Source: Mobula birostris (lineage: Eukaryota). Taken from it: a stretch of 64,000 nt of DNA. This document shows positions 1 to 64,000 of this stretch, piece by piece. The position numbers and the translations under genes were made by a program. The notes beneath the pieces were generated by a model. It had not been told where the DNA came from, made no database searches, and saw only the letters and a program-made list of their open reading frames with translations. Each line of letters begins with the position of its first letter. Positions within the stretch are counted from its first letter, which is position 1. The stretch is taken from assembly GCF_030028105.1 (NCBI RefSeq), contig NC_092379.1:46486150-46550149 (forward strand), given 5' to 3'.

Positions 1-59
1 AGGGTGTCAAACAGGGGGAGGACGGCTAGAGACTGTTGAAGTGGTGATTATTGCGGGGA

Positions 60-584
60 CGGGGTTCTTTGCCATTTATCTGGTGAGCTCACACTGTTGT
101 CTCTCTGCTACATTTGCAAATCCAGAATTTCCCAGTGACCATCCATATTCATTTTTTATCCACATTCCCTTTCTGACTTGTCGGTCCATCTCCACCTCTT
201 CTTCACTGATGAGGACACTCTCAAATTTAAGGAGCAACAGCTCGTATTCCATCTAGGTAGCTTCCAACCTGATAGCATGAACATTGATTTCTCCAAATTC
301 CGATACCTCTGCTCCCCTTTCCCTCTTCTTCAATTCACCTCCCCAGCTTCTTAAGCCTGTTACCTCCAACCGGTGGCGCTTCTCCTTCACGTTCTCCTTT
401 GATACACCTTCGTAGCCTACTAGATTAAGCTTCCAAACTCATTGCCCCTCCTCTACCCACCTATCACCTTCTAGCTTGTTTGCTTTCTTATTCTGGCATC
501 TTCCTCTTCCTTTCCAGTCCTGATGAAGGGTCTCGGACCGAAACGTTTCCATAGATGCTGCCCAGTCTGCTGAGTTCCTCCGGC

Positions 585-624
<40 letters not shown>

Positions 625-626
625 GC
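60..626 (+). mobile_element. Penelope-like element 3' fragment (GIY-YIG end, tail with degenerate hammerhead, (TG)n)
   Basis: Decayed ...EQQLVFHLGSFQPDSMNIDFSKFR (~230-305) matches the PLE GIY-YIG C-terminus. The tail CCAGTCCTGATGAAGGGTCTCGGACCGAAAC at 514-544 recurs throughout the window. Confidence 0.8.
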
Positions 627-660
627 TCGGGAGTGATGGCAGAAGTTAATTAGTTGCTGT

Positions 661-1136
661 GGGAATCCCCAAAAATAAAAACGAGTAACGGGCTTCATTT
701 TGACGGACAAGATGTAAGGTGCTGGGCTTCCAGGAAAAGCATTTATCTGGCATATCAGGGACTATATTACCCCTAAGCATCAGACTGAGTGAGAGGATGA
801 ATGAACTTCCGAAACAGCAGATTAATTTATGGATATCAAACCACACCTTACTGCATTACTCCAAGCCCTGTACTGCTGACTGCATTACTCCAAGCCCTGT
901 ACAACCTGAATGAGAGGCCTTTTTCCAAAGGTCATCGATTACAAGAGTGTACTTTACAACCGGAAGAAGAGACGTGCACTGTAGAAGGATTTCCCAGGGG
1001 AAGACAAGTACGGGTGTACATTCCAAATGATTTCGATTACAATGGGGAGCCTGTTTCAAACGGAGATGGTAATGTTTGTCAGTACAATGGGCAGAACACC
1101 TTGTATTTAAACAGGAAGAAATCGAATGACATTTAA
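661..1136 (+). pseudogene. Endogenous retrovirus integrase relic (frameshifted)
   Basis: Across frames reads GIP..IKTSNGLHFDGQDVRCWA..YYP*AS..ERMNELPKQQI..ALLQALYNLNERP..GRQVRVYIP. This resembles the retroviral IN core (TDNG.HF / YYPQASGL.ERMNGLLKQQI). Confidence 0.6.
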
Positions 1137-3411
1137 GACAAATAATAAACAAATGCTTTGCTTATTTTAGGTGAAATTAGGATGCTGGATGTAATCCGAT
1201 CACCAACATGGACCATGCTCCAGGGAGAATGCGATCTGAATGCGCGAGAAAGACTCACGAAAGTCACACCTCCACAGAGCCTTTTTCCTCGCTTCAATGG
1301 GTTTGACCTCGACGGACTAAGCACACAATGAAATAAAAGCGCACGCTGTCAAAGCAAATGAAATATTGTGTGATCCCGATTTTAGGAATAGGTTTTGGAA
1401 TTGGGAGATCATTGTCCAGATACACCCTTAACTTAGAATCCTTTCAAATCGTTCTATAACTGTGCTACTAGTCCTGCTTGTAGTGCAGTTTCTTTTAGCT
1501 CCCTGCCTGAAGAGAGATATTAGCCGATTGTAGCATCAGGTCCCAACTATACAGTATGATTTATTACCCATATGAAACTTTAATTATAATATTCCAGTTG
1601 ATATTAAGTTTGTACTTACTATAATTTAGTTTTTGCAAAGTAGTATTTTGCTTTTTGGTATAATATATCATGAACTGAAGTGTAAGAAAAGAATAAAATG
1701 TGACCCGACTTTGATAAATGACAAGATCTGTAACACAAATTGCAAGATTCTACAACAAAATGGTGTCAGATTTGAATGTGGTGACTGTCGGGAGAGAAAG
1801 AGATTATTCTTTATATAATTCGAATAAAGTAATTTCTTACAACCTTTTTTTGTTTTCTCATGCATCTTGCTGTTGAATAAGAAAGACAAAGGAGCGAATT
1901 TTAAATTATTTTCAGTAGAAGAGGCTCTAAGAATATCCCTATCTTCAATGATGGTGGGACATAATATGACTGTACACGATTGTGACATCGGTGAGCATGT
2001 TTAACCCTAAGTGCTGAACAATTGATTAAACTCCACTTCCTCCTCGTGTCTCCACCTTCTGGAAAGACACTCTGCAGCCTACTGGATTCAGTCCACACCA
2101 TATCAAGAAAAGTCTGAAAGGACTGGATACAGCAAACGTTATTGCATTCATCTAAGTCCCAGCAATAGCTCAACTGGGTTTGCAGATTACCGAGAAGGTA
2201 ATGCGTATCAGCACACAGACCTAATGTGGGATAGTAGGATTAATTTGTATGGACAAAGAGTCAGACTGGACGTGGTAGGCAAAAGGCCGTCATCTATGTT
2301 GTATGATTCTATGCCTCTCTGACCTGAAGTAGCTGCGCCTCCAGCCAGGCTCGTCTGGTATACGCGCATCGTAATGGCAATTTGAAACAAATGCCCAAAG
2401 AAAGGCCCGTGTCTGAAAAGCAGAACAACTGCAATTCAACAAATTATAAACCGCAAGGCTCACTCTTAATCATTATTAAAATAATAGGTGTAATCAATTA
2501 GAGTTGTGAAATGACAACTGATTATCAGTGTCCAGCTTGAGAGTTGCCAGGTTTTATGGTTTCAAGATATCATCAAAACTGTGTTCTAAACCTTAGCCAA
2601 ATGATTTATAAATAAAAATCATAATTTCTCAGGATGAATTTTGTCGCGGGGTAGTTATAAGTACCAGATTGTTCAGCGTCCACATATTTGCGGGTGCAGT
2701 TTTCCTTTCGAATAAAAATTAATAACTCTTGAACCGAGTGCAAGCAAAGCATAGATATCGCTCATGCACATCACTATGGACTCTATTTTTACATGTTGCG
2801 ATTTTTTTGCATTCATAGAAATCTGGAATGAATCAACATACTGTATGGCCAATCTGTCTTATTAGAAATCTATAGTGCTGTTTCTACCAGCACCCTCTCC
2901 CCTCGTCTGTACTGGCGAACATTTAATTTCAAACTGTATATTAATTGAAAATAATCGTTGAATTTCTTGTCACTTGCCAGAAAATAAGAACTCGCGGAGT
3001 AAATACGATACTCCCATTGGTTTATTGTCAAATATTTAACATTATTGCCCGCTGGTCTTCAGCTCTTCGAAATTTCAAATATGTTTCTTCAGTTTTTTTT
3101 CAATCAAATGACCGAATTGCATCGAATACGTCCATGAAATATCTCGTTAATCTCCATTATCCTTGGAGGAAAAATTCAGGTATCTCCTGGTTCCACCCTT
3201 GACTATGAGAGATTCTGGCTTTCAAGCAACAAAATGCAAAGTCAAGTGCAGATCACCCAGTTTCTCTGGAATGACTGAGCAGTCTTGAAGAGAACCACAT
3301 ATCCACGACGTATGCTTATGTTCTCATTTAGCACTCCGTATCCTTTCAAATCTGTTCTAGTTTGATTTTTAAGCTGAGGCCTAATCACTATACATTAAAA
3401 CTTTGATCAAA

Positions 3412-4050
3412 ATTCAGGATTCAAGATTCAAGATTGCTTAATGTAATTCCCTGTACAGAAATGTATTGGAGAAGGAAATAATTATTATTCGGAATCCATT
3501 GCAGTAAAAACACGACAAGGTGAAACCGTAATAATAATAATATTAATAATAATAATGAGCGTGCTTGGTTATGCCCGTAACTCAGGCTTTACCGACTTGA
3601 GCTGAGAAAATATAAATAGTGATAACATATTAAATATAAGTATGGAAGATAGATTGTATACATGAATTGATAATATCCATAAAGTGACGCCAAGCACCGG
3701 ATTGTCTGAGTGTAAGATAACTGACAGGAAATTTTAAAGTAGTTGTTGTTGGGGCTGTGGAGGGGTGGCTTGTGGGTACAGATGTTGATCGACCTTGCTA
3801 CTTCTGGAAACTAACTGTTTTTCGTTCTGGTGGTCCTCGTGTAAATACTACATATCGTCCTCCCTAATAGGAGAGGGACAGACACTCCCTGAACAGGGTG
3901 GGAAGAATCTTTTATGATTTTACTGGCCCTTTTATGACACCTCCCCGCATATATCCCTTTGATATCGAGTAGGGTGGAGACTGCACTCTAACGAAGAGGA
4001 CGGCTCTATAATGGGTATTGAAGACTGCCCAACACATCACGGGCAAACCT
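3412..4050 (-). mobile_element. Rex1/Babar-type LINE 3' fragment, decayed
   Basis: CAAGATT-repeat tail at ~3412-3437 and decayed RT C-terminal sequence similar to the copies at 33.5-34.4 kb and 58.0-58.6 kb. Confidence 0.55.
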
Positions 4051-5744
4051 GCATTATTTAAATTCGATGCATAAATTAAGAAAGTCTATTTATCTCTACT
4101 TTACAGGAATAAATCCTGACAGATTAATGCATTCTTGCGTTCCACACCTCTAAAATCTGTCCACTAGGTCACTGACTTGTGTCATTACATCTGCAGATCT
4201 ACAACCTAAGCTAACAAAATGGTGTTGAAATCATTTGTTTATTTTGTCATTCTTACTCACAAGGGAGTTAATGGCAATTTTACCCTTGTTATCACTGTCT
4301 TGCACCTCTTGCTGTTTCCTGCTCGTATTCCGGTTTGCATAGCTCAGTCACAATCCGAATAGTTTTGTTGGTTTCATTGCGGACATGGAAATCTGTGCAT
4401 GTTGTGGGTTCGCCACTGATTTACATACTAATGTTTTTGCACGTGCAGAGACGTAGTCTCTAGAATTTAGTCATACATAGTTCCCCAGTTAGTAAACATA
4501 CTGAAGAGATTTAGTACAATAATTAATTTACTTACACAATGCTCGGTCTGTAAATAGAAAGCAAGCATTGTTGGTTTGTAATGCACATTGGTCCCTAAGA
4601 TTTGAAATAAAGTTTGCAAAAATGTTCATCTTAGATAATATGCTGATATATTGCAGGAAGATAGTGTGCAGCTGGCCGAGTGGTAACTGAGCACCGGAGC
4701 CACGCAGCCACCTGTCCTGTCATATTAATATCTGGAGTCTAATACTAAAAGCACACCAGCTCTCTGGAGGTTATAATGAATGCCTTATTTCAAAGTCTAT
4801 CTGTTAATCATCTGTGACTGTGATTGATGAGTTTTATCCATGAAAAGGATTCATCCACTCTTAAAACATCAGTCAATTTATCATCAAAGTCTATCGTACC
4901 CATTTGCCAGGAAGACATTTTAGATCTGGTTTGTTTGGTAAAGGTACATTCTAACTTCCCTCCAAGTTTACCTGACATGAAAGTCAGATAAATTATCAGG
5001 AGAAAGGTTTCTGACTGAAGGGCTTTCGAAAGGGTTGGAACACCCAAAATTTAGGCTGTGTTCCTACGCTCTCAATTGTACCGAAGATCTACAAGTTCAC
5101 TAACTTTAAACAAACACATATTGGAATATAGAATAACTGTCAGAATCATGTTATTCTCTGTCAAGGGCAAGATAACACACCTTGTTGTGAGCAGATTGTT
5201 GAGGTTTTCTGAAGTGGATGCCACAATAACTTCCTGCGAAAATGCAGTTCCTTGTTTTAGTTCTTTTACAATTTGGAAGCTTTATGCTATATATGGCCTC
5301 GGGGTAGACCCTAGGATTTATTTTTGCAACGGCAATAATCAGAATCAAAATGGTTGCACACCTGTCAATATTTAGCTGCTTGAAATTATACAGAGAGGAC
5401 CGAAATAGAGGCTCTGAAAACATTTATTTATTTTGTAATTTGATGTAAATTCTGATTATTTGTTTTGTACGTTTTGTATTTCAGAATTAAACTCTAATTA
5501 GTTCTATAAAAATGGGTTATGCTCCTGTACAGAAAATAGTGAAAAGCGCAGATGAGCGGGGACATTGGAAACAAGAAGTATAATATCTTAGATAATACTC
5601 AACAGTGAAAAATGACACCTCTGGAGGTTTTGCATTCCTGCTTATGGAGCTTTCAACCAATGTGAAAAGGGCAGTTAAGAAGAAAATGCAACACAAGTTG
5701 CTGAAGGAACTCAGCAGTTCAGGTGGCATCTACGGCGGCAAGTG

Positions 5745-6815
5745 AACAGCAGACATTTCCTCCACCATTGATGCTGCTCTCACCCACATGTACTCCATTT
5801 CCTAGACGTCCGCGCTCACCCTATCTTAACACCACCTTGACAGTAATTCCTCTTTTCCTATCTGCCACCCCTGAGTTTTCGTATTCAGCACATCATTCTT
5901 TGCAACTTTAGACATCTTACCACTAACCACAACTGGACTTTCCCCGGCCCTATCCCACTTTCCACAGGGATCACTCCCTCTGTGATTTCCTTGTGCATTC
6001 ATTCCTCCCCAATAATCTGCGCTCTGGCACTTACACTGCAAACGGCAGAAGTGAACACCTGCCCATTGACCTCCTCCATCATCTCCATTCAGGGCCATAA
6101 ACAACCCTTCCAGTTGAGGCAACACCTCATCTGCAAATCGGTGTTGAATGTGTCCGATACTCCGGGCGTGGTCACTTCTACATTGCTGAGATCTGATTTA
6201 CAATATATTGAGGGGCCGCTTTGTGAGCCCTTCAGCTGCATCGCTAAAAGAGGAGTTTCTGGGTGGCCAATCATTTCAATTCTGATCCCCATTTCTTTTC
6301 CAACATGTTGGTCTGTGGTCTGCTCTTCTATCTTGATGAGGCCATTCTCATCTTGTAAGAGCAACACATACTCCCTCTAGGCAGCCTTGAACCGAATGGC
6401 ACAAACTTCGATGTTTGGAATTTCTGGTAATCCTTTCCTTCTCTCTTCCTTCTTTTTCAATTCCCCACTCTGGCCTCTTCCCTCTTTTCCTCAGCAACCT
6501 ATTACCTTCCATGGTGACCATCCTCCTTCCATTTCTCCCGTAATTTATTCTTCCTTCCCATAGAAATTCTTCTTCTCCAGTTCGTTCCCTTTTGCACGTA
6601 TCACCTCCCATCTTCTCAGTTCAATCCCCCATCCCCACCCAGCTGCCTTCACCTTTTATTGTCCTCCTCCCCTCCCTCCAGCTTCATGTTCAGTACCTTC
6701 CCTCTTCCTTTCCAGTCCTGGTGAATGATCTCAGCCTGAGATGTCAACTGTTCATTAATTTCCCTGGATGCTGCCTGACTTGCTGAGTTCCTCCAGTATT
6801 TTTTGTGTGTTGCAG
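5745..6815 (+). mobile_element. Penelope-like element: RT linker, GIY-YIG endonuclease and tail
   Basis: Decayed ...TCPLTSSIISIQGHKQPFQLRQHLICKS...LQYIEG...F.CI... (ORF 5982-6380 region), followed by the pyrimidine-rich tail and a degenerate hammerhead at ~6714-6750. An inverted tail copy follows at ~6815-7060. Confidence 0.8.
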
Positions 6816-7089
6816 TCGAAATTTCAGACCGAGACCCTTTATCAAGACTGAAAAGGAGGAGGGCAGAAGCCGCATGAAACAGTATGGAGAGGGTAGAAGC
6901 ACAAACAGGCGTGTGGCTGGTGAACCCAGGTGGGAGACGGAAAGGAAGTAACAGCGGGGAGGATGGGAGAGTGACAATTATATGTTAAGATGGGCCACGA
7001 TAGGTGGCAGAACCACAGGACTGAAGGGGAAAGTATATGGTAGCAAAGAACAATTCCTATCCACTGTTGCACATACCTTTCGGCGACCG

Positions 7090-7480
7090 AGAGAGCTTCA
7101 GATTTCCACATTCCGTATTTATTTGCCCTTCTTTTGATCAATCTGCCAATTCGCAGAACTAGCAACATGGCTTTGTACGCGAAAAGTTGTGGCTCACGAA
7201 TTTGACTGAGTTTTTTTGAGGACGTGTCCAAGATGATTGAGAGTAAATGTCTTCTCCACGGAATTTAGCAATGTTTTGAAAAGGTCCGGTCTGTCAGACT
7301 GCTCCGGTAGTTTGGCTGCATCATATGGGATCCAGTATGATCTGGACAAATGAATGTGGAATTGATATAGTGGGTTGAAGGCATGAAAAGATAGTGGAAA
7401 GTTGTTATTCAGATTGGAGGTCTTTGACTAGTGTGCCATAGGAATTGATTATGGCTTCCCTGATGTTTCTGATATATTTT
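7090..7480 (+). mobile_element. CR1 LINE RT fragment, decayed
   Basis: CAACATGGCTTTG...TTTTTTGAGGACGTG (QHGF...FFEDV) matches the intact CR1 RT at 43.3-44.6 kb. Confidence 0.65.
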
Positions 7481-7485
7481 AAAAA

Positions 7486-9066
7486 CACAGGACAACCTTT
7501 TTCATTAAGCGTGTTGCTACCTCAGAATTTTATTTTTTGGTCTGATAGACAAATTGAGGATGAATACAAACATAATTGCATCACGTAGGAATTTGGAAAA
7601 ACAAGAAATTAAATTTTATTGAATATAATGCATTTAATTGCAGTGTGGTGCTGACGCTTTGCAATTGTTCAACAGCGACACTGTTTCAGTGATGATTTTC
7701 GTTTGTACTCAGCGTCTGAGGCTTCTCGCTTAAGTGCCCAACTGTAATCGGCCAGCATTGACTGATTCCAGTAGCCCTGATACTGTTTCTCTGGGCCCGC
7801 AATGTTCCAGAAAAAAACTTTCACCATGGTTGCCAGAAACAGCGCAAAAATTTGCAGGGAAGAATAAATGGGCAAGTAGAAAAGGAATCTTTAGTGACAT
7901 GTTGCAATTCACTGTTTCGTATGCCTTAAGCATGTCAATCAGCACTGGTGCACTGCAGTTGCCAACAACATTTTCAATAACACCCTTGAATGCCTTCCCT
8001 GCAATTCTCTCTCGTCCAACTAGAAGTGTTTTTTTTTCAAATTGCCTGTCATTGATGGCCTTTTTGATTTGTGGTCCAACAAAACAACTTCGGTAATCTT
8101 CGCATCAGTTATTCTGGGAAACATCTGTCTCAAATATCGAAATCCTTCAGGAAATATTTGTATCTGGTGACAGTATATTCCATCCTTGCAGTTTTAAGCC
8201 CGGCAATTCTGCTTTGCATTTGACAAACCCAAGTTTCTGACCAGGTCATTTAATGTAGATTGAGTTATCAGATGAGGCTCACTCAACAGAAAAGTTTCTA
8301 AATCTGTATCAGTATCCGTGTCTTTTTCCAATCCTGGGCGCGTACATCGTGGCAGCTTCGTTAGATTTCTCTAGACTTGATATCTCTGGTGGCTTCGGTA
8401 CTGGAAGATATTTGTCATGCGGCACATGGCTGAAGGGAGAATGAGGTATTCAATGGATTTCTTATTTTTAGCAGAGACACACTGGTCAGACAGAAGTAGT
8501 AGTCTGTCACATGAATTTTCTGCTCCCGCCATATCATCGGGACAGCGAACGCCATTGACTTTTGAGCGCCTCTGAGCCAAGTTCTAAAAAGTACAGCGCG
8601 TGTTGCGCAACAAATGTGAGGAGCCAAGGCTCTGCATTGATCACGAATTTTGCACCCAAAGTATAGCTTATATGTCTTAGTAACAAGCGGAGTCCTGTTC
8701 CGTCTTGGATATTTAAGCGTAAACTTACCACAAATACAACAGAAAATATCACGGCTTTTGCAACATTGGCGAGACATCTTGCTATCACAAATACTCCTGA
8801 AAATACAATTACTTTATCATAATGACTACATACAATATGCTACGCGCATAGAGCATGCATGTCAACGTGATCGCAAACCGATATACAAGTAAATGCAATG
8901 CATAGAATAGTGTGTGCGTGATGCTTTTATCGCTTTTCCAAAACAAGTCCTGCCGAGCTTATGGTGCACGATGGGGATATTTCCTGGTGGTTTGCAGCAT
9001 CAGCAGCGCAACATCCATGAGATACGCTTAAAGGTATTCACGAAGCAATATCTTTGTTGTCCAATC
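7486..9066 (-). mobile_element. Chapaev3-type (CMC) DNA transposon, internally deleted
   Basis: N-terminal MSRQCCKSRDIFCCICGKF...YFGCKIRDQ..APHICC...MIWREQKIHVTDYYFC (ORF 8415-8777). C-terminal CNMSLKIPFL.AHL.FFPANF.AVSG.HGE.F and YQGYWNQSMLADYSW (ORFs 7730-7945, 7669-7875). Imperfect TIRs: CACAGGACAAC 7486-7496 and GTTGTCCAATC 9056-9066. Confidence 0.8.
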
Positions 9067-9924
9067 TAACTTGGATGAGAATATCGGTACATGATTTGTA
9101 AACTTATGGTTAACAGAAAAATTAGCATATAGTGGAAAATGAAGACATTTACCCAAGTTCGTTCTCCAGATTTCCTGGGAAACTGATCATATCTTAAAAT
9201 TGAATAGGTTGAATATATATCAGACACGTGCGAAGTAATGCATTTTGAGTGCATAGTTGCCTGAAGGATGTGACAGGTGGCCAGATTGTTGAAGAAAATG
9301 TAGACCATGAAAGCTTTCTTCGGTCAGAAGACTAAGCACAGGTTTTGGGTGCCATGTCACAATTGCACAAGAGGTTTCATTAATTTTTGTCATTTTTGTG
9401 TTATCCAATTGTATCCTTAATAACTGCTTTGATTTTTTTCTTAATTGTTTTTTTTTTTTTTTTGCAAGATTCAGCATTTGGCAATAACCAGACTCTGTTT
9501 ATCATGTTCCAAACTTTCCACAACGTTTGATCTATAAATCGGAGCTCTTCATTTTATCTTACTCAGTTCATATATGCCCTGACTTCTCACTACGCCTTCG
9601 TTGAATTCTTCCAAACTTCAGGACCACATCTTCAGAGCACTCCGATAAATTACAACTGTGCCTTGTAAAACTATCATGTCTGTCTAAGACAGCAACAGAC
9701 AACATATTTTCTACACACCAGCATGTATCTTAAGGCTCCGTTCGATGGGTTTCAATTCCACTCTGTTTGAAATTGGAATCAGGATGTAAGTCAGTTTTAT
9801 TATCACTGACATGTAGCATGTCGTTGAATGTGTTTCTTTACAACAAAGGTACAGTGCAAGATATAATATTAATATAAGTTGCAATAAATAAGCACATAGA
9901 ATTGGAATCACAAGGTCGTATTTA

Positions 9925-10530
9925 TAGGTCCAAGGACCGTTCAGAAATGTGATGATTGAGGGTGGGTGTTCAGGCTCTGATACTTCTTCCTCGGTGGCAA
10001 TAATAAGAGGGGACATCTCGGCTGGTGAGAGTGCTTAATGATGGATGCCTCTTTCTTGAGACACAGCCTTTTGCAATATTCATGATGGTGATATGGTTAC
10101 GTCGGTGAAGCAGATGACTAAGTCTTCCTTCAACCCTTTGTAACCTCTTTTGATACTACACTTTGGAACCTCTGCACAAGGGGGTGAAACAACCGGTCTG
10201 AAAACTCTCCATCGTACATCTGAAGAATTTTGCTAGTGCATTTGGTGATATTTCAAATCTTATCAAACTCCTAATTCGTGAGTTATTTATTCCTGAGTTA
10301 TTTATATTGTTTTTACTGAAGAAATTATTCAGTGCGCACATGTGGTCACTGGGCAAACAATTGCACAGCGCAAGATTTTTGAGAATAGTGGTCATTACAA
10401 ATGAGAGGAAACATTGGTATTCGGCCCAAGATAGTTCCTCTGAGATGACGACACCCAGGAACTTGAATCTGCTTATCTGCTTCACCACTGACCCATCAAT
10501 TACTGGAGGACCAGGGACTCATTTGAAAGA
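9925..10530 (-). mobile_element. Rex1/Babar-type LINE 3' fragment
   Basis: MVKQISRFKFLGVVISEELSW...LIRFEISPNALAKFFRCTMES.QTGCFT (ORF 10156-10488) is the RT C-terminal region. Confidence 0.7.
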
Positions 10531-11989
10531 CTTGAGAATACAGCAGAGAGGTTGATTAGCTTAGGGCAACATTTATAGTAGTTTTGCCATATAGAAATCA
10601 GAAAGGCTGAACAAATTTGAAGACCTCCTTCCACATATGTGATACATTGAATTGCAATCCATTACTGAACTTCAGGTCCATTCACCAAAATCACAACAAT
10701 AATCCAATATTGTTTGGAAAGTCAAAAGCCATCATAGCAGCCACCACTTTTCAGACTCTTGTATAAATCTATCAAACACGGAAACTTGCCATCTCGTGCT
10801 CCAACAATTTGCTCAGTACTACTAACCTGCCGATTGTAATAGAACTGAATTCCCTCCTTCTTTGCAATTTTTGACATGACACGTTCTGGAATGTAACCTC
10901 TGACGAAATAGGGCACAAAATATCTTTTAAAATATCATCTGCTGTCTTGCTGTTTCCCATTATTAATTCAAAATCATTTAGAGAAACAGAGTTTTAATGT
11001 TTTGATCAGTGTGTGCTTGAAGCGCACACGCCATATTGGGCATCTGTATATATTATTCGTACTGGTGGTCGGTTATAACATCATATCTGAAGAGTTTCTG
11101 AGGCTAGCGAGTTTCTGAGGCCACTGTACAAAACACGTGTATTGGAAAGTTACAGGTTAAAGACTCAATTGAATCAGATGATCACTTTCGTTCAACGTCA
11201 CCAATGAATATGCTTGTGGCTTTGATTTTGCAACGGAGGGCAGGTGGCAGCTCCGCTCACTGAAACAGCTGTACGAAACTACTGAAGCCTCCAGCCATCT
11301 GTTCTATCTGTCAATAATTGTATTCAGTGTCCCATCTCATAGTTTTACTTCTTGAAATTAAGCGAGCGCCTCCTTCTAAAAGCAGTACGGGGCAAACGTG
11401 ACCCCAGATGCTGCGGTTTTCAATTAACAACAGATGGGCAATAACAGATGTCGACTTAAGATAAGGGCGCAACGGTCACTTACTGGTCGTCCAGCACGTG
11501 ACATTCTTTTGTTGGGCTATTCTTTCACAACAGAATGGAACAACGAAGAGAGGAATTGTTTTTCAGAGCTCCATTAGCTGATTTTAAGCACCAAGATCCT
11601 TACAGCCAGACAATAATAACATGTTACCGGGAATCAAGAATCACCCTAAGCTGTCAGTATGAATGCACGTGCATAAAGTCACGGCAATACCATTACGTGT
11701 TATCTTGTTAGACTTACAAAGTTATGAATATCGACTTCAACTTGCTTTCAATTTTTTTTCTGCGCCTTGGTTATTGCTCTAACATGGGTAGCACATTAAT
11801 TTCAAGAGATAGTAAAGTATTTTGTTGGAATATCGGCCACCTTAAACGGTGTCACCAAACAGGCATGGCTCTATCATAGAAACGGTCTCTGATCTTGGTT
11901 CTCTTGTCTATGGAATTTATTCATTCGATTGCCACTAACAGAAAATAACATTTCATAATGAAATCAAGACTGAGGATGCGAGTGACGAG

Positions 11990-12270
11990 TCCAAAACCAC
12001 ATCAGTCTCTTTGTAAAATACATGGCCCGCACCTCTCTTTTCAATTTTCCCTCTCACCATCAATGCATGCCCTCTAGTATTACACATTTCAATCCTGTTG
12101 AAACATTTCGGCTTCCTGCAATTTATATGCTTCCCATAATTTTCTAACGTGCTCTCAGGTCGCCCCTTCGTAGGCCACTCAAGTATAAACAACTCTAGTT
12201 TCCACAAGCTCTCCTTATACGAACATTACCTCTAATCTGGACAGAATCCTTATAAACCTCTTCCGCACAT
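11990..12270 (-). mobile_element. CR1 LINE 3' fragment, decayed
   Basis: NRIEMCNTRGHALMVRG (ORF 11953-12207) is the CR1 ORF2 C-terminal motif TRGH. Confidence 0.6.
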
Positions 12271-12294
12271 ATCAAATTGCAACTTTAGTTCCTG

Positions 12295-15200
12295 AGGCTT
12301 GAACACATATCTCGAACTAATAAAGGCAAACATGAGATGCACTTTCTTTACCACACTATCAAGTTGTGCTGCCACTCTGAGAGAGCTGTGGACATGGACC
12401 CCCAAGATCGCTGTCTATCTGAAAGGCGCACAGATACATGACATGATCGCTTGGGGTCTCCCAATGTCTCGGAAGACGCGCCCCACTTCCTCGTTTGTCG
12501 AGCTAATCAGAGAATTAAGAGAGGAAGCGAATGCGACAGAGGCGCGTCAGGTCTCCGTCAGCAGGGTACATTCCACGGTAGTAGCCTCGGTTGCTAGTGA
12601 TCCCTGATAGCCCTCCCTCGGTAGTGATAAGGCAACTCGTACCAGAATTTAAAACTGAGATATCCATGTTGTTATCTGCGGGTGCGACCACTCCGCATGA
12701 CAAAGCCGACTGGGAGTCGAACCCCCTGAGGGGACGGACGAAGCAGTGGGCTGCTGATGAATGGGGTCCCGCGGGAAGGGGAGCGACCGGTATTCTCTGC
12801 GATAATTGTGGGGAAGAGAAACACTTCAGGTGGGAGTGTGAACCGGGAAATCTTCGGAGAGTGAGCTCCCAGCTACCTAAGCGGAGAAAGACGTCGGAAA
12901 CTTGGAACCCAGTGAGGGAACGTCCTGGCTTCTCGGGGGTGGAGGGGGGGGGGGGGGTGGGGGGGCGGGGGAATACGTTCCAATCAATATATCAACGAAG
13001 ACCCTAAAGCAAAATATCCTATTCCTGAAGGCTTAGTGGGGCCAAGCTCCAGTGTATCGCTACGGATCGAGGGTATTTATGCCAGAGCCACATTTGACAC
13101 AGGCTGTCAGGTTACTCTGCTGCACCGTTTGTTTTACAGCCGATATTTGACGCATTTACCATTGACACAATTCAGTGCGCTAGAGGTCTGGAGTCTTAGT
13201 ACGGATGACTACCCGTATAATTGTCACTTGTTCTTGAATTTGGAGTTTTCGGAGACAGACGTGGGAGCAGCTGAGGCCCTTAGTACATTTGTGTTAGTTT
13301 GTCCGGACCCTGTCGAAAAGGGCGAAGCTTCAGTTCTTTTGGGGACGAATACCTCTATTGTGAAAAAGCCAATGGAAGCCTGCAAGGATAAAGTTGGAGA
13401 GCGTTTTCAGAGAACATTGTCTATTTACCTCATGTTCCGAGCTGCTTCTGAGGAAGTGTGTGGTCGCACTGGGCTGGATGATGAGCATAAACGAGGGACT
13501 GTGTGGTAAACCCAGTCCAAACCAGTCGTGTTACGGCCTGAGGAAGTAGCTAAAGTGACGGGAAACCCCGAATTTCCCGGGAATGCCTGATGTCAAAGAC
13601 CTCTTGGTTGATGCTCCGGAAGACCACGAAGAGAAGTCATCCTGACCTGCTGGGGTATTGGTGAGACTCGAGCTGCAGAAGCCCCCGGTTGCACAAGTCA
13701 ACAGGATGACTGTGATTGTCAGGACCACCTCGGAGAGGGAGGGCACCCTTAGCCGGCGTATGCCAGTGGCACACCTCTTTCCGGTGACGGTAAAATGTAG
13801 TGTCTCTGTGAGACAAGTCGGGAAGAAACTCTCTCCAAAAAAGGGAAATTTGACTGCCGAGTCATTCAACTTTGGGGACTCCCTGGTATCTGGAAGATGG
13901 AAAGGAATTTTGATAGAGAAGATGTTGAAGATGGAAGATGTCTTTCCCACTGACGAGTTTGATGTGGGTTGTTCCAAGAGCACTCGCCACACCATTCGGG
14001 AGACAGAGAACACCCCGTTCAGAGACAGGTCGCGGCGACTGGCGCTTGCAGAGGTGTGGACGTTCGGCCACATCTGCGGAAGCTGAAGGAAGCTATGATC
14101 ATCACTGAGTCCAGAAGCCCTTATGCGTCTCTAATAATGGTGACCAGGATGAAGAATCGGAAGGTACAGATGTGTGTGGACTATCTGGCTCTTAACGGGC
14201 ATACAGTCGCCGACCAGTATACTGTTCCGAGAATGGCGGACGCGTTGGCCTGCCTGAGTGGTGCGATGGACGTCAGGAGTGGATATTACCAGACACCCAT
14301 GAGTGAGGCAGAGAAAGAGAAGACGGCTACTGGGATTCTTCCAGATTGAAAGGGTAGCCCAGGACATATCAGGAGCCCCCGGCGACTTTCCAGCATGTCA
14401 TGGAGAAAGCCGTGGGGGATCTGAACTTCCTTAAGGTGTTGCTGTACCTGGATGATCTCACAGTATTTCAGTCCACGTTGAAAGAATATGAGGCTACGCT
14501 ACTGAAAGGTGCAGGGCTGCCTGAAAGATGCAGGGTAAAACTTTCCCTGGACAAGTATGGGACGCCTGTCAACTATGTGGGGCACGTAGTCTCAGCGAAT
14601 GGAGTAGCTAATGATCTGTCTAAGATAGAGGCGGCGACCACATGGCCAAGGCTCCAGTCTGTGAGCGGCCTGCCCTCGTTCCTTGGATTCTGTGAGAAAT
14701 ATCGGAGGTTCGTGAAGGACAACTGTAAGGTGAGTTACCACGTACATCAGCTTCCGTGTTGTTACAGTCTCTTGGGGAAGAAAGGGAGGAGGACCAAAAG
14801 AGAACCTGGTAAAGATTATTTTAGCCACTCGGAGCTTTTTGGAGCGAGATTGCATCCGAAATGTGAAGAGGCCTTTCAGTTACGAAAGGAACAGCTGAGG
14901 GAAAAGGCTGTGCTAGCTTTTGCAAACTCCCGATTGCCGCATGTACTGCATACGGATGAGAGCAGACAGGGCTTCGGGGAGTTCTGTATCGTGATCAGAG
15001 CACAGGGTTGACACCTGTCGCTTTCGTCAGCCGGAGTCACTCACCCTCTGAGTGAAACTACCCCACACTAAATTTGGAGTTCCTGGCTTTGAAATGGGCT
15101 GTAGTGGATAAGCTAAGTGACTATATGTATAGTGCCTAGTTCGAGGTGAGGACGGACAACAATCCATTTACTTATATCCTGACCTCGGCGAAATTGGTGC

Positions 15201-15760
15201 CACAGGCCATCGGTGGTTGCTGCGTTGTCTACTAATGAGTTCTGCCTGAAATACCGGCCGGGGAGTCGGTACATTGATTGCAATGCGCAGACACGGCTTG
15301 CGCATCAAGCCCTTGGCAGGGACGAGGAGTGGGGAACGTTCATGCCCCTGGAGTGAAAGCAATGTGCCAGTTTTCCATCACGGAGAAGGCAGGGGAAAGG
15401 CTGAGCGTGCTTGAAGAACTTAAGAGCGGCTTCGGGCTGGGCGACGAAATCAGGGCTGCAGCGATTTGCTGGGCAGCGTGCTCTTGTCCCAGGGCCTTCC
15501 AAGTCAATGGTACCTGGGTCGCAGTGCGAAGTAGAATTAAAACGCCGACCCAAATTGCAGACGAGAGCCGATTTCGTTCGCACTCCGCGATGTTCAGTCC
15601 TCTCTTCAGGGTGCCAGAGCCTTTCGCTGTTCCGTCGTTGGGTCAATTTAAACCTTGAGCCAGATAGACTGACAAGATACGGTATCGGTCGGGACGAGAG
15701 ATGATTTCGCTCGGTCTCAACGATGGTCATCTCAATAGCGCTGAGACTATAAAGACTGCT
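12295..15760 (+). mobile_element. Ty3/Gypsy LTR retrotransposon internal region (PNMA-like gag, protease, RT, RNase H), decayed and truncated before the integrase core
   Basis: Gag SFVELIRELREE and knuckle CDNCGEEKHFRWEC; protease FDTGCQVT; RT PYASLIMV...MCVDY...DQYTVP...MDVRSGYYQ and LLYLDDL; RNase H LHTDES and LEFLALKWAV. Many stops and frameshifts. Confidence 0.9.
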
Positions 15761-15947
15761 CCGGCTGCTGTGCTCCGTGCCCGCTAATAAGATGAATGGA
15801 TCAGCGAAGCTTTGGGTCTACTCCGGGGTGCTCCGGGGTTCGGATCTGAGGACTCATTTTTGGTTTGGAATGCCGTTACTCGCTTCAATTGTTTGCATGC
15901 CGTCTATTTTTGTCATTCTCTTGTGCATCGAGTCTTTCGTTAATAAG

Positions 15948-16095
15948 AGAAAACCTGCAGATGCTGGAATTCCAAGCAATACACACAAAAAAAAAGTCTT
16001 GATGAAGGGTCCGGTCCCAAGCATCGACTGTGTACTTCTTGTCCACTGATGCTACCTGGCCTGCTGAGTTCGCCAACATTTTGTCTGTGTTGCTT
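15948..16095. mobile_element. Penelope tail fragment in inverted (fold-back) arrangement
   Basis: CTGCAGATGCTGGAATTCCAAGCAATACACACAAAA is the reverse complement of the PLE tail end. It is followed by a forward tail with a decayed hammerhead. Confidence 0.65.
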
Positions 16096-16245
16096 GGTCT
16101 CTTATTTTTTTATTGATATTCTTTTTACTTTAAATTGTATTCTTTCAGATTTCTTGCTTTGTCGCTGCCGGGAAGCAAGAACATCTGAAGGACGTGTAAT
16201 TTCTACATTCTTTATTAACAAATGTACTTGAATATGAATATATAT

Positions 16246-18951
16246 TGTAGGGCTCCGGGAGCTGTGTCGGGGGGGGGGGGGGGTGTGCGCGGAGTGGGCC
16301 TGGTCGACAACCCACCCCAGCATTCCTAGTGGCCAGCGCTATTTATTGTTCTTGTTTTAAAATGCTTTCCTGGGATTATGGTGGGCTGTTCAAGTTCATT
16401 TACTGTTACATTTTAACTTGGGTTGTACAGTTACTCGTATGTTTGTTTGTGGGTCACATTGACTGTAACTAGGATACATAATGATGACCTCCACCATCAG
16501 TATGTGACTGTGTGGTTCTCTCCTCGGGTCATACAGGCCAGTCTGTTGTTGTGCTTGTTGCAATAAAGACGGTTGATGAGTTAAATCAGCTGTGCTCGTC
16601 TGTCACCGAATGGTCGCCACATTGGGATCAGGACTTGGATTAGAAATACACGGCGAGATTGAAGAGCTAGGACATCGGATGGAATGCCTTAAAACCCGGG
16701 GAATAAGCCAAGGGACTGAGCAGTATGTCTACGCCGCTACTCCGGGCTGGGCTCCCGAAGATGGGACGCCGACCCGGAGAACCTAGGAACTGAGCATTAT
16801 GCCTTCCCCAGGAACCCGGTGGGGCGAGCGTACCCAAGCTCCTGAACCCGGGGGCATAGCGGAGCACATTCCCCACCTCCCTCTTGGACCGCACCGGGGG
16901 ACTCAAGGTAACGCAGCAATGGGAGGTCGGGCAATATGGCAGGTACCACCGACACCGCTGGAGGAAGAGGAAGACCACCAGGCCTCAGTTTTCACGGAAC
17001 ATAGTCTTCCCTAAAGCTCCTCAAATAGAATGCAGTAGCCGCCTGGAGCTTTACCTGATGCGGCAAACTTGCCGCATGGCACGATGTGGGGCCCCACCAG
17101 AACGGCGGTGGACCTTGTACTGGCACCGGAAGGGGACGCCCCGCGGGTCCTGCTCGACCTAACGCCGGCTGAGCAGCATGACTATAGGGCTATCCAAGCG
17201 GCTCAGGAGCTGCGTTTCAGGCAGAGGCCATTGGAGGAAGCAATGAGAGAAGAATTGGGCAGCAGGTGGCTCCGTGTAGGAGAAAGCCTGGAGGGCGTTC
17301 GCAGCAGATCTCCGCCATTATGTTCGTCATGGCTAACCCCAGTTCCTTTCCGCGGTCCAAGAAGAGCTTGCCCTCCACGCCTTTGAAAAAGCGCTCAAGC
17401 CAGAGTGTCTTCGGCAGCATGTCACCCTGACATCACCATCATCGCTGGCAGAGGCAGAAGGGCGAAGCAACTTCACTCCCACAAGGCATTCTAGTGTCAC
17501 CCGGAACGCCGCGATGCTGGGCTTATCTCACCGAGGTGGAGGAGGAAACTGACGAAGAGGAGCCCGTGACACAGTTCCGACCAGCACCGCGCAGCACCCA
17601 TGGCGTGCCGCGGAGTGGTCTCTGCTATCGGTATGGCGAAGCAGCCATATGGCCTGGGATTGCTCCGCAGCAGCGCCACGCCATAGCCCAGCGCAGCCAG
17701 CCGGCGCCGCTCGACACCTCCAGCAGAATTCTGCGGTTGTCGCCTCTCCGGGTGGGACGTTTGGGTGAAGAACAAGGGTTTTGCGTGGATTGGTAGAGGG
17801 CGTCAGAGATCTTGCGTTGGTGGACATGATGTCAATCCTCACCATTACCTATCCGGGTTTCCTCACAACACGGCCCATCCACCCTGCCTAGGTCGACAAC
17901 CACGTCGGTCCAGCGGGCTACGATTACTGGCAACTGTGCGGCGCTGAGAGGGAAGAGGTGGCTGCGCATCGCAGTGGGGAAAACACAGCAGAATACGAGG
18001 TGCGTATGGCTGACATCCGGGAGTCCTGCCTCAATGGCCTGGGCCTGCTGTCACGCTGGGGGCGCGGGGGCGCGTGGATGTACTGGGGGCAATGCTCTAC
18101 TTCGGCGCCGAAGCCATGGTCCTCCGGCAGGAAACCTTCAGAAAGCGGACCCGGCGGGGTCAGCACAAAGCACCACGGTCTCACCGCGACCCTCCACAGC
18201 GAGCAGGTGAACGATCCTCTGCTGGTCCGAGTTAAGGGATTGCTGAGCGTGGGACGATGGCCGGAGTGGGCAGAGGTCTCCGCGCTAGATCCAGAAATTA
18301 AAGCCCTGTTCTCTCAGTGGGCCCGCCGTAGAAGCGGGACGGGCTGCTGCTCTGGCGGTGGCCACGGTGTTACGGTCCGTGCACGGGCTGGTGGGGCAGG
18401 CTGCTTCGGGGTCGCAAAGACGTTGGGCAAGTTGCGCGAACGCTTCTGTTGGTCAGTGGACAGGCAGGACGTGGAGCTGTTCGTTCACTACAAAGATGCT
18501 TGCACGTCCCAGAACGAGCCAGCGTCAGTCTAGGGCGCCAATGCAGCAGTACTAAGTGGAGGCCCCGGTAGGGGTCTACTACCGCAGCCGGAAGAAGAAA
18601 CTCTTCCCCAAGTTTGAAATCCATTAGAAGGGGCCGGGAGAGCTGCTCGACAGCATCTCCGATGTGGTACACCGAGAGCGGTTCCCTGAGTGGCCGGAGC
18701 CAGTCGTGCCGAACCGGGACCGGCTGGCACGAGCTTGGGTCTTACAGTTATTTGCATGTGTGTTTGTGGGTCACAGTGACTGTAACCAGGGTATGTAATA
18801 ATCACCTCCCCCTCTGCATGTGACTGAGTGGGTTTCTCCGCGGGTCATAGATCAGTTCTTGTGCTTGTCCCAATAAAATCGGCTGTTGAATTAAACAAGC
18901 TTAACGAGCTTTTTTTTTCGTCCGTCATCATGGACTAAATGCTCGCCACTA
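16246..18951 (+). mobile_element. Second Gypsy element, internally deleted, with two diverged LTRs
   Basis: 16417-16621 and 18734-18951 are similar direct repeats, both with AATAAA and ending near TCGCCAC. Between them lie gag and knuckle remnants (GLCYRYGE) and the integrase Zn-finger region (GVAKTLGKLRERFCWS). Confidence 0.8.
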
Positions 18952-19961
18952 TGTATCTCATCAGTAACGTCGGAGGTTCTGGTACGGAACAACATTAGTG
19001 ACGTACTTGCAAGCAGAGCCATCAATCAACTACTGCAGTCTGTCTTCGGTAGGTAACACAGTCATGAATCTAAACGGCCAAGTCACCATGGATAGCATGC
19101 TTCTTAATCCTCTGTACGAGTCTCCCATGAGTGGCGTTCTCGCATATCTCCCTAAAACCAACGTAGACATATTCTAAATTTCTACCTTTATCAATCATCT
19201 CCATCACCTTCTTGAAAACTTCAATACTGATACAAGTGATGACCTGCCTCGCACAAAGCTATGCTGATTATCCCTAACTAAGCTATGCTTTTCCAAATGC
19301 TCATAAATTCTATTTCTAAGAATCCTCTACATCAGTTTCCCTGCCACTGACAATAAGATCCACCAATCTATTATTTCCAGATTAACGCCATTTCCATTCC
19401 TGAATAAAGGAATAACATCCCCCCCGCCACCAAAAAAAAAGCTTGTTCCCTCAGGGTGTGAGAATAATGAATACTCAACCAACACCTATGTATCGTCTCT
19501 AGGACAGCGGACTGCTTACTGTACTGTTTACTACTTATCTGCGCTCCGCATTACTACATACATTTTGAATTATATTTTACTAAAATATTTATAGTATACT
19601 TTGGTGTTTTGTATGTGTGTGGTATATGTTGTGTGGATGCACCGTCGTCCGGAGGCACGTTGTTTCGTTTCGTTGTATATATGTACACTCAAATGACAAT
19701 AAACGAACTTCAAGTTGAACTTGTACAAATATGTTGGTCATGGCGCCAGCAATCACCATTCTCGCCTTTCTCTAGAATACTTCAGTAGGCCCTGCAAACA
19801 CTTCAAGACGAATGGTTTTAAAGACATTCCTAATCTTGAAATGTCCTGACAAATTAGCATGCTCCACTCTGGTCTCAAGACCCTCTAATTCTCTCCTCTT
19901 GGTAAAAACATATGCAAAGTACACTTTAGGACTGCACGTTAATAATCGCTCTCCAAAAGCA

Positions 19962-20506
19962 TGCTACACACATCAAAGTTGCTGGTGAATGCAGCAGGCC
20001 AGGCAGCATCTCTAGGAAGAGGTACAGTCGACGTTTCAGGCCGATACCCTTCGTCAGGACTAACTGAAGGAAGAGTGAGTAAGGGATTTGAAAGTTGGAG
20101 GGGGAGGGGGAGATCCAAAATGATAGGACAAGACAGGAGGGAGAGGGATGGAGCCAAGAGCTGGACAGGTGATTGGCAAAGGGGATACGAGAGGATCATG
20201 GGACAGGAGGTCCGGGGAGAAAGACAACGGGGAGAGAACCCAGAGGATGGGCAAGGTGTATAGTCAGAGGGACAAAGGGAGAAAAAGGAGAGTGAGAGAA
20301 AGAATGTGTGCGTAAATATAAATAACAGATAGGGTACAAGGGGGAGGTGGGGCATTAGTGGAAGTTAGAGAAGTCGATGTTCATGCCATCAGGTTGGAGG
20401 CTACCCAGACGGAATATAAGGTGTTGTTCCTCCAACCTGAGTGTGGCTTCATCTTTACAGTAGAGGAGGCCGTGGATAGACATGTCAGAATGGGAATGGG
20501 ATGTGG
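19962..20506 (-). mobile_element. Penelope-like element 3' end, well preserved
   Basis: Reverse strand of 20358-20506 reads SHSHSDMSIHGLLYCKDEATLRLEEQHLIFRLGSLQPDGMNIDFSNF, followed by the tail. Confidence 0.9.
20025..20062 (-). ncRNA. Minimal type I hammerhead ribozyme (PLE-associated)
   Basis: Minus strand TAGTC-CTGACGA-AGGGTATCGGCCT-GAAA-C-GTC^GACTG: intact CUGANGA and GAAA boxes, stem I AGTC/GACT, stem II AGG/CCT and a GUC cleavage triplet. Confidence 0.75.
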
Positions 20507-20627
20507 AGAATTCCTGTTGTTTCCAGTTCCAAAAGCATGCATCCTACTTTATCCGTGAATGGTTCTATCCTCTGCCGAGTTATCTTTGTTTCTTGAGGTA
20601 TGTATCCGACTTGCCAAAATATGGTGT

Positions 20628-20635
20628 CTCTCTCC

Positions 20636-20678
<43 letters not shown>

Positions 20679-20690
20679 TCTCTCTCTCAC
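20628..20690. repeat. Compound (CT)n(CA)n microsatellite
   Basis: Seen directly. Other simple repeats: (TG)n ~587-623, poly-G ~12945-12972, (CA)n ~50522-50549. Confidence 0.95.
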
Positions 20691-21600
20691 TCTCCTAATT
20701 TTCTTATTGAGACTTTTCTCGCTTATTTATATTTTTTTCAGTATCACCGTTCGATTTTATCTCCCTAAACCTTCAGCATGTATTCTTTATCTTCTTGACT
20801 AAATTTGCCACGTCTGCCGCTATCCACTCTTCCCAAGAAGTTATATATTCCATTAAAATTATGTATTTTATGCGTATCGGCTACCCTCGGAAGTTGATCA
20901 TTTATCATATTCATTGCCCATCTTCTTCTCCCTTTGACATCATTATGGAATATGGTTCGTAGTTGGCCATGTTGTTCGAATTTGACAAATCCCTTCACAA
21001 TGAACAATCTGATGGGATCTTCGTCCCTCAGTCCATTTCCTTTCTGTGTTCTGATCAGAAATGACTCCGATTACTACCCTAAATTATGCAGACCGGAGTT
21101 TTTTCATTGTAATGCTTTCTGTTTGGTCGAGTTCCTCCAATATCTTGCGTGTTGCTTCGTTACTATCCACGCACGTTGCATGCGAAGTCTCGAAACCACA
21201 ATTGAATATAAACTTCGGCTAAGATTTTGTTACTACGTCTGGGATCAGATTCATGTTGACCACCAATGGTGAATAGAGGAAGCAAGATAGGGAGACAGGG
21301 ATGTGTTCAGTTTGTCTGCATCAATAAGAATACTCCTTTGTTATTCGTGGTGTTGAACGAATTGGTTTCAGAGTATTTTCTGTGCCATAATGACTTTGAC
21401 TTTTAACATAGTTTTGCGAAGCTCTCTCCATATAACAGATCAAAGAGAAATACGTTCAGTACGATGGGAGGGAGCAATGAAGATCTTTCTCTAAGTTTCT
21501 ATCCATACATTCACGTTAATGCGTCATATATTTTACCGATGTAATTATGGGATATAATGCATATCATTATCCAAGCTATAATCCTAGTGAATGTGCAGTC

Positions 21601-21643
21601 ATTAGCATTATGCAAATGAGGCCAGACTCTCGAGGCTTATAAA
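21601..21643 (+). promoter_or_regulatory. IgNAR: IgNAR V promoter: octamer and TATA box
   Basis: ATGCAAAT at 21610-21617, octamer-like ATTAGCAT at 21601-21608, TATAAA at 21638-21643; leader ATG at 21734. Confidence 0.8.
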
Positions 21644-21733
21644 GTCTTTGCTCCTCCACAAGGTTGCACAGACAGCCTGCGCTGATGTCTGGAACCTTCT
21701 CTGTTTAGCAGGCTTTCAGGTCGTGAAGGAACG

Positions 21734-21776
21734 ATGAACATTTTATGTGTTTCGTTATTTTTAACCTGGTTGCCAA
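21734..21776 (+). CDS. IgNAR: IgNAR leader exon (MNILCVSLFLTWLP)
   Basis: ATG, 43 nt, phase-1 donor GTAAGT. Spliced leader MNILCVSLFLTWLPNAFG resembles the recalled shark NAR leader MNIFLLSVLLAWLPNVFT. Confidence 0.92.
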
Positions 21777-21904
21777 GTAAGTACAGTTCAGTTTTAAAGA
21801 GAATAATGGTTACTATATTGCCGTTGTTTCCACAAATTTCATTTTATATTAAATCCTGCGCTGCTTCAGGTATGCGATGATTAAATATGTTTTCCTTCCT
21901 TCAG

Positions 21905-22176
21905 ATGCCTTCGGTATATTGGTTGAACAGACACCAAGAGAAGCAATAAAACAACCAGGCGAAACTCTGACCATCAACTGTGTTTTAAAAGATGCTGCCC
22001 ATAGCCTGAATTGCACAGCATGGTTCATCCAAAGACCGAGTCAATCGGATTGGGATAGGCTGTCTATTGGAGGACGATATTCGGAATCAGTCAACAGCAC
22101 AACAAAGTCCTTTTCCCTGCAGATCAGCAACCTAATTGTTGAAGACACGGCCACGTATTTTTGCTGTGATGAAGAC
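21905..22176 (+). CDS. IgNAR: VNAR variable exon, unrearranged
   Basis: Acceptor TTTCCTTCCTTCAG. ILVEQTP...GETLTINC22...W36...GGRYSESVN..KSFSL.I..L.VEDTATYFC83, with the CDR2 deletion typical of VNAR. Open frame. Confidence 0.96.
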
Positions 22177-22214
22177 CACAGTAACGAAGCTGAGCCCACG
22201 CCAATTCAAAAAGT
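22177..22214 (+). other. V 3' RSS (22-bp spacer)
   Basis: CACAGTA 22177-22183, 22-nt spacer, TCAAAAAGT 22206-22214. Confidence 0.9.
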
Positions 22215-22409
22215 TTGAAAATCTTTCACGCGAGAATCTCTGACTGCTTCGTTGTCTTGGAAAAGAAAATTACTGAGCAGCAGTTGATTCCGCTGTAGAG
22301 CGAGCGTACATTAGTACGAAGTTGGCGACAGTCACAATGCCGCTTATATCCAAGTGGACACAGTTGGAGGTGCAGCGTCAGTATTCTCCCAGAGTTATGT
22401 AAATGGAGA

Positions 22410-22487
22410 CCTTATTGCTATTGAATCAACCACTGTGCCAAATGCAAACCACAGTGATGAATCTTCAGGCCCCTTCATGCACAAATC
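22410..22487 (+). other. IgNAR: D1 segment (CCAAATGCAAAC, 22438-22449) with 5' 12-RSS and 3' 22-RSS
   Basis: CCTTATTGC-12-CACTGTG | 12-nt core | CACAGTG-22-GCACAAATC. Confidence 0.88.
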
Positions 22488-22799
22488 GCCTCGGCAGTTA
22501 TTAATGTGAAATTAATGTAAAATATTCCTTTAGGGACTAAAACTGCTTTCTGACAAAGATTCTTTATCTCTGCCAGAGACTGGTACACAAAGCATATCCT
22601 TGCTCTATATGTTTGTGCAATTGCAGTACATATGTGATAATCATATTAATAACAAGGCCTTGATGTTATTTACCTGGCTGAGAATGATTATCGACGGGAT
22701 TTAAACAAGCCAGTGCAACTATTTAATTCATGTCCCCTACCATCGTATCGTGGACGTATGGGATTATCTGACGGATTTATACGCTATTTACAACAATGA

Positions 22800-22867
22800 G
22801 GATATTGTGCTGATGTGAACTGATGTGCAAAAACATTGCCACAGTAGTCAAAGCCATAGCACAAACC
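22800..22867 (+). other. IgNAR: D2 segment (CAAAAACATTGC, 22828-22839) with 5' 12-RSS and 3' 12-RSS
   Basis: GGATATTGT-12-TGATGTG | 12-nt core | CACAGTA-12-GCACAAACC. Confidence 0.85.
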
Positions 22868-23171
22868 TCCGAGACAGTTTTATCTTTTTTAAGCTCATCT
22901 CTTTGTAAAAGGGACTACAAAATATGCCGTTACGTGCATGGATGTTACTCAACATAGTTTTTTCAAACAACTTTACTTCTCCTTTAGGTTGAATTCTACT
23001 TACAGTCCCTGGTACTCAAACAGCGAAATTCCAGTTTTATTATCATATGCGCTTACAGCGCACTGAATAAATACAAGGGCGGGTGAAACTGAAGGAAATG
23101 GAATATATTGGTCAGCACTTCGTTCCTGTATTATTTGGAAAGCCTCCGTCTACAATTCAGTTTCAATGATT

Positions 23172-23210
23172 ACTTTTTGAATTGTGCTAAATAGGAAGTT
23201 AATCATTGTG
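23172..23210 (+). other. J 5' RSS (23-bp spacer)
   Basis: ACTTTTTGA 23172-23180, 23-nt spacer, CATTGTG 23204-23210. Confidence 0.85.
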
Positions 23211-23257
23211 TTGCGGACACCGTAACGGAACTGGTACAAAGCTGACTGTGAAACCTG
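23211..23257 (+). CDS. IgNAR: IgNAR J segment (CGHRNGTGTKLTVKP)
   Basis: Follows the RSS; G-T-G-T-K-L-T-V FR4 motif; phase-1 donor GTAAGC at 23258. Confidence 0.92.
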
Positions 23258-24034
23258 GTAAGCGATATATTTTATTACATTTTGAGCAAGCACGTACTTT
23301 TCCCCGAGGTCAAGTATAATTATATTCTCGTTTAAATGATGCAAACCGAAAAGGGCAATATGATAATGTATTTTTGGAGTGTAAGCATTTCACTAAGACA
23401 CCCCAGAAGAATTGAAGTATACACCTTTCTCCTCCCAAGATAATACCTTCGCTCGTTAAAAAAAAACGAAAATTGGAGTATTTTTACAAATTGAAGCACC
23501 CAAATTACCCTCGACCTCCTGCACCCCAACCCCGTCCGACGGTTACTTTAAAGTATTACCTGCTGTATTGATGTAAGTGCGAGGTCCTCATATCTTGGCA
23601 AATTTGAGTGTGGATTTACACCCCGATGATCGCAGACCCACGCAGTAAAGTACTTTAGATGAAATAGGTTTCAGATCAGAAAGAGATTGATAGCTTAATA
23701 ATTTGAGACTTCGACGGGATTGTTAAAACATATACTCATTCCGAAAACAACTAGTCATTCAGCTGGAATAGAAGAAAAAATGTCTTCTATTTCGAAACAC
23801 ATATCATGCTCTAACAAATCCATACATTTAGTGAGCGCCTGGAAAACCAGGTTGAAACAAGTTTTATGTTGTCAGAATCGTTGGGCTTGTATAACTTTGG
23901 TTATATTTTAGTGTCAGTTGTCAGAGTATTTGCGGGGCGGGGGCAGATGTAGGCTAAAGGTCTGTGTGCAAGGTCGGAAAAGATACTGAATGAATGTCAA
24001 CATAATCAATAGCGTCTTTGAAAGCGGAGCACAA

Positions 24035-27000
24035 TAGACATATACATAGACATAGAATAGTACAGCACATTACAGGCCCTTCGGCCCACAATATTGTGCC
24101 GACCCTCAAATCCTGCCTCTCATATAACCCCCCACCTTAAATTCCTCCATATACCTGTCTAGTAGTCTCTTAAACTTCACTAGTATATCTGCCTCCACCA
24201 CTGACTCGGGCAGTGCATTCCACACACCAACCACTCGCTAAGTAAAAAACCTTCCTCTATTATCCCCCTTGAACTTCCCACCCCTTACCTTAAAGCCATG
24301 TCTTCTTGTATTGAGCAGTGGTGCCCAGAGGAAGAGGTGCTGGCTATCCACTCTAGGTCTTCCTCTTATTATCTTGGACAACTCTATCATGTCTCCTTTC
24401 ATCCTCATACTCTCCAAAGAGTAAAGCCCTAGCTGCCTTAATCTATGATTATAATCCATACTCTCTAAACCAGGCAGCATCCTGGTAAATCTCCTCTGTA
24501 CCCTTTCCAATGCTTCCACATCCTTCCTACAGTGAGGCGACAAGAATTGGACACAGTACTCGAAGTCTGGCCTAACCAGAGTTTTACAGAGCTGTATCAT
24601 TACATCGTGACTCTTAAACTCTATCCCTCGACTGATGAAAGCTAACACCCCATAAACTGTCTTAACTACCCTATCTACCTGTGAGGCAACTTTTAAGGAT
24701 CTGTTGGCATGTACCCCCAGATCCCTCTGCTCCTCCACACTACCAAGTATCCTGCAATTTACTTTGTACTCTGCCTTGGAGTTTGACCTTTCAAAGTGTA
24801 CCAACTCACACTTCTGGTTGAACTGCATCTGCCACTTCTCAGCCCACTTCTTCATCCTATCAATGTCTCTCTGCAATCTTCGACAATCCTCGACATTATC
24901 TGCAACACCACCAACTTTTGTGTCATAGAAACATAGAAACATAGAAAATAGGTGCAGGAGGTGGCCATTCGGCACTTCGAGCCTGGACCGCCATTCAGTA
25001 TGATCATGGCTGATCATCCAACTCAGAACCCTGTACCAGAGTTCCCTCCATACCCCCGATCCCTTTAGCCACAAGGGCCATATCTAACTCCCTCTTAAAT
25101 ATAGCCAATGAACTGGCCTCAACTGTCTCCTGTGGCAGAGAATTCCACAGATTCACCACTCTCTGTGTGAAGAAGTCTTTCCTAATCTCGGTCCTAAAAG
25201 GCTTCCCCTTTATCCTCAAACTGTGACCCCTCGTTCTGGACTTCCCCAACATCGGGAACAATCTTCCTGCATCTAGTCTGTCCAATCCCTTTAGGATTTT
25301 ATACGCTTCAATCAGATCCCCCCCTCAATCTTCTAAATTCCAACGAGTATAAGCCTAGTTCATCCAGTCTTTCATCATATGAAAGTCCTGCCATCCCAGG
25401 AATCAATCTGGTGAACCATCTTTGTACCCCCTCTATGACAAGGATGTCTTTCCTCAGATTAGGGGACTAAAACTGCACACAATACTCCAGGTGTGGTCTC
25501 ACCAAGGCCTTGTACAACTGCAGTAGTACCTCCCTGCTCCTGTACTCGAATCCTCTTGCTATAAATGCCAGCATACCATTCGCCTTTTTCACCGTCTGCT
25601 GTACCTGCATGCCCACTTTCAATGACTGGTGTATAATGACACCCAGGTCTCGTTGCACCTCCCCTTTTCCTAATCGGCCACCATTCAGATAATAATTTGT
25701 TTTCTTGTTTTTGCCACCAAAGTGGATAACTTCACATTTATCCACATTAAATTGCATCTGCCATGAATTTGCCCACTCACCTAACCTATCCAAGTCACCC
25801 TGCATCCTCTTAGCATCCTCCTCACAGTTAACACTGCCGCCCAGCTTCGTGTCATCCGCAAATTTGGAGATGCTGCATTTAATTTCCTCATCCAAGTCGT
25901 TAATATATATTGTAAACAACTGGGGTCCCAGCACTGAGCCTTGCGGTACCCCACTAGTCACTGCCTGCTATTCTGAAAGGGCCCCGTTTATTCCCACTCT
26001 TTGCTTCCGATCTGCCAACCAACTCTCTATCCACATCAATACCTTACCCCCAATACCGTGTGCTTTAAGTTTGCACACTAATCTCCTGTGTGGGACCTTG
26101 TCAAAAGCCTTTTGAAGATCCAAATATACCACATCCACTGGTTCTCCCCTGTCCACTCTACTAGTTACATCCTCAAAAAATTCCATGAGATTCGTCAGAC
26201 AGGATTTTCCTTTCACAAATCCATGCTGACTTTGTCCGATGATATCACCGCTTTCCAAATGTGCTGTTATCACATCTTTGATAACTGAGTCTAACAGTTT
26301 CCCCACCACCAATGTTAGGCTAACCGGTCTATAAATCCCTGGTTTCTCTCTCCCTCCTTTTTTAAAAGGTGGAGTTACATTAGCCATCCTCCAATTCTCA
26401 GGAACTGGTCCAGAATCTAAAGAGTTTTGAAAAATTATCACTAATGCATCCACTATTTCTTGGGCTACTTCCTTAAGCACTCTGGGATGCAGACCATCTG
26501 GCCCTGGGGATTTATCCGTCTTTAATCCCTTCAATTTACCTAAAAACTTTTACAGTCAGTTTTTATGTTCCCTGCTAGCATTCTCTCTAAATCTTTTTTC
26601 CCTTTCTTAATTAAGCCCTTTGTCCTCCTCTGCTGGACTCGGGATTTCTCCCAGTCCTCAGGTGAGCCACTTTTTCTGGCTAATTTGTATGCTTCTTCTT
26701 TGGAATTGATACTATCCCTAATTTCCCTTGTCAGCCACGGGTGCACTACCTTCCTTGATTTATTCTTTTGCCAAACTGGGATGAACAATTGTTGTAGTTC
26801 ATCCATGCGATCGTTAAATGCTTGCCATTCCATATCCACCGTAATCCCTTTAAGTGTCATTTGCCAGTCTATGTTAGCTAATTCACGTCTCATACCTTCA
26901 AAGTTACCCTTCTTTAAGTTCAGAACCTTTGTTTCCGAATTATCTATGTCACTCTACATCTTAATGAAGAATTCCACCATATTATGGTTACTCTTACCCA

Positions 27001-30000
27001 AGGGGCCTCTCATGACAAGATTGCTAATTAACCCTTCCTCATTGCTCAATACCCTGTCCAGAATAGCCTGCTCTCTAGTTGGTTCCTCGACATGTTGGTT
27101 CAAAAAACCATCCCGCATACATTCCAAGAAATTCTCTTCCTCAGCACCCTTACTAATTTGCTTCACCCAATCTACATGTAGATTGAAGTCACCCATTATA
27201 ACTGATGTTCCTTTATTGCACACATTTCTAACTTCCTGTTTAATACCATCCCCAACCTCACTACTACTGTTAGGTGGCCTGTACACAACTCCCACCAGCG
27301 TTTTCTGCCCCTTAGTGTTATGCAGCTCTACCCATATCGACTCCACATCTTCCCAGCTTATGTCCTTCCTTTATATTGCATTAATCTCCTCTCTCACAAA
27401 CAACGCCACCTCACCTCCTTTTCTTTCATGTCTATCCCTCCTGAATATTGAATATCCCTGAATGTTGAGCTCCCATCCTTGGTCACCCTGGAGTCATGTC
27501 TCTGTGATCCCAACTACATCATATTCATTAATAACAATCTGCACTTTTAATTCATCCACCTTGTTACGAATGCTCCTTGCATTGACACACAAAGCCTTCA
27601 GGCGCGCTTTTACAACACTCTTAGCCCTTATACAATTATGTTGAAAAGTGGCCCTTTTTGATGCTTGCCCTGGATTTGTCTGTAAACTTGCCAACCCACC
27701 CTTCCACCCCGACATCCAGGTCGTCAATAAAAATCACGAAAATTAGAGGTCCCAGAACAGACCTTATGAGACACCACTAGTCACAATCCTCCAATCTGAA
27801 TGTACTCCCTCCACCACCACCCTCTGCCTTCTGCAGGCAAGACAATTTTGAATCCACCTGGCCAAACTTCCGTGGATCCCATGCCTTCTAACTTTCTGAA
27901 TAAGCCTACCATGTGAAGCCTTGTCAAATGCCTTACTAAAATCCATATAGATCACATCTACTGCACTACCCTCATCTATATTCCTGGTCACCTCCTCAAA
28001 GAACTCTATCAGGCTTGTTAGACACGATCTGCCCTTCACAAAGCCATGCTGACTGTCCCTGATCAGACCATGATTCTCTAAATCCCTATAAATCTTATCT
28101 CTAAGAATCTTTTCCAACAGCTTTCCCACCACAGACGTAAGGCTCACTGATCTATAATTACCCGGACTATTCCTACTACCATTTTGAACAAGGGGACAAC
28201 ATTCGCCTCCCTCCAATCCTTCGGTACCATTCCCGTGGACAACGAGGATATAAAGATCCTAGCCAAAGGCTCAGCAATCGCTTCCTTCGCCTCATGGAGC
28301 AGCCTGGGGAATATGCCGTCGGGCCCCGGCGGCTTATCCGTCCTAATATATTTTAACAACTCCAAGACCTCCTCTCCCTTAATATCAACATGATCCAAAA
28401 CATCAACTTCACTCATTTTGTCCTCACCATCATCAAGTTCCGTCTGGTTGGTGAATACCGAAGAGAAGTATTCATTGAGGACCTCGCTCACTTCCACAGC
28501 CTCCAGGCACATCTTTCCACCTTTATCTCTGATCGGTCCTACCTTCACTCCTGTCATCCTTTTGTTCTTCACATAATTGAAGAATGCCTTGGGGTTTTCC
28601 GTTACCCTACTCTCCAAGGCATTCTCATGCCCCCTTCTTGCTCTGTTCAGCCCCTTCTTGAGTTCCTTTCTTGCTTCCCTGTATTCCTCAATAGACCCAT
28701 CTGATCCTTGCTTCCTAAACCTCATGTATGCTGCCTTCTTCCACCTGACTATATTTTCCACCTCACTTGTCAACCATGGTTCCTTCAGCTACCATCCTTT
28801 ATCTTCCTCACCGGGACAAATTTATCCCTAACCTCCTGCAAGAAATCTTTAAACATCGACCACATGGCTATAGTACATTTCCCTGCAAAAACATCATGCC
28901 AATTCACACCCGCAAGTTCTAGCCTTAGAGCCTCATAATTTGCCCTTCCCCAATTTAAAAAAATCCTGTCTTCTCTGATTCTATCCTTTTGCATGATAAT
29001 GCTAAAAGCCAGGGAGCGGTGGTCACCGTCCCCCAGATGCTCACCCACTGACTGATCTGTGAATTGACCCGGTTCATTACCGAGTACTATATCTAATATG
29101 GCATACCTCCTAGTCGGCCTGTCCACATACTGTGACAGGAATCGCTCCTGGACAGACTTAACGAACTGTGCCCCATCTAAACCCTTGTAACTAAACAGGT
29201 GCCAATCAGTATCAGGGAAGTTAATGTCACCCATGATAACAACCCTGTTATTTTTGCACCTTTCCTAAATCTGCCTCCCAATCTGCTCCTCTGTATCTCT
29301 GCTGCTACCAGGGGGCCTATAGAATACCCCAATAGAGTAACTGCTTCCTTCCTGTTCCTGACTTCCACCCATACTGACTCAAAAGCGGATCCTGCTACAT
29401 TACCCACCCTTTCTGTAGCTGTAATAGTATCCCTGACTAGGAATGCCACCCCTCCTCCCAGTCCCCCCCCCCCCATCCCTTTTAAAGCACTGAAATCCAG
29501 GAATATTGAGAATCCATTCCTGCCCTGGTGTCAGCCAAGTCTCTGTAATGGCCATTACATCATAATTCCATATAGGTATGCAAGCTCTCAGTTCATCACC
29601 TTTGTTCCTGATGCTCCTTGCATTGAGGTACACACACTTCAGCCCTTCTACCTTACTACCTTTACACCCTTTATTCTGCTTCTCTTTCCTCAAAACCTCG
29701 CCATACGTTAGATCTGGCTTTACTCCACACACTTCTTTCACTACTCTATCGCTCAGGGTCCCATCCCCCTTGCAAATTAGTTTAAACCCTCCCGAACCAT
29801 GCTTGCAAACCTAGCTGCAAGGATATTGCTTCCCCTTGAGTTCAGGTGCAATCCATCCAATCTGTACAGGTCCCACATTCCCCAGAAGAGATCCCAATGA
29901 TCCAAAAATCTAAAACCCTGCTCCCTGCACCAACTCGTCAGACACGCATTCAACTTCCATCTCCTCCAATTCTTGCCATCACTGTCACGTAGCACTGGCA

Positions 30001-30211
30001 GCAATCCTGAGAACGCCACCCTTGAGGTCCTATTCTTCAGTCTTCTGCCGAGTTCCCAAAACTCACACTTCAGGACCTCATCCTTCTTCCTGCCTGTGTC
30101 GTTGGTACCAACATGTATCACGACTTCTGGTTGCTTTCCCTCTCGTACCAGGATCTCAAGCACCCGATCAGAGTCATCCCGGACTCTGGCACCCGGGAGG
30201 CAACAAACCAT
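24035..30211 (-). mobile_element. CR1 (HER1-type) LINE copy A, 5'-truncated in the ORF1 esterase and interrupted by copy B
   Basis: 3' end and RT C-terminus 24035-24922. Resumes at ~27682 in FADD(TK) and continues through RT, APE (MGDINFPD..W) and the SGNH esterase (LPGARV..HVGTND..DGLHL, ORF 29777-30211). Confidence 0.92.
24923..27680 (-). mobile_element. CR1 LINE copy B nested in copy A
   Basis: Has its own (CATAGAAA)n tail at 24923. RT QGSVLGP/FADDTK (ORF 25467-25961) and APE (ORF 26954-27346). Internal deletion junction at ~26540. Confidence 0.9.
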
Positions 30212-31554
30212 AATATTAAGTCTGTACCATCTCGCTAAGTGCTTTAGTCAATTGCCACGGCGCTATATTTAATTAAATCTAACACTCCAGATCTTAATGA
30301 ATGACATTCCAGATGTAAAGTGTCGCTCAAGACACCAATTACAAAGGTTTACAGTGTTAATCAGACTATTTTGTGGTTCAAAATATAAAACTGTCGTCAT
30401 TGAAGCAGTATGCTAAAATATAGGTTGCAATGGAAGCATTGCTGCGAAAAGGGTTTTAATGTTCATCAGTCAATTGAATGATAGCGTTTTCAAATAGTTC
30501 CTTCCCGAAGGAAACTCAAATGAAAGCAAACCTCTTACACTATTATCGGACCCACAAATGTCAGGGAAGCAATTTGCAAAAATATCCATCGTTCGACCAA
30601 TTTACATGACCTTACTGCTATTTGTTTGCTTCATCTTTCTTAGTTTTAAACATGCTGTAAAGCTCCTTTGTCCGAGCTTAGTCGTGTTTAAAAGTCCTCT
30701 GAAACTTGTTGTTTATGGAGTTTTGTGGGAACCCAGTCCAATTCCACGTGTATTTTTTTGTTAAGTAGGCAAGTAAACAACATAGTCTGTGTTCGTATAT
30801 AGCGCTGTGGTGTATTACTCCGTCTGCCTGGCTATTTTTTCCCAAATTAATGTAGACATCCCATTGTGTTTTGATCCTTCTGGGAAAGGAATTTCTCAGA
30901 CGTCAAGCACAGTCCATTCCATGCCCTTAACTGAGAAATTGACAAGGAATCGACTTGTGAGAAGAGTACCAGAGGGTGAATTCATTAAATACTTAGAAAC
31001 ACCATCAACACCCTTTCTATTTTATTACGCTACTTGCAATCAAAGGGAAGCTGTGTGATACCAGCACCTCTTCTTCAGTCCAATAAAATGTATTGGACTC
31101 CGCTTTCACTTCATGGTCGTCAGTTTTAATATAAGCTCTATATCTCCCCTCCTTCTGTAATATGCGATGACCGTTTGCTTTGTATGTCCGCAACGATCGC
31201 TGCTTTAAAAAGTATGCCAATTTTCTCATTCTGCATTCGAATAATTTCAACATTTGCAATTCCCTGTGAAAGAAAATATATCTTTACCTAATCTCTGACC
31301 TAAAGGGGGAATCTCATATTTACGCTCCATTTTCCTCCCACATCCGAAAGACGCTCAGTTGCTTAGCTCACTGGCAAATGAGTATTGTCCACAGTGCTTA
31401 GAACAATGATAGAATTTGATGGCGTTGATGTTCTTGTGAGGGCGAATAAACTAAAATGGATTAATGTAGAATTATTGCAACTCACTTATGTAACCCTAGC
31501 CAAATCATAGGACGATTTACTAACCGTTCTGACTTTAGATATTAAAAATAAATG

Positions 31555-31680
31555 ACAGTACCTGGGAAACCCACACGGTCATGGGGAGAACAAGCAAGTT
31601 CCTTAGGGACGGCGTCAGAATTGAACTTTGTACACTGACACTTCGAGCTGTGATAGTGTTGCGCTAACGGCTAGGCTTCT
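31555..31680 (-). mobile_element. V-SINE/HE1-like SINE fragment
   Basis: GGGAAACCCACACGGTCATGGGGAGAAC is the reverse complement of the conserved central box also seen at 38975-39030. Confidence 0.6.
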
Positions 31681-31974
31681 CTGTGTCTTGCACTTCTCCA
31701 TAACTCATTCTAAATATCCATGTTGGCTCAGTCCATATCTCTGAGACTAATTATAAATATTCGGGACCCAAACACCCATCCCTGTGATTCTAGTGAGCAG
31801 TTAGCATTGTCCTATTACAATGTCAGCCATATTCCAAAGATGTCTGCTTAGGTTTAGTGAATGTGGGCATGCGCTGGAAACGTACCGACAGTTGCAGGCT
31901 GACCAGCACCTTCCTGACTAAATGGATTTGACGCAAACGGCTCATTTCACAAGTTTGCCTCAGTTTCATTCCAT

Positions 31975-33160
31975 AAGGCCATAAGACCATAAGAGATGGG
32001 AACAGAATTAGGCCATTTGGCCCATCCTGTCTGCTCCTCCATTTCATCATGACCGATCCAATTTTCATCTCCTACCCAATCTCATGTCTTCTCCCCGGAC
32101 TTCTTCGTGTCCTGACCAATCAAGGATCTATCAACCTCAGCTTTAAATATACATAAAGACCTGGTCTCCACAGCTTCATGTGGCAAAGAATTCCACAGAT
32201 TCACCACTCTTTGGCTAAAGAAATTCCTCGTCATATCCGTTCAAAAAGAGTGCCTGTCTATTCTGAGGTTGTTTCCTCTGGTTTAGACTCTCCCACTATA
32301 GGAAACATGCTCCCCAGATCAACTCTATCAAGGGTGTTCACCATTCGATAGGTTTCAATGAGGTCACCCCTCATTCTTCTGAATTCCAGCGAATACAGGC
32401 CCAGAGCCATTAAACACTCTTCATATGACAAGCCAATCAATCCTGGAATCATCTTCGTGAACCTCCTATGAACCTTCTCCAGTTTCAGCGCCTCCTTTCG
32501 AAGATAAGGGGCCCAAAACTGCTCACAATACTCCATCTGAAGCCTCACCAGCGTTTTATAAAGCTTCAGCATTCCCTTCTTGCTTTTATATGCTAGTCAT
32601 CTTGAAATGGATGCTAACATCACATTTCCTTCCTCACCATAGATTCAACCTGCAAATTACCCTTTAGGGAATCCTGCACAGGCACTGCCAAGCCACTTTG
32701 CAGCACAGTTTTTTTTTTTGCATTTCCTCCCCGTTTAGAAAATAGTTAACTCTTTCATTTCTTCCACCAAGGTGTTTGACCATGCACTTCTTGACACTGT
32801 ACTTCAACTGCCATTTCTTTGCCTGCCGATTGTCCTAATCTGTCTAGGGCCCCTCTATTTACTCAAAACTAGCTGTCCCTCCACCTATCTTCGTATCATC
32901 TGCAAACGTTTCAACAAAATTATCAATTACATCATTCAAATCATTGACATATAACGTAAAAAGAATCGATCCCAACACAGATCCCTGTGGAACACCACTA
33001 GTCACCTGCAGCCAGACAGAAAAGGCTCGCTTTGTTTCCTGCAAAGCAGCCACTGCTTTATCTATGCTAGAATCTTCTTTGTAATTCCATGGGCTCGTAG
33101 CATGTTTAGCAGCCTCATCACAGGCCTTCTGAAAATCAAAGTACACAACATCAATCAATC
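31975..33160 (-). mobile_element. CR1 LINE 3' fragment
   Basis: LYKTLVR..MEYC.QFWAPY (ORF 32258-32572); GVPQGSVLG...FADDTK (ORF 32859-33158); (CCATAAGA)n tail. Confidence 0.85.
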
Positions 33161-33529
33161 ATCGAAATGGGCACTGCAAATTGTCTCTCGTAGTGTAAAA
33201 ATAGATCCTTAATTGGCAGGGTGGACTCAGAGAATTAAAGTAGCATTATGATCAATGTTATCTGTTGCCAGCTCTATCTCAGTAGATACACTGTCAACCG
33301 GCCATTGTTGATTCCCACATTCAGTGCACTTCAACAATCATCAACAGCAACTTGCAGTCTGAGAAAAATGGAAACTTGCTGAAGTTGAAAAATAACTTTT
33401 GTCCCGTTCAGGTAAACCTAGTCGAAAATTGTTGAGTCTGTAAAATAATATATTTTGTAATATGGACAGACTGGTGACGTTTCAGATACGATTACTATTT
33501 AGCAAGCCTACCTTACTCATGTTTTTTTC

Positions 33530-34420
33530 TGCGACTAATATATATCATCATCGTCAAATTTAAAAGTACATATACGTCATCATACACAAACCTGAAATTA
33601 ATTTTCTTGCGGGCATTCACATCAGACACCACGAAACACAATAGAATCAATGAAAACCCGCACACATTAAGACGGACAACGAAAGGGCAAAATGCAAACT
33701 GTGCAAATCAAACAGGAAAAAAAACAAATAATATAAATAAACAATAAGTATCGTCAACATGAGATGATTTTTTTTAAACTGAGCACATAGGTTGTGAGAA
33801 CAGTTCAATGTCAGGGGGAATGAAGTTGAACGAAGGTAGTCCTTCTGGTTAAAGAACCCGATGTCGAAGGGGTAACATTTGTTTCCGAACCAATTAGTCT
33901 GTGTACCTAGGCTTCTGTACCTCCCTCCTGATGGCGGCAACGAGAAGAGAGCGTGGCCTGGAACCTGAGGGTCCTTGAAGATAAATGCACATTCCTGCGA
34001 CAGCGCTGCGTATAGATGCGCTTAATAGCGGGGAAGGTTGTATTCGTCATGAACTGTGCTGTTTCCACGACCACTTTTTTGTAGGCGGTTCGTTCAAGGC
34101 CATTGATATTTCCATACCAGACCGTAATGCAATCAGTCAGTATACTCCCCACCGCACCTCTACGTAAGTGTGTCAAAGTTTTCGATGACATGCCGCATCT
34201 TCTCAAACTTTTAAGAGAGTAGTGCTTTCTTTCTAAGGGCACTTACCAGCTGGACTCTGGATAGATCCTCTGAAATGATTACGCAAAGGAATTTGAAGTT
34301 GCTAACTCTCTCCACCTCTGACCCCTAGATGAGGACCTGCAGATGGACCCGCGGTTTTCTCCTCCCGTAGTCAATAATCAACTCCTTGGTCTTGCTGACA
34401 TTGAGTGACAGATGTTATTC
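33530..34420 (-). mobile_element. Rex1/Babar-type LINE 3' fragment
   Basis: SLRRCGMSSKTLTHL...SILTDCITVWYGN and PSGGRYRSL (ORFs 33907-34242, 33647-33940). Confidence 0.8.
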
Positions 34421-34757
34421 TGACAGCTAGATTTTCAATCTCTCTCCTCTAATTAAGTCGTACGGCCAACGACAGCTTTGATACGACGAAGAGTAATTAG
34501 GCGAAATTTCAAAGTACCATTCAAGGTATAAAAAAACAAATCACTGTAAGCTGTGATACCATTATGCTGAAGGAAATATCTCAGCTTCAGTCATCCCTTC
34601 AGCCGAAAGGTCTTAGAAGCGCTAACGTAGCTCTTGACATGTAGAGATTCTTATGATGCAAGGAATATTGTAGTTGTCTTATGCCTTACAAGTTGTCTGA
34701 AAAACAACGTAAAATTGATCCAATCATTTCAAAGACTTTTGTTTTTGTTAATTTTAG

Positions 34758-35078
34758 CAAAACAACCGACCCCGCCAAATATCAATCTTGTCTATTCTGC
34801 AACTGCAGAACAAAAAGCACAGGGTTTTGTGGAATTGATTTGTCTCATGAGCGAATACCTACCTGAAAACATCGCAGTGACCTGGCAGAAAAACGGACGA
34901 GCCGTACAGTCCGGTTTTTCCACCACTTCTTCCATTGAAAGTTCAAGCGAAACCTTTACCTCAGCAAGTGTGCTCAAAGTGCCTGTGAGTGAATGGGCCA
35001 GTGGTGCTGTGTACTCGTGCCAAGTATCCCACTCTGCAACCAGCAGCAACATCCGCAAAGAAATACGAGCTGAGTCAG
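34758..35078 (+). CDS. IgNAR: IgNAR C1 exon
   Basis: TTTTAG acceptor, GTAAG donor, 321 nt, phase 1/1. VYSATAEQKAQGFVELICL..Y.PENIAVTWQKN...YSCQVSHSATSSNIRKEIR closely matches recalled nurse shark IgNAR C1. Confidence 0.96.
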
Positions 35079-36121
35079 GTAAGAAGCAGTTCCCAATCCA
35101 TAGGTGCAGTATTTCCACTTTCGTCCTCAGTATTTCATTTGGTGGGCTGTAATCATCTACGGACAAGATTTTTAAATAACCAGGCTACTAAAGACTAAGA
35201 TGCGTGCCAGTATCAAGTTCGGGTAAGGGACTGATAGGAATGTGAGTCGGAATGTTTAGGCAGCAAACATTAAATATCAGAGGTAAGAATTACAAGAAAT
35301 ATTGTGAAGTGTAGTCAGAAGACATCATGGCGCATCAGCGAATATTGATTTCTGATTATGTTGATGCACAGAATAGAATTTGTATATCTGAAATGATTCT
35401 AAGGAATCCGGACATCTGAAAAGATAAGCACAGGAAAGCAGCGGTTAAAAAAAAAAAAATCTTAGGTGATCATCTTTAACTTTCAAATTTAACAGCCCAT
35501 TAATTTTTACTGATGTGTTATATCTGTAGCTGGTATCAGCATACAATAATGAAAGTTTTGGAAAATAAATAAATGAAAGGAAGAAAGTAGTCGAGGCAGC
35601 CACTCGGCTTATCAGACAGTTAAACCCTGTGCTAAACTGGTCCTTCATTCTTGCATAAATAGATCGAACACTGCATATGTATTTAGCACTTCTTTCCATC
35701 TAACGTTCACTTACATCTTCGAGCTTCCTGTGTTCTCTCCTCCCTCAGCCAATCTCTCTGTCTCGCTGCATCCCATTCACTGTTTTGCCACAAGCCACTG
35801 CCCCTTCCCCACGCCAGTGTTTTATCACTGTCGTACTTTCCGGGGATGTCCGGCTGTATCTCTCCCTCCATCCTTCGCCACACTTGTCTATGAATGACGA
35901 TACGTTATTCATTTTCAACCATTTTCTTTTCTTTTCAGTATAGAAGAGTAGCGTGTGGTCATGATCTAACTCAAGGGTTCACGAAAAGACGACTTAAGCA
36001 TGATCTAAAATTAACAATTTCCACCTTAAGCTCTTAACGTGTAGCAGGTTATTACTAAATTGAGATCCTTGCTAAACTTCAGATTCGTCATGAGTCCTTT
36101 CAATTACTGGACGTCTTCTAG

Positions 36122-36424
36122 AATTCGCATTGTTTCTCAGAGATCCTACCGTTGAAGAAATGTGCACAAACAAAACTGCCACACTGGTGTCTGAGTTGAT
36201 CGCCACATTTCCAGCTGAGGTTTCCATCTCTTGGACAGTGGGTGGGAAGGAAAGAGCTGATGGCGTTCAAACAGAACAAGCAGCAAAGATCGGGAGTCAG
36301 TACGTGACAGTCGGCCGTTTGACCAGCAGCGTGGCCAAGTGGGACAGCGGAGTAGAATACTCTTGCTCGGTGCAGGACAATCATTCACCTGCTTCCCTGT
36401 CAAAAAGGACACGAAAAGCAAAAG
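36122..36424 (+). CDS. IgNAR: IgNAR C2 exon (B-strand Cys replaced by Ser)
   Basis: CTTCTAG acceptor, GTGGGT donor, 303 nt. LRDPTVEE..NKTATLV(S)E...RLTSSV.KWDSGVEYSC...KRTRKA matches IgNAR C2. Confidence 0.93.
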
Positions 36425-37199
36425 GTGGGTGCAATAGCAACAATCGAAACGCAAAGCAGTGCAGATGCAGAAAGAGGAACAGAAACTGCTAAATGCCAGG
36501 CAGCAGTATTCAGAGGAAAGCAGGCATGATGGTGAACGAGTTGCCCTCTGCTAGAGTCATAATGCATTATCTTATTCAAGGGAAGACAGGTTTTCTGATG
36601 AATGGTGCACTGATAGCGTTCCACCCAAGATTTCTTCGAATGAAATGTTGAAGTCACAGGACCCGACAGCATTGGAACAGATTCTTCGGTCGACAGAAAC
36701 CAAGCCCCCTCCATTCAGCGAATTCCACTTTGATCTAGTTTATTGTTTCGTAGCTTCAACAACTCTTCGAAGACTCTACTCTACATTAAGAGTAAGTTAT
36801 GGTAGTCGACGTGGCTAGCACTGGCATGTTGTTCGATACGGAAGTCGGATAACCTAAAACAGAACGCGCACAGCTACACGACAACCGTATAAACTCCAGT
36901 AGAGCAGGTCAAGACCGAAATCAATGTTTCTGGAGACTTGCAGCAGGCACTCTGATAGTTGTATCCATGTACTACCCCACTAAAAAGTTGTAGTTATAAA
37001 ATGCTGCACAGAAATTCAGTTGGCTCTCTGACCCCAATGTTCAAAGATGTTTCACATCTACCTCAATCCAATTTTCAGCAACAGAAAAAAAAAATTCAAT
37101 GTCTTTCCTACTTCAGTGATCGACTAAATGTTTGCCAAATGCAGTGACTTAAGGTACCCTCTAAAGCTCCTTCCACTTAACTTTAGTACATACTGTCTT

Positions 37200-37900
37200 T
37201 GGATTTCATAGTCTACACATACGAATGTTTTTGTCTACTTAGCCTACCAGTGTCACTGATAATTCTGCGTGGTGTTATCGGGTAACTACTCAGTTTCTTT
37301 CACTTCAGAACAAAACAAGCCCAGCGATTCTAATTACTCCCTATAACTGACGTTCTCCAATCCAGTTAACATACAGTTGAATCTCTTATGCACTCTTTCC
37401 AGCGCAATGCCATTCACCTTAAAACGAGGCGACGAGAGTGCAAAATCGAGTGCACTAGTGTTTAATAAAGTTTAAGCAGAGCGTCCTAAATTTCATCTGC
37501 TAATCCTGACCTGTGAAAGCAAGTATGCCGTGTTCCTTTGTCAACACACCAGCTACCAGTGCTGCCACTTTCGGGGAACTATGGACTTAAACCCCAATAT
37601 CTCTCTGTTCATAAATGTTCCTTAATAATGAGCTATTTTCTATTCATTGCATACCCCCTTCTTCAGTTCCCAAACTGCATCGACACGCATTTGTCCATCT
37701 GCTGCCGCACAATCTAACATTGTATTTGAAGAGTATTGCCGCAGCTTTTGACGCCCATCATCGCGATTCAAAACACCACCAAGTTTAGTCTTATGCATTA
37801 CTCAGAAATGATATTTTCTATATGCACATACAAATCGTTATATCACAAACAACAAAGCTCTTAGGACCGTGGTACGCCCCTCGTGATACACTCCAAAACA
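37200..37900 (-). mobile_element. Heavily decayed CR1 RT fragment
   Basis: Scattered matches to the CR1 3' region on the minus strand. Confidence 0.5.
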
Positions 37901-38134
37901 GAATGTTATCGTCATCATTACCCTTAGCAGCTCACTAACAATTAGACCGCTCACTACGGAACGTTAAACAACTTGACCAGCGTATAGTTAGGAAACTTGT
38001 CAAATGCAAAAAGAGCCACTGTTTCCTTCATCGCAGAACCTACAATTCTTGCTGTGTACTTGCACCATTTCGCTTCAACCACATTTCGGAAAGACAGTTT
38101 TTGGAGATTAACACTGGTTGACCTTCTCTTGCAG

Positions 38135-38452
38135 CCAAAGCAGTGGAACCAACGGTACGTCTCTTTCCCCCCTCTGCAGAGGTGATTCAAACTGCGGGTA
38201 TCGCTACGCTCACATGCATGATAACGGGATTTTACCCCGATGACATAACCGTTTTGTGGCAGAAGGACGGAGCCGCATTCTACTCGAACGCTACCAGCTT
38301 CCCCACTGCGCTTCAACAGGACATGACCTTCAACACCAGAAGCCTCCTTTACTTGACTTCAGCCGATTGGAAGAAGGACGCAACATACTCCTGTGTCGTC
38401 ACGCACCCACTTTCACAATCTACTGTGAAAGCAAACATCAGCACCCCAAAAA
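38135..38452 (+). CDS. IgNAR: IgNAR C3 exon
   Basis: CTTGCAG acceptor, GTAAGC donor, 318 nt. RLFPPSAE.IQ...ATLTCMI.GFYPD.I.V.WQKD...FPTALQQDMTF.TRSLL...YSC..THP.SQSTVK matches IgNAR C3. Confidence 0.95.
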
Positions 38453-38974
38453 GTAAGCACAATTTGCCAAAAGGCTCACATCCATTCCGTGCTTTACTAT
38501 CCAGTCAAGAGATAAAAATACAACAAAGGTCGGCAATGAGCAGATTGAAACGATCATTACCGTAGTACTGTATTAGTAATCAGACCTCTCCGACGATCCG
38601 ATACAATAACATATGTGAGCGTCAACTAAAATTAGTGTTATATAATCGGGTCTCTGTTGAACATGCGGAGACAAACTGAACTATAGTGTTAAAATGCCTC
38701 ACCAATAGGATCTCAATAGGGTAAGCTGGAAGAACGTGCATAAATATTAATTGATGAATGACACTCTAAACGGAGCCATTCTTGGCGTTTCTAATTATAC
38801 TCTAAGATCATACATCAATGAACCACACCTGTAAATAGACTTATTTAAGGTCAAGTACAATATGATCAATAGATAAGAATTAGCATACTAATAACTCGCA
38901 AGTGATAGAGTGGTGCTTTATTGATGAGTCTCCGACATGACCGGCAGGAATAATTGAGTGAGAAACGTTCTCAG

Positions 38975-39230
38975 TAAGAAGTTGTACGTTCTCCCGTGGA
39001 ATTCGTGGGTTTCCTCCTGGTACTCCGGTTTCGTTCCGCAGTCTAAAGACGTACTGGGTAGTAGGTTTGTTGGTTATTCTGAATTGACCAGTGATTAGGC
39101 CAGGGTTATATCGGGGGTTTGCTGGCGGTGCGGCCCGAATGGCCGGAAGGGCCTATTCTGCATATATCTATAAATAAGTAAGTAAGTAAATAGATAAATA
39201 GATAGATGGATACATAGATACATCTTCGAT
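38975..39230 (+). mobile_element. V-SINE/HE1-like SINE
   Basis: GTGGGTTTCCTCCTGGTACTCCGGTTTC...AAAGACGTA central domain, CR1-like 3' end GGCCGGAAGGGCC and (TAAG/TAGA)n tail. Confidence 0.75.
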
Positions 39231-39499
39231 GGAACTGGAAAATAGATATGCCTCTCGGTGAGGAGAGTGAATCCACATTTATGGCCACTTTATTTTTATC
39301 TCGCATGGTGTTGATGATGCTCGGCCCTGATCTCACAACAACGCACAATGCCATCCACGAATATCTACAAGGAATGTTCATTCTACCGTGTAGGGAGTTC
39401 AGACTATAGCTGTTTTTACGGAAAACTGGAATGTAGTCTACAGGAAGTTGTGTCAATCATTTGGACAATTAGATCCCATTGTACAGTGAAATACGATTC

Positions 39500-39790
39500 A
39501 TTTATTTAGCGATACAACGCGGAGTAGGCCATTCCGGCTTTTCGAGGGACGCCTCCCCAGCAGCTGCACAACCCCAATTAACCGTATCCTAATCACAAGT
39601 CAATTTACAATGACTAATTAACCTACCCGGTCGGTCTCTTGACTGTGTGAGGAAAGCGGAGCATCCGGGAAAACCAAGGTATTCCACCGGGAGGACTTAC
39701 TGACCTCTTGCAGAATGGTACAGGCATTGAACTCCGAACTCCAGAACGCTCCGACCTGTCATAACGTCGCTCTGCCTCTGCGCTACCTTG
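39500..39790 (-). mobile_element. V-SINE/HE1-like SINE, inverted relative to the preceding copy
   Basis: Reverse-complement central domain GGAAAGCGGAGCATCCGGGAAAACC and a tRNA-like head toward 39790. Confidence 0.7.
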
Positions 39791-41409
39791 GCGTTGTGTT
39801 GTCGGTTGGCAATGGTTGGAGTCATACATTGCACCAAAGGAAATGATGAAAATCATTGTGCAGGCGCAATAACATCATCGTATTAGATTCTCAGGGCAGG
39901 TTTTAAATACCCTTCAGCAACTTCATGAATGTTAACTCCTGCCCATGATAAGGACAGATGGTTGTTTATGAATGTATATTGCTCAAATCTAATCACAACT
40001 CCTTATCAAGTGAACCTATCCACGAATTATTGCGGGAAGATCTATGTGGCAAGTGAAAGTGAAATTTCTACGACATTAGTTCCAGACAATATTTAATAGA
40101 AACTGGAACAATCTGCTCTTGATATTCTATGCTTTACGCAGACCACTATGAACCCCAATACTTTTCAGTCTCTGACTATTCATAGAATACGCTATCGTTC
40201 TATTCATTTCTCCTAAGTTGATATCCTCAGGTTTTCCACCTTACATTCAAACATCTAAATATTAGCAATTTATTTTCTAGTCCACATCCCTCCAAACTTT
40301 CCCGGAATCCTTCTCACAGTAATTACTTGACTAGAAAAGGTGTCGAATGCTATACACCAATGCGAGTAAGGTTGGATGAGCATAGGTTGGTCTCTCGGAG
40401 CGAAGTGGGCTGAAGAGCCCGTTTCTGTGCTCTAAACTCAATCTTTGTTTTCATGCTTTTCCTTCCTTAATTTTCTGTTCTTATTGTCTGATCGTAAAGA
40501 CCACATTATTTCACACCGTCAGAAAAAGTACACTTATCGCACCCGCTGCACTCCACCATCTTCTCTCGCGCCTGAAAAGTCAAGTTCTCCAGCTTCGTAT
40601 AGTTCACACTTTCATTTTCACCAGAAATGACCATTTCTATCAGTAATCCATCTGCGATTTCCTTCAAATTTTCTCTCTCCATTAGTACAGCCTAGCCTGC
40701 TGGGCACAATCTACGGCCCCGCTGTTGGCAACGCCTATGAGAAAGTGGCATAATCGGCTTTTAGCTGTCGCATTAACCAATTCGTCACCACCCTGTACAG
40801 ACGAGTGGTTTTGGACTCAAAACGTTAGTTTCTCCCGTTATGCGCCGCTGTGCGTAGCCTGCTTAGTGCGTCCAACATTTCGTGATTTATAAATGAATAA
40901 TTTTCATTTGTACGTTTCCATAGTGAGATACTGTACCATTATGCTTCATTGTTGTCATTATTTAAAACCTCTACTTCTACATTGCAAAGCAGATTCCGTT
41001 CAGCGTAGCAGCCAGTAATGATGATGCTGTGCGTCTTATCACCGACCCAACATTCCTTTCAATTGCACTCAAGGGAACGGGAACGCGTTTTCCCATTCAC
41101 CGTAATGCTGGCATGTTTGGTATTTAGTCCTATTATTTTTGAAGGGGGGTTGTTGCCTAAAACTCAGGACATTGTTCAAGCAACTTAATTTAGCCATCGA
41201 ACTGCGCGGCTCCGCCTGGCCTAATCACGGAACCATTTACAATGACTTATTTCCAGCTGGCATAGTTTGCATATTGTTGTTTGATTGTTTGTGGGTTTTG
41301 TATTGCGATATTTATGCTCTATTCTTGGTTGGTGCAGCTGTAACGAAACCAAATTTCCCTCGGGATCAATAAAGTATGCATATCTATCTATCTATCTATC
41401 TATTAATCG

Positions 41410-41560
41410 ACCAAACAGAGTGTGGGTGAAAACCGGAGACACGAGGGAAACCCACATGGTCAAGGTAGAGAACGTAAAATTTTCTTACAGGATGGCGGCA
41501 GAAATTGAACCCTGGTCGCTGGTAGTGTAAAGCGTTGTTTTGACCACAGCCACCCTTGCT
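41410..41560 (-). mobile_element. V-SINE fragment
   Basis: AAAACCGGAGACACGAGGGAAACCCACATGG reverse central box. Confidence 0.6.
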
Positions 41561-42174
41561 CTATGAGAATTGTATTTTGAAACATTCACCAGAAGGCTCA
41601 GAAACGGAATACGACCAGATAAGTTTGTCACGATAAAGAAACAGGAAGATACAATATAGAAAAATGAGTGGACCAATCAAACCCCCGAACTGTCATTCAT
41701 TGAGATCATAGGTGATCTCATTATTGATTCATTTGGGCTTCCCAGTCTACTTGGTGCAAATACGAGATTGCCAATATACACTATGATCTGTACTCTGTAA
41801 CAAGTCCTCGAACCTTTTTTTCAGTCCACGATGGAAAGTTTTCATAACACTTTGAGAGACGAAATTCCTCCCCATGTCTGTCTTTACTTCATTGCTATTT
41901 ATTCAGAAAATGCATCTCTTAGCTGCAGATTATAAACACAAGATTCTGCTTATGATGGTATCCAGTGTAACACACAGTAAGTGCAAGACAAACGCAGCAG
42001 GTCAGGCATTATTGATGGAGAGGAATGTACAGTCAATGTTCAGGACGGCAGTTATTTATTCCTGTTCCTAGATGCTGTCTAACCTGCTGAGTTCCTACTT
42101 CATTTTGTGTGTATTTCTCTTTGTTGTAGGTCACTCATAGGTGGAAACTTTCACAATATTCATCTTTATCATGC

Positions 42175-44640
42175 ACAGGAACAGGAAGGGAGCAGTTACT
42201 CTACTGGGGGTATTCTATAGGCCCCCTGGTAGCAGCAGAGATACAGAGGAGCAGATTGGGAGGCAGATTTTGGAAAGGTGCAAAAATAACAGGGTTGTTA
42301 TCATGGGTGATTTTAACTTCCATAATATTGATTGGCACCTGATTAGTTCCAAGGGTTTAGATGGGGCAGAATTTGTTAAGTATGTCCAGGATGGATTCCT
42401 GTCACAGTATGTGGACAGGCCGACCAGGGGGTAATGCCATACTAGATCTAGTACTAGGTAATGAACCGGGTCAGGTCACAGATCTCTCAGTGGGTGAGCA
42501 TCTGGAGGACAGTGACCACCGCTCCCTGGCCTTTATAATTATCATGGAAAAGGATAGAATCAAAGAGGACAGGAAAATTTTTAATTGGGGAAAAGCAAAT
42601 TATGAGGCTATACGGCTAGAACTTGCGAGTGTGAATTGGGGTGATATTTTTGCAGGGAAATTTACTATGGACATGTGGTCGATGTTTAGAGATATCTTGC
42701 GGCATGTAAGGGATAAATTTGTCCCGGTGAGGAAGATAAAGAATGGCAGGGTGAAGGAACCATGGGTGACAAGTGAGGTGGAAAATCTAGTCAGGAGGAA
42801 GAAGGCAGCATACATGAGGTTTAGGAAACAAGGATCAAATGGGTCTATTGAGGAATATAGGGAAGCAAGAAAGGAGCTTATGAAGGGGCTGAGAAGAGCT
42901 AGACGGGAGCATGAGGAGGCCTTGGTGAGTAGGGTAAAGGAAAACCCCAAGGCATTCTTCAATTATGTGAAGAAAAAAAGGATGACAGGATGAGAGGGAA
43001 CTTGATGATGGTGAGGACAATATGAGTGAGGTTGATGTTCTGGAGCATGCTGATATTAAGGGAGAGGAGGTGTTGGAGTTGTTAAAATACATTAGGACAG
43101 GTAAGTCCCCGGGGCCTCACGGAATATTCCATGAGGCGAGAGAAGAGATTGCTGAGCTTCTGGCTAGGATCTTTACATCCTCGTTGTCCACGGGAATGGT
43201 ACCGGAGGGTTGGAGGGAGGCGAATGTTGTTCCCTTGTTCAAAAAAGGTAGTAGGGATAGTCCGGGTAATTATAGACCAGTGGGCCTTACGTCTGTGGTG
43301 TGACAGCTGTTGGAAAAGAGTCTTAGAGATAGGATCTATAGGCATTTAGAGAATCATGGTCTGATCAGGGACAGTCAGCATGGCTTTGTGAAGGGCAGAT
43401 CGTGTCTAACAAGCCTGAGAGAGTTCTTTGAGGAGGTGACCAGGGATATAGATGAGGGTAGTGCAGTATATGTGATCTATATGGATTTTAGTAAGGCGTT
43501 TGACAAGGTTCCACATGGTAGGCCTATTCAGAAAGTTAGAAGGCATGGGATCCAGGGAAGTTTGGCCATGTGGATTCAGAATTGGCTTGCCTGCAGAAGG
43601 CAGAGGGTGGTGGTGGAGGGAGTACATTCAGATTGGAGGATTGTGACTCGTGGTGTCCCACAAGGATCTGTTCTGGGACCGCTACTTTTCGTGATTTTTA
43701 TTACCGACCTGGATGTGGGGGTTGAAGGATGGGTTGGCAAGTTTGCAGACGACACAAAGGTTGGTGGTGTTGTAGATAGTGTAGAGGATTGTCAAAGATT
43801 GCAGAGAGACATTGATAGGATGCAGAAGTGGGCTGAGAAGTGGCAGATGGAGTTCAACCCAGAGAAGTGTGAGGTGGTACACTTTGGAAGGACAAACTCC
43901 AAGGCAGAGTACGAAGTAAATGGCAAGATACTTGGTAGTGTGGAGGAGCTGAGGGATCTCGGGGTGCATGTCCACAGATCCCTGAAAGTTGCCTCACAGG
44001 TGGATAGGGTAGTTAAGAAAGCTTATGGGGTGTTAGCTTTCATACGTCGAGGGATAGAGTTTAAGAGTCACGATGTAATGATGCAGCTCTATAAAACTCT
44101 GGTTAGGCCACACTTGGAGTACTGTGTCCAGTTCTGGTCGCCTCACTATAAAAAGGATGTGGAAGCATTGGAAAGGGTACAGAGGAGATTTACCAGGATG
44201 CTGCCTGGTTTAGAAAGTATGCATTATGATCAGAGATTAAGGGAGCTAGGGCTTTACTCTTTGGAGAGAAGGAGGATGAGAGGAGACATGATAGAGGTGT
44301 ACAAGATAATAAGAAGAATAGATAGAGTGGATAGCCAGCGCCTCTTCCCCTGGGCACGACTGCTCAATACAAGAGGACATGGCTTTAAGGTAAGGGGTGG
44401 GAAGTTCAAGGGGGATATTAGGGGAAGGTTTTTAACTCAGAGAGTGGTTGGTGCGTGGAATGCACTCCCTGAGTCAGTGGTGGAGGCAGATACACTAGTG
44501 AAGTTTAAAAGACTACTAGACAGGTATATGGGGGAATCTAAGGTGGGGGCTTATATGGAAGGCAGGGTTTGAGGGTCGGCACAACATTGTGGGCCGAAGG
44601 GCCTGTACTGTGCTGTACTATTCTATGTTCTATGTTCTAC
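42175..44640 (+). mobile_element. CR1 (HER1-type) LINE, 5'-truncated, RT largely intact
   Basis: APE from ~42175. 420-aa RT reading frame 43310-44572 (QHGF, DFSKAFDKV, QGSVLGP, FADDTK, TRGH). (TTCTATG)n tail. Same subfamily as copy A at 24-30 kb. Confidence 0.95.
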
Positions 44641-45437
44641 AATACGATTTTACTTGTTTCAGAACATCAGCGTACATGATTCTGAACTCCATTATGTGTA
44701 ATTGCAATCCTTTCAATTCTTGCTCGGGAGGCAAGTTACTCATTCCAATGAATAAACTACTAAACGCTTGCAGTATTGTCAGTGCAAAAAAAAAAGTTGT
44801 CCTTCATTATGCAGACTAAAAATATGGGCATTATTCAAAGACTGCCTTCGGGCGCACGTTATACTTTTCGACATCTATTTATTGTGTAATGAAGCCGAGT
44901 GCTGCATAACACACCTTGATTACTCGCGGCCTTGTTTTGCAATATTCCTCCTTTTACGTCCAGCGGTGCTGACCAACTATACAACAGTTCAAAACATGTC
45001 AAGGAAAAAATCATTCTTTGTGTTTAACGCAGATAACGGTTCTTGCTCGCGAAAATAATACGTAAAGCTGTGAACAGCGTAATTTAGAGTGTTAGTTCAT
45101 TGAGGCGGGTTAAAGAAAATATGAACAGTCACAGACATTACACCACGCGGCACCAGGTGTCAGATTAAGTAGCAAACAGTAAAGTACACCAACTCCTTCA
45201 CATTTGACATGTGACGGATCAGATGTTGATTGGAAACATAGAGACGCAATGAGCCCATCGACCAATCTTTTTCCTGTAAAAATGCAGCCTCCAGCTGATA
45301 ATAAATCCACGAATTTACGAGGAAAATATTAAAACATTTTATTTTGTTACTGTACTCTTTCGATCCATTCGGTCGGTTTGACTCTTTGCCTCTCTCGGAT
45401 GTTCACTGGATTCCCTGTTCTTGTTCTATCATTGCAG

Positions 45438-45775
45438 GTAAAGTAGAGAATGCTGACGCAGACGCAGATTCAGCTTTTGTTTGCATGGACCCGAAGTCAA
45501 ATGAAGACATCCAACTAATGGTGTCCGTCCTGATGAAGGTCTCGGGCCGTAAAGTCGATCGTTATTCTGCTCCATAGATGCTGCCTGACCTGCTGAGCTC
45601 CTCCAGTATTTTGCATGTTGCTCTGAATTTTCAGTATCTGCAGAATCTCTTGTGTAGATGATAACATCAGACAGCTGAATTTATAATAGCATTGATGCTG
45701 TGTGTGTGAATTTATAGTTTTGTTTCTCTTTATCCTATCAGTTTGTTTCTGAATTCTGCTATGTCAATGACTGGT
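45438..45775 (+). pseudogene. Possible decayed IgNAR membrane-proximal/transmembrane exon split by a Penelope tail
   Basis: Strong acceptor (TTCCCTGTTCTTGTTCTATCATTGCAG). Splicing from C3 gives SKVENADADADSAFVCMDPKSNEDIQLM in frame. A PLE tail occupies ~45525-45656. After it come DDNI and, out of frame, FIVLFL (45711-45728). Confidence 0.25.
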
Positions 45776-47689
45776 TTTGGTTGGAATTTCACAGAACATT
45801 TGCAAAGCAATGAAATGCAAAGTGTATTCCTCTGAATAATATAAAATAAACTGGGGTGAAATAATTGTCCAGCAGTGAAAGATTGCAATCTACCACAAAT
45901 GTGAAAGAATTAAATGCACCTTGCAATCTGGTATTGCAATTTCATACTTCAACAAAACTATCAGTTTAGTCTGACCTTATGAGCGGCGCCCTCTCTTACT
46001 ATCCATATTCACTGACAAAGGAAAACTTACGAGTTGTTTCGAACTGACTCTTCGTATCTTCTCCATTGTCTGCATTTCAAAATAATGTTTATACTCAAGG
46101 TTCTGCACTAAGAAACGGCTACTGAATTAAGTAAACTATAATTCTCTCTGTCCAGCAGTTTAATCAGTTACTTTCCTTTATAAAAGAAAAATTAAATTGG
46201 AGGGTGCGTGATTATAACTCGCAAACCACGTGGAAATATTATAAAGCAATTGCGCAAATAACAAAACTTGAAGGATATCTATTGGATTTTGGAAGTAATT
46301 GCATTGTTCCATTTAAGTGATTCTATCAGACTGGAATTCTACAAAGGAATATACTGATTACGACTTCTGTTTATGCTTATTGATACTTTGCCAGGAGAGT
46401 AGCTATTCCATACGCTGCGTGTCTGCAGTTCCGAATAAATTACAAAGCTTTTCTGGCGCTAATACATGGGATGGTGCCCAGTCACATAATGTATATTCAA
46501 GACCTCAAATAAAGCAAACAATTACCTGTCAATCAGTCCCCTTTAGTGTTCATCCACCTTCCCTTTCACCCACGGCATTCTGTCCTCTCCTATCAGATTT
46601 CCCCTTCCTCAGCCCTTTATCTCTTTCACCAATCAACTTCCCAGTTCTTTACTAGAAACCTTCCCCGTCCCGGTGTCTCCCATCACCAGCCATCTTGTAC
46701 TTCTTCTTCCCCTCTTCTCACCCTCTTATTCTAAATTCTCCCCTTCCTTTCCAGTCCTAATAAATGGTCTTTGCCCGAAACATCGAGTGTTTACTTTTGT
46801 CCATAGATGTTGCCTGGCCTGCTGAGTTCTGCCAGCATTTTGTGTGCGTTGCAAACAAATGAGCATGCTGTGCTCCAAAGTAGAACCAGCTTTACTTTTT
46901 CCTACAGGAGTACTTATTATAATAATAATTATTATAATACTCTGACGTATTATTGCCAAATGTCAACAAAGAGATTGCAGTATAATGCTAATTGACTGCT
47001 TTTTTAACCATTGAAAATTCCGGTCTAAAATTCATATGCCTACAAATACTTTTTTTAAAAAAATACTGTATCTATTTCAATGCTACACTGACTATTGATA
47101 AAACCGAACCACAATGCTAATTAAATCCGCATGATGAGTAAAGGAAATAAGGTAAAGATTCAACTCAGACAAGCAACGTCTTTTGAAGCAGAGGATCAAT
47201 CAAATAATTTTCTGGAGATTTTACCGTGTTACAAAAAAAAACGGAAATTATTAAACCAGTGTAATTAATTTTGGTTATGAATATTACAAATTAATTAAAT
47301 ATTCTACCTTAATCGTACGTTAATAATATTAATCAAGTTGTTTGCTTATCGTTGTCGACTAGATGTAATCAGTAACTTTCCAAACAGATGTTTTAAATGT
47401 ATCAAGAACATTTAAATAAATTTTAACCATATTTGAATTAAAGTGAAAGAGTGGCACTTGTAAATTGTTGTTTCAATGCGTTTTGTAATATACTATTTGA
47501 TATTTGGATACATTCATCAAAATGATTGTTTATTTTTCATTGAAACTATTATCAAATATTGTCGTATGAAAGTCAGGGTTAAAATAATCTGTGTCACAAA
47601 ATCATAACATGAGCGAATGAAGTAAAGTTTAAAAAGTTCGTGCAATGGTTCATTCGTTCAGTCACAACAGGATGCGGTGGAATTTTAGT

Positions 47690-48810
47690 TACGAAACCTT
47701 GCTGGCTTTATGAGGGGGAAATCGCGCCTCACGAGCATGTTTGAAGGTTATGACAAAAATGATGAAGGTAGAGAAGTGCATGTGTTGTATATGGATTTTA
47801 GAAATGTATTTGACAAGATTCCTCAAGGCAGGCTTTTTCCAGTCAGACGTGAGACGTGGGATCCATGGAAGCTTAGCTGCACGGAATAGATTTGGCTTTC
47901 CGGTAGAAGTCAGAGCGTGGTGGAACATAGAGGGTATTCTTCCTGGAGGTTGGTGACGAGTGGTTTTCCGCAGGGATTGTTCTGTGACACCTACTTTTTG
48001 TGTTCTTTTTAAATATAGATGAAGAAGTGGAAGGGTGAGTTAGTACATTTGCAAAGGAGATGGGTGTTGAGGAGGAACGGTGAGTTAGTATGTTTGCAAA
48101 GGAGATGGGTGAGGAGGTGGAACGGTGAGTTAGTATGTTTGCAAAGGAGACGGGTGAGGAAGTGGCAGGGTGCGTTAGTAAGTTTGCGGATGACACAAAC
48201 ATTAGCGGTATTGTGATTAGTGCAAAAGGTTGTCGTAGGCAACAACGAGATACAGGCAGAATACAGAGCTGGATGGAAAAATGGCAGATGGATGTTGGAC
48301 TGAGGATTTTTTTCAGGAGCTGTGAGGTAATCGCAACTGTGTTGGATCTCTATAAAACTGTGTTTACACCACATTTAAAGCTTCCACGTCTTTTCTATAA
48401 TAAAGCAAGTTCAGTTCTTCTTACTTCAATACAGGAAGGATGTGGAAGCTTTAGAAAGGGTGCAGAGGAAATTTAACAGAATCCAGCCTGGATTGGAGAG
48501 CATGCATGTGCGATATAAGGCTTTCCTCTGTGGAGCGAAGGTGGATGAGAGGCGTTTCCGATTACAAGAAGCATAGAGAGCTCCATTTCTCAGTGAGACA
48601 ATGGCCGGTAGTAGAGGACATACGTGGAAGCAGAGTAGAGTAAAGATTCGGAGAGATGCCAGAGATTGTTTTTGTGTTTGCTTTGAGAGTGATGGGTGCC
48701 TGGAAAGCTCTGCCTGCGATGGTGGTCAAGAGGAACATTTAGAGACTCCCAGATAGGCACATATGGTGGACTATGGTTAAATGGGCCATTGCTTAATCAC
48801 GGCAGCAGCT
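47690..48810 (+). mobile_element. Decayed CR1 RT fragment with an internal ~45-bp tandem amplification (48020-48200)
   Basis: GTGAGTTAGTA(T/C)(G/A)TTTGCAAAGGAGA repeats about three times before VSKFADDT. Confidence 0.7.
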
Positions 48811-49029
48811 TATTTGGGACAATTCTGAAGGAACAAAAGCTGTTCGAAAACATCAGCCAGGATTCCCTTCATTTATTTAGCACACTACCCATGTTCACTG
48901 AGACACAAGATTGTTGCCAAAGTTTCTAACTAGGGTCAGTCGCGTACACTTGTGTGGCGAACATTGTGCTTCGACCGAGCAGTTTTTATTAGCGTCTGTT
49001 TTGTGTGTTTGTGTCCATGAAGCAGTGTT

Positions 49030-49544
49030 TTTTTTGTCGCTGTTAGCTGCTCAGAAGTAAGCAGGAAAACAATTCGGAAATGCATTGCTCGCTGCGGTTT
49101 CAAATATTCAGCAGTGGAGACGGCCGGGAGTGAAAATGAAACAATTTGACTACTTCAACAATCAGAAAATACGAAGAATTTGAAGGTTTCGACAATTATT
49201 TTGAATGTTTCGAGTGCATTGTATTAAGGCAGTCCATTATCTACACAACGTGCCTGCGCTGATGTGTTCACAGTCAATCAAAAGAATAGGACAGCATAGA
49301 GTGTGGATTAATTCCTACCATTATAATTCCTACGAACTAAAATTTTATAGTACTGTAGTAGTATTATTAGTGCTCTAATTTGTTATGTATTTCATTTGAA
49401 TAATTTGTTACTCATTTAAACCGTTGTTTGTCTTTTTTATATGTTTTAAAATATTTCCATGAAACTTCCCCTAATTGGGGCAGCCACCCAATTGGGCCAA
49501 ACTGTACTGGTCCCGCTGCGTCCTAATTAAGCGGCATCTACTGT
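49030..49544 (+). mobile_element. pogo/Tigger-like DNA transposon 3' remnant
   Basis: EVSRKTIRKCIARCGF resembles the Tigger DDE C-terminal motif (V...TI.NCF...GF). Ends in the TIR-like GCGGCATCTACTGT. Confidence 0.55.
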
Positions 49545-50861
49545 CCACTTAAGTAAATGAAGGGTTATGAGATCGATCGTGCAGTAGATTTATATAGATC
49601 GGTACAACATTTGGGCCAAGGGCTGCTCAGTTCTGTGTCCATTTTCTACGTTCAGTGTGCTACGCAGAAACGGAATCAATTTATACTGAAGCTCATTTGG
49701 AGATATTTACACAAGCTGGAGCAATGGGGTAGTTTTTTTTTTAAAGATAGCGGCCATGTTAAGAAAGCGCAACGTTCACTGAAGGAATTGGACGGCCTCG
49801 ACATCTAAAAGATAATTGTAACATGACAAAGTATGGGATGATCAGTGGGAGATGATCGGGGAACTGAGCGTGGTTTGGAGATTGACAGAGTCAGAGTTCA
49901 CAGAGATCGGAAGGATAAGAGCGGAAAGAAAGTTGAGAAGAGAGACAAGAATTTTAAGTATGTCTGACTGGGTTTCAAGGATAGGACGAGTGATGTGGTA
50001 AGTATTCTGGACTGGATCAGATGAGCTAAAGGGGGATGCGCGGCGGAAACTGCTGTTTTCGCGGTTGTAGAAGGCAGATGAAGGAACATAAACGTAATGT
50101 TTGTTTTCCAACAGTGCCGCCATCAGGCACAAACCCATGGTTCTTTCTTTCAAGGTCGTGCTTGGTGACAATGTGGAAGCAGTGTTATAGGTCCATGCTA
50201 ACCAGTGAGTACTTGTCCGTATTAATCCCACCTTCCAGCACTCGGCTCAAAGCCCCAGATATCATTCCTGTGCTCCTCCAGCTACATTTTAAATGCTGTT
50301 AACGACTCTGATTCACCGCTCCCTTTGGACGCTGAATTCTAGGCAATCGACATTCCCTTAGAAATAAAATCCATCTGGATCCCTCGAAATCATTTCACCC
50401 TTTCACTTCCTTTATCTTAAAAGTGTGTTTTTACTTTTATATGCCTCCAATAGAGAGACAATTTAACCATTAACCAATGCCAACAGCCCCGTTACCACCA
50501 CAACCACACACCCTCCACCGCCACACACACACACACACACACACACACAGCCACTATGAGCAAGCAAATCTTAGTCGGAGACTTCATTCAAGCTTTTATG
50601 AAGACAACTATGCCCAATCAGAAGCCCTATTTAAACCACGAGATCCGCAATCTGCTGAGGGCCAGATCAGTGGCATTCAGTTCTAGCGACCAAGTAAGAT
50701 ACAAGACGTTCCCCTACAATCTCCGGAAAGCCATTTCACGGCAAAACGTGGCAATTTCGGACCAAACTTGGACGACGGAAGGATGCTCGACCACTGTGGC
50801 AAGGATTTAATGTCATTTCCCCTTACAAAGAGAAAACACGCGATATGGGTGATAACAACGC

Positions 50862-51383
50862 TGTCAGGACGCTGGGGCAGTGATTCAATCGCAGACCCTG
50901 CACTGTGCACACAGTAGGTTTAATTGAGTAACAAATCCTGAGGTGTAAACAAAGTCGGCGTCAAAGTTCAGGCAGAGATCTAAAAATCCAAAGAAATCCA
51001 AAAACCAGAATCGGGGAAACAGGCAGAGTCGATATTCAGACGGACAGAGTTCAGATACGAATGCTGGAAAGGCTCAGGAAAACTCACTGGTACAATCTGG
51101 CAACAATCAGTTGAAAACACAGGACTAAAATACACTGAGCAATAAACAGAGAGGCAGTTGATAGGTGGAGCACAACGCGACAGAAGTGGCAGCAAAATAG
51201 AGAATAAAGAGAAACAGGTGAGAGGCGGAGTACTCAGTAATATAGGCACCGGAGTAGAGCAGAAGCTGGGACAGGAGCACATGGAGCATGAAAACAAACA
51301 AGAGGACATGGCAATACAAAACCACAGACTGACGGCTGAGGGAAAACACACAATAAGACAAAGTTTAACTGGAGGTACTGACA
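50862..51383 (-). mobile_element. Solo LTR (Gypsy-type)
   Basis: Termini TGTCAG...CTGACA, 522 bp, interrupting the LINE. No clean TSD. Orientation is inferred. Confidence 0.7.
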
Positions 51384-51644
51384 AAATCTTAGTACCCGGA
51401 TGGGCTCAGTGTTTTCTATGTTCACTTGACCATCAAAACATGGTTGATCCTTCACGAACTCACACAGACCACAGATGGGTTACGTGGCTCAGTGTTAAAA
51501 ACCTGTGATGATCAACTGGCTGAGATGTTCACCAATAATTCTAAATTCTCACGTCGGCATTCTGAGGTACCTCCATTTTCTTTTAGCAGTTTGAGAAGAT
51601 TCGGCAGGTCATCTAAAAATTTGACAAACTTCTGTAGATCTGTG

Positions 51645-54600
51645 TGTCATAAGGGCACGGCTGGGAATGGACCCAAGTGCAAGACACAGACACTGAAGTA
51701 CTAGGGACAGGACTAGGACACAGGACGATGGCAAGGACATGGACAGGACAACCAGGAATCTGGAACAGGACTGAACAAGAGAGCTAGGAGCCCGGGCTTG
51801 GACTCCGAGCCAGAGACTGGACAAGGTCCCAGTATCTGGGTCTTACATCTGGCTCGGACCCCAGAACTAGGCAAGGATGAGGATGTTAGTCCTGACGAAG
51901 GGTCTCGGCCTGAAACGCCGACTGCACCTCTTCCTACAGATGCTGCCTGGCCTGCTGCGTTCACCAGCAACTTTGATGTGTGTTGCTTGAATTTCCAGCA
52001 TCTGCAGAATTCCTGTTGTTCAAGCATGAGGCTTGGCAGGCAGGCAGGATGAAGCTGGAGTCTTCAGGCTAGAAGCTAGAGGCCAGAGACTTGGCTTGGC
52101 TTGGCAAGAGGCTAGAGGCTAGAGACTTGGCTTGGCTTGGCAAGGGGCTAGAGGCTAGAGACTTGGCTTGGCTTGGCTTGGCAATAGGCTAGAGGCTGGA
52201 GTCTACAGGCTCGAGGCTAGGCAAGAGACGAGGCGGGGATTGGCAGGAGGCTGGAGACTTGAGACTAGAGGTGAGGCGAGGATAGATGCTGGAGACTTGA
52301 GGCGAGATGAGGCTGGAGGCTGGAGACCTGAGCCGAGGCGAAGCTGGAGACTTGAGGCGAGGCGAGGCTGGAGACTGGAGGCATGAGACGAGGCGAGGGG
52401 AGGCTGGAGACTTGAGGCGAGGCGACGCTGGAGGCCGGAGACTTGAGGCGAGGCGAGGCTAGAGGCCGGAGACTTGAGGCGAGGCGAGGCTAGAGGCCGG
52501 AGACTTGAGGCGAGGCGAGGCTAGAGGCCGGAGACTTGAGGCGAGGCGAGGCTAGAGGCCGGAGACTTGAGGCGAGGCGAGGCTGGAGGCCGGAGACCTG
52601 AGGCGAGGCGAGGCTGGAGGCCGGAGACCTGAGGCGAGGCGAGGCTGGAGGCCGGAGACCTGAGGCGAGGCGAGGCTGGAGGCCGGAGACCTGAGGCGAG
52701 GCGAGGCTGGAGGCAGGAGACTTGAGGCGAGGCGAGGCTGGAGGCAGGAGACTTGAGGCGAGGCTTGGCAGGCTCCTCCTGGGCTGGGAGCGGATCACCT
52801 GGGCAGGGCGCGGTACTCCTGTGCAGGGCGAGGATCACCACCCGACAGAGGCAAGGGACAGGAAGGGACAGAGCCAAGCCCAGGTAACGCAAGATGGCCT
52901 GGCTTACCTGGGCAGAGGCAAGGGACAGGAAAGGAGCTGGGAACAGGGTGGCTCCAGGACCAGACAGCAAGACAAGGCAAGGCTACTGGCAAAACAAGGC
53001 AAGACGACAACTTCAGGTGAGGCGAGAGTTACCGGCAAGACAAGGCAAGGCTTCAGGCAAGGAAACAGAAGGCAGGGGAAGGGATACAAGGAGTAATGAC
53101 AAGAACAATCCAGGAACCACACTCTGGTCTCTGGACGTATTTATGCAGCCAGCCCCAATGAGCATCAGCTGCCTCAATTAGCTCAACAAGGACAGAAACA
53201 GGGTAGATAGGAAGACCTGGAGCAAATGTTGATGGACCGGACCATGAACCGGAATAAGGACTTCATGGACCGGACCATGGCAGTACCGCACCCCCTCTAC
53301 GACCAGAATATCCAGACTGTGGACGACCCGGGTGGGTGGGAGGGTAATTGACAAAAAGGAACCCCGGGTGGCCAGAGAAAAATGACAATTTCTGTGTCGC
53401 TGGGTCCATGGTTGGCTGGATTTTTCTGTCATAAGGGCACGGCTGGGAACGGACCTAAGTGCAAGACACAGACACTCAAATACTAGGGACAGGACTAGGA
53501 CACAAGGCGATGGCCAGGACATGGACAGGAAAACCAGGAACGTGGAATAGGACTGAACAACAGAGCTAGGAGTCCGGTCTCGGACTCTGAGCCAGAGACT
53601 GGACCAGTACCCAGTACCTAGGTCTTGCATCTGGCTCGGACCCCAGAACTAGACAAGGACGAGGCTTGGCAGGCAGGTAGGACGAGGCTGGAGTCTTCAG
53701 GCTAGAAGCTAGAGGCCAGAGACTTGGCTTGGTTTGGCAAGAGGCTAGAGACTAGAGACTTGGCTTGGCTTGGTAAGACGCTCGAGGCTAGAGACTTGGC
53801 TTGGCAAGAGCCTAGAGGCTAGAGACTTGACTTGGCTTGGCTAGAGGCTAGAGGCTGGAGTCTACAGGCTCGAGGCAACGCAAGAGACCAGGCGAGGCTT
53901 GGCAGGAGGCTGGAGAATTGAGACTGGAAGGCAAGGCTGGAGGCTTGGGACAAGGCGAGGCAAGGCTGGAGACTTGAGGATGGGGACTGGAGTCGAGGTG
54001 AGGCGAGGCGAGGCTGGAGGCTGGAGACTTGAGGCGAGGCGAGGCTGGAGGCTGGAGACTTGAGGCGAGGCTGGAGGCTGGAGACTTGAGGCCAGGCGAG
54101 GCTGGAGGCTGGAGACTTGAGGCCAGGCGAGGCTGGAGGCTGGAGACTTGAGGCCAGGCGAGGCTGGAGGCTGGAGACTTGAGGCCAGGCGAGGCTGGAG
54201 GCTGGAGACTTGAGGCGAGGTGAGGCTGGAGGCTGGAGACTTGAGGTGAGGCGAGGCTGGAGGCTGGAGGCTTGAGGCAAGGCTTGGCAGGCTCCTCCTG
54301 GGCAAGGCGTGGATCACCTAGGCAGAGTGCGGTACTCCTGGGCAGGGCACGGTACTCCTGGGCAGGGCGCAGATCACCACCCGACAGAGGCAACGGACAG
54401 GAAAGGACAGAACCAACCCCAGGTAACGGCAAGACGGCCTAGCTTACCTGGGCGGAGGCAAGGGAGAGGAAGGGACAGAACCACCCCAGGTAAAGGCAAG
54501 ACGGCCTGGCTTACCTGGGCAGAGGCACAGGAAAGGAACTAGGTACAGGGTGGCTTCAGGACCAGACAAGAAGAAAAGTCAAGGCTACTGGCAAATCAAG

Positions 54601-57600
54601 GCAAGACGAGAACTTCAGGTGAGGGGAGAGTTACCGGCAAGACAACGCAGGGCTTCTGGCCAAGCAAGGTGAGACAGAACTTCAGGTGAGGCTCGAGTTA
54701 CCGGCAAGACAAGGCAAGGCTACAGGCGAGGAAACAGAAGGCAGGGGAAAGGGATACAAGGAGTAAGGACAGGAACAATCCAGCAACCACGCCCTGGTCT
54801 CTGGAGGTATTCATGCAGCCAGCCCCAACTAGCATCAGCTGCCTCAATTATTTCAACAAGGACAGAAACAGGGTAGATAGGAAAACCTGGAGCAAATGTT
54901 GATGGACCGGACCGTGAACCGGAATAAGGACCTCATGGACCGGTCCATGACAGTACCCCATCCCCTCTACGGGAGCCTCCTGGAGGCCAGAGTATCCAGA
55001 CTGTGGACGAACCGGGCGGGTGGGAGGGTAATTGACAGAAAGGAACCCCGGGTGGCCAGAGGAAAATGACAATTTCTGTGTCGCTGGGTCCATTGTTGGC
55101 TGGATATTTCTGTCATAAGGGCACGGCTGGGAACGGACCCAAGTGCAAGACACAGACACTGAAGTACTAGGGACAGGACTAGGACAGAAGGCGATAGCCA
55201 GGACATGGACAGGAAAACCAAGAACCTGGAATAGGACTGCACAAGAGAGCTAGGAGCCCGGTCTTGGACTCCGAGCCAGAGACTGGACAAGTACCCAGTA
55301 CCTGGGTCTTGCATGTCGCTCGGACCCCAGAACTAGGCAAGGACGAGGCTTGGCAGGCAGGCAGGACGAAGCTGGAGTCTTCAGGCTAGAAGCTAGAGGC
55401 CAGAGACTTGGCTTGGCTTGGCAAGAGGCTAGAGGCTAGAGACTTGGTTTGGCTTGGCAAGAGCCTAGAGACTGGAGACTTGGCTTGGCTGGGCAAGAGG
55501 CTAGAGGCTAGAGGCTAGAGACTTGGCTTGGCTTGGCAAGAGGCTAGAGGCTAGAGGCTGGAGTCTACAGGCTCAAGGCTAGGCAAGAGACGAGGCGAGG
55601 ATTGGCAGGAGGCTTGAGACTTGAGGTGAGGCGAGGCTGGAGGCTGGAGACTTGAGGCGAGATGAGGCTGGAGGCTAGAGACCTGAGGTGAAGTGAGGCT
55701 GGATGCTGGAGACTTGAGGCGCGGATTGGCAGGTTCCTCCTGGGCAGGGAGCGGATCACCTGGGCAGGGCGCGGCACTCCTGTGCAGGGCGAGGATCACC
55801 ACCCGACAGAAGCAAGGGACAGGAAGGGACAGAGCCAAGCCCAGGTAACGCAAGATGGCCTGGCTTACCTGGGCGGAAGCAAGGGACAGGAAAGGAGCTG
55901 GGAACAGGGTGGCTCCAGGACCAGACAGCAAGACAAGGCAAGGCTACTGGCAAAGCAAGGCAAGACGACAACTTCAGGTGAGGGGAGAGTTATCCACAAG
56001 ACAAGGCAGGGCTTCTGGCAAAGCAAGGCGAGACAGAACTTCAGGCGAGGTGAGAGTTACCAGCAAGACAAGGCAGGGCTTCAGGCAAAGCAAGGCGAGA
56101 CGGAAATTCGGGCGAGGCTCGTGTTACCGGCAAGACAAGGCAAGGCTTCAGGCGAGGAAACAGAGGGCAGGGGAAGGGATACAAGGAGTAAGGACAAGAA
56201 CAATCCAGGAACCACACCCTGGTCTCTGGAGGTATTCATGCAGCCAGCCCCAATGAGAATCAGCTGCCTCAATTACCTCAACAAGGACAGAAACAGGGTA
56301 GATAGGAAAACCCAGAGCAAATGTTGATGGACCGGACCGTGAACCGGAATACAGAGTTCATGGACCGGAGCATGACAGCACCCCTCCCCCTCTACGAGAG
56401 CCTCTTGGCGTCCAAACAGAGTATCCAGACTACGGACGACCCGGCCGGCTGGGAGGTTAATTGACAGAAAGGAACCCCTGGTGGCCAGAGGAAAATGACA
56501 GTGTCTGTGTCGCTGGGTCCATGGTTGGCTGGATTGTTCTGTCATAAGGGCACGGCTGGGAATGGACCCAAGTGCAAGACACAGACACTGAAGTACTAGG
56601 GACAGGACTAGGACACAGGACGATGGCCAGGACATGGACAGGAAAACCAGGAACCTAGAACAGGACTGAACAAGAGAGCTAGGAGCCCGGGCTTGGACTC
56701 CGAGCCAGAGACTGGATAAGGACTCAGTACCTGCATCTTGCCTCTGGCTCGGACCCCAGACCTAGGCAAGGACGAGGCTTGGCAAGCAGGCAGGACGAGG
56801 CTCTAGTCTTCAGGCTAGAAGCTTGAGGCTAGAGACTTGGCTTGGCAAGAGGCTCGAGGCTAGAGACTTGGCTTGGCTTGGCAAGAGGCTAGAGGCTAGA
56901 GACTTGGCTTGGCTTGACAATAGGCTAGAGACTAGAGGCTGGAGTCTACAGGCTCGAGGCCAGGCGAGAGACGAGGCAAGGCTGGCAGAAGGCTGGAGAC
57001 CTGAGACTAGAGACGAGGCTGGAGATGAGGCGAGGTGAGGCTGGAGGCTGGAGACTTGAGGCGAGGTGAGGCGAGGCTGGAGGCTTGAGGCGAGGCGAGG
57101 CTGGAGACTTGAGGCGAGGCGAGGCTGGAAGCTGGAGACTTGAGGGGAGGCGAGGCTGAAGGCTGGAGGCAGGAGACTTGAGGCGAGGTGAGGCTGGAGG
57201 CTGGAGGCTTGAGACTTGAGGCGAGGCTTGGCAGGCTACTCCTGGACAGGGCGCGGATCACCTGGGCAGGGCGCGGAACACCACCCAACAGAGACAAGGG
57301 ACAGGAAGGGACAGAACCATCCCCAGGTAAAGGAAAGACTGTCTGGCTTACCTCGGCGGAGGCAAGGAACAGGAAGGGACAGAATCAACCCCAGGTAATG
57401 GCAAGGCGGCCTAGCTTACCTCGGTGGAGGCAAGGGACAGGAAGGGACAGAAGCAATCCCAGGTAACTGCAAGACGTCCTGGCTTACCTGGGTGGAGGCA
57501 AGGGACAGGAAGGGACAGAACCAACCCAGGTAACGGCAAGACTGCCTGCCTTACCTGGGTGGAGGCAAGGGGCAGGAAAGGAGCTAGGTACGGGGTGTCT

Positions 57601-57996
57601 ACAGGACCAAGCAGCAAGACAAGTCAAGGCTACTGGCAAAGCAAGGTGAGATGAGAATCTTAGGTGAGGTGAGAGTTACCAGCAAGAAAAGGCAGGGCTT
57701 CAGGCAAAGCAAGGCGAGACAGGACTTCAGGCGAGGCTCAAGTTACCGGCAAGATAAGGCAAGGCTTCAGGCAAGGAAACAGAAGACAGGGGAAGGGATA
57801 CAAGGAGTAAGGATAAAAACAATCCAGCAAACACGCCCTGGTCTCTGGAGGTATTTATGCAGCCAGCCCCAACGAGCATCAGCTGCCTCAATTAGCTCAA
57901 CAAGAACAGAAATATGGTAGATCTGAAAACCTGGAGCAAGGTTTGATCGACCAGACCGTGAACTGGAATATGGACTTCATGGACCGGACCATGGCA
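51645..57996 (-). mobile_element. Tandem array of four LTRs with three miniature internal spacers (non-autonomous, TRIM-like)
   Basis: LTRs 51645-53282, 53427-54952, 55111-56377 and 56540-57996, each TGTCATAAGGGC...CATG(A/G)CA. Spacers 144, 158 and 162 bp. 5-bp TSD CTGTG/CCGTG around the whole array. Confidence 0.88.
51887..52022 (+). mobile_element. Penelope tail with hammerhead inserted into the first LTR
   Basis: TAGTCCTGACGAAGGGTCTCGGCCTGAAACGCCGACTG (triplet mutated to GCC). Flanked by the near-duplication CAAGGATGAGG/CAAGCATGAGG. Absent from the other three LTRs. Confidence 0.85.
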
Positions 57997-58688
57997 CCGT
58001 GGTGGAAAATACATTAACTGGTTGCATCACGACCTGGTACAGAAACAGCAACGTTCTGTAACGGTAAGCCTTACGAAAAGTAATAGATATGACCCAGTCT
58101 ATCAAGGGTATAACGCTCCCCACCATTCAGCACATCTACACGGAGAGCTGTCGCTAGAAGACTGCATCCATCAACAAGGACCCGCACCTCCCAGACCATG
58201 CTCTCGTCTCGCTGCTGCCATCAGGAAGGAGGTGCAGGAGCCTCGGGACACACGCCAACAGGTTCACGAACAGTTATTATCCCTCAACATCAGGCTGTTG
58301 AACCAATTGATATAGCTTCACTCAACTTCACTCATCCCATCACCGAACTGTTCCCACAACTCAATGATTCACTTTCAAGGACTCTTATCATGATAATTTC
58401 TTTATTTCTCCCTTTTGTATTTGCATAGTTTGGTCCATTTTGAACATTGGTTAGTTGTCCATCCTGTTGGGTACAATCTTTTATTGATTCTGTTTTTTCT
58501 TGGATTTACTGAGAATGCCCACAAAGAAACGAATCTCAGAGTGGTATATGCCGATATGTTTTTTTTATATAATAAATTTACTTTGAAACTTGAACTTTGT
58601 AATTTAACACTAACTCCTAATGCACAGTCATGCCATATTGAAACACAAAGGATCCCAGTACTAGTCCCCGTGGAACACTAGTTAACAC

Positions 58689-59576
58689 TGTTACATACCT
58701 TAAAGAGATCTGTGATTGTTTTTTTGTGAGAATGATGTAATGGTCTTTTGGAGGTCACCTGATGTAATTTTCCCGCCGATGTGAGGTCACGTGATGACAT
58801 GTGCACCACGGGTATATCAGGGAAGACCCCAGATGACGCAGCTAGTTTTTTAGTTTTTAGTTTTCCAGCTAGAACGTGCGTCTGTGTCTCCGTTTCTGTT
58901 GCGTGTTTATTGTATGACGGAGTTTCTTTTTTAAAACGGAGTGTAACGTTCTGTTGCAAGATACAATAGTGTTGGATTAGCAATTTTTGCTAGATGCGTT
59001 GATGTACCTTTTTCCAGCAGTAGTACAGGAGAGCGAAGACTTTATCGAAGTACAGGACCCGAAAGATTGAGAGGAGTCGGTATCGTTCGGCAGTTTAACA
59101 AAGGATCGACCTTATTGAGTCTTCGTTCAAGGAGTAGCGACCTGCACCGATATAACGCTTGCCAAAAGAGTAAAGTAGCTCATGCAATGGTTTGCTCTCT
59201 AGAATTTAAGGTCAGTTGTTTTAAACTGTTTATGTCCTGCATCGTGAATCCTTTGGACAGAACCAACAGGAAAATCGTGTCTATGAAGAAATCCTTCTCT
59301 AGACAAGTCTCTCCCAATTGCACGTATAAATCTGTTGGGCTTTCGAATTTACAATTTTAAGAACTGTATCTGACTTTACCGCTTTAAAAACTGTTTGCGC
59401 ATTTAACGCTTTAAGAACCAGTGCCGAGTGCCGATTTGTTAAATGGCTGTATAGCGGTTAACTTCCGGTTAAGGTGTTCGTTTGTATTTTTTATTGTTTA
59501 TCCGTGTTCAATAAGTGTTTGGTTGTTTTTATAGAACCTGGCTCGACTGATATTCATTGTTGCCGGTTACGTAACA
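58689..59576 (+). mobile_element. Solo LTR (Gypsy-type)
   Basis: Termini TGTTAC...GTAACA, 888 bp; flanks ACAC/GCAC (near TSD); AATAAG near the 3' end. Confidence 0.7.
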
Positions 59577-59739
59577 GCACCTTCTAACAATCACAGAAAA
59601 ACCCTTCTGAGGTCACCAGAAACCCTCATTTTACCATCATTCCCTGAATCAAATAGGTCTTAACATCTTAAATTGCGTTTCTAAATTGGACCTATTGCTG
59701 GCCTCACTGACGTCAATGTCAACCATATTTATTATGGTA

Positions 59740-62300
59740 CCTCACTAATTGGAGCTGGACTTGGATGTAATCAGGACCTTTCTGGAGGCTGAAGATATTA
59801 TAGACGACACTTTTGAAGAGGTGGTCATACCCAGTGTATAGCCTTTGGACAGTAGACTTGTGACCACCAGGAGAGGTAGTGGAATATGAAGTCAGTGCAA
59901 GGTTCTCCTGTGGCCACTCTCCTGAGCAACAAGTATGCTCCTTTGTATACTGCTAGGGGTGGGTGACCATCAGATCACGGCAGCAGCAGACAGACTGCTG
60001 ACACTGTGGCCAGCTCTGAGGCTTGACAGGGCAGGATAAATTCAGGCAACGCAGTTATAATAGGGTCTCTATAGTTAGAGAGACAGAAAAGATATTGTGT
60101 AGCCAGCCACAAAACAAGGCACTAGGATGGTGTGTTTCCTCCTAATTGCTGGGCTCCGTGATGCATTGGAGCGGCTGCAAGATATTGTCAAGGAGAAGAG
60201 GGAACAGCCAGAGCTCCTGGTGCATATTGACAACAATGACATCGAAATGGGATGGTAGCACGGATGAGTGAGTGGCTGCAGAGATGGTGTAAAGGACAGG
60301 AGTTCCAGTTCTTGGATCATTGGAATCTTTTCTGAGGAAGGGGTGACCTGTAGAAGATGGAACTACAATGTTGAAGCCATTACTGAAACTTGGCTGAGAG
60401 GGGAGCAGGATTGTGTGCTTAATGTACCTGGTTTTTAAAGTTTTGGAAAATATAGAGGAGGTGGTAAAAGAGCGAGTGGCGTTGCACTGCTAATCAGGGA
60501 CAATATCACAGCGGCACTCAGAGGAGTCAGACAATGAATCCATTTAGGTGGAATTCGGGAATAGGAGGGGTGCAATCACACTGATGGGATTGTACTGTAG
60601 GTACCCGATTAGGCACCGGGACATTGAGGAAGAGATATGCAACCAGATTAAGGAAATGTGTAAAAATAATAGGGTTGTTTTCATGGGAAATTTCAACGTC
60701 CCTAGTGTAAACTTGGACCTTCTTATTGTAAGGGATATACATGGGGCTGAATTTGTTAAATGTATACAGGAAGGTTTCTTAGATGAACATGTGGATGGTC
60801 CAATCAGGAGAGTGGTTGTACTAGACCTCATGCTGGGAATCAGTCTGGCCAGGTGACTGACCATTCAGATCACTGGGCCCTTACCCATTGTCTTTATGTC
60901 CTCTCTAGCCACAGGCAACGCCCCAGAGGACTGAAGAGTGGCTAATGCTGTACCTCTTTTCAAAGAATGGAACAACGAAAGTCCCTGGAACTGTAGATTG
61001 GTGAGTCCCACGTCAGTTGTAGGGTAATTGCTGGAGAAAATTCTTAGAGATAGGATATATCAGTTTCGGTTAACCCATGACCTAACTAGGGAGAGCCAAC
61101 ATAGCTTTGCTTGTGGCAGGTCGTACCTTATCATCTTGATTGAGTTTTTTTGACAAGATGATGAGAGAGATTGCTGAGGGTAGGGCAGTGGTTGTTGTAT
61201 ACATGGTTTTTAGTACAGCATTTGACAAAGTCCCTCATGGGAAGGGAGACTAATCCAGAAAATTAGATGCATGGTTTGTGCAGTGAATTGGCTGTTTGGA
61301 TTCAGCACAGGCTTGCACATAGAAGAGAGAGGGAAGTGGTCAAAGGGGCTTATTGGAGCTGGACGTCTGTAATTAGTGGAGTTCCGCAGGAATCCGTGCT
61401 GGGACCTCAGCTGTTTGTAATATATACAAATGACCTAGATGAAAATGTAGATGGGTGGGTTAGTAAATTTGTGGATGATACCAAGACTGGTGGAGTTGTG
61501 GATAGTGTAGAAGACTGGCAAAGAATACAGCATGATATGGATTAGTTGCAGACATGGGCTAAGAAATGGCAGATGTTTAACCCAGGTAGGGCAAATGCAA
61601 TGCTCTCAACAGTGTCGCTGAGCAGAGAGATTTCAGGATCCAAGTTCATAGCTCTTCGAAAGTGGCTCCACAGTTGATAAGGCAATTAAGAAGGCATGTA
61701 CAATACTTGCTTTAATTAGTCATCACATTGAGTTCAAAAGTCAGGAGGTTATGTTGCAACTTCCTAAAACTCTGTTTAGGCCACATTTGAAGTGTTGTGT
61801 GTAGTTCTGGTCACCCACCAGAGGGAGGATGTTGAGGCTTTGGAGAGGGTGCAGAAGAGGTTTACAGGATAGTGCCTGGTTTAGAGCTATCACAAGAGAC
61901 AAGATAAACTTGGCTGTTTTCTCTGAAACTTCAGAACCTGAGGGGATTATGAGAGGCATAAATAGAGTGGACAGAGAGTCTGTTCCACAAGGTTGAAATG
62001 TCTAACACCCGAGGGCATGCTCCGAAGGTGAGAGGGGCAAGGTTCAAGGGGAATGTGAGAGGTAAGTTGTTTACTCAGGGAGCCGGGGATGCCTGGAATG
62101 CGCCGCCTGGTGTGGTGGTGGAGGCAAATACATTAGAGGCCTTTTATAGATGTTTGGATCAGCACATGGATGTAAGGACGATGGAGGGATATGGACATAG
62201 TGTAGGTAGGAGGGATGAGTGTTCGGTTGTTTTTGATTTGCTTTGTCGCTGGATCGACACAACATTGCAGGTTGGATGATCTGTTCCTGTGGTACTCTTC
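59740..62300 (+). mobile_element. Decayed near-full-length CR1 LINE
   Basis: ORF1 esterase, APE (KNNRVVFMGNFN) and RT (GVPQESVLGP...FVDDTK, TRGH) remnants with many disablements. Confidence 0.85.
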
Positions 62301-62639
62301 TAAGTTCTATCTCCAACGTTCTAATACACAATTGCCTTTAAAATAAATACAGATTCATCACTGAGATCTGCGCTTGACATACCCGGTACCCCTGGCTGAT
62401 CCGGCAACCCCAACTACTCCATCCCACACACACAATTTCCAAATTTATCAATCCAAGATCTACAAAACTGAAATACCACCTTCTCTTTGGCATCTCCTCT
62501 TGTTTTAACTGAAAAAAAAAAAATCCATACCCTGTTGCCAGATGACCCAATTTTCAATCGTGTGATAATAAAGGAAAGAAAATCTTAATCAAAGTCCAAG
62601 TTTCAGTAAAAGTGTTGACTTCAACTACCTTACTTCTGG

Positions 62640-63475
62640 TATGGGAAGGAGCTCGAACACCATCTGACTCCAATTTACCTGGGCGTGACACTGGACGCTC
62701 TCATTTGCTACCCACATCCAAAAACTCCAAGGAAAAGTTAGCTCTCGCAATTCTCTCTTGCAAAAAGTAGTAAGCACAAAATGGGGAGCTAATGCTCACA
62801 CACTGAGGTCAACTGCCCTCGCACTCTGCTATGAGCCTGCAGAATACTGTACCCCTTTGTGGGGCAGATCAGCCTATGCAAAGGAAATAGACCCGTTGCT
62901 TAACGAAGCCTGCCGGATAATTACAGACATACTGCACCCCACTCCCACTAACACCATTTAAAGACTTGCAGGGATTGCTCCCCCAGAGATCCGAAGACAT
63001 ACTACAACGAAATTGAAAAAGGTAAACAAATCCACGCACCCACTACATCATCATGTGCCAGTTTCCAACCGCCTAGAGTCGAGGAAAAGCTTTGCTACAG
63101 TGGAGGAACTACCGCACGGAACATCCCCCCTATATACAGGATTGACCTCTGGTAACAAACAGAAGCCAGATCCCCACCAAACAATACAGTGCAAGACCCC
63201 ACAGAAATGTTACCAGACAGGGCACTGCTTGACAGACAGAAGTGATGCACTATCAACAGAGCTAGAGCACGAGTTTGTAGGGCGGGAGACAATATGGTGA
63301 AGTGGGGTTTAAAGACCAGTGAATCCTGTGAGCATGGCGAAAGGGTGCAGAACATTGAACACGTTCTGGGCAACTGCCCACTCTCACCTGATTTAGCTGA
63401 TACTGACCTACTCAACATGAACCAAACAACACTAGAGTGGCTGGCTGTCTGGTGTGACAAGCTATGATGATGACC
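62640..63475 (+). mobile_element. I-group (Ingi/Vingi-like) LINE 3' fragment
   Basis: YLGVTLD...STKWGANAHTLRSTALALCY..AEYC.PLWGRS...LNEACRIIT; C-terminal CEHGERVQNIEHVLGNCP finger; (TGA)n tail at ~63465. Confidence 0.55.
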
Positions 63476-64000
63476 TCATTAATTAGATTCCTTGCATTCA
63501 AATAGAAGAAAATGAGCTTTGCATTCTTTCTCCTCTTCATTTATCCACCACCTCTGCCAACAGGTGTACTGCACTTCTTCACCTTCAGATGAATCTGCAC
63601 GTCCACCCATTTCTCTGCGATTATCCTTACTAGATGGTTACAAGTTCATCCACGATTTACGAGATGGTTTTGAACTTTTAAGATCAGCCTCAATTTGTCA
63701 AGATGAAAATAGAAGGTGCTCGGCAGTTTCCTGCTAACAGAATTGAGACAGCAGGATGTGATACAGTTGGGCAATATTAGCATGTATAATTTGATAGAAA
63801 AAGACAACAGGGAACTGAGAGGAAAATATGCTTGCTGGAAATGACGGTGAGTTTCATGGGGTTGTAATTCTGGAACGTTAGATTTCTCCCTTCTCCCCCC
63901 CCCCCCCCAGTGAGTTAAAGACAAGTGGCACTGACATCAAATTAGACGTTCTTGTCCTCTTGAGACGAAGAAAGTCCATGGCAATCCGGCACATTGTATG

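Follow-up and report, generated by a model that had tools for sequence, protein, structure and literature searches.

Mosaic LTR relationships in a protein-less four-LTR retrotransposon array of a ray suggest growth in place after a single insertion

Introduction

Arrays in which neighbouring retrotransposon units share an LTR have been described in plants, yeasts, flies, bivalves and kangaroos. Those of the form LxI(x-1) are usually explained by unequal or illegitimate recombination between LTRs (10.1101/010850; PMC6934838; PMC11899658), and unequal recombination, cDNA recombination and tandem insertion have all been proposed as routes to array formation (PMC11899658, PMC11042837). For plant tandems the mechanism is debated, illegitimate recombination being set against tandem insertion (PMC11899658), and for the kangaroo KERV megasatellite the proposed origin, as relayed by a citing paper, is recombination of the 5' LTR with the 3' LTR (Koga et al. 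2023, cited in PMC11899658). TRIMs, one kind of element found in such arrays, are defined by a length of <1 kb and by terminal repeats that measure 100-250 bp (PMC6934838). Arrays with shared LTRs are recognised as an intermediate stage between dispersed retroelements and satellite DNA.

The Tf1/sushi self-priming group, on which Butler et al. 2001 reportedly worked, is the other system of relevance here. In this group the primer-binding site (PBS) complements the ~11 nt with which the element's own transcript begins (PMC11042837; PMC4600332), and a Rad52 single-strand-annealing route for cDNA has been shown in the self-priming Tf1 of fission yeast (PMC11042837).

Here, we describe an array from Mobula birostris that lies within a 64-kb stretch of DNA, the whole of which we refer to as the window. 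An initial annotation had interpreted it as a TRIM-like, non-autonomous family that was possibly mobilised as a multimer, and considered such arrays to be described mainly in plants and invertebrates. The latter view is too narrow given the kangaroo KERV, fission-yeast Tf1/Tf2 and Drosophila cases that have been described (PMC11899658, PMC11042837).

Results

A motif search of the assembled sequence placed the array at 51645-57996 with its sense on the minus strand, in the order LTR-i-LTR-i-LTR-i-LTR (L4I3), and its boundaries were identical to those first annotated. LTR-A (51645-53282, 1638 bp) is the 3'-most LTR in element sense, LTR-B (53427-54952, 1526 bp) and LTR-C (55111-56377, 1267 bp) are the inner copies, and LTR-D (56540-57996, 1457 bp) is the 5'-most. 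Between them lie the spacers i1 (53283-53426, 144 bp), i2 (54953-55110, 158 bp) and i3 (56378-56539, 162 bp), the last being the most divergent, and all seven parts are on the minus strand. The hallmarks of LTR retrotransposons are present in the form of direct long terminal repeats with TG...CA ends, all four copies carrying the short inverted termini TG(C/T)CAT...ATGACA in sense. LTR-A and LTR-D start with TGCCATGG and the inner pair with TGTCATG (TGTCATGG in LTR-B, TGTCATGC in LTR-C), which are the outer TGCCA and inner TGTCA variants already noted. A plus-strand orientation was ruled out, as in that reading no primer site, TGG-type or other, follows the LTR and no purine tract precedes it. 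No further copies of the family were found elsewhere in the 64-kb window. An IgNAR cluster lies 13 kb away from the array, which occupies a dispersed, euchromatic-looking site.

The array is flanked by CTGTG on the left (51640-51644) and CCGTG on the right (57997-58001), which agree at four of five positions and differ by a single C/T change at a CpG. Both copies align to the same five bases (34153-34157) of a paralog of the interrupted host interspersed repeat (33791-34218, minus strand), which runs unbroken across the insertion point and was used as the empty-site reference. Since both array flanks overlap the same 5-mer of this paralog, the single 5-bp target-site duplication (TSD) proposed from the sequence is real, and its length falls within the 4-6 bp expected for LTR retrotransposons.

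Five blocks of minisatellites (36, 31, 20, 68 and 67 bp) account for the LTR length variation, so that the attribution of the 1.27-1.64 kb range to variable internal repeats is borne out, with a 143-bp interspersed-repeat insertion in LTR-A as a second source. This later, SINE-like insertion (51883-52025) is missing from LTRs B, C and D, is flanked by the 6-bp duplication ATGAGG (51877-51882 and 52026-52031), and belongs to a repeat with at least seven further copies in the window, the best of which (19960-20064) is 93% identical. In a read comparison that covered 51445-57444, ending 552 bp short of the right edge of the array, the insertion had the highest read-word depth, and the contigs of every one of the four runs stopped at 52020.

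A PPT-like tract, AGAGGGG(A/G)..., sits 5-8 nt upstream of each downstream LTR; it lies at 53283-53301 in i1 and at 54953-54970 in i2, where the example previously given, GTAGAGGGGATGGGGTAC in sense, was found. The sequence that follows the LTR, GAA(A/C)(A/T)ATCCAGC, does not open with TGG and instead complements the element's own LTR. There is no tRNA-type PBS, and no tRNA genes were found in the window with ARAGORN. The putative self-primer binding sites are GAAAAATCCAGC in i1 (53415-53426), GAAATATCCAGC in i2 (55099-55110) and GAACAATCCAGC in i3 (56528-56539), and for the 12 nt after the LTR the best complement was LTR position 169 in 12 of 12 combinations, 30 nt beyond a TATA-like motif at position 139. 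On the minus strand of LTR-B these two features correspond to the putative transcript start and self-primer GCTGGATTGTTC (54773-54784) and the motif ATGAATA (54808-54814), with the primer-like site and TATA-like motif at 56198-56209 and 56233-56239 in LTR-C, and at 57817-57828 and 57852-57858 (ATAAATA) in LTR-D. The i3 site is complementary to LTR-B positions 169-180 at 12 of 12 bases, and the remaining spacer and LTR pairings reach 9-11 of 12, always at position 169; in a shuffle control, 12 matches arose in 0 of 2000 cases and 11 matches in 11 of 2000. Within the window the motif formed by LTR end and primer site is confined to the three array junctions. This complementarity suggests that the family probably primes reverse transcription from the 5' end of its own transcript, as in the Tf1/sushi type, and would place the start of transcription near LTR position ~169. 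Neither of the poly(A) signals AATAAA and ATTAAA occurs on the sense strand of the four LTRs, which thus offer no such landmark for the limits of R and U5.

The array holds no ORFs beyond minisatellite translations, apart from a 47-aa spacer ORF. A search with this ORF of 1.84 billion representatives gave two matches only (E~1e-4), one to a bacterial CarboxypepD_reg repeat protein and one to a protein without a Pfam domain. Both were spurious and its reading as a gag start was rejected. The MDPA start itself (ATGGACCCAGCG) is present in all three spacers rather than in two. Of the spacer content originally listed, the primer site and PPT stand and the gag start is without homology support. The element is protein-less and lacks the gag and pol coding capacity of an autonomous LTR retrotransposon. 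An Rfam scan of 51000-58600 returned only a sub-threshold mir-31 match, and none of the Cassandra-like modules sought (5S, tRNA, ribozyme) was found. No autonomous partner was present in the window, and the unit had no other match; a decayed gypsy-like remnant at 12-18.8 kb, with weak RT_RNaseH_2 and Integrase_H2C2 matches only, was discounted as it shares no sequence with the unit and has no LTRs. These data support the original description of a non-autonomous LTR retroelement array with inner LTRs shared inside one TSD.

The four LTRs were compared over 869 clean columns, gap-free and outside the minisatellites, the four sequences being unpolarised as there was no outgroup copy. Units differ from one another by 6-11.5%. 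Overall, LTR-A and LTR-D differ by 9.6%, more than A-C (6.0%), B-C (8.5%) or A-B (8.7%), so the outer LTRs, whose sister relationship the initial annotation had set as its own test, are not sisters overall. Their relationships are mosaic. In the U5-terminal 232 bp the site patterns are AD|BC 6:0:0 and A-D is the closest pair, with 13 differences (5.6%) against 17-24 for the others, whereas in the following 381 bp they are AC|BD 9:0:0. In the middle blocks S4+S5, A-D differ by 15.7% and A-C by 2.6%, and in the U3 end A-D differ by 9.8%. The heterogeneity of A-D among blocks (Fisher p=0.001) and a runs-test permutation (p=0.04) both bear on this mosaic, and the TGCCA start that the outer LTRs share is one site of it, which may be the ancestral state. 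LTR-D is the outlier in the 447-bp U3 half, with 35 private changes against 6-13 in the others. The spacers echo the LTR pattern, i1 and i2 differing by 6.9% and either of them from i3 by 11.8-12.7%. Had a second copy inserted within the first, AD|BC would be expected as well, but this nested origin was rejected given that all three spacers are full-length and collinear.

Discussion

We consider it probable, at roughly 0.6, that a protein-less LTR retrotransposon inserted once at this site and that the copy then grew in place to four LTRs through homologous recombination between LTRs. The mosaic pattern favours such recombination within the array over insertion of a multimer, and it is from the sequence comparison that we infer the recombination pathway and the order of events. 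A single integrase-type insertion into an older interspersed repeat would have produced the one 5-bp TSD, the inserted element having LTRs of ~1.3-1.6 kb, an interior of ~150 bp, its sense on the minus strand and a family that would depend on an autonomous partner for mobility. Unequal exchange between misaligned LTRs would then have taken two LTRs to four, and at least one later gene-conversion-like exchange would have involved LTR-A and LTR-C. Under this order LTR-D and i3 would keep the oldest state, B/C and i1/i2 would be later duplicates, and the A-C exchange in the mid-LTR would be the latest event. The array is old and inert today, with diverged units and a SINE in LTR-A.

The proportions of the unit suit growth of this kind, since LTRs that make up ~90% of it allow a one-unit misalignment to keep nearly full homology. 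The excess of private U3 changes in LTR-D is also what unequal exchange predicts, since duplication can never reach the U3 end of the 5' LTR, which is anchored to the flank. Pure unequal exchange nevertheless predicts that the flank-anchored LTR-A should be the outgroup in the U5 end, yet A-D are closest there, and when unequal exchange under a molecular clock was fitted roughly to the five branch lengths, the agreement was poor (about p=0.01). Taken together, these two observations call for an extra conversion event or for some other mechanism.

One such mechanism would be the recombination of cDNA from other family members, independently of integrase, into a resident two-LTR copy through homology of the LTR or primer site. 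This would add units whilst sparing the flank-adjacent ends and the single TSD, and it would cover both asymmetries. The flank-anchored ends would be resident, with the U5 ends of A and D as sisters, and a separate lineage would comprise B, C, i1, i2 and the U3 half of A, which leaves D and i3 as outliers. Tf1 cDNA forms mosaic tandem elements with one shared LTR at pre-existing related copies, in wild isolates as well (PMC11042837), and the ray family has the same self-priming signature. We still regard this origin as unlikely, given that the pathway has been demonstrated in yeasts only and that gene conversion within the array would give the same site patterns as a cDNA donor, one A-C exchange being evident in any case.

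Insertion of a ready-made multimer, be it from the read-through transcript of a source array, from a one-LTR circle or as a cDNA concatemer, is in our judgement a doubtful origin, less credible again than cDNA recombination. It would account for the single TSD and for what the outer LTRs have in common (TGCCA, an intact ATAAATA box and six U5-end sites), the missing poly(A) signals would fit weak termination, and it is kept as a possibility for plant tandems (PMC11899658). Reverse transcription would, however, leave the outer LTRs identical throughout, yet A and D differ by 15.7% in S4+S5 and by 9.8% in the U3 end against 5.6% in the U5 end; overall they differ more than three pairs that involve inner LTRs, and the U3 half sets D apart from the others. 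The internal R regions and PPTs of a multimeric RNA would also be expected to favour shortening to monomers. On the values for A-D and A-C, both overall and in S4+S5, the mobilisation as a multimer first suggested fails the test that the initial annotation set for it.

We give very little credence to an assembly artefact or to a plain segmental tandem duplication (a macrosatellite) unconnected with retrotransposition: the region is minisatellite-rich and read data were available here only as 60-140-nt unitigs, but assemblers do not invent diverged copies, the differences between units make a collapse or expansion artefact unlikely, minisatellite copy numbers differ and one unit alone has the SINE, the unitigs of the probable source sample agree base for base with unit-specific stretches, and the array begins precisely at an LTR start and stops precisely at an LTR end, its termini being TG..CA and its 5-bp TSD verified.

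Taken alone, the locus is an ordinary example of its kind, old and inert. The family is nonetheless an extreme case in its LTR proportion, its ~150-bp interior and its self-priming signature, and comparing its arrays genome-wide could separate the three mechanisms in a vertebrate. If cDNA recombination, and not sister-chromatid slippage, had built the array, this would be a first vertebrate trace of a pathway shown experimentally only for fission-yeast Tf1, and would offer a retroelement route to satellite DNA.

Of the known systems, the TA-TRIMs, including Cassandra arrays and biv-TRIM, resemble the ray array in being non-coding, in alternating LTRs with short interiors, and in having shared inner LTRs and 5-bp TSDs (10.1101/010850; PMC7215508; PMC6934838); unequal recombination has been proposed as their origin too, the ray array being L4I3. 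The TRIM-like label first applied holds only functionally, and fails on size and primer type. The interiors are non-coding, PPT-ended, within the 100-300 bp range and set in an LxI(x-1) array, but TRIMs have short repeats and a tRNA PBS, whereas the minisatellite-filled ray LTRs are 5-16x the size limit, a two-LTR monomer would be ~2.7-3.4 kb, the primer site complements the element's own LTR, and the host is a cartilaginous fish. The tandems of LTR retrotransposons in rice and other plants likewise consist of alternating LTRs and interiors with shared inner LTRs in one TSD, from a single insertion, as does the ray array (PMC11899658), but they are mostly full-size gypsy/copia elements, young and polymorphic, whereas the ray array is gene-less, old and vertebrate. 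With Tf1/Tf2 of fission yeast the array has in common a PBS complementary to the start of the element's own transcript, here predicted, one shared LTR in tandems and a mosaic make-up (PMC11042837; PMC4600332). It differs in that the ray element is non-autonomous and has no RT or IN for phylogenetic placement. The Tf1 TSD is 5 bp, the same length as that of the ray array, and its primer lies roughly 0.15 kb from the PBS in the RNA, whereas the predicted ray primer and PBS would be >1 kb apart. The KERV megasatellite, so far as it is described in the citing paper, is also a vertebrate array of provirus-like units sharing LTRs, but it comprises full proviruses in huge centromeric arrays rather than four LTRs at a dispersed site (Koga et al. 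2023, cited in PMC11899658). Set against these systems, the ray array belongs to a known kind of structure, and its proportions are unusual.

Array structure and insertion site

Using a repeat search together with Tandem Repeats Finder, we found a fourfold repeat at 51.6-58.0 kb, packed with minisatellites and with units of ~1.4-1.8 kb, in a region of GC content 0.56-0.59 whose plus strand has a strong purine skew. Searches for LTR start and end motifs gave sharp boundaries coinciding with the coordinates proposed in the initial annotation, and in plus-strand order these define LTR-A (51645-53282, 1638 bp), spacer i1 (53283-53426, 144 bp), LTR-B (53427-54952, 1526 bp), i2 (54953-55110, 158 bp), LTR-C (55111-56377, 1267 bp), i3 (56378-56539, 162 bp) and LTR-D (56540-57996, 1457 bp). 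Retroelement features are readable on the minus strand only, which is the sense of every part, and the element order in that sense is D-i3-C-i2-B-i1-A. In this sense each LTR starts with TG(C/T)CATG and ends with ATGACA, the spacer begins directly past that end, and a purine tract adjoins the next LTR (e.g. GTAGAGGGGATGGGGTAC in i2). The TGCCA start of the outer LTRs and the TGTCA start of the inner ones are as annotated, and the variation in LTR length does come from internal repeats, with five minisatellite blocks (periods of 36, 31, 20, 68 and 67 bp) differing in copy number, together with a 143-bp insert in LTR-A. No further copies of the array unit occur in the 64-kb window.

The array is flanked by CTGTG (51640-51644) and CCGTG (57997-58001), which mismatch at a CpG. 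Both flanks are parts of one older interspersed repeat (51245-51644 plus 57997-58396), whose reading frame may correspond to the 3' (C-terminal) portion of a LINE ORF2 common in sharks, rays and other cartilaginous fish. A second, uninterrupted copy of this repeat lies at 33791-34218 (minus strand, 69-83% identity). The five array-adjacent bases of each flank align to the same positions in it, 34153-34157, so there was one insertion with one 5-bp target site duplication (TSD), as had been proposed.

Coding capacity and priming

The spacers had been thought to retain a gag start, with its ATG in two of the three. The ATG is present in all three and opens a 47-aa frame, but a search of 1.84 billion representative proteins returned only two matches, both at E~1e-4 (one a bacterial CarboxypepD_reg repeat protein, the other lacking any Pfam domain) and neither a real relative, which leaves the gag reading without homology support. 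The array holds no further credible ORFs and no Rfam families.

None of the three spacers contains a tRNA-type primer site. The 12 nt past each LTR (GAACAATCCAGC in i3, GAAAAATCCAGC in i1 and GAAATATCCAGC in i2) instead find their best complement at sense position 169 in all four LTRs. This position lies 30 nt past a TATA-like box at 139, whose form is ATAAATA in the outer LTRs and ATGAATA in the inner ones. The match between i3 and LTR-B is 12/12 and the remaining combinations give 9-11/12; among 2000 shuffled LTRs, 12 matches were never reached and 11 were reached 11 times. The LTR end and primer site as a combined motif were found at the three array junctions only. At the sequence level, such complementarity is what marks self-priming of the Tf1/sushi type, described in hosts ranging from fission yeast to vertebrates (PMC4600332, PMC6317226). 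Should this predicted priming hold, U3 would be only ~168 nt long and nearly the whole LTR, including all minisatellites, would be R-U5. Neither AATAAA nor ATTAAA is present in any of the four LTRs. A small hairpin, CCTCTGG-CCA-CCAGGGG (56475-56491, minus strand, in i3), is conserved mid-spacer in all three spacers, ~45 nt past the primer site, and might form part of the RNA fold on which self-priming depends.

Relationships among the LTRs

We cut the LTRs at conserved anchors, aligned blocks outside the minisatellites or at their first unit, and compared the copies as they stand, without consensus or repair; differences were counted over 869 gap-free columns, and the relationships among the four sequences are unrooted. 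The outer LTRs are not sisters overall: A-D divergence is 9.6%, and the closest pair is A-C (6.0%), with B-C at 8.5%, A-B at 8.7%, C-D at 11.3% and B-D at 11.5%. The signal is a mosaic. In the U5-terminal 232 bp, A and D are the closest pair (5.6%) and all six informative sites group AD|BC, whereas all nine in the next 381 bp group AC|BD. Across the middle blocks S4+S5, A-C divergence is 2.6% and A-D 15.7%, the latter differing from the U5 block (Fisher test, p=0.001). The U3-terminal 256 bp has three sites of each grouping and 16 changes private to D; over the whole 447-bp U3 half, private changes number 35 in D compared with 6-13 in the other LTRs. Site types are clustered non-randomly along the LTR (runs permutation, p=0.04). 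Spacers show the same pattern as the LTRs, with i1-i2 divergence of 6.9% and i3 ~12% from both.

Age, read depth and neighbouring repeats

At ordinary vertebrate neutral rates, the ~10% divergence of the outer LTRs would make the array tens of millions of years old. The insert in LTR-A, absent from the other LTRs, is SINE-like (51883-52025) and flanked by a 6-bp duplication, ATGAGG. Both copies of this duplication have a T that is specific to A, the base in the other three LTRs being C, which places the insertion after the divergence of A. Other SINE-like copies lie at 19960-20064, 45527-45646, 15995-16096, 46753-46852 and 6714-6813, and Rfam has no RNA family for this repeat. Public runs from four organisms and four studies yielded only 60-140-nt unitigs on 51445-57444. 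Summed read word depth is very high over the LTRs, and in all four organisms it is by far highest over the SINE-like insert, whose apparent 3' end, 52020, is where many contigs stop. Such depth is consistent with an abundant family, though it is neither a copy number nor a check of the assembly.

Elsewhere, a decayed gypsy-like remnant (12000-18800, plus strand, GC 0.50-0.55) has weak RT_RNaseH_2 (ORF 14400-15011) and Integrase_H2C2 (ORF 17958-18533) matches, both below Pfam cut-offs; it has no LTR pair within 9-22 kb and no sequence in common with the array. An ORF of 420 aa (43310-44572, plus strand), in a stretch of strong GC skew at 42-44 kb, encodes a clear reverse-transcriptase domain (RVT_1, E=3e-28) and probably represents a LINE copy. 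Between 24000 and 30000 the GC skew is strongly negative (-0.34 to -0.38), and long minus-strand ORFs there (24238-25074 and 28144-28773) have no Pfam match and may be repeat-derived.

Formation of the array

We favour, with a probability of roughly 60%, growth of the array at the locus by LTR-LTR recombination. A single insertion would have been followed by unequal exchange between LTRs, adding units. Such exchange can never copy the U3 end of LTR-D, the 5' LTR, which is anchored in the flank; D is therefore expected as the outgroup in that part, as is observed; the last-made spacers and LTRs (i1/i2 and B/C) are also the most alike, as expected. Near-identity of A and C in the LTR middle calls for a later exchange between these non-adjacent units. 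Pure unequal exchange leaves one feature unexplained: at its flank-anchored U5 end, LTR-A would be expected to be an outgroup but is closest to D. Gene conversion within the array could explain this, but so could recombination of cDNA from another family member into the resident copy through LTR/PBS homology, with flank-adjacent ends resident and inner parts from that other member. Experimentally, cDNA recombination of self-priming Tf1 gives mosaic tandems whose elements have one LTR in common (PMC11042837), and we regard such an origin here as possible, though unlikely. Less probable still is the suggested mobilisation as a multimer, inserted ready-made, as reverse transcription would leave the outer LTRs identical over their full length, which the uneven block-wise A-D distances contradict. 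That this array, with its LTR ends and single TSD, is an assembly artefact or plain macrosatellite is very improbable.

Comparison with known systems

Arrays of the form LxI(x-1) within one TSD are already well described, and the ray array is a further example. They include TA-TRIMs and Cassandra in plants (10.1101/010850, PMC7215508), biv-TRIM in bivalves (PMC6934838) and Tf1/Tf2, Ty1 and Ty5 in yeasts, with examples also in Drosophila (PMC11042837). Full-size LTR-retrotransposon tandems occur in rice, Arabidopsis, almond and cotton (PMC11899658), and the KERV megasatellite of kangaroos is likewise a shared-LTR array (cited in PMC11899658). The TRIM-like label holds in part: in function the element resembles a TRIM, since it has no genes and would be mobilised in trans, but it falls outside the definition on size and primer type, with LTRs of 1267-1638 bp and a predicted self-primer site rather than a tRNA-type primer. 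What is particular to the ray array is that it is ~90% LTR, that the LTR itself is made of minisatellites, that it carries a self-priming signature and that its host is a cartilaginous fish.
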